Shown here: in pieces, positions 1-64,000 of the stretch | Layout of the letters: every line of letters begins with the position of its first letter | Numbering within the stretch: position 1 is the stretch's first letter | DNA from: a virus | Lineage: Duplodnaviria; Caudoviricetes | DNA length: 64,000 nucleotides | Strand: one strand, 5' to 3' | Virus record (IMG/VR): IMGVR_UViG_3300025389_000010 | Location: 128,001 to 192,000 of that record | Notes under the pieces: generated by a model | Seen by the model: only the letters and a program-made list of their open reading frames with translations | Told to the model about the DNA's origin: nothing | The model's database searches: none | Translations under genes and position numbers: made by a program

Positions 1-1227
1 GCCAATAATTGGAATTTTATATAATCTTTTTGCTAAACCTGTAAGAATATCAAGTTTTTTAACGGTTCTTTCTTCCGGTGTTCCCCCACCAGCTTGATAA
101 TCAAGTATTCCGTTTAATACAGACACGCCAATCGATAATGGTCCGGTTATAATTGCAGCACCGGGAATAAGTTCCATAAAATTAAGAAGACCTGCAACCA
201 AATTTAAAGTTCCAGATACAGGATCATTGTTTTCAAAATCATTAATCGCAAAACCTAAACTTATAATACCACCAATAACAGGTATACTTTTCATTGCAGC
301 TGCGCCTACACCTTTAAATAGACTACCTGCTATTTTTGGTAATATTTTACCAAATAGTGTTTTTCCTACAATTTTTTCTTCACCGGCTACTGTAAATGTT
401 TTAAATAATCCTTCACTAAAAATTCCTTTAAGTGCTACTTCTAAAAAATCACCAATTGATGTTAAAACTTTTCCTGATAATTCACCAATTAACCCAACAC
501 CGGATAATTTTAATCCACCAAGTGTGAAAAATTTACCAATGTTTTCAACTATACCGTTAAATTTATCAAGAAAATCCAATTTAACACCTAACGTTTGTTC
601 CAACCAAGGTTTTATTTTATCTTTCCAAAATAAACCAATTAATAAAGATGCTGCTCCACCAACTAAAAGAAGTTTACCCAAAGTATCAAATATACCACCT
701 TTATTACTCGTGTTTTCAGATATGGCATCAAGAGTATCTGAAGAATGTTTAAGATATTTATCAAGTCTTTTGTTTGCTTCTTCTTGTCTATTGGTCGTTT
801 GCAGAATAATATCTTTTAAAAACACCGCTGATTTTGGAGAAAAATCTATAAAAGTTGTTTTTGGACCAAAGTTTTTTTGTTCTGCAATTTTATCATCAGT
901 TGAAAGATTTTTAGTTTTCTCTGGTAAAATACTACTAATAATAGTTTTTGCTATATCTACCGGTTTGTCTTTACCGCTTTCTAATGATTTTTTAATTTGT
1001 CCAGTTGTACGATCTAAACCTTGGCTTATAGCTTCTGCATATTTTTTAAATTGATCGCCTTGGTTTTTATTATAATCTTTTGATTGAGAAATACTACGTT
1101 TAAAATAATCTTTAAGGTTATTATCTAATTCCTTAAAATAACCCTTAAAATTATCATAAAATGATTTTGTCTCAGCATGTTGAGAATTTAATGTCTCTAA
1201 TGCTGCTTCAAAAGTTTGATCTGTCAT
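1..1227 (-). CDS. Tape-measure/baseplate-hub (gp29-like) protein, N-terminal part; runs off left edge
   Basis: My translation: ATG at 1227 (MTDQTFEAALETLNSQHAE...), open to position 1 (...TGLAKRLYKIPIIG). Gly/Ala/Ile-rich amphipathic segments; preceded by TAAGTA; directly downstream of hub genes. Not in the ORF track because it has no stop in the window. Confidence 0.6.
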   Translation of the reverse strand, partial: MTDQTFEAALETLNSQHAETKSFYDNFKGYFKELDNNLKDYFKRSISQSKDYNKNQGDQFKKYAEAISQGLDRTTGQIKKSLESGKDKPVDIAKTIISSILPEKTKNLSTDDKIAEQKNFGPKTTFIDFSPKSAVFLKDIILQTTNRQEEANKRLDKYLKHSSDTLDAISENTSNKGGIFDTLGKLLLVGGAASLLIGLFWKDKIKPWLEQTLGVKLDFLDKFNGIVENIGKFFTLGGLKLSGVGLIGELSGKVLTSIGDFLEVALKGIFSEGLFKTFTVAGEEKIVGKTLFGKILPKIAGSLFKGVGAAAMKSIPVIGGIISLGFAINDFENNDPVSGTLNLVAGLLNFMELIPGAAIITGPLSIGVSVLNGILDYQAGGGTPEERTVKKLDILTGLAKRLYKIPIIG

Positions 1228-1259
1228 ATATGATACTTATTGTACCATATTAGTTTTAA

Positions 1260-2069
1260 TCAACTTAAAAACAATATACTATCAACATTTACATTCTTAC
1301 TGTAATCACCAAACGTAACCTTTGTAATAGAATCTAAATCGTTTTTCCATTTAGATATTACTTCTAATACATTCTGAATCAAAGTGCTTGGTAACTTCTC
1401 CACAAGCTGTATTTTTTGATCAAAATTAAGATTTCCAAAATTAACATCATTATCATTGATAATGATTGATGAAATATACTTTGAAGTTTCTCCTATAAAA
1501 GCATTTGAAATAATTGTTTTGATATCTTCATTAGACTTGATATCTTCTGTTTTCTTTATGCTTTTAAGCTGCTCATCATACTCAATTTCATTTTTTACAG
1601 TAGGAAGTCTTAATATTACGTTTATCGAATAAGAATCATTTGATAAATTTACAATCTCTTCATTTGGTGTCTGATAAGATAAAAACTTTTGAACAATATC
1701 ATTAATGTTGATTTTGTTTGATATTTTCTTTTCATCATCAAAAATCACATTAATCTCACTAGAGATTTGTTGTCTTAATGAGAAGGCTACAGATGCCTTA
1801 TCCGCAAGCGTAAGGTCATCTATAATAGATGGATCTTCATTTACGATATTATTCTTTAATATTGAATAAAAAACCTTTATAAAGCTTGTATTGTAAACAG
1901 AGCTATCCATAGCTGCACTTAAAAGTTCTTTCTGTTGTTTGGCATCGATTGCCTTAAATGTAACTTCTGATGATCTTGATGGAACCCAAGCATTAACTTT
2001 AAAAGTATCAGTTGCAGTATTGAGCAAATCCAATGCATTATTGAAATCTAAAACGTTATTTTCTTCCAT
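1260..2069 (-). CDS. Baseplate hub subunit, gp26-like
   Basis: N-terminal VPSRSSEVTFKAIDAKQQKELL resembles the gp26 'LP...IKYR.F..KEEK.L' pattern; tail-module context. Confidence 0.55.
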   Translation of the reverse strand: MEENNVLDFNNALDLLNTATDTFKVNAWVPSRSSEVTFKAIDAKQQKELLSAAMDSSVYNTSFIKVFYSILKNNIVNEDPSIIDDLTLADKASVAFSLRQQISSEINVIFDDEKKISNKININDIVQKFLSYQTPNEEIVNLSNDSYSINVILRLPTVKNEIEYDEQLKSIKKTEDIKSNEDIKTIISNAFIGETSKYISSIIINDNDVNFGNLNFDQKIQLVEKLPSTLIQNVLEVISKWKNDLDSITKVTFGDYSKNVNVDSILFLS

Positions 2070-2075
2070 ATTCTA

Positions 2076-3068
2076 TTATTTAGGCAAATCATCATTAAAT
2101 TCAAATGCTAAATCTTTAACAGCTTGACTTGGTTCATTTGGATCAAAGTCATCTTGAATGTTATCAAAAGCACCAGAAGATGATTTATCCTCTCTTTTTT
2201 TCTGTTCTTCGAGAATTGATAAATACATTTTTCTTTCATTTGGTGACAATGACATTATATAATCACTGGATATGTTTGAAGATGAAAGTATAAAAACTTC
2301 ATAAAACAGTGATTTTATATCGTTTGAAAACAATATTTTTACATGTTCCAAAAAGCTTAAATTATAAAAATTAAACTTTTGTTCTTTGAAAAAACCAACA
2401 TCAAACAACTCCTCTGTCAGTAGTTTACCTAATGATTCTATTATTTTATTTTGTATCTTTGATTTTATTTGAAACGGTAATGTATTTAAAAGTTTATTTT
2501 TTTGTTTTGAATCAAATAATGAAAAATTAATAATCTTATCACTTATTTTTATCCAATCTATATACTCCTGTAAAGTTTCATCTAATAATTCATATTCAGA
2601 TTTTTGTTTTAAAAAAAGCTCATTGAAAAGATCTATTGATTTTAAAGAAGGCCAATTTAATTTTACTTCTATATTTTCATTTTTAATAATATTTTCATCA
2701 TTTTCAAAAAAATTTGAAGCTTCATAAAGTTTTAATAGATAAGAATTTAAATTAATTTTTATTTTTGTTTTTACTTTAGAATCATTTTCCATTACGAACT
2801 CCATCGTGTTACCAACACTTATTATTCGTAATTTTGTCAAAAACAAAACATATTCAACAATATTGATTTTTTTAAAATCTTCAAAATTATCAATACAATT
2901 TGTTAATAAACTTAACAAAAAATTGTTGTAATCAATATAAGATTCTTTTGTATTTGGGAAACTTAAATTGGCTTTTGCCAAATATATTTGTTCCTTCGTA
3001 TTGATTTCCCTATATTTTATTTTTATTTTAGTATAAGGTAAATCTAATGTATAATTAAAAAAACTCAC
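2076..3068 (-). CDS. Baseplate hub subunit gp26-like with C-terminal gp51-like segment
   Basis: N-term YTLDLPYTKIKIKYREINTKEQ (gp26-like); C-term IMSLSPNERKMYLSIL (gp51-like). Confidence 0.65.
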   Translation of the reverse strand: MSFFNYTLDLPYTKIKIKYREINTKEQIYLAKANLSFPNTKESYIDYNNFLLSLLTNCIDNFEDFKKINIVEYVLFLTKLRIISVGNTMEFVMENDSKVKTKIKINLNSYLLKLYEASNFFENDENIIKNENIEVKLNWPSLKSIDLFNELFLKQKSEYELLDETLQEYIDWIKISDKIINFSLFDSKQKNKLLNTLPFQIKSKIQNKIIESLGKLLTEELFDVGFFKEQKFNFYNLSFLEHVKILFSNDIKSLFYEVFILSSSNISSDYIMSLSPNERKMYLSILEEQKKREDKSSSGAFDNIQDDFDPNEPSQAVKDLAFEFNDDLPK

Positions 3069-3076
3069 TTAATATC

Positions 3077-3796
3077 TTATGGTAATGCTATAAGATTTCC
3101 ACTATTACCATCAGAAACCGCATAGCTATCATAAACAAATTTAACATTACTATATCTTAAACTTTCTTCAGCATAAGAATATGTTTCACTAGGTATATTA
3201 ATAGGTGCTGCATTATAAAAACGATAAATTTTTCTCACTTGCATTGGTATATTGGCACCCGCTTTTGAAAACATGACAACATCAATATATCTACATTTTA
3301 CATATTTTCTAGTATTTGGTTTTCTTGCAATTAAACCATAATAACCAACTGATAATACCCAAGGTCTTATGATAAAATCAAGAAATGATGCATTTGTTTC
3401 AAGCATTGTAATGCCTAGAGGTTCATATTTAGCTCTATTTGATGATGTTGCTGGTGGCAAATAACCGCCATAAGAAAGACCTTCATTACCTGCTATTATG
3501 TTTTCTGCCGGTAAATCGACCTGTCGTGCAAACACACAACCCATCATATTATCAGTTGATGTTTGGAGTTTACCATCTAATAAATAAGATGTAACATTTG
3601 AATTATATCCCCATTCAGATTCAGGTTCTTTGCTATTCAAATTACTTTGAATATTACCCATTAAAGCATCATTACCAATAATAGGCGTAAAATCAAAATA
3701 TACCAACCATTGACTTACAAGAGCAATGTTTGTAGGCCATTGGCCTAGTAAGTCTAAATAATAAGAATAAGGGCTTTTATCGCTAAATGCTGACAC
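3077..3796 (-). CDS. Tail-tube-fold protein (gp19/gp54-like paralog)
   Basis: FARQVDLP...ITMLET...RPW...YRFYNAAPINI..ETYSY...VKFVY pattern of the tube fold; adjacent to the tube gene. Confidence 0.6.
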   Translation of the reverse strand: MSAFSDKSPYSYYLDLLGQWPTNIALVSQWLVYFDFTPIIGNDALMGNIQSNLNSKEPESEWGYNSNVTSYLLDGKLQTSTDNMMGCVFARQVDLPAENIIAGNEGLSYGGYLPPATSSNRAKYEPLGITMLETNASFLDFIIRPWVLSVGYYGLIARKPNTRKYVKCRYIDVVMFSKAGANIPMQVRKIYRFYNAAPINIPSETYSYAEESLRYSNVKFVYDSYAVSDGNSGNLIALP

Positions 3797-3821
3797 AAGA
3801 ATACTTATTCTTCTTGTTCAA

Positions 3822-4364
3822 TTATCTCGCTAATCTCCAGTATTGATATGCAAGAGTTGCAGTTTGTTCAAGAACTTCACCAGCACTTGTAAGATTGACG
3901 GTTAAATCACCTACGTTTTGGCAGTATGCACCAAAAAGTGTATATGTTCTGATTGGTGTACCGTTCTTGTCAAGAAGTGATAAAACAACTTGATTTGATG
4001 CATCTTTACTTGGGATATTATAAGCACCAGTACTGTTTGAATCATTGAAAACAGTATTTGTCCAATCTTCAAACTTTCTACGAACAGAAAGGTTTGATGG
4101 AACACGGAATGTAATCTGCCAACCGCCACTATTGGGATAGTTAGCTGTACCGGGAACGTTGAACGTAAGACCCATAAATGGAACTGTTACGTTTGTAATT
4201 GCTCTTCCGGGCAATGTTGTTGATGTTACATAGAGTAATTCTTGTGTTGTGAATTTAACACCTCCGAGACTGATAACTCTGAAAAGATTTTGACGGGCAA
4301 AATCGTTTGTGATAGCAGCATCGTAGAAGTTTTCTATACCTTGTGTGTCGAATAGTCCAGCCAT
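3822..4364 (-). CDS. gp19: Tail tube protein
   Basis: FARQNLF, STTLPGR, VPFMG, WQITF, FEDW, LAYQYW motifs; immediately downstream of sheath. Confidence 0.85.
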   Translation of the reverse strand: MAGLFDTQGIENFYDAAITNDFARQNLFRVISLGGVKFTTQELLYVTSTTLPGRAITNVTVPFMGLTFNVPGTANYPNSGGWQITFRVPSNLSVRRKFEDWTNTVFNDSNSTGAYNIPSKDASNQVVLSLLDKNGTPIRTYTLFGAYCQNVGDLTVNLTSAGEVLEQTATLAYQYWRLAR

Positions 4365-4392
4365 AATGTTATATTAATATTTATCTTTAAGA

Positions 4393-6618
4393 TTAACCAA
4401 CTAATTCAGAAAAATTAATTCCTGTTCTTGTTGCAATGAAGTCAGCCAAGATGAATTCAGCGGCTCTTACTGGTTGAATGTAAATCGAAATTCTGAGTTC
4501 ATTATTATCGATTACATCTGGTGTATTGTTTGATTCATCACAAACTAAAAGATAATCATAAAGACCATCATTTAATTTTGCTTGATCGAACATTGGAACC
4601 AATGCACCCTTGAGTCTGTTTCTTGTAGCAAACGTATTGGGTTCAAACACGAAATACTTGAGAAGTGCTTGTGTTTCTTTTTCGAGTGTAAGGAAGAGTC
4701 TACGAACATTAATTCTATCAAATGCAGAAGGCTGCTTGAGAAGAGTCTTTTGACCGTAAATTACAAATCCATCGCTTGAGAAGAATGCAATTGGATTAAT
4801 GTTTATCTTATACAACAGATCTCTTTGCTTTTGATTTGGATTAAGAGCAATGTCTGTTACGTTAGTAAGTTTACCTCTGTTAAAACCAGCTGGTGCAATC
4901 CAAGGGAAAGCCTGTTGTGATGTTTGTGCAATTACAGCAGCAGCATACCCTGAAGATGGAATCCAAACCTGCTTATCTGAATATTTGTCGTATGTTTTAA
5001 TCCAATTAGCATATGTTGTCACATAACTTGTGTTAACTTCACTATAAAGATTCTTTAAAGGCCACCATAATTGATCGGTAAATACAAAACCTTTATTTGA
5101 AGCGGTTTTTGCACTTTCACCTTGCACAAAAATATGTCTTAATGGATCAGATATAAAGAGATGATCTTTTTTGGTTTCTGATGCAAAAGTGGTAAATGAA
5201 TTTGTAATATCATACCAATAACTATATGTATTACCGGTAGGAGGTTGATCGGGTGTTGTTCCAAGTAAACCATCCAAGCTTACATTAAAATATTCATCAT
5301 AAATATAAGGTAGTGTTGTATCCTGACCAACAAGCTGACGATAATATGCAGCTGCATTTATTGTTGAAAGACCTGCATCAACAATAACGTCTACATTTAA
5401 ACTTTCATTTGCATTATCAAGTTTTGCTAATACAACATCCAACTTATCTTTAATTTGACCACAATCTTTTACAACCAAATCAGTATAAGAAGTATAAACA
5501 CCATTTGCATATGCTTGTTTGTAGTTAGGATCTATTCTTACTGTTTTAGTAACAGTACCATCATTAGCTAACCATCCACCAGATGTTGATATATTAGGAT
5601 TTGTTAAAACTAATAAGTTTTTTGAATTTTCATTTACGGTTGTATCTAAGAAGAAAGATTTTGCAGTGCCGCCTTGAGCGTTATTTTGTGTTCTCTTATA
5701 AAAGAGTGATCCAACGTGACCTTCAATTAAATTATAATTTAAAGTAATTGTATTTTGGCTATACTGTGATGCTTTTAAACTAAAGAGAACAACAACTAAG
5801 CTATCATTAAATGCTGAAGATGAAAAATCATAGCCAAGTGGATATTGTTCAATCGCCTTTGAAATACTAACACCTGCTGGATTATTGGCAGTTTGTGTTA
5901 ACTTAAAATTAAGACGAGATTCTGGTATTGTTAAAGGTGTTTGTGTAATATAATCATCATTTATACCAGTAACTGTATTAATAGCACTAACCACATCATA
6001 TGTGGTTGATGGATTGTAATTACTATTATCGGCTATTGCAATATAATAACCTTCAAAAAAACTGTTAATTGTAGATTTTGATTTATTAACAACTACAAGA
6101 CCTGCATTACCAATTGAGTTAAAATCAGTTACTGGTTGACCCGGAGTATCGTTCCACTGTACATCATTTTGTAAAAGTTGGAAATATTCATCATCACTAA
6201 GAACGAGTGAAACCGGTTCACCAAGCTCGTATGTGTTACCGTTCTGTGTTGAACCAACAGTTTCACCGTATCCTAAACCATCACCTGTGGCGATTGGATA
6301 TGCAAGAACACTATATGAATTAACAGGAGAATCACCAGTATTTGCACCATATGGCAATCTTACAATTTTAAGATTTGCCGGTGAAGATTTAAGAATTTGA
6401 CTTGCTGTATAATAAAGATATCTTTCAGCTGCATTTGTTGGTGTTCCGAAAACATTTTCATATTCACTAACACTTGAAATATCAACAAATTCATTTGTTG
6501 GACCTTGATCCGCAAATCCAATGGCGAGAACATCAGTTGCTCCGATAGGTCTAGCTATCAGGCTTTGATCGACTTCATTAATTTGAACTCCGGGTGATGC
6601 GATTGTTAAAGTAGACAT
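4393..6618 (-). CDS. gp18: Tail sheath protein
   Basis: SPGVQINEVD N-terminus, PWIAPAGFNRG, INPI, GQKTL, SAFDRINVRRLF, FEPN, IQPVRAAEFI. Confidence 0.95.
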   Translation of the reverse strand: MSTLTIASPGVQINEVDQSLIARPIGATDVLAIGFADQGPTNEFVDISSVSEYENVFGTPTNAAERYLYYTASQILKSSPANLKIVRLPYGANTGDSPVNSYSVLAYPIATGDGLGYGETVGSTQNGNTYELGEPVSLVLSDDEYFQLLQNDVQWNDTPGQPVTDFNSIGNAGLVVVNKSKSTINSFFEGYYIAIADNSNYNPSTTYDVVSAINTVTGINDDYITQTPLTIPESRLNFKLTQTANNPAGVSISKAIEQYPLGYDFSSSAFNDSLVVVLFSLKASQYSQNTITLNYNLIEGHVGSLFYKRTQNNAQGGTAKSFFLDTTVNENSKNLLVLTNPNISTSGGWLANDGTVTKTVRIDPNYKQAYANGVYTSYTDLVVKDCGQIKDKLDVVLAKLDNANESLNVDVIVDAGLSTINAAAYYRQLVGQDTTLPYIYDEYFNVSLDGLLGTTPDQPPTGNTYSYWYDITNSFTTFASETKKDHLFISDPLRHIFVQGESAKTASNKGFVFTDQLWWPLKNLYSEVNTSYVTTYANWIKTYDKYSDKQVWIPSSGYAAAVIAQTSQQAFPWIAPAGFNRGKLTNVTDIALNPNQKQRDLLYKININPIAFFSSDGFVIYGQKTLLKQPSAFDRINVRRLFLTLEKETQALLKYFVFEPNTFATRNRLKGALVPMFDQAKLNDGLYDYLLVCDESNNTPDVIDNNELRISIYIQPVRAAEFILADFIATRTGINFSELVG

Positions 6619-6673
6619 ATAACTATATTTATCTTTACTTTTACCACTTTTATAAAAATTGTTTTAGGTATTT

Positions 6674-6970
6674 ATGCAGATAAGTAATAATATGAGATTT
6701 GACGTATTAGTAGAAAGCCTTCTTAACGAAGCAAGTCGTTGTACTGGACCCACAAAAAAAGCACACTCCACAAGAAAAGGTAAAAAATGGATGAAATGTG
6801 TTAAAAATCCAAAAGGAAAAGGATATAAAAGAATTCATTGGGGACAAGCTGGTGTCCGTGTAACTGGTAAATCTGGAAATACAAAACGTAAGAAATCATT
6901 TAGAGCAAGACATAACTGTGCTCATGCCAAACCCGGCACACCACAATATCAAGCTTGCAAAGATTGGTAA
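6674..6970 (+). CDS. Conserved basic phage protein (KSFRARHNC...ACKDW family); likely start at 6692
   Basis: RIHWGQAG...RKKSFRARHNC...CKDW motif; TAAGTA precedes the second ATG. Confidence 0.6.
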   Translation: MQISNNMRFDVLVESLLNEASRCTGPTKKAHSTRKGKKWMKCVKNPKGKGYKRIHWGQAGVRVTGKSGNTKRKKSFRARHNCAHAKPGTPQYQACKDW

Positions 6971-6989
6971 TAACTAATAATATAAAAAC

Positions 6990-7406
6990 ATGAGCAAATT
7001 TAACGAAATATATAAAGAAGCTATTGGTGATCCTAGTCTGAATTATACAACCGATGTAAATAATTTAAAAAAACCACAGGCAGAAGAAGCAAAAGAAGCA
7101 ATTCGTAAATTAACATATGACGCAAAAGATCCTGTTAGTATTTTCAGTGCAATGGCTGATAAAAATCATCCAATAAATTATGAGAATTTACCTTCTGAAC
7201 AGAAAAAAATAATAGATGATGCTTTTAAAACTGCTAAAATTGTTCCGCAACAAACAACGCCAACGCAACAGCCTGTACCAAAAACACAAGACAATCAACA
7301 AAAACAAGGTGTACAACAAAATACAGCAAGTAATCAACAACCATCTTCTTCTTATCAAAATCCCCAATTACAGGGTGGACAGTTACAAGGATTGGGTACT
7401 AAATAA
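6990..7406 (+). CDS. Hypothetical protein with Gln-rich C-terminus
   Basis: ORF track; N-terminus MSKFNEIYKE. Confidence 0.55.
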   Translation: MSKFNEIYKEAIGDPSLNYTTDVNNLKKPQAEEAKEAIRKLTYDAKDPVSIFSAMADKNHPINYENLPSEQKKIIDDAFKTAKIVPQQTTPTQQPVPKTQDNQQKQGVQQNTASNQQPSSSYQNPQLQGGQLQGLGTK

Positions 7407-7412
7407 TATTTT

Positions 7413-8297
7413 ATGAGCAAAAAAATGCGCCCCAAAAAGGGTTCTGACAGAAAACAATCTGGCAGAATAAACCACGAAACGTCAACACCGTGCGAAGCTG
7501 GTAAACAAGAAGATAATTCTCCATATGTTTTTCAAAGAGATAAAATATCATTTGATTTAACAATTAAAGAACTTCCTTGGACAGAAAATCAAAAAAGAAT
7601 CATTGCACAATTCTTAGATAAAGAAACCAAAGTTCTTTTACTCAAAGGTCCAGCAGGTACATCAAAAACAACCCTTGCAATGTATTGTGGATTGACTCTT
7701 CTTAATAGAAAGAGAATTTCCGATATGGTTCTTGTAAGATCAGCAGTTGAATCATCTGATTCAAAACTTGGCTTTTTGCCGGGAACATTAGATGAAAAGA
7801 TCGCTGTTTATCTCACACCATTCCATGACAAGTTTGAAGAACTTCTTTGCAAGGCTCAATTGGACAGACTTCAAAAGGATAATCGGTTAACAATTTGTCC
7901 AATTAACTTCGCAAGAGGTCTTCATTTCTCTGCAAAGTTTGTTTGTGCTGATGAAGTTCAGAACTTCTCACGCAGAGAAATTCACACTCTCATGAGCCGT
8001 ATTGGTGAATTCTCAAAAGTTTTCCTTTGTGGTGATCCAGAACAGTCAGATCTTCCTTTGGGTAAATCTGGATTCAATAGAGTTTTTGAAATGTTTGATA
8101 ATGAAGAATCAAGAGCACAAGGTATTTTCTGTATGGAATTAGGTGAGGATGACATCGTTCGTTCCGAGCTTTGTAAGTTTATCACTCATAAATTTAAAGA
8201 ATTACAGCTTGCTGTTCAGCAAGAAGAAGCCAATAAAGCTCAACATCATAAGGAAAACAATCACAAGGAAACTTGGAAACCATCTGAAAATAAGTAA
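7413..8297 (+). CDS. phoH: PhoH-like ATPase
   Basis: GPAGTSKT Walker A, RSAVES, LGFLPG, RGLHF, DEVQN, SRIGEFSK, GDPEQSD. Confidence 0.93.
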   Translation: MSKKMRPKKGSDRKQSGRINHETSTPCEAGKQEDNSPYVFQRDKISFDLTIKELPWTENQKRIIAQFLDKETKVLLLKGPAGTSKTTLAMYCGLTLLNRKRISDMVLVRSAVESSDSKLGFLPGTLDEKIAVYLTPFHDKFEELLCKAQLDRLQKDNRLTICPINFARGLHFSAKFVCADEVQNFSRREIHTLMSRIGEFSKVFLCGDPEQSDLPLGKSGFNRVFEMFDNEESRAQGIFCMELGEDDIVRSELCKFITHKFKELQLAVQQEEANKAQHHKENNHKETWKPSENK

Positions 8298-8306
8298 GTA
8301 TATATT

Positions 8307-8489
8307 ATGAATAATAATCCACAATATCAAAATGTAAGCAACGTACAAATAGGATGCACATTCTGTGGTGCGAACGTACAAGGTAAAATAAACCAAGTTC
8401 AAAACCCAAAAACAAAAGAAATTGTAAAAGAATGTCGTTGGGTTTGTTCACGTTGTAACAATTTAGTTAAGATTGGAAATGTAAAGTAA
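8307..8489 (+). CDS. Small zinc-ribbon protein
   Basis: CTFC...CSRC; preceded by TAAGTA. Confidence 0.55.
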   Translation: MNNNPQYQNVSNVQIGCTFCGANVQGKINQVQNPKTKEIVKECRWVCSRCNNLVKIGNVK

Positions 8490-8984
8490 ATGGACTTTAA
8501 TAAGATAATTGAAGAAATCTACGATGGTGGTGGAGGCAATTATCCCGCATATAGCCAAGCACCAAGAAAGGACTTTGCACCTGTAACTCAATCAGGAAAT
8601 TATGCTTTCCCTTATCAGCAAGGCGGAAGCATCGGTGATGTAACAGAACCACCACCAGATGCTCCGATATCCTTTCCTTGGCCCATGCAAACAGTAACAA
8701 CTGATCTTGCTGATGGATTTGTTTTTATTTTGACTGCTGCAAATAAAATGTCAACAGCATTAGCAGGAAATCCAACTTTAAAGAAAGAACAAAAAGAAAA
8801 ATTAATAGAAATTTTTAAACACACAAAACAGACTTTGGATATGTTAAAAGATATCGGAACAGAGTTGGGAAAACTTAATTTAGCTGGTCCACAGCCCTCT
8901 CAAAATCCAGTACCAAGACCGGGAACCGACAAACCACAATCCGTCCCAAATTTACAGACGGGTGTGATGATAAAATTACCTTGA
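8490..8984 (+). CDS. Hypothetical protein
   Basis: ORF abuts the previous stop; N-terminus MDFNKIIEE. Confidence 0.55.
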   Translation: MDFNKIIEEIYDGGGGNYPAYSQAPRKDFAPVTQSGNYAFPYQQGGSIGDVTEPPPDAPISFPWPMQTVTTDLADGFVFILTAANKMSTALAGNPTLKKEQKEKLIEIFKHTKQTLDMLKDIGTELGKLNLAGPQPSQNPVPRPGTDKPQSVPNLQTGVMIKLP

Positions 8985-8990
8985 CAATAA

Positions 8991-9440
8991 TTGTATTATA
9001 ATCTACTATTTCCAGTAGTTATGGATAACATAAAAGAAATAATCAAATCAACGTTTATAGTTACATTGATATCAGCACTAGGTGCTTTGGCTGCTTACAT
9101 TTTTAATGTAAATTTTATAGCAACATTTTTAACATTATTTGTTGTTCAGTATATTCTTTTTTCATTTATTGGTGATATGATAAAAGGATTTTACGCTGAA
9201 AAAACCAAGCAGCTTGAATTGGAAAAGTTAGAACCTTTAAGTACCATTTTGGAATGTGCCTATTGTAATACCAAAAACATGATGGTGTTTATTCCAGATG
9301 AAAACGAAAGAATAGAATTTGATTGTTCATCATGCAAAAAGAAAAATTTAGTGAATATTCATTTTGTGGTTGCAAGAGTCACAGAACCTGTTACAGTACC
9401 TAGCACCAATGGAATACCACTACTCGAAGACAATGAATAA
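8991..9440 (+). CDS. Membrane protein with zinc ribbon; likely start at 9021
   Basis: Two hydrophobic helices, then CAYC and CSSC; TTGACA-17-TACTAT promoter upstream. Confidence 0.55.
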   Translation: MYYNLLFPVVMDNIKEIIKSTFIVTLISALGALAAYIFNVNFIATFLTLFVVQYILFSFIGDMIKGFYAEKTKQLELEKLEPLSTILECAYCNTKNMMVFIPDENERIEFDCSSCKKKNLVNIHFVVARVTEPVTVPSTNGIPLLEDNE

Positions 9441-9711
9441 GAACAAAAACTGGAAACTACTCCACGAAGAGACACTACAATGGGCTAGATGGATAGCCTT
9501 ATATGAAGCTGTACAATTCTGTGCAGAAAAAGCAGAAGATAAAGGTATACCTTTTGAAAAGGTTGATTTAAAACCTCTAAAGCTTTTAGAGTATATGGAC
9601 TCTGTTCAAGATATAATCATCAGGAAACTTCTTAAGCAAGAACACAATATTGAAGTTTGTTATTCAGAACCATTACCAAAAAACGAATACGCAATGACTA
9701 TTGATGATTAA
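9364..9711 (+). CDS. Hypothetical protein; likely start at 9433
   Basis: ORF track; ATGA overlap with the upstream stop. Confidence 0.5.
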   Translation: MWLQESQNLLQYLAPMEYHYSKTMNKNKNWKLLHEETLQWARWIALYEAVQFCAEKAEDKGIPFEKVDLKPLKLLEYMDSVQDIIIRKLLKQEHNIEVCYSEPLPKNEYAMTIDD

Positions 9712-10337
9712 TAGTCACCATAGATGCTTGTATTACTGCATGGATTTTCTTCTGGATAATTAAAGTTTGAATCAGCTGCTGCTTCAAGAATATCATTATC
9801 ATTGTTTGCAACATTGCCAATACCAGATCCCGGCGAACCATTCTCGAAAGAGTAATCGTATCTCTTGGCTTTAAAGAACCAAACATAGTGACCACCCAAA
9901 GCATTTAGTTGGAATTCATCTATGACTTCTGTAAACTCATAAACAGTTGGTCCTCTTTTTGGATAATTGATACGATCACTACCAAATTCAGTTAACATTA
10001 TTAAGTCTCCTGTTTTTGGTTCTGATTTTGGCCCATAAACTGCATTAAATGCTTTTGGATGAATAACACCGGTCATATCACTGTCTGCTACAATTCCAAA
10101 CTTTGAAAGTATATAAGAATCATTTGTAAGATTTAACAATAAAACCATTTTATTACCAGCACCAAAACCGGCATCAGGTTCTTCACCATAAAGAACATTC
10201 ATACCGGAAAGAGCAGATTGATTTGTATAATATGTTACTTCCTGTCCATAAATGTTTATTTGTTCATACCACCAATTGGAGAAATTGGCTCTTTCGTTAG
10301 CATTAAATTGTTTATTTAAAAATCTAAGCTTTTCCAT
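9708..10337 (-). CDS. Neck/head-completion protein, gp14-like
   Basis: EQINIYGQEVTYY, LYGEE, SKFGI, PKTGDLI, FQLNALGG..VW pattern. Confidence 0.7.
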   Translation of the reverse strand: MEKLRFLNKQFNANERANFSNWWYEQINIYGQEVTYYTNQSALSGMNVLYGEEPDAGFGAGNKMVLLLNLTNDSYILSKFGIVADSDMTGVIHPKAFNAVYGPKSEPKTGDLIMLTEFGSDRINYPKRGPTVYEFTEVIDEFQLNALGGHYVWFFKAKRYDYSFENGSPGSGIGNVANNDNDILEAAADSNFNYPEENPCSNTSIYGDY

Positions 10338-10710
10338 TTGGTTCTCCTTTAAACGCTAATATATAAACTTTTGGTGATACTAAGACTATATGAACACCAG
10401 TTTGCTTTATTGCCTTTGAATTTTCTTCTGGTGTTGGGCAAACATTATATGTTTTAATTATTTGCATGGCTTCGGGATGAGTCAATGCAACTTGTTTTTT
10501 TGAATTAAGACAAATTGTTATTTTAGGATGCTCATGTTTCTTTTTGGTGTGCATCTTTGCAACAACATATGATTTCTTTCTTTTTAAGTTAGTACCGACC
10601 AAAGCTCTTTGGTGATGAGCATCTCCTGTATTCATGCCCATTTTTGTTGCTTTCTTTTCACCAGAGCTTAATTCTAAAAACTCTCTTAAAAAATATTGTT
10701 TGAAATTCAC
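10324..10710 (-). CDS. Hypothetical basic protein
   Basis: ORF track; N-terminus NFKQYFLRE; TAAGTA upstream. Confidence 0.5.
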   Translation of the reverse strand: MNFKQYFLREFLELSSGEKKATKMGMNTGDAHHQRALVGTNLKRKKSYVVAKMHTKKKHEHPKITICLNSKKQVALTHPEAMQIIKTYNVCPTPEENSKAIKQTGVHIVLVSPKVYILAFKGEPNGKA

Positions 10711-10724
10711 GTTATACTTACAAT

Positions 10725-10751
10725 AAAAAACCCCGCCGAAGCGGGGTTTTT
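10725..10751. terminator. Intrinsic terminator (bidirectional geometry)
   Basis: AAAAAA CCCCGC CGAA GCGGGG TTTTT. Confidence 0.85.
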
Positions 10752-10772
10752 GTTTGAATTATTTTTTAAAAC

Positions 10773-11627
10773 TTACTTGAAGAAGTCTTCACCGGGATTG
10801 AGATCGGCTTCTGTCTTGTAGCTTGCCTTGCTGGTGAGCTTGCTAACGCCACCTTCTGTGGAGTGTGGCTTGAGCTTACCATCATGACCCTTACCTGTGT
10901 GTGGTACTTCAGCTGTTTTCTTTGTTACCTTTACGCCACCGGTATTATTGTTCTTACTAAGAAGCTTCAAACCATGCTCGTCGGAAAATGCTTCAATGTC
11001 AGTTTCTTCTTTGAAGGGGTTTTCTTCTTCGCCTTCCTTTTCTTCACCTTCATGATCTTCATCTTCCATTTCTTCGCCTTCATGATCTTCATCTTCCATT
11101 TCTTCGCCTTCCCCGCCACCAATTGCTGCCTGAAGAACATCGATTAACTTTTGAGCAGTTTCACGATCAAGTGTGATTGTAACTTCATCGTCCATGTCAT
11201 CTGTATCGTCTGTATCATCAGATTCATCAAAACCATGATCCATATCTTCATCACCTTCTGTTGAAGGTTCAAATGTGCTGTCTGAAGGATTTGAAGCTGT
11301 TGAGAAATCCATTTCACCTTCTTCGCTAAGAATCTTTGCATAGAGAGCATCAAATGGATTCTTTGATTCGTAAGAAACTGAATTCTTTTTAAGGTCACCA
11401 TCTTGCTGTTGAAGATCAGCTGGTGCTTCTTCTGGATCTTCAATGTCACCATCAACTACATCCGTACCGGATTTGCTGATAAATTTCTTGACGGTTGAAT
11501 CACTTTTTGAATCACCGAATGCTTCATCCTTCTTTGGGGTAAAACCTTTTACGGCAGGATCTTTAGTGTTTTGTAAATCATCAGATTCTGTGATTACTTT
11601 GAGATATGCTTTTGCGAGTGGGTCCAT
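10773..11627 (-). CDS. Highly acidic protein, possible prohead core/scaffold
   Basis: Asp/Glu-rich, tandem EGEEMEDEDH repeat, highly-expressed-type codon usage, late motif upstream. Confidence 0.5.
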   Translation of the reverse strand: MDPLAKAYLKVITESDDLQNTKDPAVKGFTPKKDEAFGDSKSDSTVKKFISKSGTDVVDGDIEDPEEAPADLQQQDGDLKKNSVSYESKNPFDALYAKILSEEGEMDFSTASNPSDSTFEPSTEGDEDMDHGFDESDDTDDTDDMDDEVTITLDRETAQKLIDVLQAAIGGGEGEEMEDEDHEGEEMEDEDHEGEEKEGEEENPFKEETDIEAFSDEHGLKLLSKNNNTGGVKVTKKTAEVPHTGKGHDGKLKPHSTEGGVSKLTSKASYKTEADLNPGEDFFK

Positions 11628-11667
11628 ATGTTGTAATAATATTTACTCTTGTTTAATTCCTTTTTTA

Positions 11668-12006
11668 TTATTTTTTTGAAATTTTCTTAGATGTTACCTT
11701 TTTACCACTTTTCTTAATTGATGATTTTATTTTCTTAACATCCTTTTCGGTAAGCTTTTTTCCTGTATCTTTTTCTATTTTATTTTTGATTGCCCAAGGA
11801 TTGCTGTATGTTTTGCTACTTACTGATTTTTTTGATTCTTCGGTTACTTCTTCCTTTTCACACGTGCAACCATGATCTTTGCATTCTTCACATGTGCATT
11901 TTTCACATTCTTCATTTTCACATTTTTTACAATCACATGAACATGTTGATTCACTGATTACTTTGGAGTAAGCTTCTTCTAAAAGGATTTGATCTTTATT
12001 TCGCAT
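11668..12006 (-). CDS. Cys-rich small protein with KDQILLEEAY leader
   Basis: ORF track; multiple CxC motifs. Confidence 0.55.
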   Translation of the reverse strand: MRNKDQILLEEAYSKVISESTCSCDCKKCENEECEKCTCEECKDHGCTCEKEEVTEESKKSVSSKTYSNPWAIKNKIEKDTGKKLTEKDVKKIKSSIKKSGKKVTSKKISKK

Positions 12007-12014
12007 GTATATAC

Positions 12015-12194
12015 TTAGATGTTTATATCACCAAAATAACTTTTTAATTCAAACTGATCAACAGTTCCAGCAGTACCATTATCACAAGGTAAAATAAAAT
12101 CTGTAATTTGTGGATCAGATGATCCAGATAATGCAGGATTATTTGTTCCAGTAAAGGCAGTATTTAAATAATTGTATCCAAGTTCAAATGACAT
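12015..12194 (-). CDS. Small hypothetical protein (59 aa)
   Basis: My translation: MSFELGYNYLNTAFTGTNN...YFGDINI*. Confidence 0.45.
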   Translation of the reverse strand: MSFELGYNYLNTAFTGTNNPALSGSSDPQITDFILPCDNGTAGTVDQFELKSYFGDINI

Positions 12195-13044
12195 TAATAT
12201 TATTTAGTAATAGTTCTGCTTCTTTCCTGAGATCCAATGGTTTTATTAATTCATAATCATTTTCACCTGATACCCAAACTATTCCAGAATAACCAATTTT
12301 AAACGGTGTGTTCTTTTCAAATATCAGACTATATAAAGCAAGTTGAAGGCTATATTTTGACAATTCACATTTATATAGATGATTAAAAGGAGAAAGCATT
12401 CTTTCGCCTCTTGAATTATCTTTTTTAATTTCTTTGTTAGTTTTATAATCAAAAATCGCAAACTCTTTTGTTTTTTTATTATATGAAAGATTATCAACTG
12501 TACCACAAATACCAGATTCCTTGTCACCTATTACAAATTCGGATTTAATTAAAATATGATCTTCTTTCCACCATTCATAAAAGTTTAAGAAGTTACAAAT
12601 GAGCTTTGCCATTTCTTCATAATAGTTATTAACAAAATTATCATTACTGGCATAAACCCTATTGGTCATAAATGCAACCAGTGCATCTTTATCAATTGAT
12701 ATCTTTTTCCTTTCCAAGAAATTTTCAACAAACAGGTGAAATTCAGAACCTTTATGACAAGAATAATCTCTTTTAAAATCCCATTCCTCTAACACTTCAT
12801 CTGTTGAACGATGACTACGTCTGGCAATATTTGCAGCAACACCACTTGAATCAAATCCCGGTTCATAATTTTTAATTAATCCGGAAACAGAACCTTTTGC
12901 TGGTTCGTTATCAATAGTATATTTGTGTTCCTTTTCAAAAAACTTAATATTTGAAAAAGCATCGTTTAAAACAATCAGTGAATCAAAATTAGGCGTTTCC
13001 AAATCCGATAATCCTTTGTGGGTCTTTTTTTCTTGGTTGGGCAT
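12184..13044 (-). CDS. PD-(D/E)XK (RecB/Cas4-like) nuclease
   Basis: GSEFH, ICGTVDNL, IFDYKT, YSLQLALY motifs; true start may lie downstream of 13044. Confidence 0.8.
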   Translation of the reverse strand: MPNQEKKTHKGLSDLETPNFDSLIVLNDAFSNIKFFEKEHKYTIDNEPAKGSVSGLIKNYEPGFDSSGVAANIARRSHRSTDEVLEEWDFKRDYSCHKGSEFHLFVENFLERKKISIDKDALVAFMTNRVYASNDNFVNNYYEEMAKLICNFLNFYEWWKEDHILIKSEFVIGDKESGICGTVDNLSYNKKTKEFAIFDYKTNKEIKKDNSRGERMLSPFNHLYKCELSKYSLQLALYSLIFEKNTPFKIGYSGIVWVSGENDYELIKPLDLRKEAELLLNNINVI

Positions 13045-14224
13045 AAAATTCTACTTCTTTTTCAAGGTTATAAATATCACTGATAGACATTGGTTCTGTT
13101 ATCTTATCTTCAATAAGTCTTTTTGGATATTTTAAATGTTTTGCTAATTTTACTGCATCTTCAAGCGGTAAACAACCAAATTCATATTCAGCTTGAAGTC
13201 TACCTTTTCTCTTGAGTGCATCATCAATATCCTGCTTTGCGCAGTTATAGGTTACTATAACAGATGTTTTTAAAATGTCACTTAAAATACCATCCGACAG
13301 ATTAAGAAGAGAAGAAACAGCAGAAGAATCCATACCGTCACCAACTCTCTTTAAAATTGCCTTTTCTGCATCTTCAAGAATAATCACAGAGTTTGGCTTC
13401 TGAATTAATGTATGCAAGCAATTAGGATCTGTTGTAAAATACTCAATCATTGTAGTCGGAATATAAATAAAATCCCTGTCGATTGTATAAGCCAAATGCT
13501 TAATATAAGTTGTCTTGCCAGTACCCGGTGGTCCGTGAAACATATACAATCCACTAGATTTTTCCGTTAATCTTTCCTTTATTTTTTTATCAACATCCAA
13601 GAACTTTTTACCATAATTAAGTGAAAGATCTAAGTTTTCAGGCAAGTTTACACTTATAGGCTCAAATGCATAATCACCATATTGGTTTTTGATAAAAAGA
13701 TGAACTTTTGGTGCATTCTCTTCAACAACTATAAACTTTTCAAAATCTTCAATTGGATATTTTTGAACATTACTCGGTGCACAAATCATAATAGTAAAAG
13801 TTTTATTACTTTTTTCTTTACCATTTTCCTTTAAAGGGTTTGTGTTAAATATTTCACCAGCCGAAATAAGAGTACCACCTGTTGTAAACAACGGAGTATC
13901 AGATTCATATGAATCATTTTTAAGTGTTAATTTAATGAAAATATCTTTATAAGCAAACCAGAAATTACCAGTTCTAAAGTTATTGGGATTCTTTATTATA
14001 TCTTCTAAGGATGCATTACTGGTAAACTGTAACATTCTACCGTTTTCAAAAAGATATTCCAATAATTTTATAGAGAAAAAATCTTCCAAATAAACATAAG
14101 ATGGAGCATAACCGTATTTCTCCAAAATTAATTTCCTTATAGCATATTCATTTTCAGAACTATCTCTAAAGTATGAATTATCCTTTGGAACTTCATATAT
14201 CTTATTTGGTTTTAAGTTAAACAT
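12989..14224 (-). CDS. AAA+ ATPase
   Basis: GPPGTGKT Walker A, IILEDAE Walker B, LLNLSDG, RKGR arginine finger. Confidence 0.85.
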   Translation of the reverse strand: MFNLKPNKIYEVPKDNSYFRDSSENEYAIRKLILEKYGYAPSYVYLEDFFSIKLLEYLFENGRMLQFTSNASLEDIIKNPNNFRTGNFWFAYKDIFIKLTLKNDSYESDTPLFTTGGTLISAGEIFNTNPLKENGKEKSNKTFTIMICAPSNVQKYPIEDFEKFIVVEENAPKVHLFIKNQYGDYAFEPISVNLPENLDLSLNYGKKFLDVDKKIKERLTEKSSGLYMFHGPPGTGKTTYIKHLAYTIDRDFIYIPTTMIEYFTTDPNCLHTLIQKPNSVIILEDAEKAILKRVGDGMDSSAVSSLLNLSDGILSDILKTSVIVTYNCAKQDIDDALKRKGRLQAEYEFGCLPLEDAVKLAKHLKYPKRLIEDKITEPMSISDIYNLEKEVEFYAQPRKKDPQRIIGFGNA

Positions 14225-14316
14225 AACACTACTTTACTGGTTTTTAAGATAAAAGCAAACAAAATATTGACTTTTTATGTTCCACATGAGAACATTCAAA
14301 ATAGGTAAATATAAGC

Positions 14317-14724
14317 ATGGAAAAACTAACCAAAAAAAAATTAAGTTTGATCCATACGAGGTGTTTGAATCTTATAAGAAAAAAGCCACCTGAGTTTTTA
14401 GTTTTTAAGAAGTTACGTTATTATGGTTGGTGTTACGATTCTTCTTTTGGTATTGATGAACAAATTATTGTAGATCATAGAAAATCTCCAATACGCACTG
14501 TATATCACGAATGTCTGCATTATCTTTATCCAGATTGGAGTGAAACCAAGGTTTTGAACGTAGAATCAAAAATGGTTAATAGATTATCAATGCTTGAGAT
14601 TGCAAATTTCATGAAAATATTTTCAATTAAGTTTTATGAAAATGAACTCAAAAAAGCTAGATCTAAAAAAAGAAAAAAAACTAAAAGGAAAAAACCAACA
14701 AATAAAAATAAAACTGTTGATTGA
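14317..14724 (+). CDS. Putative zincin-like protein
   Basis: HECLH (HExxH); TAAATA upstream. Confidence 0.5.
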   Translation: MEKLTKKKLSLIHTRCLNLIRKKPPEFLVFKKLRYYGWCYDSSFGIDEQIIVDHRKSPIRTVYHECLHYLYPDWSETKVLNVESKMVNRLSMLEIANFMKIFSIKFYENELKKARSKKRKKTKRKKPTNKNKTVD

Positions 14725-14767
14725 AACCGATGAAGCTGCTAGAATTTGATAAATAGTAGTACACATT

Positions 14768-15739
14768 ATGATATTCAACGAACAAATTAGCCGTAAACCG
14801 AACCTATACCCTTGGACCGAAGAATTCATCGAAGCAATGCACAATGGCTTCTGGACTGACAAAGAATTCTCATTTAAATCAGATGTTCAGCAATTCAAAG
14901 TAAATCTTACAGAGCAAGAAAGAGAAATTATCATTCGTACTCTTTCTGCGATTGGTCAGATTGAAATTGCGGTCAAAACTTTTTGGGCAAAGCTTGGAGA
15001 GAATCTTCCACATCCTGCCATGCAAGACCTCGGATATGTAATGGCAAACACAGAAGTTATTCATAACAATGCATACGAGAGATTAATTTCAGTCCTTGGT
15101 CTTGAAGATGTATTTGAAAATAATCTTAAACTCGAATGGATTGAAGGTCGTGTAAAGTATCTCCGTAAATATACTCACAAATATTACAAGGATTCAAAGA
15201 AGCAGTATCTTTATGCTATTATTCTCTTTACTCTTTTTGTTGAGAATGTTTCTTTATTCTCTCAATTCTATGTAATCAATTGGTTTGCAAGATATAAGAA
15301 TGTCCTTAAGGATACAGATCAACAAGTTAAGTACACTCGTAACGAAGAGAATATTCATGCTCTTGTTGGTATTAAGATTATTAATACTATTCGTTCTGAA
15401 TATCCAGAACTCTTTGATGAAGAGCTTGAGAATAAAATTATTTCCGAAGCAGAGGAAGCATTTAAGTCTGAATCAAAGATCGTTGATTGGATGATCAACG
15501 GAATTCAAGAAGAAGGTCTTACCGCTGGAATTTTGAAAGAATTTATCAAGAATCGTATCAATGATTCACTCGTTCAAATTGGTTTCAAAAAAGCTTTTGA
15601 AGTTGATAAAGAACTTCTTAAAGAAACAAAATGGTTTACAGAAGAATTACTTGGAAATAATATGGTTGATTTTTTTTCAAGCCGTCCCACCGAGTACTCT
15701 AAAAAATCTCAATGTTTCGACGAATCTGAATTATTTTAA
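14768..15739 (+). CDS. nrdB: Ribonucleotide reductase class Ia beta subunit
   Basis: FW, E..H iron-ligand motifs (EVIHNNAY, DE/EENIH), ENVSLFSQF, DFF. Confidence 0.93.
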   Translation: MIFNEQISRKPNLYPWTEEFIEAMHNGFWTDKEFSFKSDVQQFKVNLTEQEREIIIRTLSAIGQIEIAVKTFWAKLGENLPHPAMQDLGYVMANTEVIHNNAYERLISVLGLEDVFENNLKLEWIEGRVKYLRKYTHKYYKDSKKQYLYAIILFTLFVENVSLFSQFYVINWFARYKNVLKDTDQQVKYTRNEENIHALVGIKIINTIRSEYPELFDEELENKIISEAEEAFKSESKIVDWMINGIQEEGLTAGILKEFIKNRINDSLVQIGFKKAFEVDKELLKETKWFTEELLGNNMVDFFSSRPTEYSKKSQCFDESELF

Positions 15740-15780
15740 TATTTTTTATTAAAGAGGATTTTTATTCACTAAGTATTCTT

Positions 15781-16698
15781 ATGTCTAGAAAATATAAGAA
15801 AAAAAGAACCGTTCATCGTATAGATCAAACGAATTCACCTTTTTATGTTTATTGTTTATTTTGGTCTGATGCTAAAAATAATATAGAATATAATGAAAAA
15901 AATGTTTTCTATATAGGTAAAGCTAAAAATAAAGAATTCGATTGTTTAAGAAGAGAAAATAAACATCTAGAAGAAGCATATAGAAAAAGTCATTGGAATT
16001 TTCATAAATCTAGAAAAATAAGAAATTTAGAAGAAAATAATAAATTTATAATGTCTAAAATATTAGAAGAGTTTGATAGTGAATTTTCTGCATATGAGGC
16101 AGAATTAAAATGGTTTAACTTTTTTAAAAATAAAGGATTGGATTTAACTAATATGGTAGAGTGTGGAATGTCTTGGGTTGGATCTGGTGAAACACATCCA
16201 TCATATGATTTTAAAATCAGAGAAAAGTCAAAGGAAATAAAAAACTTGTACGTTGAAAATTTATGGTCAATACAAAAGATTGCTAAAAAATTTAATAAAT
16301 CAACCAAAGTTATAAAACAAATTTTGTTTAGCGAAAATGTAAACTTTAGAGAAAAGACAATTAGACATCCGCTTTGGCTTAAAACTGATGAAATTTTAAA
16401 AAAATATAACAGCGGCTATTCTTTAAATAAACTAACAACAGAATATAATGCATCCGTTAATTTTTTTTCTAATATGTTAAAGGAATTGGGTTGCAAAATA
16501 AGGGCAACCGATTCATATAAAAGAAGATCAAATGCGTGGAAACATATAGATGAAATTTTAAATTTATATAAAAATGGAACTACAATAAAATGTTTATGTG
16601 AAAATTATAAATGTGATCCATGTGTAATAAGAAAAATTTTAAAAGAAAACGAGATTTCAACGAAAAGATCCTTGTTTAAATCTGAAACATCAGTATAA
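15781..16698 (+). CDS. GIY-YIG homing endonuclease with C-terminal HTH repeats
   Basis: FYVYCL...FYIGKA...RR..KH; three helical repeats; visibly more AT-rich than the flanking nrd genes. Confidence 0.75.
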   Translation: MSRKYKKKRTVHRIDQTNSPFYVYCLFWSDAKNNIEYNEKNVFYIGKAKNKEFDCLRRENKHLEEAYRKSHWNFHKSRKIRNLEENNKFIMSKILEEFDSEFSAYEAELKWFNFFKNKGLDLTNMVECGMSWVGSGETHPSYDFKIREKSKEIKNLYVENLWSIQKIAKKFNKSTKVIKQILFSENVNFREKTIRHPLWLKTDEILKKYNSGYSLNKLTTEYNASVNFFSNMLKELGCKIRATDSYKRRSNAWKHIDEILNLYKNGTTIKCLCENYKCDPCVIRKILKENEISTKRSLFKSETSV

Positions 16699-16715
16699 TA
16701 TTATTATAACATTTT

Positions 16716-18374
16716 ATGACAACAACACAAGAACCGTACTATTGGCTAAATAAAGATTCTATTAAATTTTTACATAGAGGATATTTGCTTGAAGGTGAAG
16801 AACCAAAGAAAAGATATAAAGATATAGCAGAAACCGCCGAAAGAATTTTAAACATAAAAGGATTTGCTGATAAATTTGAAGATTATGTATCTAAGGGATT
16901 TTACTCTTTGAGTTCTCCTATAGTTTCAAACTTTGGTCGTAAAAGAGGTCTTCCTATTTCTTGTTTTGGTTCTCATATTCCTGACACAATGTCTGGTATC
17001 CTTGAAAAGGTTTCAGAAGTTGGAATCATGACAAAGAATGGTGGGGGTACATCTGCATACTTTGGCGATCTTAGAGCAAGAGGCACCGAGATTTCTTCCG
17101 GTGGTGAATCTACTGGTTCAGTTCACTTCATGGAATTATTCAATAAACTCATGGGTGTTGTTTCTCAAGGCAATGTTCGTCGTGGATCTTTTGCAGCTTA
17201 TCTTCCTATTGATCATGGTGATATTGAAGAGTTTCTCAAGATTCGTGGAGAAGGAAATGAAATCCAAGATCTTTCAATCGGTGTAACTGTAACTGATGAA
17301 TGGATGAAGTCCATGCTTGATGGTGATAAGGAAAAGAGAAGAATTTGGGGTCTTGTTCTCAAAAAGAGATTTGAGTCTGGTTATCCTTATATTTTCTTTA
17401 CTGATAATGTAAACACCAGAGCACCTTTGGTTTATAGACAGAAAGGAATGAAGATTACACAATCAAATCTTTGTACTGAAATCATGCTTCCTAATAGTGA
17501 AGATGAATCATTTGTATGTGATCTTTCTTCAATGAATTTGGAAAGATGGGAAGATTGGAAAGATACTGATGCAGTTGAAACGATGATCTTTTTCTTGGAT
17601 GCTGTAATGACAGAATTCATCAATAAGACTGAAGGTATGAAATTCATGGAAGCACCTAGAAAGTTTGCTATTCGTCATCGTGCATTAGGTCTTGGTGTTC
17701 TTGGATGGCATTCTCTATTACAATCCAAGATGATTGCATTTGAGTCAATGCAAGCCAAAATACTCAATGTTCAGATTTGGCATTTGATTCGTGAAAAAGC
17801 AGACAATGCTACTGCTGAACTTGCAAAGTTATACGGTGAACCAGAACTTCTTAAGGGTTATGGTCGTAGAAACACCACAACGCTTGCTGTAGCTCCTACA
17901 ACGTCATCTTCATTTATTCTTGGTCAAGTTAGTCCATCCATTGAGCCTAACAATAGTAACTACTATGTTAAGGATCTTGCTAAAGGAAAATTCTCGTATA
18001 AGAATCCTTATCTCAAGAAACTATTGAAGGAAAAAGGAAAGAACGATGAAGAAGTTTGGATGGATATTCTCAAGCACAGTGGATCAGTTCAGCATTTGGA
18101 TTTCCTCACTCAAGAGGAAAAGGATGTATTCAAAACCTTTGAGGAAACATCACAAAAGGAAATTATTATCCAAGCTGCTGGTAGACAACATCATATTGAC
18201 CAAGGTCAGAGCTTGAATATGCTTATTCCAGCTGGAACACCGCCGAAGGCTGTAAATGAACTTATCATCTTTGCTTGGGAGCAAGGTATCAAGTCTCTTT
18301 ATTACCAGAGATCAACCAATCCAGCAAAAGAGCTTGCTCGTTCAATTATGACTTGCAAATCATGTGAAGCATAA
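16716..18374 (+). CDS. nrdA: Ribonucleotide reductase class Ia alpha subunit (short, no ATP cone)
   Basis: ISCF, GGGTS, QSNLCTEI, VCDLSS, APTTSSS, SIEP, DQGQS, KSLYY, C-terminal CKSCEA. Confidence 0.95.
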   Translation: MTTTQEPYYWLNKDSIKFLHRGYLLEGEEPKKRYKDIAETAERILNIKGFADKFEDYVSKGFYSLSSPIVSNFGRKRGLPISCFGSHIPDTMSGILEKVSEVGIMTKNGGGTSAYFGDLRARGTEISSGGESTGSVHFMELFNKLMGVVSQGNVRRGSFAAYLPIDHGDIEEFLKIRGEGNEIQDLSIGVTVTDEWMKSMLDGDKEKRRIWGLVLKKRFESGYPYIFFTDNVNTRAPLVYRQKGMKITQSNLCTEIMLPNSEDESFVCDLSSMNLERWEDWKDTDAVETMIFFLDAVMTEFINKTEGMKFMEAPRKFAIRHRALGLGVLGWHSLLQSKMIAFESMQAKILNVQIWHLIREKADNATAELAKLYGEPELLKGYGRRNTTTLAVAPTTSSSFILGQVSPSIEPNNSNYYVKDLAKGKFSYKNPYLKKLLKEKGKNDEEVWMDILKHSGSVQHLDFLTQEEKDVFKTFEETSQKEIIIQAAGRQHHIDQGQSLNMLIPAGTPPKAVNELIIFAWEQGIKSLYYQRSTNPAKELARSIMTCKSCEA

Positions 18375-18397
18375 TATAAGTAGTTTTATACTACTTT

Positions 18398-18838
18398 ATG
18401 TCACTCTATAATGATTACGGTTGCAGAAGAACTATTAAGAAGGACTTAGCGTTCTGGAGAGAGATATATTCTGATCCAGACGTTAAGAAGTTCATGGCTC
18501 TTTGGGGAAAAGAGCCAACCGATTCTCAAGAGTTTTGGGAGTATTTAAATTCATGTGATAGGTTTGTCGTATTCAACGGAGAAAATGAACTTGTCGGTGG
18601 ATTTACAATATATCATAGGGAAAACAAAACAGCGGAGTTTGGAATAGCAACTCATCCTAATTTTAGGGGCAAAGGTTTGGGTAATATAATCATGTCATTC
18701 TTACAGGATACAGCAAAAGACTTTGGTATTAAAACGCTAAAGGCTGATGTATACGAAGAAAACGCAGCAAGTTTGGCTTTATTAAAAAAGAACGGATTTA
18801 AACCAATTGTATTTTTAGAAAAAAATATAAACAGTTGA
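18398..18838 (+). CDS. GNAT family acetyltransferase
   Basis: THPNFRGKGLG acetyl-CoA motif; N.ASLALLKKNGF. Confidence 0.8.
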   Translation: MSLYNDYGCRRTIKKDLAFWREIYSDPDVKKFMALWGKEPTDSQEFWEYLNSCDRFVVFNGENELVGGFTIYHRENKTAEFGIATHPNFRGKGLGNIIMSFLQDTAKDFGIKTLKADVYEENAASLALLKKNGFKPIVFLEKNINS

Positions 18839-18870
18839 CAAAAATTATAAAATGATGTTTAATATACATC

Positions 18871-19116
18871 ATGAGAAATTACGAAATCGCAATTTGCAAA
18901 CAAGCTGCACCTTATTTTAACGAAATGCTTAAAAGCAAAGGTTATAAAAAGAGAGGTCTTTATATTACAGAAGATAATCAATATACGAAAATTGTAATAC
19001 CTTTTGTTGAAAATTGGTTTGATATTGAGGGTGAGCTTTTTGATTGGAAAATAAAAAGTGAAATTCCAGAAGTAAAAAACTCTGGATTTTGGGGTCAATA
19101 TTCTTCCTGCGTATAG
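18871..19116 (+). CDS. Hypothetical protein
   Basis: ORF track; TTGACA-17-TTTAAT promoter upstream. Confidence 0.5.
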   Translation: MRNYEIAICKQAAPYFNEMLKSKGYKKRGLYITEDNQYTKIVIPFVENWFDIEGELFDWKIKSEIPEVKNSGFWGQYSSCV

Positions 19117-19295
19117 GATAAATATTGACAGTAAAAATGAATATAATTTCAATACTTTCAATATTAGGAATTTTTGTAATTTTTTTATTTTTATTGTTTA
19201 TAACTATTTGTTTCATACCAGAAATAGAAGCTTTCTTTTTAAAATTCAAAAGAAAAAAAGATTGACATAAATTTTATTTTTCATATAGTTTAAGC

Positions 19296-19889
19296 ATGAA
19301 AAATGTCTTCCTTATCGCAGATCTTCATTTTGGAGATTCTGATATGTGCAGTCTTCTTAAAGAAGACGGACATCCTATACGCCCTTTTAAAAGCGTAGAG
19401 GAGCATGATGCTACTTTGATTGAGAACTGGAACAAAGTTGTCAACGATGGTGATAAGGTTTATGTTCTTGGTGATGTTGCCCAAAAGAAAAAAGATTTGG
19501 AAAAGTTTACCGAATTACACGGTAAGAAAATCCTTATCAAAGGGAACCATGATATTTATGAGATGAAAGAGTATGCGAAGTATTTTAAAGATATTCGTGG
19601 CACTCATCGTCTTGAGAATGGTATTCTCATGAGCCATATTCCAGTTCATCCTAGTACATTTGGTAAAGCTCATAAAGTGAACGTGCATGGTCATATTCAC
19701 GATAAAAGAGTGATTGTTCCGGGCGATAGATATCCAGACATAAGATACTTCTGTGTCTCATGTGAACATATTAACTATACTCCTATGGAGCTTGGTGCTA
19801 TTGAAACAGAAGTCTTTGGCTTTGATAGTCGTGCAAAAGCTTTAGATGAATTGACAAAACAAGCTCAAGAGCTTAACATGGGATATTGA
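19296..19889 (+). CDS. Calcineurin-like metallophosphoesterase
   Basis: DLHFG, GDV, GNHD, SHIP, HGHIH. Confidence 0.88.
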   Translation: MKNVFLIADLHFGDSDMCSLLKEDGHPIRPFKSVEEHDATLIENWNKVVNDGDKVYVLGDVAQKKKDLEKFTELHGKKILIKGNHDIYEMKEYAKYFKDIRGTHRLENGILMSHIPVHPSTFGKAHKVNVHGHIHDKRVIVPGDRYPDIRYFCVSCEHINYTPMELGAIETEVFGFDSRAKALDELTKQAQELNMGY

Positions 19890-20110
19890 TTATGAAAGTA
19901 AAAGAACTAATAGAAAAACTACAAAAATTCGATCCAGAGCTTTTTGTTATGGTTGATGGATATGAGGGTGGCGTTGATTTTCCATCAGAACCATATATAA
20001 CTCCTATTCGTATTAATGTTCATACCGCATGGTATTATGGTAAACATAAAGTACATCATGTTAGTGATTCAGAGAGTCCAGATTGTGAAGCAGTAATAAT
20101 ACCAAGATGA
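19886..20110 (+). CDS. Hypothetical protein (MKVKELIEKLQ family)
   Basis: ORF track. Confidence 0.5.
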   Translation: MIMKVKELIEKLQKFDPELFVMVDGYEGGVDFPSEPYITPIRINVHTAWYYGKHKVHHVSDSESPDCEAVIIPR

Positions 20111-20618
20111 AGAAACTGTGGAACCATCCTATAACCGTTTGGATTACAATAATCCTATTAATAATAACATTGGTTTTTGAAATTTACATATTAAGTAATT
20201 AAAATGAAAGATTATTTCTACCTAATACCACATATTGCATTATTATTTCTTGCTCTTGGTTTCATAGGATTCATGATTATGATTTCTCCAGAGTTTAGAA
20301 AAATGTTAAAAAGGAATAAAAAAATTGCAAAAAGAAAAAATAGAATTAAAGAAAATTCCAAAGCCAGAGACTACCAGATATAAATCTTGGGAAGCTTTTG
20401 TAAAAAGCGTTCATAAAAGTATAGGTAGACAATTGGGTTCTGGTGTGATATCATTTAATGATGAACATTCAAATAAACAAAGAAGAACTTTATAAACTTT
20501 ATATGGAAAAGGTAGATGAAATCTGCCAAAAATGTGATTGGGTTACTGATTTTGGGCCAAAAGAAATCATATATTTGATTTCAAAAATTATTGAAGATAA
20601 TTTTGATGTTATCATAAA

Positions 20619-21020
20619 ATGAGATTTACACCAGAAAATATAGAATTCCTTGATCCAGATGAGGTTTTTGTTTTTGGATCAAATTTAGCCGGTATACACG
20701 GAGCAGGTGCAGCCAAATTAGCACATGTCAGATTCGGTGCAAAAATGGGAACAGGTATTGGAATGATGGGTCAATCTTATGCAATACCCACAAAAGATAA
20801 AGATATAAAAAGTTTACCTTTGGATAGAATTAAACAGTGGGTTAAAGGTTTTTTGATGTATGCTGACATGCACCAAAATAAAACATTTTTGGTTACAAAA
20901 ATTGGTTGTGGATTAGCGGGTTATGAAGTAAAAGATATTGCTCCTTTCTTTAAGGATTCACCACCAAATGTTGTTCTGCCGAAAGATTTTTATGATTATA
21001 TAACTTTAAGTTCTGGATAA
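20619..21020 (+). CDS. A1S_2505-like phage protein (macro-like fold)
   Basis: VFVFGSNLAGIHGAGAA, GQSYAIPT, IGCGLAG. Confidence 0.75.
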   Translation: MRFTPENIEFLDPDEVFVFGSNLAGIHGAGAAKLAHVRFGAKMGTGIGMMGQSYAIPTKDKDIKSLPLDRIKQWVKGFLMYADMHQNKTFLVTKIGCGLAGYEVKDIAPFFKDSPPNVVLPKDFYDYITLSSG

Positions 21021-21622
21021 ATTTTCAAAACTTCAGGAAATATTTGATTTATGAATTTTCTAGCTAAATGCCTATCATAAGATTTAGTAAAGTTTATAAA
21101 TTTTTTATAATCATTTGGCGTTTCATCATACATACTGTGTAATGCATCAGCTATTGCTTCTATATCTTCATGGGCAAAAAGTAAACTAAAACGCTGTAAT
21201 ATTTCTAAATCTGTAGGATCAACTTCTTGTTTTTTAACTGGTGCTAAACCACGTTCTCTTGGTTTAAGATATTCTAATATTTTAGGATGAATTTCATCTA
21301 AAAATGACTTAACTTCAAAATCATTACTTGCAAGATATTTTCTTAAAAGTTCATACTGTAAAGGATCTTGTAAAATTCTATTATAAAGAATAGCTGCATC
21401 TTTTATATCATTTCTATTAATAAGATTTCTTAATGACACAATTTTTTTTCTTATTTCGATAATATCGCTTCTCTTAAGAAGCTCTCTTGCATCTTGAGCT
21501 TCAAATATCCTAATCCAATAATCTTTAAATGTCATAGAAATATTTATATTGAATATTGACAATATTGTATTTTTTGTTAATATATTCACGTTATGACTAA
21601 AACAATTCAAACACAACCCCAA
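20996..21622 (-). CDS. Hypothetical protein; likely start at 21535 (MTFKDYWIRIFE)
   Basis: ORF track; TAAATA just upstream of the internal ATG. Confidence 0.5.
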   Translation of the reverse strand: MGLCLNCFSHNVNILTKNTILSIFNINISMTFKDYWIRIFEAQDARELLKRSDIIEIRKKIVSLRNLINRNDIKDAAILYNRILQDPLQYELLRKYLASNDFEVKSFLDEIHPKILEYLKPRERGLAPVKKQEVDPTDLEILQRFSLLFAHEDIEAIADALHSMYDETPNDYKKFINFTKSYDRHLARKFINQIFPEVLKIYPELKVI

Positions 21623-21895
21623 TATTTTTTAACTTTTACCGATGAGGAAGTTGCTTCTCTTGGTCTCCAATCGGGAGATGAATTTGAATGCCAACCTCTT
21701 GAAACCGGTGGTTTTCTTCTTAAGAAAAAGAATAAGCTAGATATTGATCTTTCTGAATATCCAAGAGAAATTCTTGAATATCTTATTCAGGAATCAATCA
21801 ATAAAAATGTTACAATTGCAACAATTATTACTGATGCTTTGGAAAATTATTTGAATATTTTTGACGGTAATAGATGTGATCCAGAAGATGATTAA
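21593..21895 (+). CDS. Putative DNA-binding protein (AbrB-like N-terminus, RHH-like C-terminus)
   Basis: LTFTDEEVASLGLQSGDEF pattern; TTGACA promoter upstream. Confidence 0.4.
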   Translation: MTKTIQTQPQYFLTFTDEEVASLGLQSGDEFECQPLETGGFLLKKKNKLDIDLSEYPREILEYLIQESINKNVTIATIITDALENYLNIFDGNRCDPEDD

Positions 21896-22400
21896 TTCTG
21901 TAATTTGGATAACAGGACTCTCTGGCTCTGGCAAGACAACACTTGCCAGAGCTTTGTCTTCTTGTATAGAAGACTCTATTGTTTTAGACGGTGATGAAAT
22001 AAGAAATAGTCTTGAAAGAAAATATGGTTTTTCTTTAAATGAAAGAATTGCTTTTGTTAATAATGTAATTTATCTGGCTAGAACTGCGATTGAATTTAAA
22101 AAGGCAAAGGTTGTTATTGTTGCTTTAATTTCTCCTTTAAAGGAGATGAGAGATACTGCAAGAGATATTATAACAAAATATTCTAATGCTAAATTTATAG
22201 AGGTTTTTATGGATACACCTCTTGAAACTTGTGAAAAGATAGATCCCAAAGGTTTATATAAAAAAGCAAGAGCCGGTTTAATAAATGATTTTACGGGAAT
22301 TACTTCACCATATGAAAGACCTGAAAATCCTGAATTTACAATTCATAATCAAAACACTGAACCATCAATTGTTGAAATTCTTAAAGTTATCAACAAATAG
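21861..22400 (+). CDS. cysC: Adenylyl-sulfate (APS) kinase
   Basis: WITGLSGSGKTT, LDGDEIR, ALISP, DPKGLYKKARAG, FTGI.SPYE.P. Confidence 0.92.
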   Translation: MTVIDVIQKMINSVIWITGLSGSGKTTLARALSSCIEDSIVLDGDEIRNSLERKYGFSLNERIAFVNNVIYLARTAIEFKKAKVVIVALISPLKEMRDTARDIITKYSNAKFIEVFMDTPLETCEKIDPKGLYKKARAGLINDFTGITSPYERPENPEFTIHNQNTEPSIVEILKVINK

Positions 22401-23027
22401 TTTGCTAATCTTTTCTAATTTTCTTTCTTCTGTTGCACTGGTAAATTCAAGCAAACAATCATATCCAGTTGATAGATAGGCTTGGATTTCATCATTATAT
22501 ACTTTACTTTTATAACCCAAATCCTTTAAAGCCTTTTCCAATTTAGTCTTTGTTTTGCTATTTATATTTTCTGAAATAAGATTGTCTGTAATCTTTTTAT
22601 AATTTTTATCCAGATAATAAAAAGCATGACATATTTCATGGTTTAGTGTTACTTTATCGCTTCCTTCTGATGCTATGAGATAAAAGCGATTATCTCCTAT
22701 TTCTTTCAGTATATTATCGTATATATCAGCAATTGTTAAATCATATTTGTTGATATCATCAAATTCAATAGTTTCAAACTTTCTAAAAACATTGTCTGGA
22801 ATATTAAACCCACACCAATCGAGAGGATAACTAAAAAAACATTCTTTTCTTTCTTTAACATACAAGCTCATAAAGTCTAAAAGATTAAACTTTTTGCCTT
22901 TTATTTCCTTATATGGTGATTCATAAAACTCTTGTAACCTACAAAAGGTCATACCGAGTTCATATGTATCTTCTATTATACAGTGAAATATATTATCTTT
23001 TACCTTTTCAAGTTTATATTCAATCAT
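22365..23027 (-). CDS. Conserved phage protein with HExxH
   Basis: RLQEFYESP, LNHEICHA, DEIQAY. Confidence 0.55.
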   Translation of the reverse strand: MIEYKLEKVKDNIFHCIIEDTYELGMTFCRLQEFYESPYKEIKGKKFNLLDFMSLYVKERKECFFSYPLDWCGFNIPDNVFRKFETIEFDDINKYDLTIADIYDNILKEIGDNRFYLIASEGSDKVTLNHEICHAFYYLDKNYKKITDNLISENINSKTKTKLEKALKDLGYKSKVYNDEIQAYLSTGYDCLLEFTSATEERKLEKISKLFVDNFKNFNN

Positions 23028-23683
23028 TTCTTTTTCTTTTTATGTCTTCCGTCTGCCACCCTGTTCACATCTTTAATAGGACACGCACAATGTTTCTTTA
23101 ATGCGCATTCTTCGCACCCATAATCAAGATAGATATCGGGTCTATGACATGCGAAATATGTATATTTTTTACACATGTCTTTGTCTTTTGAAAGATCAAA
23201 AATAGTTGGCTCTCTATTCGGATTAAACTTCGGCAATGTTTTTCTTATCTCATCTTTACGTGCTTCCATTTCTTCCACGGATAAAAACTCAACAACTTTT
23301 GGTTTATCTTCAACCGCAGGTTTCGGTTTGCATTCCTTACAGACAGATTCCGTCAATACACGCTTAATATCGCCATCAAACTTTTTCATTGCATGAGACA
23401 TACCGATTCCTTTTAAACCAATAAAGTCTATTTTACAAACAGAACACACGATTCTATTATGTGGTAATTTTTTGGTATTCTTCCAAACAGAAAGCCAAGC
23501 ATCAAGGTTTTCCAATTGATTTATGGGAATACTCGCTGTTTTTTTAACAGTTGATGTTTTATTTTTTGTTTTCTTCTTCATAAGATACCACGCAAAAGTA
23601 AAAGGGAAACTATAATAATGACTACACCGGGAAAATATTCCATAACCATACAGATAAGAAAAACAATCAAAAGAAATACACAA
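23024..23683 (-). CDS. Cys-rich hypothetical protein; likely start near 23581
   Basis: CSVC, CKEC, CHRPDIYLDYGCEEC. Confidence 0.5.
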   Translation of the reverse strand: MCISFDCFSYLYGYGIFSRCSHYYSFPFTFAWYLMKKKTKNKTSTVKKTASIPINQLENLDAWLSVWKNTKKLPHNRIVCSVCKIDFIGLKGIGMSHAMKKFDGDIKRVLTESVCKECKPKPAVEDKPKVVEFLSVEEMEARKDEIRKTLPKFNPNREPTIFDLSKDKDMCKKYTYFACHRPDIYLDYGCEECALKKHCACPIKDVNRVADGRHKKKKK

Positions 23684-23718
23684 ACAAAAATAAAATCTTT
23701 TAATACATTTTTCATAGT

Positions 23719-24132
23719 GTGATATTAAGTATTTATAACAGCATTGTCAACAATAAATATATGATGGACAAATTTAATCTATTTTTAGAAGCAATTGAAA
23801 AGAGCTTGGATAAAAAGTTTCACGAATTTCTTTCAAAAAGAAAAGCGGGTGCAACCAAGATTGAAAAACAAACAAGAGCCAAAGGTGGTTATTCTTTATT
23901 AACTGCCATACATTATGCTGCAAAACAAAAACCATATGCTGATGCTTTAAAGTGGGAAAATAAAAAAGGAAAGGAAAAGCATTTTAAAGAAAAGGCAAAG
24001 GAGATTTATAACAAGCTTAAAGATTTAGATTCCTTAACACAGAGAGAGTTTCAGTCATTAATGGGTCAATTGGAAGTTTATGGTGAAGTTTACATCAGAT
24101 GTAAAAAACCATCAAGCATTAAGTTGGATTAA
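23719..24132 (+). CDS. Hypothetical basic protein; likely start at 23761
   Basis: TAAATA upstream of MMDKFNLFLE. Confidence 0.5.
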   Translation: MILSIYNSIVNNKYMMDKFNLFLEAIEKSLDKKFHEFLSKRKAGATKIEKQTRAKGGYSLLTAIHYAAKQKPYADALKWENKKGKEKHFKEKAKEIYNKLKDLDSLTQREFQSLMGQLEVYGEVYIRCKKPSSIKLD

Positions 24133-24507
24133 TTCAATACCAAATTTTTTAGCCAACTCCAAGGTTGATGGGTCAAATTTATAAACCTCTTTATAAATGA
24201 TTTTTTTGATGCCATAAGCGGCAAGTGACTTGAGACAGTCATTGCATGGTAAAAGTGTTGTAGCTGCCAAATAACACTCATCAGGCTTAACGTAACGAAG
24301 CGCATTGATCTCTGAATGAACAACATATTTTCTACGCTCGTCACGATTTGACCAATCCTCTTCCATACCAGCAGGAAAGCCGTTATACCCCAAAGAAGCA
24401 ACGGTATTGTCATGCCTGAGTAAACAGCAACCAACTGTCTGATATGGATCTTTGGATTTAAGTGCAGCTACTTCTGCAAGTTTAAGAGCATATTGTTCCC
24501 ATGTCAT
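24112..24507 (-). CDS. dCMP deaminase
   Basis: SKDP..VG, GYNGFP, HSEINAL, PCNDC. Confidence 0.9.
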   Translation of the reverse strand: MTWEQYALKLAEVAALKSKDPYQTVGCCLLRHDNTVASLGYNGFPAGMEEDWSNRDERRKYVVHSEINALRYVKPDECYLAATTLLPCNDCLKSLAAYGIKKIIYKEVYKFDPSTLELAKKFGIELIQLNA

Positions 24508-24522
24508 TTATACATTATAGCA

Positions 24523-24855
24523 TCACATATCAGGATTATCTATCTCTTTTTGAATTCTTTTTACAAAATTTGCAAGTTTTGGGTTTTTAATTCTCTCGGA
24601 TCTTCTACCATCTCCACCATCTCTTATATAAGAGTATAATGCAATTTGGTCTTCATTTCCATCAATTAATCCGTAATCTGAATAATCGAAAACATATTGA
24701 ACACGGTTATCCAATTCTTTACTAAAACAAACCAAATATTCTTTATCACCAAGATAAACAATTTGAGTTTCATCATCATGGTAACTTTCTTTTAATATAT
24801 TTTTTAAAATACATTTTTCGTATGCTTCAATTAATAATTTTTGATCTTTGTCCAT
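24523..24855 (-). CDS. Hypothetical protein with KDQKLLIEAY leader
   Basis: ORF track; TAAATA upstream. Confidence 0.55.
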   Translation of the reverse strand: MDKDQKLLIEAYEKCILKNILKESYHDDETQIVYLGDKEYLVCFSKELDNRVQYVFDYSDYGLIDGNEDQIALYSYIRDGGDGRRSERIKNPKLANFVKRIQKEIDNPDM

Positions 24856-24881
24856 TATTAATATTTATATTAAAATAAGAA

Positions 24882-25472
24882 TTATTTTAAAAATATATCC
24901 CATTCTTTTATGTCGTGTGTATTTCTAATAAAGAAAGAAGTTGGAACTTCTCTTGGTGCATTTGGATTTTTCAAAAGCTTAAGACCTGCTTCATCTGGTG
25001 TTTTGTCACCTTTCATAGCATTGATCTTATTGTGGGTCAATACGCAATTTGTCCAAGAAGTATGACCACCTTTGCTTTTAGGTACAATATGATCTATATT
25101 ACCTTCATTTGGTGAAAGTTTCTTTCCGGTATACTGGCAAACACCACCATCTCTTATCCAAATATTTCTTTTGGTAAACTTCGGTCTTTTCTTTGGAACT
25201 TTATTATAATTTGAAAGAATAATGACCTTAGGGATCGCAATCTCTCCTCTTATGGTATTAATATAACAATAGCTTTCATTTTTAGACATTGTTATCCACT
25301 GGTCCCATTTCATAGGAGTCATATTACCATCATCTTCGATAAACAAGCCAGTTGCCGTCCCTGCATACATCATAGATAGTGCATCCGCTGGACAATTGAC
25401 GTTTATCGCTTGCCAGTTTTTATTTAAAACCAAGACTGTGGTTTGTTTAAGCTTGTTTTCACCAATGCTCAT
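24882..25472 (-). CDS. HNH endonuclease (McrA-like)
   Basis: VLVLN, RDGGVCQYTG, NIDHIVPKSKGG..SWTNCV...N..KG. Confidence 0.85.
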   Translation of the reverse strand: MSIGENKLKQTTVLVLNKNWQAINVNCPADALSMMYAGTATGLFIEDDGNMTPMKWDQWITMSKNESYCYINTIRGEIAIPKVIILSNYNKVPKKRPKFTKRNIWIRDGGVCQYTGKKLSPNEGNIDHIVPKSKGGHTSWTNCVLTHNKINAMKGDKTPDEAGLKLLKNPNAPREVPTSFFIRNTHDIKEWDIFLK

Positions 25473-25496
25473 ATGTCTTTAATATTTATTGTAAAA

Positions 25497-25570
25497 TGGT
25501 AGGAGATAACGGTAACGCTCCGCTGAATCCTGAATGTAAATCAGGTGTTTTACTTTTAAACTAATCTCCC
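25497..25570 (-). tRNA. trnV: tRNA-Val(TAC)
   Basis: Cloverleaf; anticodon arm CCTGA-TTTACAT-TCAGG; CCA encoded; non-canonical T-loop AGCGTTA. Confidence 0.85.
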
Positions 25571-25667
25571 AAACTTTATATATTTATATATTATTATAAA
25601 TAAAATAAAAAGTCAATTTGAAAACAAGACTATTTGAATGTGTACATAAACTATTGTAAATATTTAT

Positions 25668-26189
25668 ATGAATTGTATAAATTGCAATAACAAAATAACT
25701 AGTAAAGATGCCAAAAAATTTTGCAATAAATCTTGTGCTGCAAAATATAATAACTCGAAATTTCCTAAAAGAAAAAATACAGGTGAAAATGTAATATGTT
25801 TACAATGTAAAAAAGAATTTATTTATCATAAATCATCATCATATGGTAAATTTTGTAGTAATAAATGTTGTGGTAGATATAGATTTGAGAATAATACTAT
25901 TAAAAAAATAGAAAGAGGTGAAAGTTGTCATTCTGGTACATTAAGAAAATTTTTAACTGAAACTAAAGGGTATAAATGTGAAATATGTAATTTAAGTAAA
26001 TGGAACGATAAAGAAATATCTTTACATGTAGATCATATAGATGGGAATTCTGATAATAATTTTCCCGTTAATATAAGATTATTGTGTCCAAATTGCCATT
26101 CTCAAACTGAAACTTTTTGTGGTAGAAATATTAAAAATACTAAAAGATCATCTTATAAGAAAAGATATAGAATTAAAAATATTAAATAA
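25668..26189 (+). CDS. HNH homing endonuclease with N-terminal Zn-finger repeats
   Basis: FCNKSC, FCSNKC, CEIC, LHVDHIDG...N...N.RLLCPNCH. Confidence 0.85.
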   Translation: MNCINCNNKITSKDAKKFCNKSCAAKYNNSKFPKRKNTGENVICLQCKKEFIYHKSSSYGKFCSNKCCGRYRFENNTIKKIERGESCHSGTLRKFLTETKGYKCEICNLSKWNDKEISLHVDHIDGNSDNNFPVNIRLLCPNCHSQTETFCGRNIKNTKRSSYKKRYRIKNIK

Positions 26190-26216
26190 AAAAGCCACTC
26201 CGAAGAGTGGCTTTTT
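26188..26216. terminator. Intrinsic terminator between convergent genes
   Basis: AAAAAA GCCACTC CGAA GAGTGGC TTTTT. Confidence 0.85.
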
Positions 26217-26234
26217 GTCTTTATTTTTAAAAAA

Positions 26235-26615
26235 TCACTTTCGGTACATGATTGCATTTGCAACGTGTACGATATAATCATTTGCAATGGCAATCTTTTC
26301 TTCCATCCAAGGTTCGATATTTGCACCATTTTTTACACACTCATGAATTTCATGAGCGTGTGAACGTATTGTATGAAGATGAGCTTCTACCATTCTTTGT
26401 TTTTCTTCTTCGTTATCATGCATATCATCTTCTGATACTTCATGTTCAGAATGTTCATCATCGCTAAAATCATCGTCACCAGCTTCTCTTACTTCAAGAC
26501 CTACTTCTGGATTTGGTCTATCGCCAAAGTCATCTTCGTCTTCAGGTGAAACTTCCTTATCAAGAACAACGTCTTCATAAGCTTCCATTAACATCTTTAA
26601 ATCTTTGTCTTTCAT
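26235..26615 (-). CDS. Acidic protein with KDKDLKMLMEAY leader
   Basis: C-terminal NIEPWMEEKIAIA.DY motif typical of T4-like head-associated small proteins. Confidence 0.55.
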   Translation of the reverse strand: MKDKDLKMLMEAYEDVVLDKEVSPEDEDDFGDRPNPEVGLEVREAGDDDFSDDEHSEHEVSEDDMHDNEEEKQRMVEAHLHTIRSHAHEIHECVKNGANIEPWMEEKIAIANDYIVHVANAIMYRK

Positions 26616-26648
26616 GTGTAAATATACTTACAATTTAAAGATTCAAAT

Positions 26649-26722
26649 TGGTGGAGAATAAGGGAATTCAACCCTTGACCCCGCAGTGCAAATGCGGTAT
26701 TTTAGCACTAAACTAATTCCCC
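26649..26722 (-). tRNA. trnA: tRNA-Ala(TGC)
   Basis: G3:U70, anticodon arm CCGCA-TTTGCAC-TGCGG, CCA encoded. Confidence 0.9.
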
Positions 26723-27342
26723 TTTTTCTGCATTACATCATCAAAAATTTCATCGTATTTGCTTTGCTTATTTATTTTCTTTATGGCCTTTTCAAGTTCT
26801 TTCTGTATGAAATAAAGCTCTGGATCATCAAAATGTTCGTCAGCCTGAAACTTTATACCGATACCACCAGCTTTTTCCCAAGCTTCTATGTTAGACTTTT
26901 TATCATCTATTAGAACGTTTATTGTTCCATCTTTCTCAACTGCCGGTGCATCTTTCCATTTATCTTGTGAAAAACATATTCTTTCCGGTTGCGGGGAAAG
27001 ATTATTATGAATCCATAACATTTTACCTAACATTGATTGTCTCTTAAAGAACACATTTCTTTTTGTATCTTCTGGTTCAGTTTCATCGACAAGAGGAGCA
27101 GAACAAATATAAAAACAGTCAGCAACATCCAAAACTCTTTTTAAAAGAACGGTGTTCGATTTGAACACAGGAAGCTTTGCAAAATAATCATCAATGTTCG
27201 GAAGAGACTCCATCAAATTGAATATATCATCATGTGTGAGTTCTTTGTAATGTTTTTTACCACAAAGCTTTGCTGTTTCCCCAAAGAAATCAGCTAATAC
27301 GCCATCCATATCTAAAAATATTTTACTTTTTGTTTTCATCAC
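26713..27342 (-). CDS. HAD-family 5'(3')-deoxyribonucleotidase
   Basis: IFLDMDGVLADF, ICSAP, LIDD...NIEAW..AGGIGI. Confidence 0.85.
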   Translation of the reverse strand: MMKTKSKIFLDMDGVLADFFGETAKLCGKKHYKELTHDDIFNLMESLPNIDDYFAKLPVFKSNTVLLKRVLDVADCFYICSAPLVDETEPEDTKRNVFFKRQSMLGKMLWIHNNLSPQPERICFSQDKWKDAPAVEKDGTINVLIDDKKSNIEAWEKAGGIGIKFQADEHFDDPELYFIQKELEKAIKKINKQSKYDEIFDDVMQKKGN

Positions 27343-27547
27343 ACAATATTACCGTAAATTTATATAAAAACAAGCCGTGACATTTTCTATTTATTAATTC
27401 TTTTTTAGAACTTACAACTAATTTTTTTTCAATTCTTGCTATATCTTTTGTTTTTTCTTTTAAAATTTCGTCAGCCTGTTCTGGTGAATTGTAATAACCA
27501 GACCATTTTATGATATTCCTGTCTATTTTAGGGGCTTCCATATACAA
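27323..27547 (-). CDS. Hypothetical protein
   Basis: ORF track; TAAGTA upstream. Confidence 0.45.
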   Translation of the reverse strand: MYMEAPKIDRNIIKWSGYYNSPEQADEILKEKTKDIARIEKKLVVSSKKELINRKCHGLFLYKFTVILCDENKK

Positions 27548-27570
27548 TACTTATATATTAAAAAACCCAA

Positions 27571-27641
27571 CTACCCCGCATGGACTCGAACCATGAATAA
27601 CAGTGCCAAAAACTGTGGTGTTACCATTACACTACAGGGTA
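27571..27641 (-). tRNA. trnQ: tRNA-Gln(TTG), CCA not encoded
   Basis: ACAGT-TTTTGGC-ACTGT anticodon arm; GGTTCGAGTCC T-arm. Confidence 0.9.
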
Positions 27642-27647
27642 ATATGA

Positions 27648-27932
27648 TTACTCGTCTTCTATAGACAGTTTAATTTTTTCAGTATGATCTTCCCTTATTT
27701 TAATCATTTTCTTAAATAAAGAAAGAGTTTTCTTTTCAAATTCAATCTGCTCATTTTCTGGAACACGATCAACCATTGCTTCTACCATTGCAGTTAGAAA
27801 ACCAGCAGCAATCTTTGGTGTCAATTCCATTTCAAAAAATGAACGCATTGGTAAAACAGCAGGGCAATAATTTTCTGCATCGTATTCAAGTACGCCAGCT
27901 TTTAAAATTGTTGTGAATTTATCAGGGTCCAT
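27648..27932 (-). CDS. Hypothetical protein
   Basis: ORF track. Confidence 0.5.
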   Translation of the reverse strand: MDPDKFTTILKAGVLEYDAENYCPAVLPMRSFFEMELTPKIAAGFLTAMVEAMVDRVPENEQIEFEKKTLSLFKKMIKIREDHTEKIKLSIEDE

Positions 27933-27933
27933 T

Positions 27934-28299
27934 TTATTTTTGTTTTGATTCTATGCAATTTTTTAATATTTCAATACAGTCATTTATTGAAATATTTTTA
28001 TTATATTCCATGCTTCTACCAATGTATTTATACCAATTAACTTTAAAATCCAATGGTTTGTAATGAAAATTGGGAGCAGGATCTTCTACTCTACACCATG
28101 CACAATCTTCGCTATCACACCAGCAAAACCGATGAATCATAAATATATCATTTTCAAAATCAGTACCATATTTTTCCGCCCATTCTTCTTCAGATGCAAA
28201 ATGATCGGAGATGGCACGAATAATGGATTCGACCAGATAATCCTTTTGTGGACCAAACATACCGGATGGTGTTATGATATTAATGCTTGTTCCAGACAT
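27934..28299 (-). CDS. Hypothetical protein
   Basis: ORF track; FCWCDSEDC, WYKYIGR. Confidence 0.5.
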   Translation of the reverse strand: MSGTSINIITPSGMFGPQKDYLVESIIRAISDHFASEEEWAEKYGTDFENDIFMIHRFCWCDSEDCAWCRVEDPAPNFHYKPLDFKVNWYKYIGRSMEYNKNISINDCIEILKNCIESKQK

Positions 28300-28510
28300 A
28301 GATTACCAAGATAATGATAAAAAATAGGTTTGTAAAGAAAAATCCTAACTGAACTAAAAAACCAAGAGAAGAAAGTTTCTTATAAAGATCTTCGATCATC
28401 TTATGATCTTTATCCAAACAATCCATAATTTTCTCATCAATCTTGTGTTGAGTGCTGATGTATTCAACCAGACCTTCTATTTGAGAAGCTTTAATTTTAT
28501 TATTCGCCAT
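28280..28510 (-). CDS. Small membrane protein
   Basis: C-terminal hydrophobic helix. Confidence 0.45.
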   Translation of the reverse strand: MANNKIKASQIEGLVEYISTQHKIDEKIMDCLDKDHKMIEDLYKKLSSLGFLVQLGFFFTNLFFIIILVIYVWNKH

Positions 28511-28814
28511 AATGTTTTTTTAAGAAAAAGTATCTCTCTTCAATGCTAGGTGGTGTATCATAGAAATCATACATATCATCACAAAGCTCTTCCCATTCGT
28601 TACATTCCACAACCAATCTATTGTATCTTTCATTACATAGTTCTGGTTGATGCAAATCATTTTTAAGAGCAATATTTTCAAGATGAAGCTCTTCTAATCT
28701 CTGAGCAGCTTCTGCTATTGCAGAATTTGCAACGCCATCTTCTGATTGAATATCAACCGAAAGGATTTTAAGTGCTTCGATCAATGTTTCTGTTAAGGTT
28801 TTTGGAACTTCCAT
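28500..28814 (-). CDS. Hypothetical coiled-coil protein
   Basis: ORF track. Confidence 0.5.
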   Translation of the reverse strand: MEVPKTLTETLIEALKILSVDIQSEDGVANSAIAEAAQRLEELHLENIALKNDLHQPELCNERYNRLVVECNEWEELCDDMYDFYDTPPSIEERYFFLKKHYGE

Positions 28815-29029
28815 ATTTGTTCTTTTGCTTGTTCAAGTGTAATATTTTTAGGATTATTGTCAATGTCCTTTTTTGATTTATGGTCTTTATCAAACTTATC
28901 TAAAAGTTCTTTAGATAACTTTACACGAAAGGGACCATGATTACTATATTCATACTTTTCATTATTCTGGTCTGTCGAGCCATGCTGGTTCTCTTCTGAT
29001 GTGTTTGCTTTTTGCTTTTGATTTTTCAT
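28793..29029 (-). CDS. Hypothetical protein
   Basis: ORF track; overlaps neighbours by a few codons. Confidence 0.4.
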   Translation of the reverse strand: MKNQKQKANTSEENQHGSTDQNNEKYEYSNHGPFRVKLSKELLDKFDKDHKSKKDIDNNPKNITLEQAKEQIWKFQKP

Positions 29030-29189
29030 TGTTAATTCTTTTTATTTCTAATAACATTTCCTTTGCTCTAGTCTTTGAGATTCTTATCTCATTGTTCCCA
29101 ACTCTGTCCGCAATAGGAATAAGGGTTTTGAGAATACCCTCTAAGTCTGAAACTATATTATCGTATGTCATGGTTGATATATTAAACAC
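28962..29189 (-). CDS. Hypothetical protein
   Basis: ORF track; likely start MTYDNIV. Confidence 0.4.
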   Translation of the reverse strand: MFNISTMTYDNIVSDLEGILKTLIPIADRVGNNEIRISKTRAKEMLLEIKRINNEKSKAKSKHIRREPAWLDRPE

Positions 29190-29229
29190 TTTTGTTTTTT
29201 ATGCAAGAAAATTGTGCGAGCTTTATTTT

Positions 29230-29426
29230 TATCTCTTTGGCCTTTCCTCGCTCATGCCCTTCAGATGGGTGCGACCACAACATATTTTTGGATGGCGGGG
29301 CGCAACTCCCACATATGTTGTTCCTGTACAGCCTTGCAAGGACTGCCCCGGAATTTCCAGAAGCATTGTACAGATCGGGCATTCACCGATACCAACTTGT
29401 CTGCATTTTGACAAGCAGATACATCC
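29230..29426 (-). ncRNA. Unassigned ~200-nt multi-stem structured RNA
   Basis: GC-rich island with nested helices TATCT/AGATA, CTTGTC/GACAAG, TTGGT/GCCAA, ATCGG/CCGAT, CTGTACA/TGTACAG, CAACATAT/ATATGTTG, TCGC/GCGA; own promoter. Confidence 0.7.
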
Positions 29427-29433
29427 TTAATAT

Positions 29434-29462
29434 AATTTAACACCGATACGTTCTTGTGTCAA
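29434..29462 (-). promoter_or_regulatory. Sigma70-type promoter for the structured RNA
   Basis: TTGACA (29462-29457), 17 nt spacer, TAAATT (29439-29434); predicted +1 at about 29427. Confidence 0.6.
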
Positions 29463-29470
29463 ATAAAAAA

Positions 29471-29546
29471 TGGCACGTTAGGAGGGACTCGAACCCACAA
29501 CCAACAGTTTTGGAGACTGCGACTCTACCAATTGAGCTACTAACGT
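29471..29546 (-). tRNA. trnW: tRNA-Trp(CCA)
   Basis: GCAGT-CTCCAAA-ACTGT arm; CCA end. Confidence 0.92.
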
Positions 29547-29547
29547 G

Positions 29548-29622
29548 TGGCTGAAGTGGTAGGACTCGAACCTACAACCAATCCCTTAACAGGGGATCGC
29601 TCGACCATTGAGCTACACTTCA
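29548..29622 (-). tRNA. trnN: tRNA-Asn(GTT)
   Basis: ATCCC-CTGTTAA-GGGAT arm; CCA end. Confidence 0.92.
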
Positions 29623-29628
29623 ATAAAT

Positions 29629-29704
29629 TGGTCGTGATGGAGAGACTCGAACTCTCGATTCCTTGCTCCCAAAGCAAGTGCCATAGCCGCTAGGCGACAT
29701 CACG
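29629..29704 (-). tRNA. trnP: tRNA-Pro(TGG)
   Basis: CTTGC-TTTGGGA-GCAAG arm; CCA end. Confidence 0.92.
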
Positions 29705-29738
29705 TTATTTATATATCTTATCAAAAACAAAGGTAACA

Positions 29739-30512
29739 TCAAGCATATTTTTGCATTTGTACAACATTTTCGGTATTACCACGAAACATTACAGCAGCAA
29801 AACCACAATTACCATGATGTGTTAAAAGTATTTTACATTTAGATACAATCCTGACAACACTTTCAAAATTAATAATCCAATTTGTTTTATCAACTTTTGG
29901 TTTAACATTACCGCCAACATTTTCAAAAAGCATTTCTTCAAAAATAAAAGTATTAGATAAATTCTTAACAAAAAAATCCTTTGCATCTAAAGAATCTGTT
30001 TGTACCAATATTCTATAATTTTCACCAAAATCTTTTGCCACTTTTACCCAAACATCTAAAGGTGTTGGTTTAACTTCTGTAAATTTATCATTACCTCTAT
30101 GGAAAACACAAAGAGTATTTTCATAATCTATATTATATTTGTTTTCTAAAAAAGAAATTCTTTCTAATACTAAATCAGAAGGATTAAAAAAAGCATCGTT
30201 TATTTTTTTTAAATTATCAAAGTCTATATTATCATAGTCAATATAGTTAACATCAAAATTTTTATAATCAAAACCAATATTTATTTTTTTTATATTTTCA
30301 TGATTTGTCCTATAAATTAAATCAAAAACATCATCATTTGGATTTTCTTTATATGGTTTTAAGGTATATTCAAATGATATTTTTTCAGGTATTATTGAAT
30401 TTGAAATTAAACTATAAAGACCAAGTTTAGTTTGATTTATACAAGAATAAAATCCTGCGTTATCTTGATTACCATAAAGAGTATTATTTGCTGAATTATA
30501 ATCAAAACACAT
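29739..30512 (-). CDS. Fucosyltransferase-like glycosyltransferase (GT-B, NodZ/GT11/GT23-like)
   Basis: CVFHRGNDK (HxRxxD), LVQTDS, SKCKILL..HGN motifs. Confidence 0.55.
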   Translation of the reverse strand: MCFDYNSANNTLYGNQDNAGFYSCINQTKLGLYSLISNSIIPEKISFEYTLKPYKENPNDDVFDLIYRTNHENIKKINIGFDYKNFDVNYIDYDNIDFDNLKKINDAFFNPSDLVLERISFLENKYNIDYENTLCVFHRGNDKFTEVKPTPLDVWVKVAKDFGENYRILVQTDSLDAKDFFVKNLSNTFIFEEMLFENVGGNVKPKVDKTNWIINFESVVRIVSKCKILLTHHGNCGFAAVMFRGNTENVVQMQKYA

Positions 30513-30515
30513 AAT

Positions 30516-31325
30516 TTAAAATCTGTATTTCATCATGGGAATTTTATATATTTGTGAACACCTAAGAGACCAACCACTGTTACCATTTTCAGAAAATGAA
30601 TAAATATATTTTGATCCAGACATTATAAAAAAATCAATTAGTGTATTTTTGGTATTTTCCAAAGAAAAGTTTTCTTTAGATCCGATGTGTATTGGTTCAT
30701 TATCTATAAAAGATAAGTTTTCATATTTATCTTTTAGTTTATATTTAACATATTTACAATCTGATGCTATAAAAATCTTTTTATCTCTTTTAGTATCAAG
30801 AGAAATCTGCTCCGATATTGATTTTATAACTTCATCAGATACAGAATCAGTATGATGTAAAAGAAATATATCACCCATTCTTATATGTAAAACTTCATAA
30901 TCATCTAGATTTAAATCATTTTTTATTTGATCTACAGAATCTTTTAAATCTTTTTTTGGTTTAAATGAATTTTTAATAAAATCAAAAAGTTTATCATCAA
31001 AATATATTCCTTCCCAAGGATAAATGTTTGTCAAAACAGCTACCATATTATAATTTTCTAAAAGATATTCAAGAGGAATACCTTTTCCTGCACAATCATA
31101 GAAATCAAAAGGATCACTTGATAAAAAATTATCATTATCTAAAAAATTAGAAATAATATGATTATTATAATCTATATATAAACTGAATTTTCTTTTTATT
31201 GCTTCTGTATATAGATACATCGCACCGCTTATAAAATCACCAAAACCCGGAGGATAAAGGTTATTATCACTTTTTTTTATATGAGTATAAGTCTGTATTA
31301 TTTTTTTGTGCCCGTTATTCATCAT
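30516..31325 (-). CDS. Fucosyltransferase-like glycosyltransferase (NodZ-like)
   Basis: GFGDFISG, VLHIRMGD, IFIASD, TLIDFFIMSGS, SGWS. Confidence 0.6.
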   Translation of the reverse strand: MMNNGHKKIIQTYTHIKKSDNNLYPPGFGDFISGAMYLYTEAIKRKFSLYIDYNNHIISNFLDNDNFLSSDPFDFYDCAGKGIPLEYLLENYNMVAVLTNIYPWEGIYFDDKLFDFIKNSFKPKKDLKDSVDQIKNDLNLDDYEVLHIRMGDIFLLHHTDSVSDEVIKSISEQISLDTKRDKKIFIASDCKYVKYKLKDKYENLSFIDNEPIHIGSKENFSLENTKNTLIDFFIMSGSKYIYSFSENGNSGWSLRCSQIYKIPMMKYRF

Positions 31326-31364
31326 ATATACTTATATGATATGGAGCATCGTATTGGAGTCGAA
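31325..31364 (-). repeat. Duplicated 3' end of tRNA-Cys plus downstream leader (copy of 31974-32013)
   Basis: 36 bp identical (31325-31360 vs 31974-32009); 40 bp with one mismatch. Confidence 0.9.
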
Positions 31365-31413
31365 TTTTTTGCTGATCTTTACTTTTAAAATATTCAATCA
31401 CTAATGTATAAAA

Positions 31414-31971
31414 TTATTTTTTTATACCCCAACATGTTTCTTGTTCTATAGATAACTTATAATTATTATTTTGTATAAATTCATTTACAGCCTTTTTTAC
31501 TCCCGACCAGTGATCGTCATAATCATGCCCCGCGATAATTCCATTGGTTTTAACTTTTGGAAACCATGCTAAAATGTCATTTTTAACATTTTCATAATCA
31601 TGAGACGCATCAATAAAAACAAAATCTAAACTATTATCACTATATAAATTTGCTGCTTCCATTGAAGATAATTTTATTGGATTTATAATATGTTTAACTG
31701 GGTTTATATTTTCTAGAAAAATATTATAAAGATTTTTTTCTTTAACACTTTCTTCGTTTGCATGCTCCGCACTGCCTTCCCACGTATCAACACAATCAAA
31801 TTTTATTTTTTTATTAGAATTTATTATTTCGACTGCCATATAAATAGCACTTTGACCTTGCCACGTACCAACTTCTACAAAATGTGCGCCATCATTTGAT
31901 TGATTTACAATATTGGTATATAAATTTTTAAAATTAAACCAACCGTGTATATTTTCATAATAATGATTCAT
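31414..31971 (-). CDS. Class I SAM-dependent methyltransferase (Methyltransf_24-like)
   Basis: VEVGTWQGQS, CVDTW, FVFIDASHDY, GIIAGHDY. Confidence 0.85.
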   Translation of the reverse strand: MNHYYENIHGWFNFKNLYTNIVNQSNDGAHFVEVGTWQGQSAIYMAVEIINSNKKIKFDCVDTWEGSAEHANEESVKEKNLYNIFLENINPVKHIINPIKLSSMEAANLYSDNSLDFVFIDASHDYENVKNDILAWFPKVKTNGIIAGHDYDDHWSGVKKAVNEFIQNNNYKLSIEQETCWGIKK

Positions 31972-31990
31972 ATTATATACTTATATGATA

Positions 31991-32064
31991 TGGAGCATCG
32001 TATTGGAGTTGAACCAATCTACCGGGTTTTGCAGACCTGTGCCTAGCCGCTTGGCTAACGATGC
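31991..32064 (-). tRNA. trnC: tRNA-Cys(GCA)
   Basis: CAGGT-CTGCAAA-ACCCG arm; U73; CCA end. Confidence 0.9.
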
Positions 32065-32065
32065 A

Positions 32066-32311
32066 TTATTTATAATCAACTAAATCTAAAATTTCTTGAA
32101 CTTTTAAAAGTAGTTTTTCAAATTCTAAATCTAACTTAAAAGATTTTGTTGATATATGAGAATGAACCAAACCATCTTCAGGAAAAACATATCTTTGACC
32201 AATTTCCTTTAATTGTTTACCATCAAATTTTCCACTTACTACAATTTTATCATTGTTGTGAATTTCAAATAAAACGTCTCCGTTTTCCTGTTTTGATAAA
32301 ATTGTTTTCAT
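32066..32311 (-). CDS. Hypothetical protein
   Basis: ORF track. Confidence 0.45.
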   Translation of the reverse strand: MKTILSKQENGDVLFEIHNNDKIVVSGKFDGKQLKEIGQRYVFPEDGLVHSHISTKSFKLDLEFEKLLLKVQEILDLVDYK

Positions 32312-32347
32312 TTTTATATCTTATTATATTTATCTACATAAGTCAAG

Positions 32348-32419
32348 GGAGACTATTGGGAATTGAACCCAAATTATAGGTGCCACAAACCTAAGTCCTA
32401 CCATTGAACGATAGTCTCC
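32348..32419 (-). tRNA. trnH: tRNA-His(GTG), G-1 encoded, CCA not encoded
   Basis: TAGGT-TTGTGGC-ACCTA arm; G-1:C73. Confidence 0.88.
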
Positions 32420-32426
32420 ATGAAAA

Positions 32427-32517
32427 TGGCGGGAGCGGTAGGATTTGAACCCACGGTACCTTTAGGGTACGCTCGATCTCAAGTCGAGTGCCTTAAACCG
32501 GACTCAGCCACACTCCC
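32427..32517 (-). tRNA. trnS: tRNA-Ser(TGA)
   Basis: CTCGA-CTTGAGA-TCGAG arm; long variable arm; G73; CCA. Confidence 0.92.
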
Positions 32518-32721
32518 ATTTCTAAAACTTACAATTTTTTATTATTATGTCAATAATTTTTAACAGAATTGAAAAAATTACATAACCCACAAGAAAGACA
32601 AGTAGTATAACACCCAACAAAGCACCATCGTCTGGAGTCAACATAACTAACATATATACTTATTATTTTCAAGGTATTGATTATATTAATATAAATATGT
32701 CCAAGTATAGGTTTCAAAACG

Positions 32722-32793
32722 AGGGAGTGATGAGACTCGAACTCACAACAATTTCGTTGGCAACGAAATGCTCTACCATTGAGCTACACTCCC
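32722..32793 (-). tRNA. trnG: tRNA-Gly(GCC), CCA not encoded
   Basis: TTTCG-TTGCCAA-CGAAA arm; U73. Confidence 0.9.
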
Positions 32794-32884
32794 GATTGTA
32801 TGATAATACTTATACAAAATTTTAAAATGTAAAGATTTTTTATATTTTTGAACATATACTATATCCGTGATTATAAGTATATTT

Positions 32885-33532
32885 ATGAAATGTAAAAATT
32901 GTAATTTAGAATTAAAAGAAAAATCTAAAAATATATTTTGTTCTAAGTCATGTAGTGCAACTTATAACAATAGCAGAAGATTAATTTCAGATTCACAAAA
33001 ACAAAAAGTCAAAAATACATTTAAAAAAAAATATGGAACTAAATTTTGTGTTATTTGCAAGCAAGAACTTTTAATAAGACGAAGAAAAACATGTTCAGAT
33101 AAATGTTTAAAATCTTTACAAAAATCTTATTTAGTTCCAATTACATCTGGTGGTTACAGGAGAGGATCAGGCAAAGGCAAACATGGTTGGTACAATGGTG
33201 TTTACTTTGATAGTACATATGAACTAGCTTTTTATATTTTTTGTAAAAATAAAAATATAAAAATTGAAAGATGTAATGATGTTTTTCAGTATACTGATAC
33301 TAAAGGAATATTTAGAAAATATCATCCTGATTTTAGAGTAAACGGCAAAATAACAGAAATAAAAGGTTATTATACACCAGAAGTAGATTTAAAAATAAAA
33401 GCAGTTAATGAACCAATAGATATTTTTTATAAAAAAGATTTAAATGGAATATTTAAGAGCGTTGAAAAAATAACTGGATTAAAAATTAAAAAACTTTATT
33501 TGCTTTACAAAAGCAGCCCCACTGGTATTTGA
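32885..33532 (+). CDS. Putative homing endonuclease (Zn-finger N-terminus, PD-(D/E)XK C-terminus)
   Basis: FCSKSC, CSDKC, FDSTYELAF, YHPDF...EIKGY; ATG at 32885 follows TAAGTA; 3' end overlaps tRNA-Glu. Confidence 0.7.
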   Translation: MKCKNCNLELKEKSKNIFCSKSCSATYNNSRRLISDSQKQKVKNTFKKKYGTKFCVICKQELLIRRRKTCSDKCLKSLQKSYLVPITSGGYRRGSGKGKHGWYNGVYFDSTYELAFYIFCKNKNIKIERCNDVFQYTDTKGIFRKYHPDFRVNGKITEIKGYYTPEVDLKIKAVNEPIDIFYKKDLNGIFKSVEKITGLKIKKLYLLYKSSPTGI

Positions 33533-33586
33533 AACCAGCCTTTCAGGTTGAAAACCTAACGTGCGAAACCACTACACTATGGGGCC
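33514..33586 (-). tRNA. trnE: tRNA-Glu(TTC), CCA not encoded
   Basis: TTAGG-TTTTCAA-CCTGA arm. Confidence 0.88.
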
Positions 33587-33591
33587 AAAAT

Positions 33592-33667
33592 TGGAGCCAG
33601 CAGTCGGGATCAAACCGACGACCTCAGGTTTACAAAACCCGTGCTCTATCAACTGAGCTATGCTGGC
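33592..33667 (-). tRNA. trnT: tRNA-Thr(TGT)
   Basis: CGGGT-TTTGTAA-ACCTG arm; CCA end. Confidence 0.92.
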
Positions 33668-33670
33668 ATT

Positions 33671-33746
33671 TGGTGGCAGGGGAGGGATTTGAACCCCCGA
33701 TCTTCACGTTATGAGCGTGACGACTTAACCACTTGTCTACCCTGCT
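33671..33746 (-). tRNA. trnM: tRNA-Met(CAT), initiator-like
   Basis: CTCATAA loop; A1xC72 mismatch; A11:U24; CCA end. Confidence 0.88.
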
Positions 33747-33967
33747 ATTTATAAATATATATCAAAAGATTTCCAATATCAAGTTTTAATTTATGGAAAT
33801 TTCTTCTTTTTTTACAGTTTCAATTCCTCCGGTTAAATATAATCTTACTTTGTAGTATTCGTCGTGTTCTTCCAATATTTCAACGATTTGTCCTTTTAAT
33901 AATGGTGGATGATTTTCCGTATTGACGATACCTTGTTTATAAGGTCTGTTTCTTTTCACGTATATAC

Positions 33968-34162
33968 TTACAAAGCACTTTCTAATGCTTCAGACAATAT
34001 TCTTTTTAAATTGATTGATTCGTTGTGAGAATAATAACCAATTGCTCTTAATTGAGCTTTAGCCCTTGCTTTTGACAAGGGCTTTTTGCTGAAGCATTTC
34101 TTTTTTCCGTATCTTTTACAGACTTTGTATCCGCCTTTTACTTTGCTTATCTTATAGGGCAT
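33968..34162 (-). CDS. Small basic protein
   Basis: MPYKI...FSKKPLSKARAKAQLRAI. Confidence 0.5.
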   Translation of the reverse strand: MPYKISKVKGGYKVCKRYGKKKCFSKKPLSKARAKAQLRAIGYYSHNESINLKRILSEALESAL

Positions 34163-34170
34163 GAAGATAC

Positions 34171-34380
34171 TTACTCTTCATCACGATTTGATTTATTTGA
34201 AGAAATCGCCCTAGACTTTGGTGCCTTTCCAAGGAAGACAAGCTTTTCGGTTTTGAATTCCTTTACATATTCATTCCACTCGGAATCGCTCATTCCCTTG
34301 GGTCTTTTACTAAGATACTTCTTCTTGTCAAAAGCCTTAATGGTTTTTAAAATATTGTTTGAGATTATTGAATGTGACAT
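34171..34380 (-). CDS. Hypothetical protein
   Basis: ORF track. Confidence 0.4.
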   Translation of the reverse strand: MSHSIISNNILKTIKAFDKKKYLSKRPKGMSDSEWNEYVKEFKTEKLVFLGKAPKSRAISSNKSNRDEE

Positions 34381-34410
34381 ATTGTTATATTAACAAATTT
34401 TTTTAGTTTG

Positions 34411-37400
34411 TCAACGAGCTTTTGTATATATCGTAGCTACGCTTGTACCAGCTGTTATTGTAACAAGATTACCAGAAGTTGTTACAGATCCACCAACTTG
34501 CCCAGCATAATACTGACCCGCTATCGTAATACTAGCTGTTCCGTTAGCTCCCGGATCATTACTGTATTTCGATGGAACATTAGTACCGGGATACAACGTG
34601 AAGGCATCACCACCTGAACCCGTACCATTACCTTGACCACTTGGACCTGATTGATTACTTGCGCCTCCGCCAGTAGCAGTATCCTTTATTACATCATTAA
34701 CACTTATATTACTAGATCCTCCACCAACACCATCACTACCAAGATAATTACCAATCTGTGGGGCCGAACCACCTTGACCACCAGCACCTGCTTGTATTTT
34801 TATATAATCACCAGCACGTATTTTAAGAGAACCGCTGCTAGTTGCTCCCGCACCACCACCATTCCCGTTTTTATAATTACCATTAAAGTCAAATTGACCT
34901 TTACCGGCACCACCACCGCCACCAATTAATGCATAATCAATATTAAAAAATACAGGTGTTAATGTTGGCGTTTGTGTTCTTGTTTGTGTTGGTGTTTGTG
35001 TTCTCGTTTGGGTTGCCGTTGGTGTCGTTAGAGGTAAAGCTGCTCCAGCACTTTGGTTATATAAATTATATAAATAAAGTTCGTATATATATTTGATTTC
35101 ATCATCAGATAAACCTTTGTTATATATGATCGCCTCGTCTATAAGACCAGAAAGATTAGTACCAATGATTGGATAAAAGAATTGAATAGGTGCAGCAACA
35201 TCTTGATTATAAAATGTCGCTGTTAAAACTATCTGACCATCTAAATAAATATAAACATATGAACCTCTTCTAACCATAACAAGATGATGCCAAGTGTTAT
35301 TTGTTATTTGTTGTGCGAAGTTACTAATGGAATTACCTCCTATAATTGCTGATAAGCTTCCACTTGAATTATATGATATTTGATAAGTATCATCACGTGT
35401 TCTAAATATTCCAGCAGAGGAGCTATTATTATAAACTTTAAACCAGAAACAAACTGAAAAATCACCAACAAAAGAAATATTATCTCTTGTTATTAAATTA
35501 GATTTAGGATCGTATGAACACGCAACTGCGTTATCACCAGTAAGTCCTGATCTTCCAGCATTAGGAACAGAATATGCTTGTAGACTATTAAGATTAGAAG
35601 AAGTAAATAATGTATAATTGCTATTTACCGAATTATACCAAGGTCCATATTGGGCATTTTCATTAAATGTCCAATATGCCACAGCATTACTATTATCAAA
35701 TATTGATACTGTTATTTTAGGTATAACCGCAAGTGATCTTGCTCCTACGTTACCATTGCTGTTAATCTTTGAAGTGGAAACAAGATTACCTGTAATCGCA
35801 TTAACAAAATACATATAATAGTTACCCGATCCATCTTTTCCTAAACCAAAAACATAAAGATCTTGAATTGTTGTTTTTGATATTTTAAAAATATTTTGAT
35901 TAAACACATCAACTTTCAGATTTAGATTTGTGTCAAAAAGCATGGTTGGCGTTGAACCGTTTATACCATAAGAATTGCTAACATCATAACATGTAACATG
36001 CCCACTGACTGTAGAACCATCAGTTCTTAATATATAAAGTCTATCACCTTTTGAATTTAATAAAATTTTAGAATTAAAACCAGTGGCACCGGAAATTACT
36101 TTATATTTGAAAGTATATTGATTATCTTGACCGATTCTATTACCAGATTTGTTATATTGATACAAATTACCATTATTTGAATACAACCAAATTACGTCTC
36201 TATTAGGATCAACAGCAAATGTATCTATTCCATCATCAAATGGATTAAAACCACCAAAAGAAGCAGACCAGACAAAATCCGTTGAATCTATAGGCGGTAA
36301 ATAATTTCCACCACCAACGGTAGTTTTAACTTTTGTTAAACGATAATCGTTACCAAAATTAGAAAACACATATATTGCGCTTAAACTTTGACCTGATGTT
36401 GTTAAATCATTTGGATCAACAGCCATATCTTGTGGATTGTGGGACAATAAACTACCCAAAACACCAAAATTGTTACCATTAAATGTATTAGTTAATATAT
36501 TGTATTCTACTATACCATTTAAATATGCGATATAAAAATATTTATAGTCTGGTGAAAATTTACATAAGCAATCATCGTAACGTTGAAAAGGATTAAAATA
36601 AGCAGGAGATATTGAAATAGTATTTGAATATAAAAGATTATAATTTGGATCAACGTTATATATTTCAATAGCACCACCTGATGAATTAACAGCATCAACT
36701 GTCACAACCCATATTTGATTTCTATCAGCATTGTATTCAAGCGTTGCAACATAATAATTTTTATTATTATTATAATTTTTTAATGATACTAATAATGAAT
36801 TTAAATTGAATTCTGTGATGTAATCATTACCTGTATTTGAACTACCATCAGGTAAAATTGAAACAAGAGAACCTTCTAATTGTGGAACAGGTGTCGGTGT
36901 CGGAGTCTGTGTAGGAGTTTGAGATGGTGTCTGTGTTTGAGTCTGTGTACGTGTTTGAGTCTGTGTACGTGTTTGGGTCTGTGTTTGAGTCTGTGTAGGA
37001 GTTTGAGTCCGTGTCGTTGTAGGAGTTTGTGTATAAGTAGGAGTCTGAGTTTGAGTCTGAGTTTGTGTTTGAGTCTGTGTCTGTGTTTGAGTCTGTGTAC
37101 GTGTTTGAGTCTGTGTACGTGTTTGAGTCTGTGTTTGAGTCTGTGTAGGTGTGTTTGATGGTACGGGTGTATTGGTTCTTGTGGGTGTTATAATCGGTAC
37201 AGGAACAACGTTTGATGAATTATATATTGTTAATTTAGATGATCCTCTTAAATCGTATCCTGAATTTACGGTTTTTATAATAGGATTTTTTACAGACGGA
37301 TCAGTTGACATGTCTATGGTATAGACATGTCCATAATTTATTAAATAAGCATAATCAAAAACATTTGTAGTTTCTAAATTATAATATTCTGTGGATTCTG

Positions 37401-40400
37401 CTATTAATGGAAATGTTTTGGATTTGAAAAAATTTGATATCCCCGTTGATGGATTATATTTGATATCAAATACGATTAATTCACATTTATAATCAGTATC
37501 AGCATTAAAACTAACAGCATATAAATAAGAATAACCACCTATTAATGAATATGTAAATGTGCTACCATAATCATTAATCGGTATATCTGTAATTGTTGGC
37601 GTTGATGTCGTGCAATCTATTTTTGTTATTTTTTTATTACCATATATAGCTGTATTATAAAAACCGTAGGAAACATAATATATATTATTGTTATTCAAAT
37701 CTCTTATGATTTTTCCACCAGTTGATTTAAACGGTAATGTTACATATGAATTTGAATTTGGTGTATATAAAAATACACTATTACTTGCAGAATTAAGAAA
37801 ATCAAAAGAAGAACAAATTACCGTATTGTCATCATAATTAAAATTAAAATATGGTGGAGATGAACCATCTAATGTTGATGGATAATTGTAACTAATTTTA
37901 TTAATATTGGCGGATGGACCAGAGATAATACTGTATGGTACATACGGTATATTATTACTTCCGTTTGTTAAACTCCATGTGTTATCCAACACGTAAAAAG
38001 CACCGGCATTATTACCGGGTACTGCATATGCAACATATATGTATGGATGATTTTTATCATATGGATTATATGCAATATCTAATATTTGATAATTAAATGG
38101 AAATTGAGGTGAAATTGGGTTTGTACTTGGATCAAATAAACACATTTGTCCCAAGAATGAAAGTGTGTTTAGGTCATATATTAAAACACATGCAATAGAA
38201 ATACCCGGTGTTAAAATAATAATAGTATCATTAAATATAAGATTAATAGAATTTGCTGTATTGTTTGTAAAGTTTACAGCTGCCAATATTTGTTTATTTG
38301 CTTTATGTACTGTTACAGATGTTATTTTTGGTGTAGCATCTGAATTACCTACAGTAATAACAGGATCAATATTTATAGATCCAATTAAAGGATCTCTTCC
38401 ACCACTAACACCAATACCCGATAAATTAGGATCAATTATTTTTATATTTTTATTATCTGTATTGATAATAAATTCATCCGGTATAACAGAAATATCATTA
38501 AAAACACTTTGTATAGAAGGGACATCGCCTGTAATTTGTTTTAAATCAAAACTAACTGAATTAATTTGACATATATTCCTAATTGTATCAGCAGATATTA
38601 TATAAAAATATTTGTTATCATTTGAAATTTTTATATCAGTAACATAATTTTGAGGAGACCCACCAAAACCAGTATTAATAGGAAGAGTTTGTATTGCTAT
38701 TATTGGTGGTAATATGTTTGGATTATTCGTTAATAAAGGAACTGTTGGATACCCGCTATCTGTTAAATTTAAAATTTTAAAATTTCCATTTACTAAAGCA
38801 TATGCAAGTTTTAATTTTTTATCATTTGGGTCCGTATACAATAATTGTGAATGTATTATGCGGTCTCCTCCTGTGATATCAGGATTATATGAAACTGTGT
38901 TTGATGACGTAACATTATTAATATAAATTATTCCCCCATAATAGCTTAGGAATATATCAGTTGTATTATTGGAAAGATTACTATATATTTGAATTTTACC
39001 TCTAGTAAAACCCGAATTAGTAATACTAAATGATTTATTATAAATAAAGGAAATATTTGAAGAAGATGACCATATTTCATATATTAAAGTAGTATTACCG
39101 GAACTTAAATTAAAATTATAATAATAAACAATTAAATTATCAAAAGCATCAACTCCCATATCTTCAAAATTATTATTACTAAAAAGAGTAGGATTCGTTT
39201 CAATCCCAGTATTACTACTACTAAATTGTAACAATGATGATTGGTCGTTTACAATATCATATTTTATTATACCAGCAAAACCTGAATTTGTCTCAACAGC
39301 AAAATATGCAATTGTTGCTTCATTATTAAACACTATTTTTGTTATACCATAAGTTGAATTAAACCCTTGTTTAAAACTATCACCATAGACTAATTTTTTG
39401 ATAAGTTCTTTTGTTCTGATGTCATATATGTTTACCTGTGCATCATACGGAAAAGTATTAGTATTAGTTCTAAAAGCAACATACAAATATGTATTTGATG
39501 GGTCTACTGCTGAATAAAAACCATATTGTCCAACAGGAGAACCAGAAGCAGGAATTTGTTTTAAAAAAAGAGAAGGATCACCATAAGAACCAGCCTCAAA
39601 ATCATTAATGTAAAAACCATTAACACTATCTACGTGTAGTAATGGTGGAATAGAAGTACTAGATGGTGTTACTGATGGTGTCTGTGTAGAAGTTTGTGTA
39701 TTCGTTGGTGTTTGAGTTTGGGTGCGTGTAGGAGTTTGTGTCTGAGTTTGTGTTCGTGAAGGAGTTTGAGTTTGAGTGGATGTCTGTGTAGGAGTCTGTG
39801 TTTGTGTAGGAGTTTGAGTTTGTGTTGGTGTTTGTGTATATGTTGGCGTATTTGTTTTTGTAGGAGTTTGAGTTGAAGTTTGTGTCTGTGTAGGCGTTTG
39901 AGTGTTTGAAGGAGTTTGTGTAACTGTGGGTGTTTGTGTAACACCTGCTGTACTTGAAGCCGTATTTGTAGGAGTTTGAGTTTGTGTCTGTGTAGGAGTT
40001 TGAGTTGAAGTTTGTGTTCTGGTAGGAGTCTGTGTGTTTGAAGGAGTTTGTGTAACTGTGGGTGTTTGTGTAATATCCGGTGTACCTGACACGGTATTCG
40101 TAGGGGTTTGCGTTTGAGTACGTGTAGGAGTTTGTGTTTGTGTTTGAGTACGTGTAGGAGTTTGAGTTGAAGTTTGTGTCTGTGTAGGGGTCTGTGTGTT
40201 TGAAGGAGTTTGTGTAACTGTGGGTGTTTGTGTAACACCTGCTGTACTTGAAGCCGTATTTGTAGGAGTTTGAGTTTGTGTTCGTGAAGGAGTTTGTGTT
40301 TGCGTTTGAGTACGTGTAGGAGTTTGAGTTGAAGTTTGTGTCTGTGTAGGAGTTTGAGTTGAAGTTTGTGTCTGTGTAGGGGTTTGAGTTTGAGTTTGAG

Positions 40401-43400
40401 TTTGAGTCTGTGTTTGAGATAAAGAAAGGGTCGGTGTAGCAGTTGGTGTCGTTAATGGTAATTCCGCCACACTATCTCTTTGATATAAAGAAAAAACATC
40501 CACATCAGTTAAGCCAACATCCCATACGATTGCTTCGTCTATATACCCATTGAAACTGGAACCTGAATTAGTATCATAATAAAAGAAATTAAATGTATCT
40601 GTAAAATTACTTGAAAAACCATAAGGTCCGCTAATAAGATTACCATTTAAATAAAAGTTAACGTCTGAACCGTTTCGGGTTATAACCGCTTGATACCAAA
40701 CAGCTACTGATATTGGTGCCGATGTTATCACAATGTTATTAAATGCAAAATTTAAAACACCATTTAATGCATAAATTTGAATATCACCGTTTCCAGTTTT
40801 AAATAAACCACCACTATTATGGGCATTTGAAATATAAGAATTAAACCAAAAAGAAAAAGTAAAATCACCATTTAAAGGAACTGTATCTTTTGTAGACAAA
40901 AGTGTTTTTTGATTACTTGAATTATTAAGAGTATTAAAAACAGAATTATTTATTTTTCCAACACCAGAACTATTTACTAAAACATTTGGTAGATTTACAT
41001 TATCATTATATATTGTATAATCATTACTAATAGAATTATACCAAGGACCAGCATATGTTGTTGTTTTTATAAACGGTTCGTCAAAAGTCCAGTATGCTAT
41101 AACACCAGATAAAATATTTGGTAATGTTTGAGTTAAAGTTGGTGTTTGTGTTTGTGTTAGTGTATTTGTCGGTGTTGGTGTTCTGGATGTTGTACTTGTC
41201 TGCGTATTTGTGTTTGAAGGAGTCTGTGTTTGTGTGTTTGTAGGGGTCTGACTTTGAGTTTGTGTAACTGTTGGAGTTTGCGTTGCTCCCGCTGTCGGTG
41301 TTCTTGTTTGAGTCTGTGTTTGAGTTGGAGTCTGTGTGTTTGTTTGTGTAGCTGTTGGTGTTTGTGTATTTGACCTAGATGGTGTTTGTGTTTGTGTTAC
41401 TGTATACGTTGGAGTTGCCGTTTGTGTTACACTTGGCGTTTGTGTGCTTTGTGCGGTACTGGTTACTGTATTTGTTGGTGTTTGTGTATATGTTTTTGTC
41501 GGTGTTTGTGTTTGTGTGGGTGAATTACTCTGTGTGTTTGTCGGCGTTGCAGTCTGTGTATTTGTCTGAGTTTGAGTAACAGATGTTGTAGGTGTTGGTG
41601 TTATTAATTCTGCTCTGGCTTTATTATACTCATATAACCATGTAATATCAGCATCAAGAAGAACTTTTTTCCAAATTATTGTTTCATCGATATAACCATA
41701 AAATCTATAACCAAATGAAAATCTTTGATTTCCCGAAAAAGTTTGATTTGAATATGAAAATTGCTTTTGACCGTTTACAAAAATACTAACATTACCATTT
41801 TGCAATGTTATTACAAGATTTTGCCAATATAATGTTGGATCTGTTGGGCTTGTTGTGAAATAATAATATTGAGGCGAAAGCGAATTATTAAAGTATATTT
41901 TTAAAGCAGGAGAAGCACCACCAACAAAAGATACATTAATGAAATTAGGTGAATTACTAGAAGACGGATAATTTGAAATAATTGTACCACTTTGTGAAGA
42001 ATCTGTTACTTTAAACCAAGTTGATATCGTACATATTGCATTAGCTAATGTATTGTCAGGACTTATTACTACTGGATCATGTGTGTCTAAATAACTTGTA
42101 CCGGAAAATACAGCGGCACCGTTTCCTATTACATTTGTACCTATGAATCCTGTTGTACTTGTAGAATCATCATACAACGGATAGTTTCCGGTTAAATCAT
42201 ATCTTACGCCTCTCTGTTCATCAAACGTCCAATATGCAATAATGTCTTGATAAACTTCAGCAGGATCTGATGTTGGTGTTATCGTTTGGGTTGGTGTTTG
42301 GGTTTGAGTTGGTGTTTGGGTTTGAGTTTGACTCGGAGTAGGTGTTTGCGTTTGTGTATTAGATGGTGTCGATGTTTTTGTTTGTGTCGGTGTACCGGTT
42401 TGTGTTCTAGAAGGAGTAAACGTTTGTGTCTGTGTCTGTGTCTGTGTAGGAGTTTGTGTTTGTGACGGAGTCTGCGTTTGAGTCTGTGTAGGAGTTTGAG
42501 TCTGAGTAGCAGTCTGGGTTGGAGTACCTGTTTGTGTAATAGGAGGAGTGGGCGTATTTGTAACAGTCGATGTATTTGTTTGTGTATTTGTATTTGTAGG
42601 AGTCTGTGTTTGTGTTGTCGTCTGCGTTGACGTAACGGTATTTGTAGGAGTCTGTGTTTGAGTTTGAGTTTGTGTCTGTGTAGGAGTCTGTGTTTGAGTT
42701 TGAGTTTGAGTCTGTGTAGGAGTTTGTGTTTGTGATGGAGTCTGTGTTTGTGTCTGTGTTTGAGTTTGAGTGGGTGTGTTTGTTTGTGTAACTGCCGGTG
42801 TAGGAGTATTTGTAACAGTTGAAGTATTTGTAGGCGTGTTTGTATTTGTAGGAGTTTGCGTCTGTGTCTGTGTAGATGTTTGAGTTGCCGTAACAGTATT
42901 TGTGGGAGTCTGTGTTTGAGTTTGCGTTTGAGTCTGCGTTTGTGTTGCTGTCTGAGTCGCAGTCTGAGTAGGCGATTGCGTTGGTGTTAATGTATTTGTA
43001 GGAGTTGGTGTACTTGTTTGTGTAGGAGGAGGAGTGGGTGTACTAGTAACCGTTGCCGTGTTTGTAGGCGTATTTGTCGGTGTACCCGTAGCAGTTTGGC
43101 TAGGAGTTTGAGTGTTTGTCGGTGTACCTGTTTTTGTGGGAGTATTCGATCTAGTCGGTGTTCTTGTTTGTGTACTTGTAGGTGTTGGTGTTAATGGTGT
43201 AGTTGTTGGTGTTATGGTATTTGTCGGTGTATTTGTTGGTGTTTTTGTGGGCAACGCGATACCGTAAATATCCGTATAAACAATCGGACTTCCAAGACCT
43301 GTTACGAAATCATATCCTTTTACGCTTGGCAAAGGATTGCTTCCTGATGTTATATCATTGTAATAATTGCTATAGTTATCAGCAGCAAATTTATAAAACT

Positions 43401-44424
43401 GTGCAAGTACACCTTGTGAGTTAAAATATAAATTACCGTATGTTGCTTTTCTTGCTAACAATGCTGCCCACTGTGGCGCACCTGCGCTAGTACCACCAAC
43501 ACTAATCCAACCGTTTTGATTTGTAAAAGGATCTGTAAATTTAACAGCAACATAAGCACCGGCATTATATGCAACATCGGGTACACCTCTTCCCGAATAA
43601 ATGTTAAATCCCTTTTGAAAATCAGGTACTGGATTTATTTTGCTATATCCACCACCGCTATAACTCCATGCTGTTTCTACAAAAGGACCGGTATTATTAT
43701 TATAATTTTGTGCATTTCCACCCGATAAGACCGTGCCACCAACGCCTATTACATAATTTGATGATGCTGGATAATTGACTTCCTCACCGTTATCACCGGA
43801 TGATGCAACGAAAACACAACCTTTGTTTTTAAAGACTGTATCATCAGTGCTACCAGAATTAAAATAAAAAATATCTTCTGGACCACCAAAACTCATTGAT
43901 ACGATTTTTGCACCTAATGTATCAACTGCATATTGAACAGCTGCAAATAAATTAGCTGAACTACTATCTTGTGCAACGACAACGACAATATTAGCTTTTG
44001 GTGCCATTGCGTATGCATATTGAACATCAAGTGATGTTTCAATTGCCCAATGTGTTAAATTGTCTACTTGATTAACTGGTACATTGTCCCAATCAGTTTG
44101 GCCTTGTGGATAATAAATGGTTATTGTTTTATTAGGTAATCCAAATTGAGAACAAAAATCATTAAAATCTTGTTGTAAAAACTTGCTACCGTATGCATCA
44201 ATTATATAAATCGTTTGACCTTCGCCTTGTTGCTGTACCTGATCAAAACCATAATAAGAAGAAAGTTGTGAAGGTAAAAGAAATTCTCCGTTTAAACTAC
44301 CAGCCATTGGTATAAACCCAATCGGCTTTGGTGGTGTGGAACCACTAAGAGCAGAACCTTCTGTTTTTGTTAAAGGGTTATACCAATGTAAAAAAGGATT
44401 AAGATTTCCTACAACATTGCTCAT
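34411..44424 (-). CDS. 3337-aa protein: S53 (sedolisin/kumamolisin-like) peptidase, Thr/Gln/Pro-rich linkers, three LamG-like domains, beta-rich regions, Gly-rich C-terminus
   Basis: ETSLDVQY, SMSFG, ASSGDNG, RGVPDV, GGTSAGAP, GYDFVTGLGSP; three AYWTF.E...DE..I LamG units; TQTPT repeats. Confidence 0.85.
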   Translation of the reverse strand: MSNVVGNLNPFLHWYNPLTKTEGSALSGSTPPKPIGFIPMAGSLNGEFLLPSQLSSYYGFDQVQQQGEGQTIYIIDAYGSKFLQQDFNDFCSQFGLPNKTITIYYPQGQTDWDNVPVNQVDNLTHWAIETSLDVQYAYAMAPKANIVVVVAQDSSSANLFAAVQYAVDTLGAKIVSMSFGGPEDIFYFNSGSTDDTVFKNKGCVFVASSGDNGEEVNYPASSNYVIGVGGTVLSGGNAQNYNNNTGPFVETAWSYSGGGYSKINPVPDFQKGFNIYSGRGVPDVAYNAGAYVAVKFTDPFTNQNGWISVGGTSAGAPQWAALLARKATYGNLYFNSQGVLAQFYKFAADNYSNYYNDITSGSNPLPSVKGYDFVTGLGSPIVYTDIYGIALPTKTPTNTPTNTITPTTTPLTPTPTSTQTRTPTRSNTPTKTGTPTNTQTPSQTATGTPTNTPTNTATVTSTPTPPPTQTSTPTPTNTLTPTQSPTQTATQTATQTQTQTQTQTQTPTNTVTATQTSTQTQTQTPTNTNTPTNTSTVTNTPTPAVTQTNTPTQTQTQTQTQTPSQTQTPTQTQTQTQTQTPTQTQTQTQTQTPTNTVTSTQTTTQTQTPTNTNTQTNTSTVTNTPTPPITQTGTPTQTATQTQTPTQTQTQTPSQTQTPTQTQTQTQTFTPSRTQTGTPTQTKTSTPSNTQTQTPTPSQTQTQTPTQTQTPTQTITPTSDPAEVYQDIIAYWTFDEQRGVRYDLTGNYPLYDDSTSTTGFIGTNVIGNGAAVFSGTSYLDTHDPVVISPDNTLANAICTISTWFKVTDSSQSGTIISNYPSSSNSPNFINVSFVGGASPALKIYFNNSLSPQYYYFTTSPTDPTLYWQNLVITLQNGNVSIFVNGQKQFSYSNQTFSGNQRFSFGYRFYGYIDETIIWKKVLLDADITWLYEYNKARAELITPTPTTSVTQTQTNTQTATPTNTQSNSPTQTQTPTKTYTQTPTNTVTSTAQSTQTPSVTQTATPTYTVTQTQTPSRSNTQTPTATQTNTQTPTQTQTQTRTPTAGATQTPTVTQTQSQTPTNTQTQTPSNTNTQTSTTSRTPTPTNTLTQTQTPTLTQTLPNILSGVIAYWTFDEPFIKTTTYAGPWYNSISNDYTIYNDNVNLPNVLVNSSGVGKINNSVFNTLNNSSNQKTLLSTKDTVPLNGDFTFSFWFNSYISNAHNSGGLFKTGNGDIQIYALNGVLNFAFNNIVITSAPISVAVWYQAVITRNGSDVNFYLNGNLISGPYGFSSNFTDTFNFFYYDTNSGSSFNGYIDEAIVWDVGLTDVDVFSLYQRDSVAELPLTTPTATPTLSLSQTQTQTQTQTQTPTQTQTSTQTPTQTQTSTQTPTRTQTQTQTPSRTQTQTPTNTASSTAGVTQTPTVTQTPSNTQTPTQTQTSTQTPTRTQTQTQTPTRTQTQTPTNTVSGTPDITQTPTVTQTPSNTQTPTRTQTSTQTPTQTQTQTPTNTASSTAGVTQTPTVTQTPSNTQTPTQTQTSTQTPTKTNTPTYTQTPTQTQTPTQTQTPTQTSTQTQTPSRTQTQTQTPTRTQTQTPTNTQTSTQTPSVTPSSTSIPPLLHVDSVNGFYINDFEAGSYGDPSLFLKQIPASGSPVGQYGFYSAVDPSNTYLYVAFRTNTNTFPYDAQVNIYDIRTKELIKKLVYGDSFKQGFNSTYGITKIVFNNEATIAYFAVETNSGFAGIIKYDIVNDQSSLLQFSSSNTGIETNPTLFSNNNFEDMGVDAFDNLIVYYYNFNLSSGNTTLIYEIWSSSSNISFIYNKSFSITNSGFTRGKIQIYSNLSNNTTDIFLSYYGGIIYINNVTSSNTVSYNPDITGGDRIIHSQLLYTDPNDKKLKLAYALVNGNFKILNLTDSGYPTVPLLTNNPNILPPIIAIQTLPINTGFGGSPQNYVTDIKISNDNKYFYIISADTIRNICQINSVSFDLKQITGDVPSIQSVFNDISVIPDEFIINTDNKNIKIIDPNLSGIGVSGGRDPLIGSINIDPVITVGNSDATPKITSVTVHKANKQILAAVNFTNNTANSINLIFNDTIIILTPGISIACVLIYDLNTLSFLGQMCLFDPSTNPISPQFPFNYQILDIAYNPYDKNHPYIYVAYAVPGNNAGAFYVLDNTWSLTNGSNNIPYVPYSIISGPSANINKISYNYPSTLDGSSPPYFNFNYDDNTVICSSFDFLNSASNSVFLYTPNSNSYVTLPFKSTGGKIIRDLNNNNIYYVSYGFYNTAIYGNKKITKIDCTTSTPTITDIPINDYGSTFTYSLIGGYSYLYAVSFNADTDYKCELIVFDIKYNPSTGISNFFKSKTFPLIAESTEYYNLETTNVFDYAYLINYGHVYTIDMSTDPSVKNPIIKTVNSGYDLRGSSKLTIYNSSNVVPVPIITPTRTNTPVPSNTPTQTQTQTQTRTQTQTRTQTQTQTQTQTQTQTQTQTPTYTQTPTTTRTQTPTQTQTQTQTRTQTQTRTQTQTQTPSQTPTQTPTPTPVPQLEGSLVSILPDGSSNTGNDYITEFNLNSLLVSLKNYNNNKNYYVATLEYNADRNQIWVVTVDAVNSSGGAIEIYNVDPNYNLLYSNTISISPAYFNPFQRYDDCLCKFSPDYKYFYIAYLNGIVEYNILTNTFNGNNFGVLGSLLSHNPQDMAVDPNDLTTSGQSLSAIYVFSNFGNDYRLTKVKTTVGGGNYLPPIDSTDFVWSASFGGFNPFDDGIDTFAVDPNRDVIWLYSNNGNLYQYNKSGNRIGQDNQYTFKYKVISGATGFNSKILLNSKGDRLYILRTDGSTVSGHVTCYDVSNSYGINGSTPTMLFDTNLNLKVDVFNQNIFKISKTTIQDLYVFGLGKDGSGNYYMYFVNAITGNLVSTSKINSNGNVGARSLAVIPKITVSIFDNSNAVAYWTFNENAQYGPWYNSVNSNYTLFTSSNLNSLQAYSVPNAGRSGLTGDNAVACSYDPKSNLITRDNISFVGDFSVCFWFKVYNNSSSAGIFRTRDDTYQISYNSSGSLSAIIGGNSISNFAQQITNNTWHHLVMVRRGSYVYIYLDGQIVLTATFYNQDVAAPIQFFYPIIGTNLSGLIDEAIIYNKGLSDDEIKYIYELYLYNLYNQSAGAALPLTTPTATQTRTQTPTQTRTQTPTLTPVFFNIDYALIGGGGGAGKGQFDFNGNYKNGNGGGAGATSSGSLKIRAGDYIKIQAGAGGQGGSAPQIGNYLGSDGVGGGSSNISVNDVIKDTATGGGASNQSGPSGQGNGTGSGGDAFTLYPGTNVPSKYSNDPGANGTASITIAGQYYAGQVGGSVTTSGNLVTITAGTSVATIYTKAR
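39902..40281. repeat. Exact 86-bp direct repeat (39902-39987 / 40196-40281) inside the Thr-rich linker
   Basis: Identical nucleotide blocks; partial third copy near 40032-40072. Confidence 0.85.
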
Positions 44425-44477
44425 TTATTATTTTATACTTATAAATGAAGTTAATTTTTCAATAAAAATGTTTTTTT

Positions 44478-44981
44478 TTAATTCGACAATCCGTTATGAT
44501 TTGTTCTTTCCAAATACTTTAATCTCTCATCGAGATTATCTACTTGTTTTTGGATACCCAACATAACTTGGTTATATGCTTTTAATTGTTCGCTATAAGA
44601 AACCTGCTGTGTTATAATTGTTTCTAATTTACCTTGTATAATTTCAAATCTTTGTTTAGCATCATTGTCTTGTCTGGTATCATTTTGTATCTGCTGTTGG
44701 ACGTATTCTGCAAATTTGTCTTGTTTTACGAAATTAATAGACATCCACATGGTTATATATCCAATAATAACAAAAACAGCCAACATTATGGCAGGTTTCA
44801 CAAGGAAATCTTTCCAAGATGTTTTTGAATCTTTATCTGGCATGTGGGTCAATGGATCAAGAGGTAAAAGGGCCATATGTTTTAAATATTTATCGATCTT
44901 TACTACCCGTTTAATAAAAAAATATTTGACAAGTAGACCTTCTATCATTAATATACCCGAAACATATGAACAAATACACAA
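44478..44981 (-). CDS. Single-TM coiled-coil protein (lysis/spanin-like?); likely start near 44873
   Basis: PAIMLAVFVIIGYITMWM helix followed by a coiled coil. Confidence 0.5.
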   Translation of the reverse strand: MCICSYVSGILMIEGLLVKYFFIKRVVKIDKYLKHMALLPLDPLTHMPDKDSKTSWKDFLVKPAIMLAVFVIIGYITMWMSINFVKQDKFAEYVQQQIQNDTRQDNDAKQRFEIIQGKLETIITQQVSYSEQLKAYNQVMLGIQKQVDNLDERLKYLERTNHNGLSN

Positions 44982-46159
44982 ACAGGGAAGAGCTTAAAGC
45001 CGAAGTTTTAAAGCTTAATTCTGAAGGCAAAACAAACTCTGAAATATCCCAATTATTGGATATCCCTAGATCAACCGTATATGATTATATTACGGGTAGA
45101 AGAAGAGGTGTCAAGAAAACCACCATCATAGAAGAAGAGGAAACTTTTGATGATAATGACATTCCTATTGATGTTATTACAGAAAACGAACCAGATCCTT
45201 ATTATGATCCGGTAGATAACATAATGGCTGGTGTTCCATATATGAGTCCTGTTGAATTGAGGAAAAAGAAGATTGAGGATTTCCTTAACAATAGGGAATG
45301 GAGAGCTTATACGCCACCACAGGTTACTTTTAAAGAGGAAGCTAACGAAATTGCACTGGTTATCGGTGACATGCATTTTGGTGTCCATTGTGAAAAGACT
45401 TTGAATATCTTCTATAAGGTAGTTCAGGAAACAAAGCCATCCAAGATTATTCTTAACGGTGACACTCTTGATCTTTTGGCTGTCAGCAAGTACACAAAAG
45501 ATCCTCGTTATACACACGGTATTATGGACGAGATCAATGCATTTCATGACTTCTTGAAGATTATTCATGATATTACGGCAAATTACGGAACGGAGATTCT
45601 TGAGACCAACGGTAACCACTCTGGTAATGGTATTGAAGGTCGTTGGTGGAGATATTTCTCAACCAGCAACGAAATTAAGGAACTTCTCAATATTCCTTGG
45701 GTTGCAGAGAGCTTGAGTTACCAGAGTGTATTTCATCCTAAATGGGAATGGTCTCGCTTGAAATTAGTTGAAGCTGACAATCAAAATGCATCAATCGTAG
45801 AACTTCCCGGTGAGTTATTTGTGTTCCATAGTGATATCGCCAGAAAGAACGGTGGTATGTCTGCTCGTGGAAACTTTGAAAAGCATGGTGTTTCTTCAAT
45901 TACCAACCATACACATCGTATTGGTTCAACAATGCAGAGGGCACCGAAGTTTGGTTCCAAGAAAGAAAAGATCTATAAGAACTATGAAAATGGTTGTGCC
46001 TGTTTGCTTAACCCAACGTATGTCACAAGTGCCAACTGGCAGAATGGTTTTTCAATCGTAAACTACAATACAAAAGAAAACATAAGCGGTGTCGAGACCG
46101 TCGAGGTTGAGGATGGCAAGGCGGTAGTTTGTTCGCTCGGCAAGACCATAACAGCGTAA
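44966..46159 (+). CDS. HTH + calcineurin-like metallophosphoesterase
   Basis: N-terminal HTH (SEISQLLDIPRSTVYDY); GDMH, NGDTLD, GNH, NHTH; TTGACA-17-TAATAT promoter. Confidence 0.8.
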   Translation: MNKYTNREELKAEVLKLNSEGKTNSEISQLLDIPRSTVYDYITGRRRGVKKTTIIEEEETFDDNDIPIDVITENEPDPYYDPVDNIMAGVPYMSPVELRKKKIEDFLNNREWRAYTPPQVTFKEEANEIALVIGDMHFGVHCEKTLNIFYKVVQETKPSKIILNGDTLDLLAVSKYTKDPRYTHGIMDEINAFHDFLKIIHDITANYGTEILETNGNHSGNGIEGRWWRYFSTSNEIKELLNIPWVAESLSYQSVFHPKWEWSRLKLVEADNQNASIVELPGELFVFHSDIARKNGGMSARGNFEKHGVSSITNHTHRIGSTMQRAPKFGSKKEKIYKNYENGCACLLNPTYVTSANWQNGFSIVNYNTKENISGVETVEVEDGKAVVCSLGKTITA

Positions 46160-46178
46160 ACGGGACAATACGCCAAAT

Positions 46179-46212
46179 AAAACCCACACGGTTTCGGCTG
46201 TGTGGGTTTTTT
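46179..46212. terminator. Intrinsic terminator between convergent genes
   Basis: AAAA CCCACAC...GTGTGGG TTTTTT. Confidence 0.8.
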
Positions 46213-46639
46213 ATTTGTATTCAAAAAATCTTGCTTTATCTACTTCAAAATCATCACCATTATCTTCAAATACTTTTTTTGTCAATAAAACCGGATCATC
46301 TTTTATACTATAATCAGCTTTCCATGAACCGGTATTATCATATATCCAAAGATTAGTACTTCCTCTTGGAAAAACATATTCTACAAAAGTATGACCATAA
46401 ATATGATCATTTTTTTCACTAGGAATTTTAAACAAAGCAAAGACTATTCTTGACCAGATATTGTGTTTATCAAAGGTATCTTTAAAAATAATAGCTGATG
46501 GAAGACAAGAATTTTCCATTTTTTCTATCTGTGGTTCAGGGTTTTCCAACGGTGCTATATCTTTGGAATTAGAAACATTGTAAGGTATGCTTATAAACAT
46601 TATAAAAAGAATTAACATCAAGTATAATGTTTGTTTCAT
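46211..46639 (-). CDS. Exported protein with putative Cys-His-Asp papain-like triad
   Basis: N-terminal signal/TM; NSCLPSA, GHTFVEY, WIYDN. Confidence 0.45.
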   Translation of the reverse strand: MKQTLYLMLILFIMFISIPYNVSNSKDIAPLENPEPQIEKMENSCLPSAIIFKDTFDKHNIWSRIVFALFKIPSEKNDHIYGHTFVEYVFPRGSTNLWIYDNTGSWKADYSIKDDPVLLTKKVFEDNGDDFEVDKARFFEYK

Positions 46640-46667
46640 ACTAATATTTATATAATATAAATAACAT

Positions 46668-46703
46668 AAAAAAAGGACTAATAAATTAATATTAGCCCTT
46701 TTT
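46668..46703 (-). terminator. Terminator downstream of tmRNA
   Basis: AAAAAGGGCTAATA-loop-TATTAGTCCTTTTT on the minus strand. Confidence 0.75.
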
Positions 46704-46707
46704 AAAT

Positions 46708-47159
46708 TGGTGGAGGCGAGGGGAGTCGAACCCCTGTGTTTAATGTTGAGAAGTATATAATCTTCACATGTTTGGACAAACTTCGTACTTTGGTTGTCTA
46801 AAGGTAACGAGGTGTTGTCAACCTATCCATGTTTAGAGACCTACCTGTATGTGTGATTAACGACCACATACCACCGCTTGCACTTATTTTCGAGTGTCAC
46901 AAGTCCCACTCAACCTATTATGATTTACCAAAGGGATTAATAGGATTACCTTTGGTCCTTATGCTGCGAGGAGGGTCTCTTCCTCGTAACCACAGAGGAA
47001 CTCTGCGGCGTTGTTGAGGATATAGTCTGCTTCAGCTAAGATAGCATCAGTATTATCTTCTGCGTTTATTTGTTTCGATCAGCTTTTAAGGTAGCCAACT
47101 GATCAACTACCACATGCATACATAACATCTAACAATTAAGTCGAAGCCAGTACGCCCCC
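46708..47159 (-). ncRNA. ssrA: tmRNA (452 nt) with a 34-codon tag reading frame at 47063-46959
   Basis: 5' GGGGGCG / 3' CGCCTCC-A-CCA acceptor with G3:U70; TTCGAC 5' motif; GGTTCGACTCC T-arm; resume ATAAAC-GCA; tag ends LLAA*. Confidence 0.95.
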
Positions 47160-47220
47160 AAAATTATTTATCAAAGATCTATATAAATCTTATAACAAAA
47201 ATTATAAAAGTCAACAAAAA

Positions 47221-47247
47221 ACCCTCCTTATAAATAAGGAGGGCTTT
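47221..47247 (-). terminator. Intrinsic terminator after paralog pair
   Basis: CCCTCCTTAT/ATAAGGAGGG hairpin followed by T-run on the minus strand. Confidence 0.75.
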
Positions 47248-47265
47248 ATGAATTTGTTGCCTGTT

Positions 47266-47505
47266 TTAGGCGAATGATATGTTTCCGCTTGAGATAATTT
47301 CAGTAGCTCTTGCTAAAACAGAGTCATTCGACCATTCACCAGCAGCGGTATATTCCTGTTCACCTTGCCAAAGGACGATTCCACGAGGAATGCCTTTGAT
47401 TCTGGCTATAATCTTTTTTTCTAAAAAAAGATCTCTAACTGTTTCTACAACAATTTTATCAATTGTTATTGATTGTGAATTTTGTAGGTTTACGGTTATT
47501 GACAT
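47266..47505 (-). CDS. Small protein, paralog family A
   Basis: VRDLF.EK.IIAR.KG.PR.IVLW.G..EY.AAG.W.NDS shared with 47518-47757. Confidence 0.7.
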   Translation of the reverse strand: MSITVNLQNSQSITIDKIVVETVRDLFLEKKIIARIKGIPRGIVLWQGEQEYTAAGEWSNDSVLARATEIISSGNISFA

Positions 47506-47517
47506 AACATTTTAAAT

Positions 47518-47757
47518 TTATGCCCAAGGAATAGCCGAAAGAGAAAGAACCTGAGTAGCTTGTGCAGTAGCTGAATCATTTGTCCAGTTACCAGCAGCAG
47601 CATATTCAGTTGCACCACTCCAGAGAACGATTGGTCTTGGGAGACCTTTTACTCTGGCGATGATTGTCTTCTCTTGAAACAAATCTCTGACAGCGAGTAA
47701 TTCTACTGCTGAGAGAGATACCGTCTGTTCAGGTTGTGTTACGACATTTATGCTCAT
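47518..47757 (-). CDS. Small protein, paralog family A
   Basis: Tandem paralog of 47266-47505. Confidence 0.7.
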   Translation of the reverse strand: MSINVVTQPEQTVSLSAVELLAVRDLFQEKTIIARVKGLPRPIVLWSGATEYAAAGNWTNDSATAQATQVLSLSAIPWA

Positions 47758-47759
47758 AT

Positions 47760-47832
47760 GTTTTTTAGTTGGGGGTTATGGATTCGTTGTATTCCCCACC
47801 CAACCGGATGGGGCGAATCCTTTCTTTTAATA
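47760..47832 (-). promoter_or_regulatory. Structured 5' leader (GC-rich hairpin, possible pseudoknot)
   Basis: GGATTCG-CCCCATCC-GGTT-GGGTGGGG-AATACAA-CGAATCC between the TAAATA motif and the ATG at 47757. Confidence 0.55.
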
Positions 47833-47871
47833 TTTATCTTTGGCTTTTACTATTTCTAGTAAATTTTAAAT

Positions 47872-48234
47872 TTAAATTGTTTTATAAGCTAAAACTGCAC
47901 CGTGTGATAACTGAATAGCATATATTTGCCCATTAAGTTCAAAACCTTGTGGTAATTCATATGCTGTTAAATTTCCAACAAAGCTATTATCAGCTGTTAA
48001 TCCTGCAATTTTACAATCAGCTACTACCTTTATGGTTTGATAACTTCCTAAATATAAAGTTGCATCATCAATAAAATCAAAACCATTAGCGGTTTCGTTA
48101 TTATTGACAATATAAGTCGCTTGTGCAAACAATGCTCTGTTCTGATCATTGTTGACGGTAACCCAAGAATTATTAAACGCTACGTTTGAATTAAACGGAA
48201 CTGCTGAGAGTATAGGAGATAAAGTTACAGGCAT
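47872..48234 (-). CDS. Small beta-rich protein, paralog family B
   Basis: SWVTVNND..RALFAQATYI.N. Confidence 0.6.
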   Translation of the reverse strand: MPVTLSPILSAVPFNSNVAFNNSWVTVNNDQNRALFAQATYIVNNNETANGFDFIDDATLYLGSYQTIKVVADCKIAGLTADNSFVGNLTAYELPQGFELNGQIYAIQLSHGAVLAYKTI

Positions 48235-48255
48235 AGAATTAAAAATACTTATAGA

Positions 48256-48579
48256 TTATGATGACACTTTTGTTGGTGGAATAGAAGGTTTTGGAAATAA
48301 AGCTAATATGCTCTTTTGAATATCATCATTTGTTTTTCCCAAAAGTTCAGTAATTCTATTTTCAACATCAGTATCGGTAAATTGACCAGCTTGTGTATAT
48401 GTTGGTGTTGTATTTGGACCCCATAAAAGAAGGCTTACGTTTGCTCCTTTAATAAAAGCAGTTGCTGATTTTGAATCATAAGTTATTGACCAATCAATAT
48501 TGTTTAACACAATCGGTGTAATTGGTTTTCCGTTAACTGGATTAGGTGTTAATGTTATTGGTGATGTTAATGTTATCAT
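48256..48579 (-). CDS. Small protein, distant member of family A
   Basis: AFIKG...LLLWG...YTQAGQFTD. Confidence 0.6.
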   Translation of the reverse strand: MITLTSPITLTPNPVNGKPITPIVLNNIDWSITYDSKSATAFIKGANVSLLLWGPNTTPTYTQAGQFTDTDVENRITELLGKTNDDIQKSILALFPKPSIPPTKVSS

Positions 48580-48587
48580 ATTAATAT

Positions 48588-50234
48588 TTATACTTTAATA
48601 AACCAAGGAAGATTTAATATGCGTGATATAAAACCTCCTGTTGATATATTGTAATATATCGGAGTACCCCAATTAAGAGATGAAATTGTATTTTCTAATG
48701 ATGCTAACGAATTAAAATATACACCACCACCACAAACACCATTACTTCCGCTATTTTGTAATGTAGAATTATCGTAGAAATAAACATTACCGTTTATATA
48801 ACCATTGCCATAATTAACATTATCATAAGAATTATTATAAAAATATGCATCACCATAAATTGTATAATTATTACCAGAATTATCGTAAAATTTTACATTT
48901 TCGTTCACATACAATGTTAAACTATTAAGTGTAGAATTTTCATAAAATATTGCACTGTTTACATTAATTGATGGGTTTTGGTTGTATCCGGTTAATCCAG
49001 AACCGTATATGTGAATGTTTGATCCTGCATCTGGAAGATTTTGTGAACCAATTCCAATTGGTCTTGATGTAAATGTTGTATCCGACCACCAGTTATTTAA
49101 ATCATCCCATATACCAGTTGATCCACTTCCAGATACACTATCATTGAACCATTGTTCAACAACAGCAGGCCAGCCAATATATGTTACTGTACCAGTAACA
49201 ATTCCACCAATTGGATATAAACCATTTCCGCTGGAATAATAAACAGTTGCATTTCCAGTAATTGTTCCGTAATTGTAAGAAGAATCAGTAAAAGATACAT
49301 TTCCAGTAACATGACCATTTGATCCTAAAGAACTTTGATTATAAAAATAAAATGCACCATTCCCGTTTGCATCAAAAACGTAACTATTAAAAACAGAAGC
49401 ATCAGCACAACGACATACATGATCACCATATGTGTTTTGGGTAACATTACCATATATTTGTGCTTCGGTAATATTTGTAGGGTGAGACGTTGCTGCCACA
49501 GTAAAAGTAGAATTTTTCCACCAATTACCCAAATCGCCCCAATCTCCATTATTATTTGCATTATTATAATACAAAACAGAAAATGGATAGCTATTACCAA
49601 CACCAGCAGCATAAAGTGCCGAAACTTCGACAGAATTGAGTGCCCTGTTCCAGATTCCTATTTCATCCGCAAGACCAGTATATTCGTTATTTAAATTATT
49701 ATCATTTGAACCAAAAAAACCAAGAGAAGTAAAATGTTGCGGAAATCCGTATGAACCAACAGCACTAGAACCTATATTCGTATTATCCAAATAATATTTT
49801 GCAGACCCATCCGAATCTATCGATATTACAATATGATGCCAACTATCATCTAATATATTTATATTATAAAGATTACCCCAAATACTAAGTTTTGAACCAC
49901 CAAACGCTTGTGTCATTCCAAAATCATAAGATGGAAACCCACCACCACTGGAATAAGTTGTAATAAAAACTTGTTGACTATCGGTTTGCGTAGAACTGGG
50001 TTTAACCCAAAAAGAAACACTAAAAGCATTAAAATCAGCAGGAAAATTTGCCTGTAAGTTTCTTGCACTACCATCAAAAATAGCACAACCACCAATCTTC
50101 CCTTGTGAGTAGAATGGAACATCACCGTTATTGGTTAATGTGCTACCGTTTGATGTGGAATCAAGAAGACTTAATCCACCACTTCCATCATTGTCAAGTT
50201 TCCAATAAGCTACAATTCCATCAAGCAATGACAT
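48588..50234 (-). CDS. LamG-domain virion surface protein with beta-helix-like repeats
   Basis: GIVAYWKLD...DEIGIWNRAL LamG unit; two G.W....NWW repeats. Confidence 0.75.
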   Translation of the reverse strand: MSLLDGIVAYWKLDNDGSGGLSLLDSTSNGSTLTNNGDVPFYSQGKIGGCAIFDGSARNLQANFPADFNAFSVSFWVKPSSTQTDSQQVFITTYSSGGGFPSYDFGMTQAFGGSKLSIWGNLYNINILDDSWHHIVISIDSDGSAKYYLDNTNIGSSAVGSYGFPQHFTSLGFFGSNDNNLNNEYTGLADEIGIWNRALNSVEVSALYAAGVGNSYPFSVLYYNNANNNGDWGDLGNWWKNSTFTVAATSHPTNITEAQIYGNVTQNTYGDHVCRCADASVFNSYVFDANGNGAFYFYNQSSLGSNGHVTGNVSFTDSSYNYGTITGNATVYYSSGNGLYPIGGIVTGTVTYIGWPAVVEQWFNDSVSGSGSTGIWDDLNNWWSDTTFTSRPIGIGSQNLPDAGSNIHIYGSGLTGYNQNPSINVNSAIFYENSTLNSLTLYVNENVKFYDNSGNNYTIYGDAYFYNNSYDNVNYGNGYINGNVYFYDNSTLQNSGSNGVCGGGVYFNSLASLENTISSLNWGTPIYYNISTGGFISRILNLPWFIKV

Positions 50235-50239
50235 ATTAT

Positions 50240-50521
50240 TTATACAATAGTTGTGGAGAGGTTTTGAAGATTATTACTTCCATCATATGTTATAGTAATT
50301 GTTGCAACTGTAACATTATTTAATTTTAAAGTAATATTTTGTGGTTTGTCTGTAGCAACATAATTAGTTGCTACAATTTGATCATATACTGGTAATTTCA
50401 ATTGACCTAAATTTTGAACCGCTCTTGCATAAAAAGGTGCGTCACCATTGACTGTTACCCAAGAATGATCGGCTGGTTCGTAATGAAGTTGTGCGTTTGC
50501 TGCTAATGGATCGAGTGACAT
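50240..50521 (-). CDS. Small protein, paralog family B
   Basis: SWVTVNGD..FYARAVQN. Confidence 0.55.
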   Translation of the reverse strand: MSLDPLAANAQLHYEPADHSWVTVNGDAPFYARAVQNLGQLKLPVYDQIVATNYVATDKPQNITLKLNNVTVATITITYDGSNNLQNLSTTIV

Positions 50522-50671
50522 ATACTATTACTTATCTTTTAAATATACTTAATAACCTTTGCCAGAAACTTTTTTTCTTAAGCAAAAGAGGTCTTTTGGT
50601 TGGCGTTGGTTCTTCCTCTTCATACCTAAAATCTCTATAAACTCTGCTCGTTGTATAATTTACTTTATTTT

Positions 50672-51556
50672 TCATACTCTATAATTTATATCATTGTTTC
50701 TATTCACTACTGTAGATTTTTTTGGAAATTCATCTTTAATGTATTCATTTGAATTAACTAATGCAGATTCTTCAGAATTTTCCACTTTAGTTAATTCCTT
50801 TTTAAAACCGTCGAATTCGACGGGTTTACGTTCTATTAAAGAATTATAAGCTAAAACTAATGCAACTGCCAAAGGATCAAATACTAAAACAATAGCAAGC
50901 GTAAACCATTTAACAATTGTGTCCATGTCAACACCAAAAGCTTTAGCAACATATTTAAGCGTTCCAATGTCAACTTCTTTCGATCCTTCAATCTTCTCTT
51001 GGATTGTGTCCTGATTAACTCGAAATAGTTCATTTGTAAGTTCATCAATTCTAGCTCTTGTTGAACTGATTTCTTCGCCTGATCTTCTAATATCATCATA
51101 TACTGGTCGAGCCGATTTCGATGACATCTGTTGTAACCTTTTCTCTTGCGATTTCCTTGCTTCATTTAAAGTATTTATTCTTTCGTTAAGTTGTTTTATT
51201 TCAGTATTTAAGAATTCCTTCTTGGAATTCAATGCTTCTTGTTTGGTGTCTGTAAGTTCAACTTTAACATGACTCTGTTGATAAGCACCTGTTAAAAATC
51301 CAAAAATACCAAGAGATGTTATACCCATTAAAACAACAACGGCTATTGTTAAATACAATTTAAGTAACCAACCGGTTGTTTTCCAGTATCTATGTAGAAA
51401 AGAAGCTGCTACTAATTTTCCCACTTCAAGTCCACCTGCCATTACACAAACGGCAATATATCGAGCAGCATAAAGTGTTGCCAAACCTTGTACCGAAAAG
51501 AATGCTGCACAACCAGCAACTATCAAAGCTACGATTCCAACTAAAGCAGTAAACAT
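50672..51556 (-). CDS. Multi-TM coiled-coil membrane protein
   Basis: Three N-terminal TM helices, a long coiled coil, then VFDPLAVAL helix. Confidence 0.7.
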   Translation of the reverse strand: MFTALVGIVALIVAGCAAFFSVQGLATLYAARYIAVCVMAGGLEVGKLVAASFLHRYWKTTGWLLKLYLTIAVVVLMGITSLGIFGFLTGAYQQSHVKVELTDTKQEALNSKKEFLNTEIKQLNERINTLNEARKSQEKRLQQMSSKSARPVYDDIRRSGEEISSTRARIDELTNELFRVNQDTIQEKIEGSKEVDIGTLKYVAKAFGVDMDTIVKWFTLAIVLVFDPLAVALVLAYNSLIERKPVEFDGFKKELTKVENSEESALVNSNEYIKDEFPKKSTVVNRNNDINYRV

Positions 51557-51619
51557 ATCTAATACTTACTGTTTATAAATATCTGATACAAAAGTATTAT
51601 CCAAAGTACCATCAACACA

Positions 51620-52270
51620 TTAATTATAAGATATAAAGGTAGCAAAAACTGTTTTATTTGCACTACTAGCTTTAATTGCTACTTCGCTAGTATTACCAAC
51701 CAATTTAAGATCTACAGATGTGTTATTATCAATCGGTAAACCTATTGTTTTAGAAGCATTTTTAATATACATGGTGTCACCTGTATTATTTAAAATTGTT
51801 ATTTCGTTAGCTGGATTTGAAGGAAGAGTTGTATATGTTGATGAATTAATAGCAGCACTCAATACATCCCAATTTGTAACAGTTGTGGATTGGAGATTAT
51901 TTACAAAAACATTTAATGCACTGTTAGTTATTATTGCATAATTTCCTGAAGGATCACCAATAGTAAAACTATCATGTTGAGAATCTAAATCTTGAGTCAG
52001 AACCCTTAATGCACCTTGTCCAACACCAACAGAAACAACATTTGCATTTAAACCAGTATCTGGATCTGCTATATTGAAATCACCTATTGCAACGTGATCA
52101 GCAGAAAGACTTATTACCAAATCATTTAGATTTGTTATATAAGAAGCTCTTGCCGTTATTGGTCTACCAGCATTGCTATCGACTACAATTAATTCACTAT
52201 CATACTGAGAGGTTGAACGTAAAGGTAGGGCTGAAAGATTGTTCGTTAATGCATAGTTAGACATTAACAA
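51620..52270 (-). CDS. Beta-rich virion-type protein, family B related
   Basis: VVDSNAGRPITARASYITN. Confidence 0.55.
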   Translation of the reverse strand: MLMSNYALTNNLSALPLRSTSQYDSELIVVDSNAGRPITARASYITNLNDLVISLSADHVAIGDFNIADPDTGLNANVVSVGVGQGALRVLTQDLDSQHDSFTIGDPSGNYAIITNSALNVFVNNLQSTTVTNWDVLSAAINSSTYTTLPSNPANEITILNNTGDTMYIKNASKTIGLPIDNNTSVDLKLVGNTSEVAIKASSANKTVFATFISYN

Positions 52271-52284
52271 TACTTATTTCTTTT

Positions 52285-52488
52285 TTATTTTTTTTTCAAA
52301 TCTATTTGATATATACCAGTTTTAGCACTACCATAGTTTACTATAGTTCCTGTATATCTTTCGTTATCGTAATTAAACCTTATCATATCACCCTCTTCTA
52401 ATACCAAATCAGGGTGTGTGGTGTTATAATCTCCCAAATCAATATAAAAAATATTATTTTCTTTATTTATAAAGTCTTCTATTTTCAT
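52285..52488 (-). CDS. Small hypothetical protein
   Basis: ORF track. Confidence 0.45.
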   Translation of the reverse strand: MKIEDFINKENNIFYIDLGDYNTTHPDLVLEEGDMIRFNYDNERYTGTIVNYGSAKTGIYQIDLKKK

Positions 52489-52710
52489 GCAAATATCGAA
52501 TCAAAGGGTTTTTCTATTACCATTAACACCTTTTCCAAGGCATGTTTATGCTTTTTTAGTTCTTCTATTTTTTTAGTTGCTTCCATAAGCTTATCTATTT
52601 CAATATCTATCTCATCCGAGATGTCTTTTATCTGTTGTTGTATTTCTTCCATTTTATTTATTTTTTATATTTATTCAATACTTTTTGCATTTTATTTATA
52701 AGTAGTCATA

Positions 52711-53397
52711 ATGGATTCTTTAAATGACAAGATATGGGGCAAAGATGGCAAAATTATACCCATCGTTAGAGACAAGTTGCTCAAACTCGCACATAAGATC
52801 ATAAATGAGGTTGAAACAAAGGTAAAGGTTAAACATATCTATTTTACAGGCTCACTTGCTGGTTATAATTGGACACCAATGAGTGATATTGATGTTCATA
52901 TTATTGTTGATATTCTTGAAAATCATACGGATAAAACTTTGAGTGATTATTTCGATCTTATATGCAAAATGTTTAATAGTCAACATTTTATTTTTATAAA
53001 AGGTTATAAGGTTGAAGTTAACATGAAAGAAAAAGAAGGATATGTTGAAGGTAAAGCAATATATGATTTATTAAAAGACAAATGGGTTGTTAAACCGACA
53101 TCCAATAAAAGAAGTTTAAACGATCCCGATGTAATGGAACTTACAAAAAAATACGAAAAAAGAATAGACAAAATAATTGACCATAGAGGAAGTATTGATG
53201 ATGCAGTTGATTTAAAACAAGAAATAAAAGATTTAAGAACAACCGGACTCAAGCACGGTGGAGAATATTCAATCGGCAATCTTGTTTTTAAGAATCTCAG
53301 AAATTCCGAATACATTGCAAAACTTTTCAATTACAAAAACAAATTGGAAGACCAAGAACTTTCATTAGAAAAACTTTGTGTCAGTACTTCTTGGTAA
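52711..53397 (+). CDS. Pol-beta-superfamily nucleotidyltransferase
   Basis: IYFTGSLAGYNWTPMSDIDVHI (hGS...DxD) plus a third acidic strand (VEV). Confidence 0.7.
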   Translation: MDSLNDKIWGKDGKIIPIVRDKLLKLAHKIINEVETKVKVKHIYFTGSLAGYNWTPMSDIDVHIIVDILENHTDKTLSDYFDLICKMFNSQHFIFIKGYKVEVNMKEKEGYVEGKAIYDLLKDKWVVKPTSNKRSLNDPDVMELTKKYEKRIDKIIDHRGSIDDAVDLKQEIKDLRTTGLKHGGEYSIGNLVFKNLRNSEYIAKLFNYKNKLEDQELSLEKLCVSTSW

Positions 53398-53677
53398 TTT
53401 TATTTTTGTTTTTAACAAACCCATCTACCTTACCTGAAGGTTTAGGGAAATTCTCAACAAACTTTTTCATATCTGTTGGTCTTGGTTTTGATCCTTTTCC
53501 TGCCATAATATTATTCCAAATTAGAAGCTGTCTTAACGCAAAGCAAACGAAGCTTTCCTATCAGATTATGAACTTTATTGAACAGAAAACTATTTTCCGC
53601 TGATTCCAAAGACAATAGCCACCTTTCAAATTTGATTGTCATTAACGAAAATTCAATCAAGAGCTTAGTTACGATTT

Positions 53678-54010
53678 TCATTTTTTCTTTGTTGTTTTCT
53701 TTTTTGTTGTTTTCTTTTTGGGTTTTGGTGGAGCAATTATAGCATCAAGTTCTTCTTTTGTAAACTTAAATCCTGTTGATTGTACATTATAAATGTCCAG
53801 AATTGAAAGTCCTTCTTCTGCCAAGAAGTTGATTCTGTTCTTCACACATTCTTGGTTATAAACAGTTATAGGCTCATTTGCAATTTTCTGCAACTCTAAA
53901 AAGATATTTTCCAATTCATTTTCAGAACCATTGTAATAATCATAATACACAGGTTCCGGATTAAAAGATCCACAATTGAAGAAATCTCTGATTTTTTGAA
54001 GAATGCTCAT
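53678..54010 (-). CDS. Hypothetical protein with Lys/Thr-rich tail
   Basis: ORF track. Confidence 0.45.
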   Translation of the reverse strand: MSILQKIRDFFNCGSFNPEPVYYDYYNGSENELENIFLELQKIANEPITVYNQECVKNRINFLAEEGLSILDIYNVQSTGFKFTKEELDAIIAPPKPKKKTTKKKTTKKK

Positions 54011-54040
54011 GTAAACAATTTAACTTGTTTTTTTAATTTG

Positions 54041-54718
54041 TCAAGCAATTGGATTTTTTCTACCACCAAATGCTCCTCCGTGTTGGGCAAGAGCAAAGGC
54101 GGGTGGCATTAAAGATCTTGGTGTTTCGGGATCTTTTTGTTTTAAAATATGTTCGATGAGCTTTGCAAGTTCATCATTTACAATTTGATGGACAGCAATA
54201 TCTTTTTCTTGATTTTGAATAATTTTATTGATTGTTGCTCTAATTTCTTCGTGTTTTAAAAGAAATTTGATATTTTCTTCCTTTTGTTTTTTATCTAAAT
54301 TCTTATAATAATTTTCTAATCTAGATTTAACAGCTTCACCAGCTTTACCGATACCAGCAACAGCAGCTGTTATAATCGCAGGTGTTATCCAAAACATTAT
54401 TTTGTCATGAAAACTTTCTGGACCACTTGTTGTAGTAAACGCATGCCACATTTCTTGAAAGCCCATGAATACTGTTTTTAATGCATCAGATACAGTACCA
54501 AAATCCAAAGCTTCTTTTATTTTACTATATTTCCCGCAATCGCATTTGTCTACTGGTCTGTGACATTCATCACACATATCGGTATGATCGTTGCAATTAC
54601 ACTCTTCTTCTCCGCCACATTCGCATTCATGTGATTCCGTTTCCTCTGTTTCTTCATTGAGATGAACCATGCGATAAGCTTCTTCTAGGCTGATTTGTTC
54701 TTTTGAGTTTGAGTACAT
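54041..54718 (-). CDS. Protein with KEQISLEEAY leader, Cys-rich segment and a TM helix
   Basis: ORF track; TAAGTA upstream. Confidence 0.55.
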   Translation of the reverse strand: MYSNSKEQISLEEAYRMVHLNEETEETESHECECGGEEECNCNDHTDMCDECHRPVDKCDCGKYSKIKEALDFGTVSDALKTVFMGFQEMWHAFTTTSGPESFHDKIMFWITPAIITAAVAGIGKAGEAVKSRLENYYKNLDKKQKEENIKFLLKHEEIRATINKIIQNQEKDIAVHQIVNDELAKLIEHILKQKDPETPRSLMPPAFALAQHGGAFGGRKNPIA

Positions 54719-54740
54719 ATATTAATTACTTACTTGTGTT

Positions 54741-54971
54741 TTATTTCAGATTCAATACTTTATTTAAATCGTTTGCCAGCTTCATGGCAGATGCAATACT
54801 GAGATTGATTAAAATGCCTTCAAAAGATATTTGAATGGTGGTGTCTTCATTGACTTCACCAGTTTCGTCAAATATCTCTTTGATGGTAAAATGTTTGATT
54901 ACAAGATTTAATTTCTTTTTTCTTGCTTTTTCATTTTCTTTTACCCTCATTCTTTTATTATAGTTTACCAT
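54741..54971 (-). CDS. Hypothetical protein
   Basis: ORF track; TAAGTA upstream. Confidence 0.45.
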   Translation of the reverse strand: MVNYNKRMRVKENEKARKKKLNLVIKHFTIKEIFDETGEVNEDTTIQISFEGILINLSIASAMKLANDLNKVLNLK

Positions 54972-55008
54972 TCTATAATACTTATGAGGTTAAATATACG
55001 TAATATTA

Positions 55009-55620
55009 TTAAATACGGTTTTTAGTAAACATATCTGCAAATATATCTGCTACGTCAATGTCAGCTTGAATTGATTCCTTTTCTTTCTCGTCTTGTGTTT
55101 CTTCCTTTTTCTTTTTAAGTTCATCTGATTTATCAATAAGATTATCAACGGTTTTTCTTTTATTTAATCCATCTATTGTATTATTAAAAAACTCTTCTGA
55201 TTTATCATAATTTTCATTTATATTAAGATTTTTTAAGTTAAACCTTTTGGTATTCAACACCTTCCATATTGGTTTAAATGTTCCATTAGAATAAATTCTT
55301 TGAACACATACAATATTTTCACCGGATTCGTTTGTAAAAATTCCAGCAAAAATAAGTGTAGGTCTGGCATCGGTTGTTGGTTGATTTGTATTTAAGTAAC
55401 TTGTATTTTCTATTATTGCTTCTTTTAGTGTCAACGTTGAAGCTAATTTAGGATTAAGATCCGTTGTTTGTGATAACTGTTGCTGTACATCATTTAGAAG
55501 AATTTTTTTATTTTCATCATTTGAGTTATCAACAGGGAAATACCATTCAAAAAATTTTAATCCATCTAAAGTTTGTTCTGATATTTCTATCTTTGATTTT
55601 TGGTCTATTACAATTTTCAT
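55009..55620 (-). CDS. Hypothetical protein
   Basis: ORF track; TAAATA upstream. Confidence 0.55.
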   Translation of the reverse strand: MKIVIDQKSKIEISEQTLDGLKFFEWYFPVDNSNDENKKILLNDVQQQLSQTTDLNPKLASTLTLKEAIIENTSYLNTNQPTTDARPTLIFAGIFTNESGENIVCVQRIYSNGTFKPIWKVLNTKRFNLKNLNINENYDKSEEFFNNTIDGLNKRKTVDNLIDKSDELKKKKEETQDEKEKESIQADIDVADIFADMFTKNRI

Positions 55621-55652
55621 TTTTAATATTTACAACGAGTTGATATTAAGTG

Positions 55653-55672
55653 TATAAATATAAATATAAATA
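55653..55672 (+). promoter_or_regulatory. Three overlapping copies of the T4-type late promoter TATAAATA
   Basis: TATAAATATAAATATAAATA ends 4 nt before the ATG at 55677. Confidence 0.65.
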
Positions 55673-55676
55673 TATC

Positions 55677-56540
55677 ATGCGATTTAACAGAGATCAACAA
55701 AAATTAATGGCATTATACGAATCTGTTTATTCTATAATAAAAGAAGAAGACGATAAACATAAAAAAGGTGAAGCTGGTATGTCACCAAAGCTACAAGATG
55801 CTTTCTATACAAAACTTCACAAAGCAAAGGATGTGGTTTTAGCACTTGATCCTTATGCTTATGGTATTTTAAATCAATTAACCGTAAAACCAACCTTTAC
55901 TGTTGAAACAATGGCTGTTAATCTTAATAAACAAATTTTCATAAATCCAAGGTATATGTTAGAAGAATTATCTGTATACCAAACAGCTGCTGTTCTTATA
56001 CATGAAACAATGCACTATTCGTTAAACAGTTTTCACAGAATGGGCATAAGAGATTTGGAACTTTGGAATATAGCTACTGATTATTTTATCAACATGTATA
56101 TACATAGAGATTTTCAACATATTAGAGTTAGATTACCAAAAGGTGTCATGATGCCGTCAAAAGTTGGTGACAGGTATATAATAAAAAAATACAAAAATCT
56201 TAATATAAACGGGATAGATACATCTAATGGATTAGATATAACAAATCTTACAGCTGAAGCATTGTATGAAATATTTGAAACATTAAGAGAAAGAGGTGAA
56301 AAAACAGAAGAACTAAAAGAAGATGAAGAAAAACAAAAAAAGGTATCTCAACATAACCCCAAACCAAAAGGTCAACCTAAACCATTAGAAGTTGGTAAAG
56401 TGATAAGAGATACAAAAACTGGAGAATACGGTATTGTAACAAGTATTGATGAAAAAACAGGCGAGTTTACATATAAAGAAATTAGTAAAAAAGAAGCATA
56501 CGAAAAAGCAAAAAATGCAAACCCAAGAGTAAACTATTAA
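55677..56540 (+). CDS. Putative metallopeptidase (DUF2201_N-like)
   Basis: TMAV...IFINP, LIHETMH, WNIATDYFIN, TAEALYE. Confidence 0.8.
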   Translation: MRFNRDQQKLMALYESVYSIIKEEDDKHKKGEAGMSPKLQDAFYTKLHKAKDVVLALDPYAYGILNQLTVKPTFTVETMAVNLNKQIFINPRYMLEELSVYQTAAVLIHETMHYSLNSFHRMGIRDLELWNIATDYFINMYIHRDFQHIRVRLPKGVMMPSKVGDRYIIKKYKNLNINGIDTSNGLDITNLTAEALYEIFETLRERGEKTEELKEDEEKQKKVSQHNPKPKGQPKPLEVGKVIRDTKTGEYGIVTSIDEKTGEFTYKEISKKEAYEKAKNANPRVNY

Positions 56541-56543
56541 AAT

Positions 56544-57806
56544 ATGAAAAAACAAAAAATCAAATACGCTAAAATCATAGAATATAAACCACCACAAGGC
56601 GGTGGAGGCGGTGGTGGGGGTCCACAACCACCACCTGAACCAGAACCAGAAAATGTTGAAACCTTTAGTGATGATGAAAAGGATAAACAAAATGGTAATG
56701 ATCAAGAACAAGAAGGTGACGAACAAGATCAAAAAGGTAAAGGTGGTAAAAGCGGTAAAGGTCGCAAAGATGAAAATGATCTTGATGAAGATAATGAAGA
56801 TTTTGAAGGATCTGCCGAAGATGAAGACGGAGAATCCGAAGGTGATGATTTTGGCGACAACAAACAAAAAGGTAAAGGTGGACAAGAAGAAGATGATGAT
56901 GATGACGATTTAACAGAAAAAACAGGAAACGGTGAACATGATTTAGATGATGAAACCCAAAAGGAATTAAATGATCTTGATGATAGTACACCGAAAACAT
57001 ATCAAGATACAGATGGTGGCGAAGAAGGTGGCGAAGAAGGTGGCTATCCCGGCAATCCTGTAGATTTTATAGAAGCTGAAAATTTTAAAAGACAACACGA
57101 AAACTCTGGAAAAAGAGGAATAGGTAAATCATCATTTTATGATAAAGTAAAAAAAATAGATGCGAGTAATTCAAATGTTGCATGGAGAACACTTTTGCGC
57201 AATTTTTTTGGTACAAAATTAATAAGAGAATTAGATCCCGGAAAAATGAAAATAAGAGATGCTGTTTCCATGAGACAGATTAATCCGGGATATACAATAC
57301 ATGAAAATCAAAACCCTGAAATATTAGTACTGGTTGATACATCTGGTTCAGTTTCAGAAAATTCTTTAAGAACATTCATGTGTGAGATCGTCAATATTGC
57401 ATTTAAATCAAAGAAAACACCATTACTTAGAATATTATTTTTTGATGATATAGTTAACCAAGATTTAACAATTGACGTTTTAAAAACAAAACAAGATGAA
57501 ATGTTAAGAATAATGAATAACTTACAAACAACCCGTGATGGAACAACAATACAATGTGTTAAAAAATATTTGGAAGATCCAGAGAAAAATAAAAAAAATT
57601 ATAAGCAAGATAAAAATAAAAAATACGAAGGACTTATAATTTTTACGGATGGTTGTTTAGGAGATGATCTTAGAATGGATCAATTACCAAAACATAAAAA
57701 CATGTTAAACTTTATTATTCAAGATAAGAAAGGTTATAATTGCTTAAATCCTCTAAAAAAATTAAACCCATCAAATACACATTTATTACCATTCATTATA
57801 AAATAA
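56544..57806 (+). CDS. vWA-domain protein (DUF2201 C-terminal-like) with acidic N-terminal linker
   Basis: LVDTSGS MIDAS, GTT, IIFTDG; W..LLR motif. Confidence 0.8.
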   Translation: MKKQKIKYAKIIEYKPPQGGGGGGGGPQPPPEPEPENVETFSDDEKDKQNGNDQEQEGDEQDQKGKGGKSGKGRKDENDLDEDNEDFEGSAEDEDGESEGDDFGDNKQKGKGGQEEDDDDDDLTEKTGNGEHDLDDETQKELNDLDDSTPKTYQDTDGGEEGGEEGGYPGNPVDFIEAENFKRQHENSGKRGIGKSSFYDKVKKIDASNSNVAWRTLLRNFFGTKLIRELDPGKMKIRDAVSMRQINPGYTIHENQNPEILVLVDTSGSVSENSLRTFMCEIVNIAFKSKKTPLLRILFFDDIVNQDLTIDVLKTKQDEMLRIMNNLQTTRDGTTIQCVKKYLEDPEKNKKNYKQDKNKKYEGLIIFTDGCLGDDLRMDQLPKHKNMLNFIIQDKKGYNCLNPLKKLNPSNTHLLPFIIK

Positions 57807-57836
57807 ATTGTAAGTATAAAGGATAAATATTAAAAA

Positions 57837-59624
57837 ATGAATTCCAGAGACGATAAAAATTTAAAAAAAATTTATGCTTCTATTATAAACGAAGCGATAA
57901 AAAAACCCGCCGCATCTGAGTCTGAACATGAATGGACAAGCAAAGAAACACCATCAGCACCAAAATCTTCTGCACCTTCTATAGATACTAAAAAAACATT
58001 TGGTAGTCTCAAAGGTGATTTGGATGCAATTAATTCTGTTTTTTCTGATTTAGATAAACAAGAAACAAAATCTGGTTTCCGTATTCCGGAAGTAAAGTTA
58101 CCACAGGCTTCACTTTCAAAACATATGAATGCTGGTATTGGGAATTTTAAAAGATATAAGAAGGGTGAATTACCACAGTGGGGAAGAAGACAAGTTGAAA
58201 GATTAACAGAATTGGCATACAAATATAAAAAATCTTTCATGATATATGGTGAAGCCGGTATTGGTAAAAGTGATATTGTAAGAGAGCAGTGTGAAAAAAT
58301 AGCAAAAAAAATAGGAAAAAGATTTGTTGATTGGGGTAAAATGAACGATCAACAAAGAGATGTTATTATTCAAAATCCAGAACATTTTTTTGTTGTGATG
58401 GAATTTAACATGAGTGAACAGGCAGATACCACTGATATTAAAGGTACACCAAAATTTGAACTCTCTGCAACCGAAAAAGATAAAACTTATTCCGTATGGG
58501 TTCCATCACAACAGGTTGATTTCTTAAGACAAGAAAATGCAGATGGTGTATTATTCTTGGACGAAGTTCTTCATAGGTCATTTGCAAAACCTTTATTGTT
58601 TAAACTTCTTAGAGAACGTCAAATGGGAACCATGCCCATTTCTAAAAAATTAGGAATAGTAGCTGCTGGTAATACAGCAGAGTATGGTGATTATGAAGAA
58701 GTTGAAGCACTACATAAACCAGTCAGAACAAGATTTTCATTAGGTGTTGGTATACTTGTTGCAAATCCTAGAGAATGGGCAGATTGGGCAGCATCAAAAG
58801 GAATAGATCCTGTTGTTATTGGATTTGCTTTGTCAGAACCAGCAAAGACATTTTTAATACAACCTGATCCGAATTTATCACCAGACGAAGAGTCAAAAGT
58901 TCCCGGTTATAAACCTATAGAAGATAGAATCGGAAAAAGTCCCGGTTATCCAAGCCCAAGATCAATTGTCGATTTTTCAGCAGAATATGCAATAATGTCA
59001 AATTTATTAGATGAATATGAAAAAACCGGTGATAGTTCTATTCTGGATAGTCCAGAATTCAGAGGATATTCCGGTAAAGACTTTTTTAAAGATGCAGTTT
59101 GGGATTCAGCAGCAGCACATTGCGGAGCTACATGGGCAGATGAATTTATAACTTATCTTAAAACGTGGGGTCTCATAGATTTAAAAACATTGATGGCGGA
59201 TAAAAATTTACATAAAACTATAAAAACCAATAAAGATAATGAATTTACATCTTCAAAATTATCACAAATTGGTCTTAAGTTGGGAGCAATTGCAAGACAA
59301 GTTATAGATGATATTAATTCTGGAAAAATAAAAGAAGCACACGATGATGCTGTTTTTCTTACTAAAGCAATTCATCATATATTCATATCGGTGTTTAAGG
59401 CAGGACATAATGAACATGCAAAAAATACGTGGCAATTTGTTATCAATTCAATGAAATCATCAATTGAAGAAGAAACACAAATGAATTCAAATACTATTAG
59501 TAGATTAATTATGGAATATATGAAAGGATTAAAAGATGATGAAAAAATAGAATTTGCAACAGCATTTAAAGGACAAAAATCAATAACCATAGATCAAAAT
59601 GATCTTTTCAAAAGCTTCAAATAA
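57837..59624 (+). CDS. MoxR-like AAA+ ATPase
   Basis: GEAGIGKS Walker A, LFLDE Walker B, VAAGN, PVRTRF, SPRS. Confidence 0.85.
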   Translation: MNSRDDKNLKKIYASIINEAIKKPAASESEHEWTSKETPSAPKSSAPSIDTKKTFGSLKGDLDAINSVFSDLDKQETKSGFRIPEVKLPQASLSKHMNAGIGNFKRYKKGELPQWGRRQVERLTELAYKYKKSFMIYGEAGIGKSDIVREQCEKIAKKIGKRFVDWGKMNDQQRDVIIQNPEHFFVVMEFNMSEQADTTDIKGTPKFELSATEKDKTYSVWVPSQQVDFLRQENADGVLFLDEVLHRSFAKPLLFKLLRERQMGTMPISKKLGIVAAGNTAEYGDYEEVEALHKPVRTRFSLGVGILVANPREWADWAASKGIDPVVIGFALSEPAKTFLIQPDPNLSPDEESKVPGYKPIEDRIGKSPGYPSPRSIVDFSAEYAIMSNLLDEYEKTGDSSILDSPEFRGYSGKDFFKDAVWDSAAAHCGATWADEFITYLKTWGLIDLKTLMADKNLHKTIKTNKDNEFTSSKLSQIGLKLGAIARQVIDDINSGKIKEAHDDAVFLTKAIHHIFISVFKAGHNEHAKNTWQFVINSMKSSIEEETQMNSNTISRLIMEYMKGLKDDEKIEFATAFKGQKSITIDQNDLFKSFK

Positions 59625-59629
59625 TAACA

Positions 59630-60118
59630 ATGAAAAATAACAAAAATCAAATATTAAAAAAACTCGCAGATAGGTATGTCTATGAAAAAGACAGACTTAC
59701 AAACGAAGAATATAATATGCTTGCTGAATCCAGTTTCTACAAGCACATTCTTTATCCAAGAACAAGTGTTTTTGATACACTTGTGGAAACAGCAATAGTT
59801 GATGATGCTCAGTTAAATACTAAGTTTTCCGAACATGAACACGATGGTACATCAAACCCACTTGATGCAGATAGAGAGAAAGTCAGAAAACTTATACAAG
59901 ACGGTATAGAAGTTGAATTTCCCGGTCTTAATCCACATTCAAAAGAATATCCAGATGAAGAATCTGTAAATGTAGATGATTTAAAAGAGTTTATAGCAAG
60001 ATGGGCATATTTACATATTCATCATAAATTAACCTTATCAAAAATACATAGTATATTATCTCGTAATGATACCGTAGAACATATCATGCACGATTTATTC
60101 TCAACAGCTGGTATATAA
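59630..60118 (+). CDS. Hypothetical protein
   Basis: ORF track; same operon. Confidence 0.55.
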   Translation: MKNNKNQILKKLADRYVYEKDRLTNEEYNMLAESSFYKHILYPRTSVFDTLVETAIVDDAQLNTKFSEHEHDGTSNPLDADREKVRKLIQDGIEVEFPGLNPHSKEYPDEESVNVDDLKEFIARWAYLHIHHKLTLSKIHSILSRNDTVEHIMHDLFSTAGI

Positions 60119-60119
60119 A

Positions 60120-60941
60120 ATGGAAAAGGAATTTGATAAAAACTATCATTTTAAAATTGTTCTAAAAACACTAATCGAACATTTCAATGAAATGGTAGAG
60201 GATGATAACGGATTTGAAAGGTTTTATGTAGATCCGGAGTTTATTAAAATGCGTTATGTCAATGACCATATTGATCAAAACGATAGAAAATTAATCGATT
60301 CAATAAAAGACCCAAAAGAAAAAAATAAGCTCATCAAAGATTATGTAAAAGCAAAGTATTTCGGTAGATACATATCACACCTTCATAATGTAAAAATAAG
60401 AATAACCCAATCAGGACATTTACAGATTCATACAGAAAATGATATCGGAGTTATACATATTGGTAACAAACTTGCATTTGATCATTTACCGGTAATAATA
60501 GATTCTTTTACAGGCGGTGGAACACTTGATGTTTCCAGTAATGAATTAAAATCACTTGTCAATTTACCCAAAGAAGTAATGGGCAACTTTGATTGTTCCC
60601 ATAATGAACTAACAACACTAGAAGGTGGCCCTACTATAGTAGCGGGTGATTATAATTGTGCAGATAACCCATTACAAAACTTAAATGGTGTACCGCAAAA
60701 AATAAATGGTAAATTCACTTGCAGTTTAGACCCTGAAGCAATAGGTTGGGACCAAATACCAATGGCAAAAGAATATCATCTTGCAACATCCAGCGGTAAA
60801 ATATATTCAAACGATGATATTAAAAAAAATATAGGTCGTGCAAAAAGAACAAATTCAATCAAGGCAAGTGCGGAATCCGGTACAGACGTAGATAAAGACT
60901 TTGCAAGTACATTTGCAGATTACATGAGTAAGGTAACCTAA
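60120..60941 (+). CDS. Leucine-rich-repeat-like protein
   Basis: DVSSNELKSL.NLP, FDCSHNELTTLEGGP, YNCADNPLQNLNGVP. Confidence 0.7.
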   Translation: MEKEFDKNYHFKIVLKTLIEHFNEMVEDDNGFERFYVDPEFIKMRYVNDHIDQNDRKLIDSIKDPKEKNKLIKDYVKAKYFGRYISHLHNVKIRITQSGHLQIHTENDIGVIHIGNKLAFDHLPVIIDSFTGGGTLDVSSNELKSLVNLPKEVMGNFDCSHNELTTLEGGPTIVAGDYNCADNPLQNLNGVPQKINGKFTCSLDPEAIGWDQIPMAKEYHLATSSGKIYSNDDIKKNIGRAKRTNSIKASAESGTDVDKDFASTFADYMSKVT

Positions 60942-61096
60942 AAGTCTTCCTTTGACAAAACAACAGTACTATAAGGAAAACAACATCCTGCTCCAACCGT
61001 ATAATACCATCTTCCACCATAATTGGGCTTATAATACTTAATATCCCTGCAAGTACAACCGGACAACATTACCAAACAGACAAAAAATTTTTTCAT
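60938..61096 (-). CDS. Small lipoprotein (52 aa)
   Basis: My translation: MKKFFVCLVMLSGCTCRD...EDF*; lipobox LSGC. Confidence 0.55.
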   Translation of the reverse strand: MKKFFVCLVMLSGCTCRDIKYYKPNYGGRWYYTVGAGCCFPYSTVVLSKEDF

Positions 61097-61153
61097 ATAT
61101 CCATTATAGGATATTTCAAAAACCTAACAGTATCAAGATAAATATATTATAAC

Positions 61154-61456
61154 ATGAAAAACAAAGATCAAATTATATTAGAACATTTATATAGTGAAAT
61201 GTTAGATTCCCATGACGAGTTAGATTCCCATGATGAAAAAGATTTTTTAGCTGATAAACATAATTTATTACAAAAATTAAGAGAATATTTTGCTATAATG
61301 AAAAATGAACATATAGAAAAAAATATAAAATTTATAGAAGATCTTGGTGAACTTTGTTGCAAAAATAATCCAGATGACCCTGCGGGTAAAGAAATAAAAT
61401 CATTAGTACGTAGCATGAAAGCAATGTATAAACTTAAAAACGATTATCATCAATAA
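61154..61456 (+). CDS. Protein with KDQIILEHLY leader
   Basis: ORF track; TAAATA upstream; short LDSHDE tandem repeat. Confidence 0.55.
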   Translation: MKNKDQIILEHLYSEMLDSHDELDSHDEKDFLADKHNLLQKLREYFAIMKNEHIEKNIKFIEDLGELCCKNNPDDPAGKEIKSLVRSMKAMYKLKNDYHQ

Positions 61457-61463
61457 GATATAA

Positions 61464-62330
61464 TCACATTACGAATATCTTCCCAATTGCACTTGCTATC
61501 AGATCTTCTATGGCATAACGTATGGAAGACTCGTAATCTTCTATAAGCTGTTGAATATCATCACTTTCATCCGTAGAACGTCTTTTATATGGACCCTGCG
61601 GATGACCCCATGCATATCGAAGTGCCAACATATTGGGTAAATCACGGTTAAACCTTACAGTTCCTGTTATTATATACTGGGCAATAACTTCATTGGTAAA
61701 CTCCGCATCGTTTCTTAAATTCTTATCCCTTGCAGATTTAAATGTGCCAAGAGCATGGGCAACCTCAAGTTTTATCTTATCCTTGCGCCTATCATATTGC
61801 CCATAATTTTGCTTTACATTGGAACCGTAAATCTTATCCGCTATCTTTGATATAAGTTGTTGAACATTGCCTTCCACCAATTTATACGGTGTCATGGAAT
61901 TATATTTCATATAATCCTTTGATTTTCTCAAGGCATGACCAAATCTATGAGCCAAAGTCCATGCAGTAGCAGGAACCTTTTCGCTTCCTTTGTTATTAGT
62001 ATAAATTATGGTTATATTATCAGGATTAAAGTCAATATCTAATTTAAGATTATCCTTTACCCATTGTTCCGATACCTCCCCAACTTCTGTATGTTTCCAT
62101 CCTTCCTTCGTAGAAACCAAATACATATCAACATCTTCCGGTAATTTACTCCAAAGATTCTTAATCTTTTCCACACCGGAAGGAGAAGTCACAATACCTC
62201 TACTAGCCTTGTCCCAACCCCTTGGTTTATCCTTTGGTTCCCATTCTCCTATTCTCTCAAATGTATTTATAGGAGCCTCTTTTATTAATTTATAGGTTTC
62301 TCCCAATAAAAACTGATCTTTATCTCGCAT
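61464..62330 (-). CDS. Protein with KDQFLLGETY leader (possible zincin: WTLAHRFGH)
   Basis: ORF track; TAAATA upstream. Confidence 0.55.
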   Translation of the reverse strand: MRDKDQFLLGETYKLIKEAPINTFERIGEWEPKDKPRGWDKASRGIVTSPSGVEKIKNLWSKLPEDVDMYLVSTKEGWKHTEVGEVSEQWVKDNLKLDIDFNPDNITIIYTNNKGSEKVPATAWTLAHRFGHALRKSKDYMKYNSMTPYKLVEGNVQQLISKIADKIYGSNVKQNYGQYDRRKDKIKLEVAHALGTFKSARDKNLRNDAEFTNEVIAQYIITGTVRFNRDLPNMLALRYAWGHPQGPYKRRSTDESDDIQQLIEDYESSIRYAIEDLIASAIGKIFVM

Positions 62331-62383
62331 TAATATATTTATACATTGACAATAATATATTACATGATAATATAAGCAAAACT

Positions 62384-62902
62384 ATGAACGAAGAAATCTG
62401 GAAAGACATATCAGGATATGAAGAAAAATATCAAGTATCCTCTCAAGGCAGAGTAAGAAGCTATAAGAAGTTTTCAAATTCCTATAAAATATTAAAGCCA
62501 TATTATGTTAATGGATACCCCAAAATTATCCTAAGTCTCAATAATACCGTTAAGAAATACAGAATACACAGGCTAATAGCAGAGGCATTTATTCCAAATC
62601 CTCACAATAAACCCTGTGTAAACCATATAAACGGTATCAAAGACGATAACAGAATGGAAAACCTAGAATGGGTAACATATTCTGAAAATATGAAACACGC
62701 CTTTAAAACCGGCCTTTTTATTCCCAAAACAGGCATAGAAAACAAAAAGTCCAAAAGATTATTAGTCTTTAAAGACGGAAACCACATAGCCACCCTTTAT
62801 GGCTTAAAAGAACAAAAGGAATTCGGACTAAATGCCTGTAACATTTACCAATGTCTTAAAGGTATTATAAAGCAACATAAGGGATATACTTTTAAGAGAT
62901 AG
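62384..62902 (+). CDS. NUMOD4-HNH homing endonuclease
   Basis: EIWKDI.GYE..YQVSS.GRVRS; HRLIAEAF; VNHINGIKDDNR.ENLEW. Confidence 0.9.
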   Translation: MNEEIWKDISGYEEKYQVSSQGRVRSYKKFSNSYKILKPYYVNGYPKIILSLNNTVKKYRIHRLIAEAFIPNPHNKPCVNHINGIKDDNRMENLEWVTYSENMKHAFKTGLFIPKTGIENKKSKRLLVFKDGNHIATLYGLKEQKEFGLNACNIYQCLKGIIKQHKGYTFKR

Positions 62903-63072
62903 GTATACGCCCCCTTATATAGAAGGTATACCCCATACCCCACCCCTATATAGGGGGGCACTGCCCCCAAACAAACTTTGTTTTACAAATCGCCTAATAG
63001 CAAATTTTTGCAGATGGGGTCTGTTTTTACACTTTGTTTTACAAATCACTCGATTTTTTTCCGACCCTGTGC

Positions 63073-63107
63073 AAAAAAAAACCCGATCCATTTCTGGATC
63101 GGGTCTT
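63073..63107 (-). terminator. Terminator of the RHH gene
   Basis: CCCGATCC/GGATCGGG hairpin followed by a T-run on the minus strand. Confidence 0.8.
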
Positions 63108-63125
63108 GTGTGAGGTGCTTCTGGC

Positions 63126-63344
63126 TTATGCCTTTGCCTTGGCCTTGGGCTTGGAAGCCTTGGGCTTCTCGGCAGGTGCAGGGGTGGCCTTGCTCTGGAC
63201 ATACTGACGGAGGACATGGACGATGAGCTTGGACAGGGTGACATCGAACATCTCGCCTTTGGCGATCTCTTCGAGGCTGGCCTTGAGTTCGTCCTCGCAA
63301 CGGAAGGTGACCATTGAGGACTTCTGCTTGATTGTGGCTGACAT
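63126..63344 (-). CDS. Ribbon-helix-helix (Arc/CopG-like) DNA-binding protein
   Basis: MVTFRCEDELKASLEEIAK...LSKLIVHVLRQYV plus a Lys/Ala/Pro tail; GC-rich codons. Confidence 0.7.
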   Translation of the reverse strand: MSATIKQKSSMVTFRCEDELKASLEEIAKGEMFDVTLSKLIVHVLRQYVQSKATPAPAEKPKASKPKAKAKA

Positions 63345-63416
63345 GGGCGTTTGTGTTTTTGGGTTACGGCAAGCGTGACCGGCGTTGTGCTGGTGCGTTC
63401 CGATTGCCATATTGAA

Positions 63417-63445
63417 AGACTAGTCTCGTGCCTTTCGTTGGTCAA
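63417..63445 (-). promoter_or_regulatory. Sigma70-type early promoter
   Basis: TTGACC-17 nt-TAGTCT. Confidence 0.6.
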
Positions 63446-63662
63446 CGACTATTTTCGTTGCCCTTCACTTTTTTTCTAGGGTGCAAAGTCGGTGTGTGAA
63501 ACGGGGTTGTATTTTTACAGGGTGTGGCATTACCGCAGAGGTTGGTTTTCAGGAACGATTTGTAAAACAAAGAATGTTCAAACTTTGTTTTACAAATCGA
63601 AACCGGGCGGAGGGTCTGTGTTTCCCGGTTTCCCGGTTTGAGTCTTGACATCGAAGCAAAAG

Positions 63663-63693
63663 AAAATCCCCATCACCTTTCGATGATGGGGAT
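63663..63693 (-). terminator. Intrinsic terminator
   Basis: ATCCCCATCA/TGATGGGGAT hairpin followed by a T-run on the minus strand. Confidence 0.75.
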
Positions 63694-63718
63694 TACCCGT
63701 TTGCCTTTTCTCTTCTGC

Positions 63719-64000
63719 CTATTCCTTCTCGTTCATCTCTCTCTGCATGAAGTTTAGAATATCCTCCATCCGGTCGGCGGCTTGGTTAGGGCAGTTCCGA
63801 ACAAGGAAGCGACGGACTCGGCTGGCTACTTGATTGCCTCGGCCCATGATATTCTCTGACTTGAATTTCTTTTTGGGCTTGCCTTCGATGATGATCTCTA
63901 GGTCGGCTTGGTCAGGGCAACCTATGCCTTTCCACAGGGTGAGACTGACTGACCATTGACCGGAGCAAAGGGCACGAACGGAGGATTGGGTGTATCGGTT
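63719..64000 (-). CDS. GC-rich hypothetical protein, C-terminal part; enters from right edge
   Basis: My translation is open from 64000 to TAG at 63719 (...WSVSLTLWKG...QREMNEKE*). Confidence 0.55.
   Translation of the reverse strand, partial: NRYTQSSVRALCSGQWSVSLTLWKGIGCPDQADLEIIIEGKPKKKFKSENIMGRGNQVASRVRRFLVRNCPNQAADRMEDILNFMQREMNEKE

Follow-up and report, generated by a model that had tools for sequence, protein, structure and literature searches.

The window analysed in this study is a stretch of 64,000 nucleotides, corresponding to bases 128001-192000 of a 225,756-bp IMG/VR record of an uncultured, T4-like jumbo phage. Its major capsid protein is of the T4 type (Pfam Gp23, E = 1.3e-90), and the closest cultured relatives by capsid are cyanophage-like myoviruses with an identity of merely 33-35%. 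The genome carries 16 tRNA genes according to ARAGORN, and a tmRNA, which lies at window 46708-47159 on the minus strand (Rfam, 93 bits). One tRNA at 25500-25570, also on the minus strand, was detected by Rfam and missed by ARAGORN.

On its minus strand the window contains a cassette with its own putative promoter, a conserved RNA core and a variable 3' tail (Table 1), which lies 31 nt 3' of tRNA-Trp where a tRNA cluster ends. The cassette forms a GC-rich island in AT-rich DNA, as had been noticed in the sequence-only reading of the window: the GC content is 0.48 in 29200-29399 and peaks at 0.54 over 150 nt, compared with 0.32 for the genome.

Table 1. Features of the RNA cassette and its neighbours. 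Positions are those of the window, except for the structural elements, which are numbered from the first base of the core.
Feature	Position	Strand	Remarks
tRNA-Pro, tRNA-Asn, tRNA-Trp	29471..29704	(-)	ARAGORN and Rfam; immediately upstream of the RNA cassette
Sigma-70-type promoter of the RNA	29434..29462	(-)	-35 TTGACA 29462-29457, 17-nt spacer, -10 TAAATT 29439-29434
Perfect consensus promoter TTGACA-17-TATAAT	29408..29436	(+)	12/12 in consensus scan
Conserved 139-nt RNA core (AAGGAUG...CCAUCC)	29290..29428	(-)	core position p = window 29429-p
Variable 3' tail, about 75-77 nt	29213..29289	(-)	holds the ATATGTTG strand, the TCGC/GCGA arm, GAGGAAAGGCCAAAGAGATA and GCTCGCACA
69-aa ORF	29171-28962	(-)	downstream neighbour of the RNA in the window
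P1 GGAUG/CAUCC	core 3-7/135-139	(-)	predicted; pairs first and last conserved bases
P2 UAUC/GGUA	core 8-11/36-39	(-)	predicted; encloses the 5' hairpin
5' hairpin	core 13-19/28-34	(-)	predicted; 7 bp, 8-nt loop
Arm 1	core 40-43/51-54	(-)	predicted; 7-nt loop
Arm 2	core 55-62/99-106	(-)	predicted; 7-8-bp stem, sub-hairpins 64-85 and 86-98
Single-stranded stretch	core 107-116	(-)	predicted; ten bases
3' hairpin GUGGG/CCC(G/A)C	core 117-121/130-134	(-)	predicted; 5 bp, abuts the 3' strand of P1

The element is known in three variants of one small lineage, i.e. the window itself, the L094 type and L189, and the other copies were reached only via neighbouring proteins. L094, an ENA contig, was found from the 257-aa upstream protein, and the same sequence type occurs in three further samples (L201-L203). 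L189, a JGI contig, was found from the 159-aa gene downstream of the RNA in L094, and a scan of JGI metagenomes with a 19-mer again returned only the L189 contig. A 30-kb ENA contig and a 5.3-kb JGI contig probably carry further copies, and the phage lineage is present in JGI samples 3300010157 and 3300010885 and in ENA ERZ27229607, ERZ18633221 and ERZ27313202. BLAST of the element against 50,697 GenBank phages gave no match, and the same was true of its 6-kb neighbourhood. In 22 capsid-related IMG/VR records (3 complete genomes, 19 partial) the element was absent by BLAST and by a covariance model of the window RNA (R1), the sole chance matches being inside a gene that resembles ribonucleotide reductase by translation. 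When IMG/VR was scanned with exact and gapped patterns, four of the five patterns gave nothing and the remaining one, a 15-mer, gave 89 chance matches; a 22-mer scan of the GTDB genomes gave no match. The RNA is also missing at the syntenic loci of more distant relatives (L187, L190, L191, L207-L213). The element is a present/absent cassette restricted to one small lineage, and its absence from the three complete and 19 partial genomes and from the syntenic loci indicates that it is dispensable for such a phage.

The sequence-only reading had placed a minus-strand TTGACA-17-TAAATT upstream of the RNA, and the promoter was found there with a TG (29442-29441) closing the minus-strand spacer, that is, with an extended -10 element; in a consensus scan it matched 10 of 12 positions, TG present. 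Judged from the position of the promoter, the RNA would start at about A29428/A29427, two bases ahead of P1. All three variants agree in the -35 element and the ATT before it, in the GGTG to which the TG belongs, and in the -10 element. In contrast, 8 of the 17 spacer bases differ between L189 and the window (spacer versus rest of the cassette, Fisher p = 4e-6). Hexamers that are kept around a spacer that has diverged are the signature of a working promoter, and for the same reason a recent transfer of the whole cassette cannot explain the identity of the core.

Across the genome, TTGACA-17-TAnnnT was observed 26 times with 4.2 expected, an enrichment of about six-fold. Nineteen of these 26 are on the minus strand, grouped at both ends of the record, which likely constitute the early region. 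By its motifs, the promoter of the RNA would be of the early sigma-70 type and the RNA's own. No terminator was found after the RNA, and its 3' end would therefore come from processing.

Alignment of the three variants (A5) revealed three zones, corresponding to promoter, core and tail. The core differs between the window and L189 at 6 of 139 positions (95.7% identity) and between the window and L094 at 3 of 139 (97.8%), compared with an identity of 67-88% for flanking genes and DNA. Between the window and L189 the 69-aa gene is 76.7% identical, tRNA-Gln 69.9% and other flanking DNA 67-69%, and between the window and L201 the values are 71% for tRNA-Pro and 67% for tRNA-Asn. The comparisons of the core with the 69-aa gene and with tRNA-Gln each gave a Fisher p below 1e-6. 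The core, which is sharp-edged and more constrained than the phage's own tRNAs, thus appears to be under strong purifying selection at nearly every base. Taken together, the kept promoter hexamers, the kept core and the diverged spacer point to selection on the transcribed RNA, and the conservation pattern argues for the functional non-coding RNA that had been proposed from the window alone.

The tail behaves differently from the core. The window and the L094 type both have it, with one deletion and two substitutions between them, and it is absent in L189, a natural tail-less variant that marks the minimal unit.

When the 139-nt core was folded alone, the same minimum-energy structure, a five-helix junction, was obtained for all three variants (Table 1), with z-scores from -1.5 (window) to -3.1 (L189). 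Four of the seven variable positions are unpaired, and the other three are one-sided G-U/A-U or U-G/U-A switches. Among the 46 predicted pairs none is broken and none is changed on both sides, in three variants that are 96-98% alike, and by the usual covariation standard the modeled fold remains unproven. A permutation test gave P = 0.005 for zero broken pairs, an optimistic value in that it was computed on the very sequences that had yielded the fold. The RNA is on the minus strand, as had been proposed: its fold contains six G-U pairs, and the three wobble switches fit that strand only, since on the plus strand each would become an A-C mismatch.

The structure differs from the one originally drawn, a junction of about 200 nt. 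All seven helices named in the sequence-only reading are present at their places, and its inner arms, namely the 5' hairpin, ATCGG/CCGAT and CTGTACA/TGTACAG with two sub-hairpins, recur in the core folds of all three variants. The outer architecture, on the other hand, did not hold. The two outer stems, TATCT/AGATA and TTGGT/GCCAA, have their AGATA and GCCAA strands in the tail, so that L189 is without these strands, and the core is closed by GGAUG/CAUCC instead. The TCGC/GCGA arm, also located in the tail, is absent from L189, as is the 3' strand of CAACATAT/ATATGTTG, a stem that is therefore not kept. Nor did the fold of about 200 nt exceed chance: its constrained energy was -56.4 kcal/mol and the free minimum -59.2, with a mean of -55.8 for 216-nt shuffles, and the full-length stretch scored z = -0.7 (minus strand) and z = -1.2 (plus strand). 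RNAalifold preferred a different interior.

Two UGCA loops had been suggested to allow kissing-loop folding or oligomerisation. Both are found in the window, but L189 has AAAACGCA in place of the AAAAUGCA loop and the second UGCA makes up a tetraloop, and a kissing-loop dimer via UGCA was rejected on this basis. Repeated AAUGC and GGA motifs were considered as protein-binding sites and discarded, as two AAUGC and one GGA are altered in L189.

Rfam (release 15, 4227 models) was searched twice. With gathering thresholds, 29200-29470 matched no family, whereas with E<=10 the region 29100-29560 gave only chance microRNA, snoRNA and sroH matches of 12-16 bits, in line with the claim that the RNA belongs to no known family. 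ARAGORN and RF00005 detected the three flanking tRNAs and nothing in 29212-29440, even at E<=10. An RNase P-like GAGGAAAG, a group I intron, a hammerhead, FMN-like words and a T-box were inspected by eye and rejected, since the order of motifs does not fit and Rfam gave none of them. A search for an antisense target in the phage genome showed no complementarity of 14 nt or more.

The comparison suggested from the start was with RNA C (species 1, rnaC) and RNA D (species 2, rnaD) of phage T4, the functions of which are still unknown (PMC3014915, PMC9697503) and which are classed as late RNAs (PMC9697503). Neither rnaC nor rnaD has an Rfam family of its own, and covariance models were built from rnaC of T4, RB69, EcS1 and UFV01 (R2) and from rnaD of T4 and RB69 (R3). 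R2 recovered T4 rnaC with 165 bits and R3 recovered T4 rnaD with 142 bits; R2 found nothing at the locus in the window, L094 and L189 (E<=10), and R3 found nothing in the same three sequences. Conversely, R1 gave no match in T4, RB69, EcS1 and UFV01, including at rnaC, and BLAST showed no similarity between the window RNA and T4 rnaC or rnaD. The comparison therefore stands for position, at the distal end of the tRNA cluster and on the same strand, and falls for family membership.

Like the window RNA, T4 RNA C and D are encoded on the tRNA strand where the tRNA cluster of a T4-type phage ends; they are small and stable, as the window RNA would be. RNA C measures 139 nt, the length of the conserved core, has like the predicted fold of the core a closed multi-helix shape with a 3' hairpin beside the closing stem, and is likewise nearly invariant (97.8% between T4 and RB69). 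Two differences should be noted: RNA C has a canonical T arm (GGTTCGAATCC), which the window RNA lacks, and the T4 RNAs are classed as late whereas the window RNA has its own early-type sigma-70 promoter. In rnaC of EcS1 and UFV01 the T arm and the closing stem are changed on both strands with complementarity kept (L097 4909-5172, which is T4; L204-L206). The position of T4 rnaD is occupied by tRNA-Phe in EcS1 and apparently by a tRNA-like sequence in UFV01.

GOLLD and ROOL are structured phage and prophage RNAs without known function that often lie beside tRNA islands, and Rfam models of both exist and have been downloaded in an earlier study (bioRxiv 10.1101/2024.12.08.627333). They are 580-800 nt or longer, compared with 139-216 nt here, and gave no match in the Rfam scan. 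Their kissing-loop assemblies are echoed by the oligomerisation idea of the sequence-only reading, but one of the proposed loops is not conserved here. Bacterial Y RNAs (YrlA) and other tRNA-like mimics are about 100-200 nt long and possess a domain with tRNA-mimicking helices, and some are phage-encoded. The window RNA has no Rfam match among them and its closing stem is only 5 bp; the assignment as Y RNA was rejected, the phage having neither a Ro60/TROVE gene nor a gene for a CCA-adding enzyme.

The layout of the cassette has a counterpart in the same lineage. L094 carries a tRNA-Tyr cassette that is organized in the same way as the RNA cassette, with a T-run, TTGACA, 16-17 nt, TAAnnT, about 10 nt and a structured GC-rich RNA. 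In relatives (L094 1352-1481; L187 121-247) this tRNA-Tyr cassette with its own promoter comes after tRNA-Trp and is followed by either the RNA or the next ORF. In the window phage tRNA-Tyr is missing altogether (junction at window 29463-29470), and the gene was probably lost via recombination between the repeated promoter heads (CCATTTTTA-TTGACA). The tRNA genes of the window (29548-29704, 27570-27642) are moreover a mosaic with respect to L201, with tRNA-Trp 98.7% and tRNA-Gln 100% identical next to the diverged tRNA-Pro (71%) and tRNA-Asn (67%), which suggests that single tRNA genes have been replaced among close relatives. The position of the RNA, the tRNA-Tyr-like layout of its cassette and the enrichment of its promoter type point to a gene for a stable small RNA of the T4 RNA C/D kind.

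The main rival explanation, unlikely although several observations speak for it, is that the RNA is a cis-acting 5' leader of the downstream gene, either a riboswitch-like aptamer or a protein-binding operator, with the core as sensor and the 3' part as expression platform. A conserved 5' domain followed by a variable 3' part is the usual riboswitch pattern, and two alternative folds of the full-length RNA lie within about 3 kcal/mol of one another. That no terminator follows would also fit, as would the short distance to the ATG of the 159-aa gene, which lies 11 nt after the core in L189 and 6 nt after the end of the conserved block in L094. However, the gene that would be controlled is not constant, being the 69-aa ORF in the window and a 159-aa DUF6998-like gene in L094 and L189 that is absent from the window phage. 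The 69-aa gene has a promoter-like TTGCAT/TAATAT of its own between the RNA and its ATG, as in the RNA-less L187, and the same genes occur in at least 10 related contigs without such a leader. Furthermore, the complementarity between tail and core did not exceed that of shuffled tails (p = 0.09 and 0.27), and riboswitch-like switching between core and tail was rejected on this ground; no riboswitch family matched, and the layout of the cassette is that of a tRNA gene.

The 159-aa DUF6998-like gene (L094 1746-2225; L189-L191, L207-L213) has more than 440 homologues, and in the fetched contigs it follows directly after the tRNA genes of T4-like phages. It was considered as a clue to the function of the RNA and set aside, since it has no assigned function itself.

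It is improbable that the conserved stretch acts at the DNA level without any folded-RNA function, either as a two-way promoter or RNA polymerase sink, or as selfish DNA spread by recombination or homing, a spread that would account for the high identity. A DNA-level role would account for the consensus promoter on the plus strand, which lies inside the element and is the sole perfect TTGACA-17-TATAAT in the 226-kb genome, with 0.23 expected. This promoter stands back to back with that of the RNA, overlapping its -10 element and the 5' hairpin, and aims antisense into tRNA-Trp, tRNA-Asn and tRNA-Pro, with no plus-strand gene after it. The promoter is kept in L189, its -10 element reads TACAAT in L094, and the consensus may represent a true two-way promoter or an accident of conservation at the RNA level. 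Mobility would in turn be compatible with the mosaic nature of the region among relatives and with the presence or absence of the cassette. On the other hand, the conservation extends 139 nt past the promoters, the substitutions respect the minus-strand pairs, and the diverged spacer between conserved hexamers argues against a recent block transfer. There are no terminal repeats, nhmmer found no second copy within the phage's own genome, and no homing endonuclease domain was found next to the element.

We regard it as very unlikely that the stretch encodes a small protein. All six reading frames are interrupted in at least one variant, by a 1-nt deletion at window 29277 in L094 and by new stops in L189. 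The best candidate is a 66-aa ORF that is open in the window, with an ATG at 29382 (MPDLYNASGNSGAVLARLYRNNICGSC...), and a product of 31-66 aa would be in keeping with the fact that three of the five substitutions in the first 31 codons are synonymous and two non-synonymous. Beyond these 31 codons, however, the C-terminus is different in every variant, L094 being frameshifted and L189 having a stop directly behind codon 31. The 46 nt that precede the ATG match the frame in conservation and contain no ribosome-binding site at a usable distance, and third codon positions are almost invariant while neighbouring genes differ at 23-33% of their bases. A phmmer search of the 66-aa ORF against 1.84 billion representative proteins revealed no small-protein family, the single weak match being a repeat-rich 1185-aa protein, and no gene had been called in the stretch in L094, L189 and L201-L203.

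Hardly more credible is that the stretch is what is left of one or several tRNA genes in decay: the element does lie inside a tRNA cluster with a tRNA-like GC content, shares its promoter layout with the tRNA-Tyr cassette, and has a 3' hairpin (GUGGG/CCCnC) and closing strand that resemble the adjacent tRNA-Trp in its T arm and acceptor strand, but a pseudogene would drift, whereas this RNA exceeds the real tRNAs of these phages in conservation, is recognized neither by RF00005 at E<=10 nor by ARAGORN, and has loops without T-loop or anticodon-loop signatures.

In our judgement the element is real and non-coding, and very probably functional. Our preferred interpretation, to which we assign a probability of roughly 0.55, is that it is a gene for a small, stable, structured and trans-acting non-coding RNA on the minus strand, with its own promoter and a protein-binding role, belonging to the same general class as T4 RNA C and D. 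Transcription would begin at the early-type sigma-70 promoter, two bases before the closing helix GGAUG/CAUCC, and the functional unit would be the 139-nt core, the 3' tail of about 75 nt being optional. The predicted closing helix P1 would enclose four helices in an order like that of class-II tRNA arms, a resemblance only, as the loops are not tRNA-like. The folded RNA would presumably act in trans, like T4 RNA C and D, most likely on a protein of the tRNA, translation or RNA-processing machinery of the host or the phage, and a role as tRNA-like decoy may be envisaged.

More speculatively, and rather doubtfully, the RNA could be the founding member of a new class of phage RNAs from tRNA islands, which would mimic the layout of a tRNA with a long variable arm and serve as decoy or inhibitor of a tRNA-targeting defence nuclease of the host or of a tRNA-processing enzyme. 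The invariance of the core would then stem from a tight RNA-protein interface, and the antisense promoter would be part of the control.

The RNA is in no known family, yet it is of a known kind, a small phage RNA in a tRNA island. It is narrowly distributed, with three variants in one uncultured lineage, which restricts the evidence as well as the reach of the finding. Phage tRNA islands repeatedly hold structured RNAs whose role is unresolved decades on, as with T4 RNA C and D, GOLLD and ROOL, and the element described here is a compact, promoter-defined example. Should it turn out to regulate tRNA-related host functions or to act on them as a decoy, the known counter-defences of phages would gain an RNA-based tool; otherwise, it would be one more orphan phage small RNA.

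Follow-up and report, generated by a model that had tools for sequence, protein, structure and literature searches.

The 64,000-nt window analyzed here (positions 128,001 to 192,000 of IMG/VR record IMGVR_UViG_3300025389_000010) belongs to a 225,756-bp T4-like phage, an uncultured freshwater myovirus, and carries on its minus strand a 10-kb gene that starts with ATG and translates uninterrupted into 3337 amino acids plus a stop. The frame claimed in an earlier sequence-only reading is therefore a real open reading frame, with no internal stop. The gene and its features, from the upstream motif to the end of the protein, are:

34411..44424, minus strand: whole open reading frame, 3337 aa plus stop; unique blocks found at a minimum of 99% identity in two runs
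44435..44441, minus strand: TAAGTAT, an upstream motif of late type (like T4 TATAAATA), 10 nt ahead of the start codon
44287..44424, minus strand: N-terminal extension, residues 1-46 (NPFLHWY... motif); in the AF2 model a beta-hairpin packed on the peptidase
43270..44286, minus strand: S53 (sedolisin/kumamolisin-type) peptidase domain, residues ~47-385, with E129, D133, D211 (oxyanion) and S313; assigned by profile, alignment, AF2 and Foldseek
42223..43257, minus strand: T/Q/P tract 1, residues 390-734, by composition; degenerate DNA repeats with periods of 6-54
41608..42222, minus strand: LamG domain 1, block 735-939 (Laminin_G_3, 1.3e-16, 61.5 bits)
41089..41607, minus strand: T/Q/P tract 2, residues 940-1112, by composition
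40468..41088, minus strand: LamG domain 2, block 1113-1319 (Laminin_G_3, 8.2e-13, 49.2 bits), 32% identical to LamG domain 3
39607..40467, minus strand: T/Q/P tract 3, residues 1320-1606; a 162-bp unit repeated 2.3 times with an 89% match; run contigs break here
37198..39606, minus strand: globular block 1, residues 1607-2409, an orphan in family and homologue searches
36826..37197, minus strand: T/Q/P tract 4, residues 2410-2533, by composition; run contigs break here
35653..36825, minus strand: globular block 2, residues 2534-2924, predicted to be all-beta
35035..35652, minus strand: LamG domain 3, residues 2925-3130 (Laminin_G_3, 1.2e-18, 68.1 bits)
34954..35034, minus strand: short T/Q/P tract 5, residues ~3131-3157, by sequence
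34414..34953, minus strand: Gly_rich_2 C-terminal domain, residues 3158-3337 (1e-06, 29.4 bits, cut-off 24.3)

The frame could in principle be an assembly artifact in which separate genes were fused through their similar T/Q/P repeat tracts, an explanation that we regard as very improbable. In its favor, the contigs of the two freshwater metagenome runs (X1 and X2), which together hold all of the unique blocks at the identity given above, break within tracts 3 and 4, and none of the independent run contigs listed spans either tract. The summed contig depth is also unequal between blocks (52, 33 and 28 in run X1; 22.8, 18 and 13.6 in run X2), and a minor backward joint occurs at a depth of 3.4. 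However, the unique blocks each end in a T/Q/P tract on the expected sides, and only the first block contains a start and only the last a stop, which forces the block order if all three come from one genome. Moreover, the frame stays open through every tract in a sequence of 30% GC, the tracts are degenerate rather than identical, and a related protein (P0052) follows the same plan of an S53 domain, a long TQ tract and a LamG-like body.

Up to residue ~385, the protein is, by its catalytic residues and predicted fold, an intact S53 serine-carboxyl peptidase. The four catalytic residues previously read from the ETSLD (E129, D133), SGD (D211) and GGTSA (S313) motifs are all present, do not vary in any of 28 aligned sequences, and, in a profile of these 28 relatives, fall on the E..LD, GDSG and GGTSA positions of kumamolisin. 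The same profile retrieves kumamolisin (3.2e-56), sedolisin (5e-37) and TPP1 (1e-20), as compared to 1e-11 for the best S8 peptidase. The AF2 model of the head reaches a pLDDT of 89.6 and a pTM of 0.91; its best Foldseek match is kumamolisin-As (E 1.2e-23, TM 0.70/0.78), and ranks 1-17 are S53 entries throughout, with S8 entries from rank 18. The S53 end motifs (DIxxGxN ... TGLGSP) are likewise kept in the alignment. Across the viral ORFs examined, taken from 29 of 37 loci with the other 8 left out, the catalytic residues are intact in 29 of 29.

Recognizing the head as S53 needed the profile. A single-sequence phmmer search against the PDB yields a weak S8 match alone, and a Pfam scan of the peptidase domain by itself places Peptidase_S8 on residues 139-325; Pfam on the whole protein overlooks the peptidase, which is detected when the domain is scanned alone or through the genome search. 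NCBIfam matches are all sub-threshold, no PHROG family matches the head, and its sole match among 50,697 GenBank phage records is a Bacillus phage SP-15 protease at 26% identity. By titles and abstract starts, a literature search found no paper on a sedolisin or S53 peptidase of a phage, and a search for phage tail fibers with a subtilisin-like protease directed at S-layers found none.

Characterized S53 enzymes need a prodomain for folding and acid pH for activity. Here the S53 fold begins around residue 47, leaving no room for a prodomain, and Pfam reports no Pro-kuma_activ match; further, the N-terminus lacks a hydrophobic segment, with a peak 12-residue hydropathy of 1.02 in its first 60 residues versus 2.0-3.2 in nine bacterial relatives. 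The absence of both a prodomain and a signal peptide, noted at first sight, is thus borne out, and residues 1-46 are neither. Instead, this extension is confidently modeled (pLDDT 88-91 for residues 11-30) and carries a K/N-P-x-x-x-W-x-Y motif that is common to ten related proteins (L012, L013, L015, L019, P0049, P0051, P0052, P0055, P0063 and P0074).

These properties extend to a group of related heads. In a FastTree phylogeny of 220 S53 domains, the head falls with a support of 0.995 into a clade of 19 that also contains proteins from four T4-like phage contigs (L012, L013, L015 and L019) and 14 database proteins. In 18 of the 19 proteins, as called or taken here, the domain starts by residue ~36. 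The exception is P0074: its domain envelope opens at residue 36, yet the YYGF with which the fold starts is found beyond residue 75. All 19 lack a prodomain and none has a signal-peptide-like N-terminus, as compared to signal peptides in nine of nine bacterial relatives checked. Propeptide absence is the rule within the clade and is common in bacterial relatives, and so it is not special to this gene; the prodomain is a feature of the characterized S53 members and not of the catalytic domain family. The missing signal peptides would suit a head that acts on host or phage proteins inside the infected cell, with the lectin-like body being incidental. We find this improbable, as the LamG domains, the mucin-like linkers and the PA14/GLEYA domains present in relatives are extracellular-type modules, S53 catalytic chemistry favors acid pH, and a 10-kb gene is a costly route to a cytoplasmic protease.

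The body of the protein combines recognizable modules with orphan blocks. Four long TQTPT-type tracts are confirmed, together with the short fifth; tracts 1-4 total 929 aa with a T+Q+P+S content of at least 75%, and as long Thr/Ser/Pro-rich tandem tracts they agree with a mucin-like description. The three LamG-like domains all exceed the Laminin_G_3 (PF13385) cut-off of 27.6 bits. The Gly-rich C-terminus, also described earlier, matches Gly_rich_2 (PF21722), for which we found no literature; a second profile search scores it at 31.1 bits and finds no other copy in the genome. This end has no solved relative by sequence, and tblastn against GenBank phages returned no match to it, to which the low-complexity filter may contribute.

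The beta-propeller-like regions of the sequence-only reading correspond at best to a weak Pfam match (Beta-prop_IP5PC_F, E 0.098). Apart from noise, neither globular block matches a Pfam or NCBIfam family at E<=0.1-1, BLAST of blocks 1a, 1b and 2 against one another reveals no internal similarity, and homologue searches with block 1 and with residues 1600-3337 return nothing or matches covering only 2-7%. The single-sequence AF2 model of block 2 is all-beta at a low-confidence pLDDT of 39.9, and its best ESM Atlas score of 0.77 gives no lead. The orphan blocks are missing from five related phage records, none of which is 90% or more complete. In PHROGs, neither globular block nor the C-terminus finds a match; LamG domain 3 weakly matches 'baseplate wedge subunit' and 'virion structural protein' families, and these LamG-level matches (1e-5 to 1e-9) are the body's only PHROG link to virion proteins.

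Sequence comparison indicates that the phage-type N-terminal S53 heads sit on interchangeable bodies, and this clade with swapped bodies in phages is new here. Related loci were found with an alignment as the query, and none with the head alone, P0052 or P0051. One swap involves the window phage itself, whose own 1148-aa protein (genome positions 24731-28177) has no S53 head but matches the L012 S53 protein at 40% identity along all of residues 424-1574; the neighboring genes of the two are syntenic. In L012, Gly_rich_2 instead ends a separate 498-aa protein encoded three genes downstream of the S53 gene, which matches a 'virion structural protein' PHROG. In L015, the gene order is sheath stabilizer, a 1618-aa protein, S53+PT (635 aa), propeller+LamG (774 aa) and portal. 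Neither the 1148-aa protein nor the L012 Gly_rich_2 protein has a tblastn match among GenBank phages, where again low-complexity filtering may play a part.

That such modules (S53+PT, propeller+LamG and a Gly_rich_2 protein) are separate, adjacent genes in L015 and L012 raises the idea of a polyprotein, whose S53 head would cut inside the Thr/Gln/Pro tracts, either in cis or in trans, and thereby free the LamG, all-beta and Gly-rich modules. Kumamolisin-type enzymes do cut Pro-rich, collagen-like sequences. Still, PT-type tracts are in general protease-resistant linkers, the other modules of the giant protein have no homology to the genes neighboring S53 in L015 and L012, and relatives consisting of the head and a PT tail only have nothing to release. 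We therefore hold processing of this kind to be a poor candidate.

The surroundings of the gene give mixed signals about its role. The motif before the ATG is a putative promoter: of the genome's 236 TAARTAT instances, 68 (4.4 expected) fall in the 30 nt upstream of ORFs (61 of 271), including sheath, tube, portal, terminase, adaptor and fiber genes, and the genome carries a gp55-like late sigma factor. Because TAARTAT is also found ahead of non-structural genes, a methyltransferase and an HNH endonuclease among them, it is not a specific marker of virion genes. A scan of the locus for conventional sigma-70 promoters and terminators stayed at shuffle level, and there are no RNA runs among the sequencing runs listed. 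The gene lies at 162-172 kb of the record, outside the recognizable structural modules at 12-74 kb and 113-135 kb, and its neighbors are nucleotide-metabolism, homing-endonuclease, small unknown and tRNA genes; the adjacent phage tRNAs are tRNA-Thr, -Gln, -Pro, -Ser, -Asn and -Gly, and Thr makes up 17.6% of the ORF's codons. The genome also contains five glycosyltransferase ORFs. No psbA was detected, and so the phage is not a typical cyanomyovirus.

Our preferred reading, to which we assign somewhat less than an even chance, is that the protein may be a flexible appendage displayed on the virion with a protease at its head, its attachment, substrate and orientation all being putative. The earlier proposal of a virion appendage thus stands in part: the late-type motif, the relatives in structural clusters and the shared PT/TQ linkers speak for it, whereas the position outside the structural modules and, beyond the weak LamG-level PHROG matches, the lack of any segment matching a proven virion protein speak against it, as do the contig breaks in tracts 3 and 4 and the dependence of characterized S53 enzymes on a prodomain and acid pH.

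The position of the gene also gives weight to an enzyme that is not in the particle at all, but is made in the cytoplasm and released when the cell lyses, acting as a soluble protease equipped with lectin modules. Its possible roles include destroying receptors and surface proteins on debris and neighboring cells, or loosening a protein matrix for progeny dispersal. The gene of the closest relative (L019) is likewise outside structural modules, flanked by a nucleotidase gene and an HNH/dCMP-deaminase pair, and the bacterial relatives are secreted, either free or on a stalk. In addition, with ~930 residues of disordered linker, no fiber repeats and no trimeric-fiber features seen, the protein is unlike a classical fiber, and the L015 form consists of S53 and a PT tail without an obvious anchoring domain. 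However, the L015 and L012 forms lie within clusters of large structural-type genes, the L012 body is the orthologue of a protein from the window phage's fiber/baseplate region, and at a strict threshold PT/TQ linkers occur elsewhere in the genome in only three proteins, all of structural modules. On balance, we judge a released enzyme unlikely.

If the protein is a virion appendage, the gene would be transcribed late together with virion genes, and the product would be assembled in the cytoplasm and exported on the particle as a long, flexible structure. The linkers alone would span ~280 nm if extended (~0.3 nm per residue), and glycosyltransferases of the phage itself may add O-glycans to them. 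Tethering the particle to glycans, or else binding the virion, would fall to the LamG, all-beta and Gly-rich modules, and the S53 head would cleave a host-surface or surrounding protein (an S-layer, pilus, matrix or capsule protein) in a role akin to that of the polysaccharide depolymerases on tailspikes. As the head recurs on quite different proteins, it may be the protein-cutting counterpart of the sugar-cutting enzymes of phage tails. In its boldest form, which is speculative and unlikely, freshwater T4-like phages would use a prodomain-less sedolisin as a swappable N-terminal 'warhead' on varied virion appendages, and tailspike polysaccharide depolymerases would thereby gain their first proteolytic counterpart; here it would sit on a glycosylated tentacle of ~0.3 micrometers that fishes for hosts and strips their protein coat, its translation helped by the adjacent tRNA genes.

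Most virion-borne enzymes known to date act on sugars or peptidoglycan. If phage surface proteins do carry a conserved, catalytically intact protease head, this would point to protein barriers (S-layers, pili and protein capsules) as targets and add a new enzyme class to host-range biology. Further, the clade would supply natural S53 enzymes predicted to fold without the supposedly required prodomain, which is relevant to protease folding and engineering, and head-swapping among related phages clearly exemplifies how domains are shuffled between appendage genes.

Several known systems bear comparison. Kumamolisin, sedolisin and TPP1 (MEROPS S53; PDB 1t1e, 1gt9, 1sn7, 1ga1 and 3edy) resemble the head in fold, in the Ser-Glu-Asp triad and in the oxyanion Asp; in contrast to them, the head has a 46-residue N-terminal extension in place of a ~180-residue prodomain and signal peptide, is phage-encoded, is followed by a 2950-residue body, and is known from sequence and a model. 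The best viral structural matches (TM 0.73-0.76, 24-27% identity; BFVD) are S53 proteins of giant viruses (Terrestrivirus, Sylvanvirus, Homavirus and Barrevirus), which are 521-972 aa long. In the giant-virus loci retrieved with the alignment query, the S53 domain starts 120-280 residues in, and these loci fall outside the phage-type clade.

Giant bacterial S53-headed surface proteins (43 proteins of 1835-3481 aa) share the architecture, with S53 at or near the N-terminus in 38 of 43, long adhesin-type repeats behind it and a head 31-46% identical to the present one; the bodies (GloVer, VCBS, Big, Kelch and delta-60 repeats) are unrelated to that of the phage protein, none of the 43 belongs to the 19-member clade, and the nine signal peptides noted above are those of short relatives. 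Closer still are the T4-like relatives (L012 and L013, ~1570 aa; L015, 635 aa; L019, 647 aa; P0051, 963 aa; P0052, 1449 aa), whose heads are of the same clade at 44-52% identity. They share the N-terminal extension motif and a PT/TQ linker behind the head, and several have LamG-type or pentaxin-type modules, but their bodies are not homologous to that of this protein, which is 2-9 times longer; among them, it alone unites three LamG domains, two orphan blocks and Gly_rich_2 in one frame.

Finally, the phage tailspike and fiber depolymerases, such as the P22 tailspike and the K1F endosialidase, are glycosidases or lyases on rigid, trimeric beta-helices and are proven virion parts. The enzyme described here, known so far from its sequence, differs in being a protease whose carrier is flexible and probably a monomer; it would share with them the concept of an appendage enzyme that clears away a host surface polymer ahead of adsorption.

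The head of the giant protein, its N-terminal S53 peptidase domain, is shown here to belong to a phage clade of such heads in which the bodies are shuffled. The giant gene lies in a 225,756 bp virus record that is complete by CheckV, in a window (record positions 128,001-192,000) with a G+C content of about 30%; its frame opens with ATG and continues for 3337 codons, uninterrupted by stops. The encoded protein has an extreme composition (586 T, 305 S, 305 N, 258 Q, 227 G and 225 P). A sliding window with a threshold of at least 75% T+Q+P+S delimits the four long TQTPT-type tracts that the sequence-only reading had described, and a Pfam scan of the protein in separate pieces recovers, above cut-off, the three LamG-like domains and the Gly-rich C-terminus that it had also proposed. 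The features are as follows.

34411-44424, minus strand: giant ORF, 3337 aa
Residues 139-325: Peptidase_S8 match (Pfam, 1.7e-11)
Residues 390-734: T/Q/P/S tract 1 (sliding window)
Residues 940-1112: T/Q/P/S tract 2 (sliding window)
Residues 1320-1606: T/Q/P/S tract 3 (sliding window)
Residues 2410-2533: T/Q/P/S tract 4 (sliding window)
Residues ~3131-3157: tract 5, short
Three Laminin_G_3 domains: Pfam 61.5, 49.2 and 68.1 bits (cut-off 27.6)
C-terminus: Gly_rich_2, Pfam 29.4 bits (cut-off 24.3)

The tract DNA consists of degenerate repeats (period 6-162, 63-89% matches) with no fresh perfect arrays. The residues between tracts 3 and 4 (~1607-2409) and those after tract 4 (~2534-2924) form two orphan blocks that gave nothing credible in Pfam, no family match in further family scans including PHROGs, no similarity to each other and no lead in the ESM Atlas. 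Relatives of these blocks were absent from five related phage records (16-85% complete) and from 8,000 scored candidates of 451-1437 aa, and a search among giant proteins returned nothing beyond matches of 2-7% coverage. A single-sequence AlphaFold2 model of block 2 predicts 21 strands and almost no helix, at a pLDDT of only 39.9. The β-propeller-like character that the sequence-only reading gave to such regions is therefore a possible, unconfirmed assignment.

One reading of the frame is an assembly chimera. All unique blocks are recovered with 0-1 differences on contigs from two freshwater metagenome runs of two studies, one of them possibly the source sample; the contigs are interrupted in tracts 3 and 4, and their summed depth is somewhat unequal between blocks. 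Further, a minor contig of one run (X2, depth 3.4) has a backward joint from 43005 to 41469 with 23 other letters between, which suggests that the tract 1/LamG1/tract 2 region varies in length or copy number within the population. However, every block ends in tract sequence where expected, the start occurs only in the first block and the stop only in the last, the frame is kept throughout, and a database protein with a related head (P0052) shows the same overall plan, leaving a chimera very improbable.

The head is a sedolisin-type (S53) member as judged by predicted fold and residues. An exhaustive HMMER search with residues 1-395 returned 12,629 cluster representatives at E≤0.001, of which 1,854 reached E≤1e-30; the top match had 52% identity. 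The query and 27 short relatives were combined into a profile that, compared with solved structures, matched kumamolisin (E 3.2e-56), sedolisin (5e-37) and human TPP1 (1e-20) ahead of the best S8 subtilase (1e-11). The fold prediction recommended by the sequence-only reading was run with AlphaFold2 on the same 28-sequence alignment (mean pLDDT 89.6, pTM 0.91), and Foldseek placed S53 entries at ranks 1-17, ahead of every S8 entry (kumamolisin-As: E 1.2e-23, TM 0.70/0.78). In particular, the catalytic Glu129 and Asp133, the oxyanion Asp211 and Ser313, all read earlier from motifs, are invariant in 28/28 aligned sequences; the end motifs DIxxGxN and TGLGSP are equally invariant. The proposed lack of a prodomain and signal peptide also holds: the S53 fold starts at about residue 47, leaving no room for a prodomain of ~180 residues, and no hydrophobic signal-like segment was found at the N-terminus, where residues 11-30 are modelled as a β-hairpin on the catalytic domain (pLDDT 88-91). 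On sequence grounds, the S53 catalytic domain is shown to be intact, without prodomain or signal, and catalysis is predicted.

Similar heads occur on very different proteins. The domain recurs at 31-46% identity in 43 database proteins of 1835-3481 aa, which are bacterial as far as the few available names tell; it starts within their first 144 residues in 38 of the 43, and the bodies behind it are adhesin-type repeats unrelated to the query body. Among viral contigs, a pattern scan picked out 37 loci; all 29 examined (8 were left out, including L016 and L018) keep the four catalytic residues, the LD of ETSLD being demanded by the scan pattern itself. A FastTree phylogeny built from 220 S53 domains puts the window's head into a 19-member clade (support 0.995), whose other members are four T4-like phage loci (L012, L013, L015 and L019) and 14 proteins from the database (372-1567 aa), two of which are encoded on contigs of 218,581 and 225,420 bp, similar to this genome's size. 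With proteins as called or taken, 18 of the 19 have the domain start no later than residue ~36; in the exception, P0074, the envelope begins at residue 36 but the fold itself, starting with YYGF, opens beyond residue 75. A signal-like N-terminus is present in 0/19 clade members versus 9/9 bacterial relatives checked, and a K/N-P-x-x-x-W-x-Y motif in the N-terminal extension is shared by 10 further members besides the window's NPFLHWY. Behind the head, L015 (635 aa) has a PT tail alone; L019 and P0055 have a PT tail and a ~100-residue end domain, 54% identical between the two; P0052 (1449 aa) has a long TQ tract with LamG-like and other domains; and further members end with PA14, GLEYA or LamG. 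None of the bodies compared is similar to the giant protein's.

Gene order around the heads was compared at three of these loci. At L015, one strand encodes, in this order, a tail-sheath stabiliser, a 1618-aa protein, the S53+PT protein, a 774-aa protein (arylsulfotransferase-type propeller plus LamG domain), a portal protein and a 1134-aa protein. At L019, a close relative whose dCMP deaminase is 93% identical, the S53 gene (647 aa) lies between a nucleotidase gene and HNH/deaminase genes, a general neighbourhood as in this phage; five ORFs upstream, L019:2279-3271 matches a PHROG with the annotation 2-aminooxy adenylosuccinate synthetase (PurZ-like). At L012, the S53 gene (1574 aa) is preceded by that of a 1496-aa VWA protein and followed by genes for proteins of 262, 268 and 498 aa, the last with a C-terminal Gly_rich_2 (4.5e-9) and a match to a 'virion structural protein' PHROG. 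A BLAST search of this phage's own proteome aligned residues 424-1574 of the L012 protein end to end, at 40% identity, with a 1148-aa protein (genome positions 24731-28177) that has no S53 head, carries its own TAAGTAT motif and lies in the large-gene fibre/baseplate region; by this alignment, it is the head-less orthologue. The 262- and 268-aa neighbours are conserved beside it, and the counterpart of the 498-aa protein has 232 aa and no glycine-rich end. These correspondences indicate that S53 and Gly_rich_2, the giant protein's end domains, are joined at L012 to other proteins of a structural-type cluster. This shuffling of domains between related phages involves genome positions 24731-28177 and 22434-24729, outside the window, and loci L004 and L012.

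Scanned with Pfam and PHROG, 62 ORFs of the window and 65 other large ORFs identify a T4-type myovirus, with recognisable baseplate, tube, sheath, neck, portal, major head protein and terminase genes, and genes for a gp55-like late sigma factor, RIIA/B, DNA polymerase, UvsX, PhoH and ribonucleotide reductase. Over the C-terminal half only, its sheath is ~36% identical to the nearest GenBank phages; psbA is absent from the genome, and two runs labelled freshwater metagenome contain the giant gene. Structural genes are recognisable in two stretches of the record, 12-74 kb and 113-135 kb, and the giant gene lies at 162-172 kb, flanked by small unknown genes; a 12-gene tRNA cluster follows immediately downstream, with deaminase, nucleotidase, homing-endonuclease and reductase genes farther on; by position alone, therefore, it is no structural-module gene. 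The main rival reading is a soluble enzyme-adhesin released at lysis. Elsewhere in the genome, strict-threshold PT/TQ tracts occur in three proteins, all in structural modules, at 29333-33172, 38134-39501 and 72436-73851, adjoining a fibre gene or the portal gene. Five PHROG-annotated glycosyltransferase ORFs lie at 19862-21151 and 92797-100954, four of which form a cluster flanked by the SbcCD genes and the DNA polymerase gene.

The tRNA cluster (26649-33746, minus strand) includes Thr(UGU), Gln(UUG), Pro(UGG), Ser(UGA), Asn(GUU) and Gly(GCC), the giant protein's six commonest residues, a match that is post hoc and has a chance of 0.024 for six named amino acids among 12 of 20. The giant gene accounts for 12.3% of the Thr and 10.7% of the Gln codons in the genome's 271 ORFs, using ACA for 330/586 Thr and CAA for 194/258 Gln.

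Two promoter-like elements bracket the gene:

44435-44441, minus strand: TAARTAT-type motif; the giant ORF has TTATAAGTATAAA ending 10 nt before its ATG
34387-34414, minus strand: early-type TTGACA-N16-TAATAT, overlapping its stop codon

The T4 late-promoter word TATAAATA occurs 35 times in the window versus 12 expected. A looser word, TAARTAT, derived by inspecting upstream regions, has 236 instances genome-wide, with 68 lying within 30 nt upstream of 61/271 ORFs versus 4.4 expected, mostly 4-14 nt before ATG. The sheath, tube, portal, terminase and head-tail adaptor genes and one fibre gene have it upstream, as do a methyltransferase and an HNH endonuclease gene. If it is a -10 element, the leaders of late mRNAs would be very short or lacking. 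From the motif before its ATG and the early-type element over its stop codon, the giant ORF would be a monocistronic late-class gene. The early-type element stands upstream of a string of small ORFs running to the tRNA cluster. Examples of the looser word, often TATAAATA, lie at 44435-44441, 48585-48592 and 50237-50244. A second LamG protein (547 aa, 48588-50231, minus strand) has TATAAATA 2 nt before its ATG, within a minus-strand run (46211-52261) where most genes have either word upstream and which may be another late cluster.

The body of the giant protein is rich in lectin-fold domains and linkers. In the proposed mechanism, the gene would be expressed late and its product would leave the cell on the particle; binding would run through the LamG, all-β or Gly-rich modules, and the head would proteolyse a host-surface or matrix protein. 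The tracts are possibly O-glycosylated by the products of some of the five phage glycosyltransferase ORFs, and glycosylated virion proteins are known in mycobacteriophages. An extended linker measures ~0.3 nm per residue; if so extended, the linkers alone would span roughly 280 nm. Classical fibres have their conserved N-terminus at the virion-proximal end. The comparison of L012 with its head-less orthologue shows the head as an add-on to an otherwise complete protein and so favours its being a free enzymatic end. A self-processing polyprotein and an intracellular protease are lesser rivals to this virion-borne enzyme, and the chimera ranks among them.

No description of a phage sedolisin was found in the literature searched, PHROGs has no family for the head, and its sole sequence match among GenBank phages was a Bacillus phage SP-15 protease (26%). 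Overall, the giant protein is read as a known enzyme family and a known concept, the enzyme-bearing appendage, in a phage form for which no prior description was found. Characterised sedolisins have a prodomain of ~180 residues and a signal, whereas the phage head has neither. In BFVD, the good structural matches to the head are giant-virus S53 proteins (TM 0.73-0.76), whereas the phage entries are S8-like, with TM about 0.5 or less.

Follow-up and report, generated by a model that had tools for sequence, protein, structure and literature searches.

The tag encoded by tmRNA is a textbook minimal degradation signal, and the tmRNA genes of phages have so far been regarded as mere duplicates of host genes whose role is to supplement ribosome rescue. 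The locus described here raises the question of what a phage might gain from a tmRNA whose tag has 34 residues, roughly three times the usual length. The gene lies in a window of 64,000 nucleotides, bases 128001–192000 of IMG/VR record IMGVR_UViG_3300025389_000010. The complete record (225,756 bp; 100% complete according to CheckV; G+C content of 32%; 17 tRNA genes) encodes a gp23-type major capsid protein that is ~35% identical at most to that of any isolated phage, the nearest being those of cyanomyoviruses. The phage has a capsid of this type but stands far from the isolates, and therefore represents a deep, uncultured T4-like lineage. Phage tmRNAs as such are already known, from the mycobacteriophage Bxz1 group, Bacillus phage G, the OM43 phage Melnitz (a two-piece form), pelagimyophages and huge phages (PMC4131195, PMC9004378, PMC7162821). 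Our phage resembles these in that its large, lytic-type genome contains an entire ssrA gene beside many tRNA genes, but none of the three papers on them reports a long phage-specific tag (PMC4131195, PMC9004378, PMC7162821). A literature search covering sources other than subscription journals likewise returned no paper that describes such a tag.

To establish the identity of the gene, we ran cmscan with the Rfam model RF00023. The match covered model positions 1–374 of 374 and spanned exactly 46708–47159 on the minus strand, with a score of 93.3 bits (gathering score of 47) and an E value of 4.7e-35. A preliminary description, made from the sequence alone, had proposed an intact tRNA-like domain with G3:U70 and CCA, and this is borne out by an acceptor stem of seven pairs, a UUCGACU T-loop and a 3′ ACCA. 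The G3:U70 pair is the alanine identity pair. The outcome with ARAGORN was divided: the default run made no call, whereas a relaxed threshold recovered the RNA but returned ‘Tag not identified’.

A secondary structure consisting of the acceptor stem, T-arm, H2, PK1, H5, PK2, PK3, an extra hairpin and PK4 was proposed and scored against 18 aligned tmRNAs from related phages, with controls in which the pairing partners were slid by 1–3 columns. Standard pairs occupy 75.1% of cells, compared with 42–46% in the slid controls, and the covariation score is 0.281, compared with 0.131 or less. The observed values were reached by none of 500 shuffles on four of the five measures and by 5 of 500 on the remaining one, further pair types. 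In each of the 18 relatives, the acceptor stem has all seven pairs, with an invariant G:U at pair 3. The T-stem, of five pairs, is paired in 100% of cells, and two of its pairs show compensatory changes; H2d is also paired in 100% of cells, and the middle of H2 is poorly aligned across the 18 relatives. Stem 2 of PK1 exhibits double-sided changes at all seven pairs. In the 3′ pseudoknot ring (PK2–PK4), 52–78% of cells are paired and compensatory changes are found, with some stems poorly aligned; within PK2, stem 2 is paired in 78% of cells and stem 1, where the alignment is poor, in 52%. H5, the only proposed helix within the tag frame, is weak (59% of cells). These observations strongly support the assignment of 46708–47159 (minus strand) in this T4-like phage of 226 kb as the gene for a one-piece tmRNA that looks functional. 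The features of the locus are collected in Table 1.

Table 1. Features of the tmRNA locus, in window coordinates; nt numbers count from the 5′ end of the tmRNA.
Feature	Coordinates	Strand	Basis
Sigma-70-like promoter, TTGACT - 16 nt - TAAGAT	47187..47214	-	Consensus scan, 9/12 matches; consensus match only
GATAAATA, T4-late-promoter-like motif	47165..47172	-	5 nt before mature tmRNA 5′ end
tmRNA gene, one-piece type, 452 nt	46708..47159	-	Rfam RF00023
Acceptor stem 5′ strand, nt 1–7, including G3 of G3:U70	47153..47159	-	Pairs with 46712–46718
PK1, nt 49–53/66–70 and 56–62/77–83	47077..47111	-	93% and 88% of cells paired
A-rich single-stranded leader ending UAAAC, A at -4	47064..47076	-	A at -4 invariant in 18 relatives
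Tag frame, 34 codons from resume codon GCA	46962..47063	-	Register as in E. coli, conserved open frame
Tag stop codon UAA	46959..46961	-	Sequence
PK2, nt 205–211/226–232 and 216–222/240–246	46914..46955	-	Pairing in relatives
PK3, nt 249–253/264–268 and 257–260/280–283	46877..46911	-	74% and 58% paired, compensatory changes
Extra hairpin, nt 289–295/307–313	46847..46871	-	87% paired, 7/7 pairs changing on both sides
PK4, nt 315–319/353–357 and 323–328/358–363, inner hairpin 336–339/347–350	46797..46845	-	70–75% of cells paired
T-arm, nt 425–441, with 3′ acceptor strand, nt 442–448, and ACCA	46708..46735	-	Sequence, pairing
Intrinsic terminator right after CCA end	46670..46703	-	14-pair stem, then T-run

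The promoter motifs and terminator that the preliminary description had assigned to the gene were found again, as a sigma-70-like promoter at 47214–47187 and a terminator hairpin at 46703–46670. The preceding gene is itself ended by a hairpin and T-run at ~47244–47215, upstream of the tmRNA. With its own promoter, its own terminator and a terminator closing the preceding gene, the tmRNA would therefore constitute a separate transcription unit. A second motif, ATCTTTGATAAATA (47165–47178, minus strand), contains GATAAATA and stands in the same place in 6 of the 17 family loci examined, those that share the position with the window being L016, L013, L041, L061 and L036; degenerate versions are present in several more of the 17. 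ATCTTTGATAAATA looks like a T4-type late promoter, placed for a start at or near G1 of the tmRNA, which suggests late expression in infection.

The length of the tag depends on where translation resumes. In the Rfam alignment, the GCA at 47063 occupies the position of the E. coli resume codon, with UAAAC-GCA in the phage matching UAGUC-GCA in E. coli. The A at -4 is the equivalent of A86 of E. coli tmRNA, the main frame-setting base (PMC2481249). The frame that had been proposed for a 34-residue tag (47063–46959) is thus the one read here, in the canonical register and with a conserved coding pattern. Among well-aligned pairs, pN/pS of the tag is 0.19–0.38. In the first 13 codons, the eight closest relatives differ at codon positions 1, 2 and 3 in 63, 27 and 119 cases, respectively, amounting to 94 synonymous and 68 non-synonymous codon differences, and all four synonymous Ala codons are used at one Ala site. 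In the last third of the tag, the same comparison yields 60 synonymous and 149 non-synonymous differences. The tag is most constrained over its first two thirds and least so at its C terminus, the opposite of the pattern in canonical tmRNA tags. Moreover, every indel among the relatives is in frame and a multiple of three, and no in-frame stop was seen within the tag among the related phage tmRNAs. The register and substitution pattern strongly support the conclusions that translation resumes at GCA (47063), adding a 34-residue tag, and that the tag peptide is under purifying selection.

Aligned across the family, the tags can be divided into a polar head resembling A-E-D-N; a core built around a near-constant Asn-Asn-Ala-x-Glu-Phe, with hydrophobic flanks at helical spacing; and an acidic stretch followed by a hydrophobic-Ala-Ala tail. 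The window tag ends in LLAA directly before the UAA and so has the L-A-A-type end of a ClpXP degron. The C terminus varies in the family; most members keep hydrophobic-Ala-Ala, and several are without Ala-Ala. The E. coli ssrA tag is bipartite, with an SspB-binding head and a ClpX-binding LAA tail. The phage tag is similar in that a polar head precedes a hydrophobic Ala-Ala tail, but here the two are split by ~24 conserved helical residues. This middle segment is amphipathic and helix-prone, and in the window phage it is acidic. The hydrophobic moment of residues 5–26 exceeds that of shuffled sequences (p of 0.005–0.056) in 16 of 17 tags, which come from related groups, and Tyr, Phe, Ile and Leu lie on one face of the amphipathic helix. 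Weak evidence for helices in the free tag peptide is also provided by an AlphaFold2 model computed with the tag alignment, which predicts them at residues 5–17 (pLDDT of ~85) and 19–32 (~55), with a mean pLDDT of 74.

Amphipathicity of the helix is conserved, whereas charge is not: the net charge of the tag is -9 in the window phage and ~0 in a sister subgroup whose tags are basic in their N-terminal half. This lack of conservation argues against one shared electrostatic partner. A Cys in the segment, which had been singled out as a feature, is not conserved in the tag alignment. An internal duplication of a 14-residue unit was also considered and rejected, as self-similarity at an offset of 14 is not significant in the window tag or its relatives (p of 0.4–0.8). 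When all ORFs of the window phage were searched with a profile of 18 tags, the tag was the single match. Searched against 1.84 billion protein representatives, the tag profile returned 25 matches, all of 29–97 residues and all ending in the match. Several of these proteins begin with the translated 5′ end of a tmRNA, which indicates that they are gene-caller ORFs running through tmRNA genes; these spurious ORFs add ~20 further tags with the same core. A core borrowed from a protein family was therefore rejected, none having been found among the 1.84 billion representatives apart from such read-through ORFs.

The distribution of long tags was assessed by scanning IMG/VR with each end of the tmRNA and with a pattern specific to the tag, which yielded 34 distinct full-length viral tmRNAs. 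The tag type of the window is present on at least 36 other IMG/VR contigs and in 19 distinct versions, of which 17 are complete (32–34 residues; exactly 34 in 12 cases) and two are cut by the end of the locus. Further phage groups have tags of 30–36 residues. The T4-like phages with a gp23-type capsid comprise eight related records of 185–225 kb and one 119-kb fragment. Two other long-tag carriers, L006 (158 kb) and L063 (200 kb), are without a gp23-type capsid, and long tags therefore occur in more than one phage lineage. In L063 (5033–5464), the tag has 35 residues and a similar acidic, Ala-rich helix. L006 belongs to a second group, with tmRNAs of ~405 nt and tags of 30–31 residues (L006, L007, L010, L012, L023, L027, L044, L050, L057 and L060), that shares a short Glu-Ala-Asp-Ala-Ile-Leu-Ala-like motif with the window tag. 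The scans also returned a viral tmRNA with a strongly basic 31-residue tag (L237:5241–5676) and another of just 308 nt with a Pro-rich tag of 35 residues (L263:3382–3689). None of the isolate phages among 50,697 records carries the tmRNA of the window; the sole match was a 33-nt 3′ end in Caulobacter phages.

ARAGORN in its default mode detected 6 of 18 family members and read the tag correctly in 4. It was the tool used in two of the studies of phage tmRNAs (PMC9004378, PMC7162821), and a 2014 survey relied on its own tFind.pl pipeline (PMC4131195). Because ARAGORN misses most of the family, the phage tmRNA counts in these two studies are likely to be underestimates.

It had been suggested that the long tag might mirror the tag of the host lineage. 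We therefore compared the phage tmRNA with bacterial ones, beginning with a set defined by an exact 27-nt 3′ end (at least 120 genomes from several phyla, a sample biased to that end). About 105 other bacterial tmRNAs with this 3′ end have tags of 8–15 residues where the ARAGORN call is plausible. With an nhmmer profile of the phage tmRNAs, the best 18 matches were all from Verrucomicrobiota, at 86–137 bits, compared with 80 bits or less for Clostridia, and the 5′ homology to Verrucomicrobiota tmRNAs spans the first four tag codons. When the alignable parts were used for a maximum-likelihood tree, a split with support of 98/94 joins 19 long-tag phage tmRNAs and 19 from Verrucomicrobiota, against 73 others. 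The window’s group forms one phage clade (99/84), and L063 nests separately within Verrucomicrobiaceae, beside Prosthecobacter (97/87), which points to repeated expansion of the tag or to recombination. As the T4-like clade, L063 and the ~405-nt group stand apart in the tree, similar insertions may have arisen repeatedly.

The likeness to SsrA of the Verrucomicrobiota type (Akkermansiaceae, Verrucomicrobiaceae and Chthoniobacterales) extends to the G3:U70 stem, T-arm, PK1, resume register, 3′ pseudoknots and ACCA. The two share an identical 27-nt 3′ end, and 109 nt at the 5′ end, the four tag codons included, can be aligned. Descent of the phage RNA from a Verrucomicrobiota-type tmRNA is thus strongly supported by these shared features and the tree. 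By contrast, the phage RNA is longer (452 nt versus 345–404 nt), contains an additional hairpin between PK3 and PK4, comes from a phage without an SmpB gene and encodes 34 tag residues rather than 9–21. The latter figures come from a Verrucomicrobiota sample in which 137 of 151 genomes have a tmRNA (345–404 nt); tags, read for the 12 longest of the 137, are of 9–21 residues and unrelated to the phage core. Because of these short tags, the suggestion that the phage tag mirrors its donor lineage does not hold. What does resemble the donor tags in the phage tag is its two ends, with a head of the form A-acidic-x-N (AEDN-like) and a tail of the form L-x-A-A (LAA-like); the long middle is not shared, and its ~24 helical residues have no counterpart in the bacterial samples (at least 120 genomes sharing the 3′ end; 137 Verrucomicrobiota tmRNAs). 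The longest tags of the phylum sample, of 19–20 residues and ending in LLG, come from two very small Verrucomicrobiota genomes of ~0.9 Mb, L286 and L289; these tags are likewise unrelated to the phage core. At 32%, the G+C content of the phage is much below that of most Verrucomicrobiales in culture, and the present host may therefore differ from the donor lineage.

Which proteins could act with the phage tmRNA was examined next. No smpB is present in any frame of the window, as had been stated at the outset, and the search of the whole 225,756-bp record, also in every frame, gave the same result. Likewise, ClpP, SspB, ClpX/ClpA-type AAA_2, Lon (Lon_C) and S41 tail-specific protease were not found in the phage record, SmpB was absent from all 10 related phage records and a sample of 101 Verrucomicrobiota genomes yielded no SspB. 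A ClpP-family gene, the product of which may be a prohead protease or one that acts on tagged proteins, is present in 2 of the 10 related records (G156:C1:94394–94888 and G157:C1:17931–18332). A tblastn comparison of 11 flanking ORFs with all collected loci revealed no gene that travels with the tmRNA, and the small ORFs flanking it had no match in Pfam or PHROGs. The alanine identity pair, together with the absence of a phage SmpB, implies that host alanyl-tRNA synthetase would charge the phage tmRNA and that host SmpB and EF-Tu would bring it to stalled ribosomes.

These features can be assembled into a mechanism. The tag keeps a short, donor-like head (AEDN-like) and the LLAA tail, with an acidic amphipathic insert of ~24 residues between them. 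The LLAA end would pass tagged proteins to a host ClpXP-type protease, and the helix would dock a host or phage factor or act as a hydrophobic degron of the Lon type, altering the rate or route by which the infected cell clears the products of rescued ribosomes. The timing is likely to be late, at the stage of infection that produces very large virion proteins; truncated products of very long proteins, such as that of a 3337-residue ORF in the window, might need disposal. We are highly confident of the part of this account that can be read from the locus itself, namely that the tmRNA is intact, has alanine identity, depends on the host and templates a selected 34-residue peptide. That the helix is a second recognition element, one that binds an adaptor or a protease (a Lon-type degron included), is a tentative proposal. 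As a whole, the account of an intact tmRNA, a 34-residue tag and a helix that serves as a second recognition element is the best explanation we can offer, and we lean somewhat towards it. The added core is conserved beyond the degron and was found in phages only, which argues that the phage gains something specific from the text of the tag, and long-tag phages probably alter the fate of proteins from rescued ribosomes. More broadly, a widespread, phage-only tmRNA family could reprogram the outcome of rescue through a helical tag module with a partner other than ClpXP alone, an idea that we advance with reserve; rescued chains would then go to another protease, to a factor of phage or host origin or into sequestration.

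A different view of the same helix is that it is not a degradation signal and instead neutralizes or sequesters truncated proteins, for example by keeping incomplete virion proteins out of assemblies. In a variant of this idea, the helix docks to a phage factor that commits the protein to another fate, and the C-terminal degron is secondary or dispensable. Such a function would fit a core that is more conserved than the C-terminal end and the several family tags that are without an Ala-Ala degron end, although the canonical hydrophobic-Ala-Ala end is kept in most members, the window tag included. The phage encodes very long virion-type proteins (the 3337-residue ORF), truncated forms of which could poison assembly, and the tmRNA is closely preceded by a late-promoter-like motif; however, no partner was found among the flanking genes or among phage ORFs with the tag core. 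We know of no precedent for a tmRNA tag with a non-proteolytic function of this kind, and we consider the possibility doubtful.

The second recognition element could also be read by one particular enzyme. In this case, the long tag would be a degron directed to host Lon, which would read the hydrophobic and aromatic face of the helix instead of, or besides, the reading of the tail by ClpXP. T4 inhibits Lon by means of PinA, which counts against a Lon reading in a T4-like phage, as does the ClpX-type end that the phage tag retains. The window tag helix, one side of which displays Tyr, Phe, Ile and Leu, speaks for it, and a precedent is found in Mycoplasma, where the 27-residue tag is rich in hydrophobic and aromatic residues and is read mainly by Lon (PMC8403727). 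The Mycoplasma tag thus resembles that of the phage in its unusual length and its hydrophobic and aromatic residues, and it shows that length can change protease specificity (PMC8403727). However, it is bacterial and chromosomal and occurs in hosts without ClpXP, whereas the phage tag is strongly acidic and has a ClpX-type end; the likeness is one of length and aromatic residues, with no sequence relationship seen. Accommodating the precedent and these differences, we regard Lon as an improbable reader of the phage tag.

Both of these alternatives, like the reading with a second recognition element that we prefer, assign a function to the peptide. The additional 72 nt could instead act as RNA, as a spacer between PK1 and PK2, a structure or a protein-binding site, with the peptide being incidental. 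Tag length stays at 30–36 codons across groups that have just 25–40% peptide identity, and in one lineage the gain of a codon is compensated by the loss of another so that the length is still 34, as might be expected if length itself were selected. Nevertheless, substitutions fall mainly on third positions and are synonymous, the indels are all in frame with no in-frame stop in any relative, and H5, the sole proposed helix inside the frame, is paired in only 59% of cells; we therefore regard a purely RNA-level function as very improbable. Finally, a resume codon further downstream, which would give a tag of normal length, merits almost no credence: it would agree with the later start that ARAGORN guessed at the relaxed threshold, together with ‘Tag not identified’, but is excluded by the alignment of the UAAAC-GCA register with UAGUC-GCA of E. 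coli, by Verrucomicrobiota 5′ homology that runs through the first four tag codons and by a synonymous signature that is strongest in codons 1–13, which shows that selection acts on the peptide from the first codons onwards.

The long tag with its conserved core gives a handle on two questions: how large phages deal with late translation failures, and what determines the routing of ssrA-tagged proteins. A further use of the conserved helix could be as a new portable tag for degradation or targeting.

Several minor observations were made in the surroundings of the tmRNA. The 3337-residue protein is encoded by a single ORF at 34411–44424 (minus strand), ~2 kb downstream of the tmRNA. Upstream, two adjacent ORFs of 79 residues each (47266–47505 and 47518–47757, both on the minus strand) are clear paralogues, and a third ORF (48256–48579, minus strand) has their central motif; none of the three has a match in Pfam or PHROGs. 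A tRNA at 25500–25570 (minus strand) is recognized by Rfam at 51 bits and is absent from the ARAGORN list, and its inclusion raises the number of tRNA-like genes in the window from 12 to 13.
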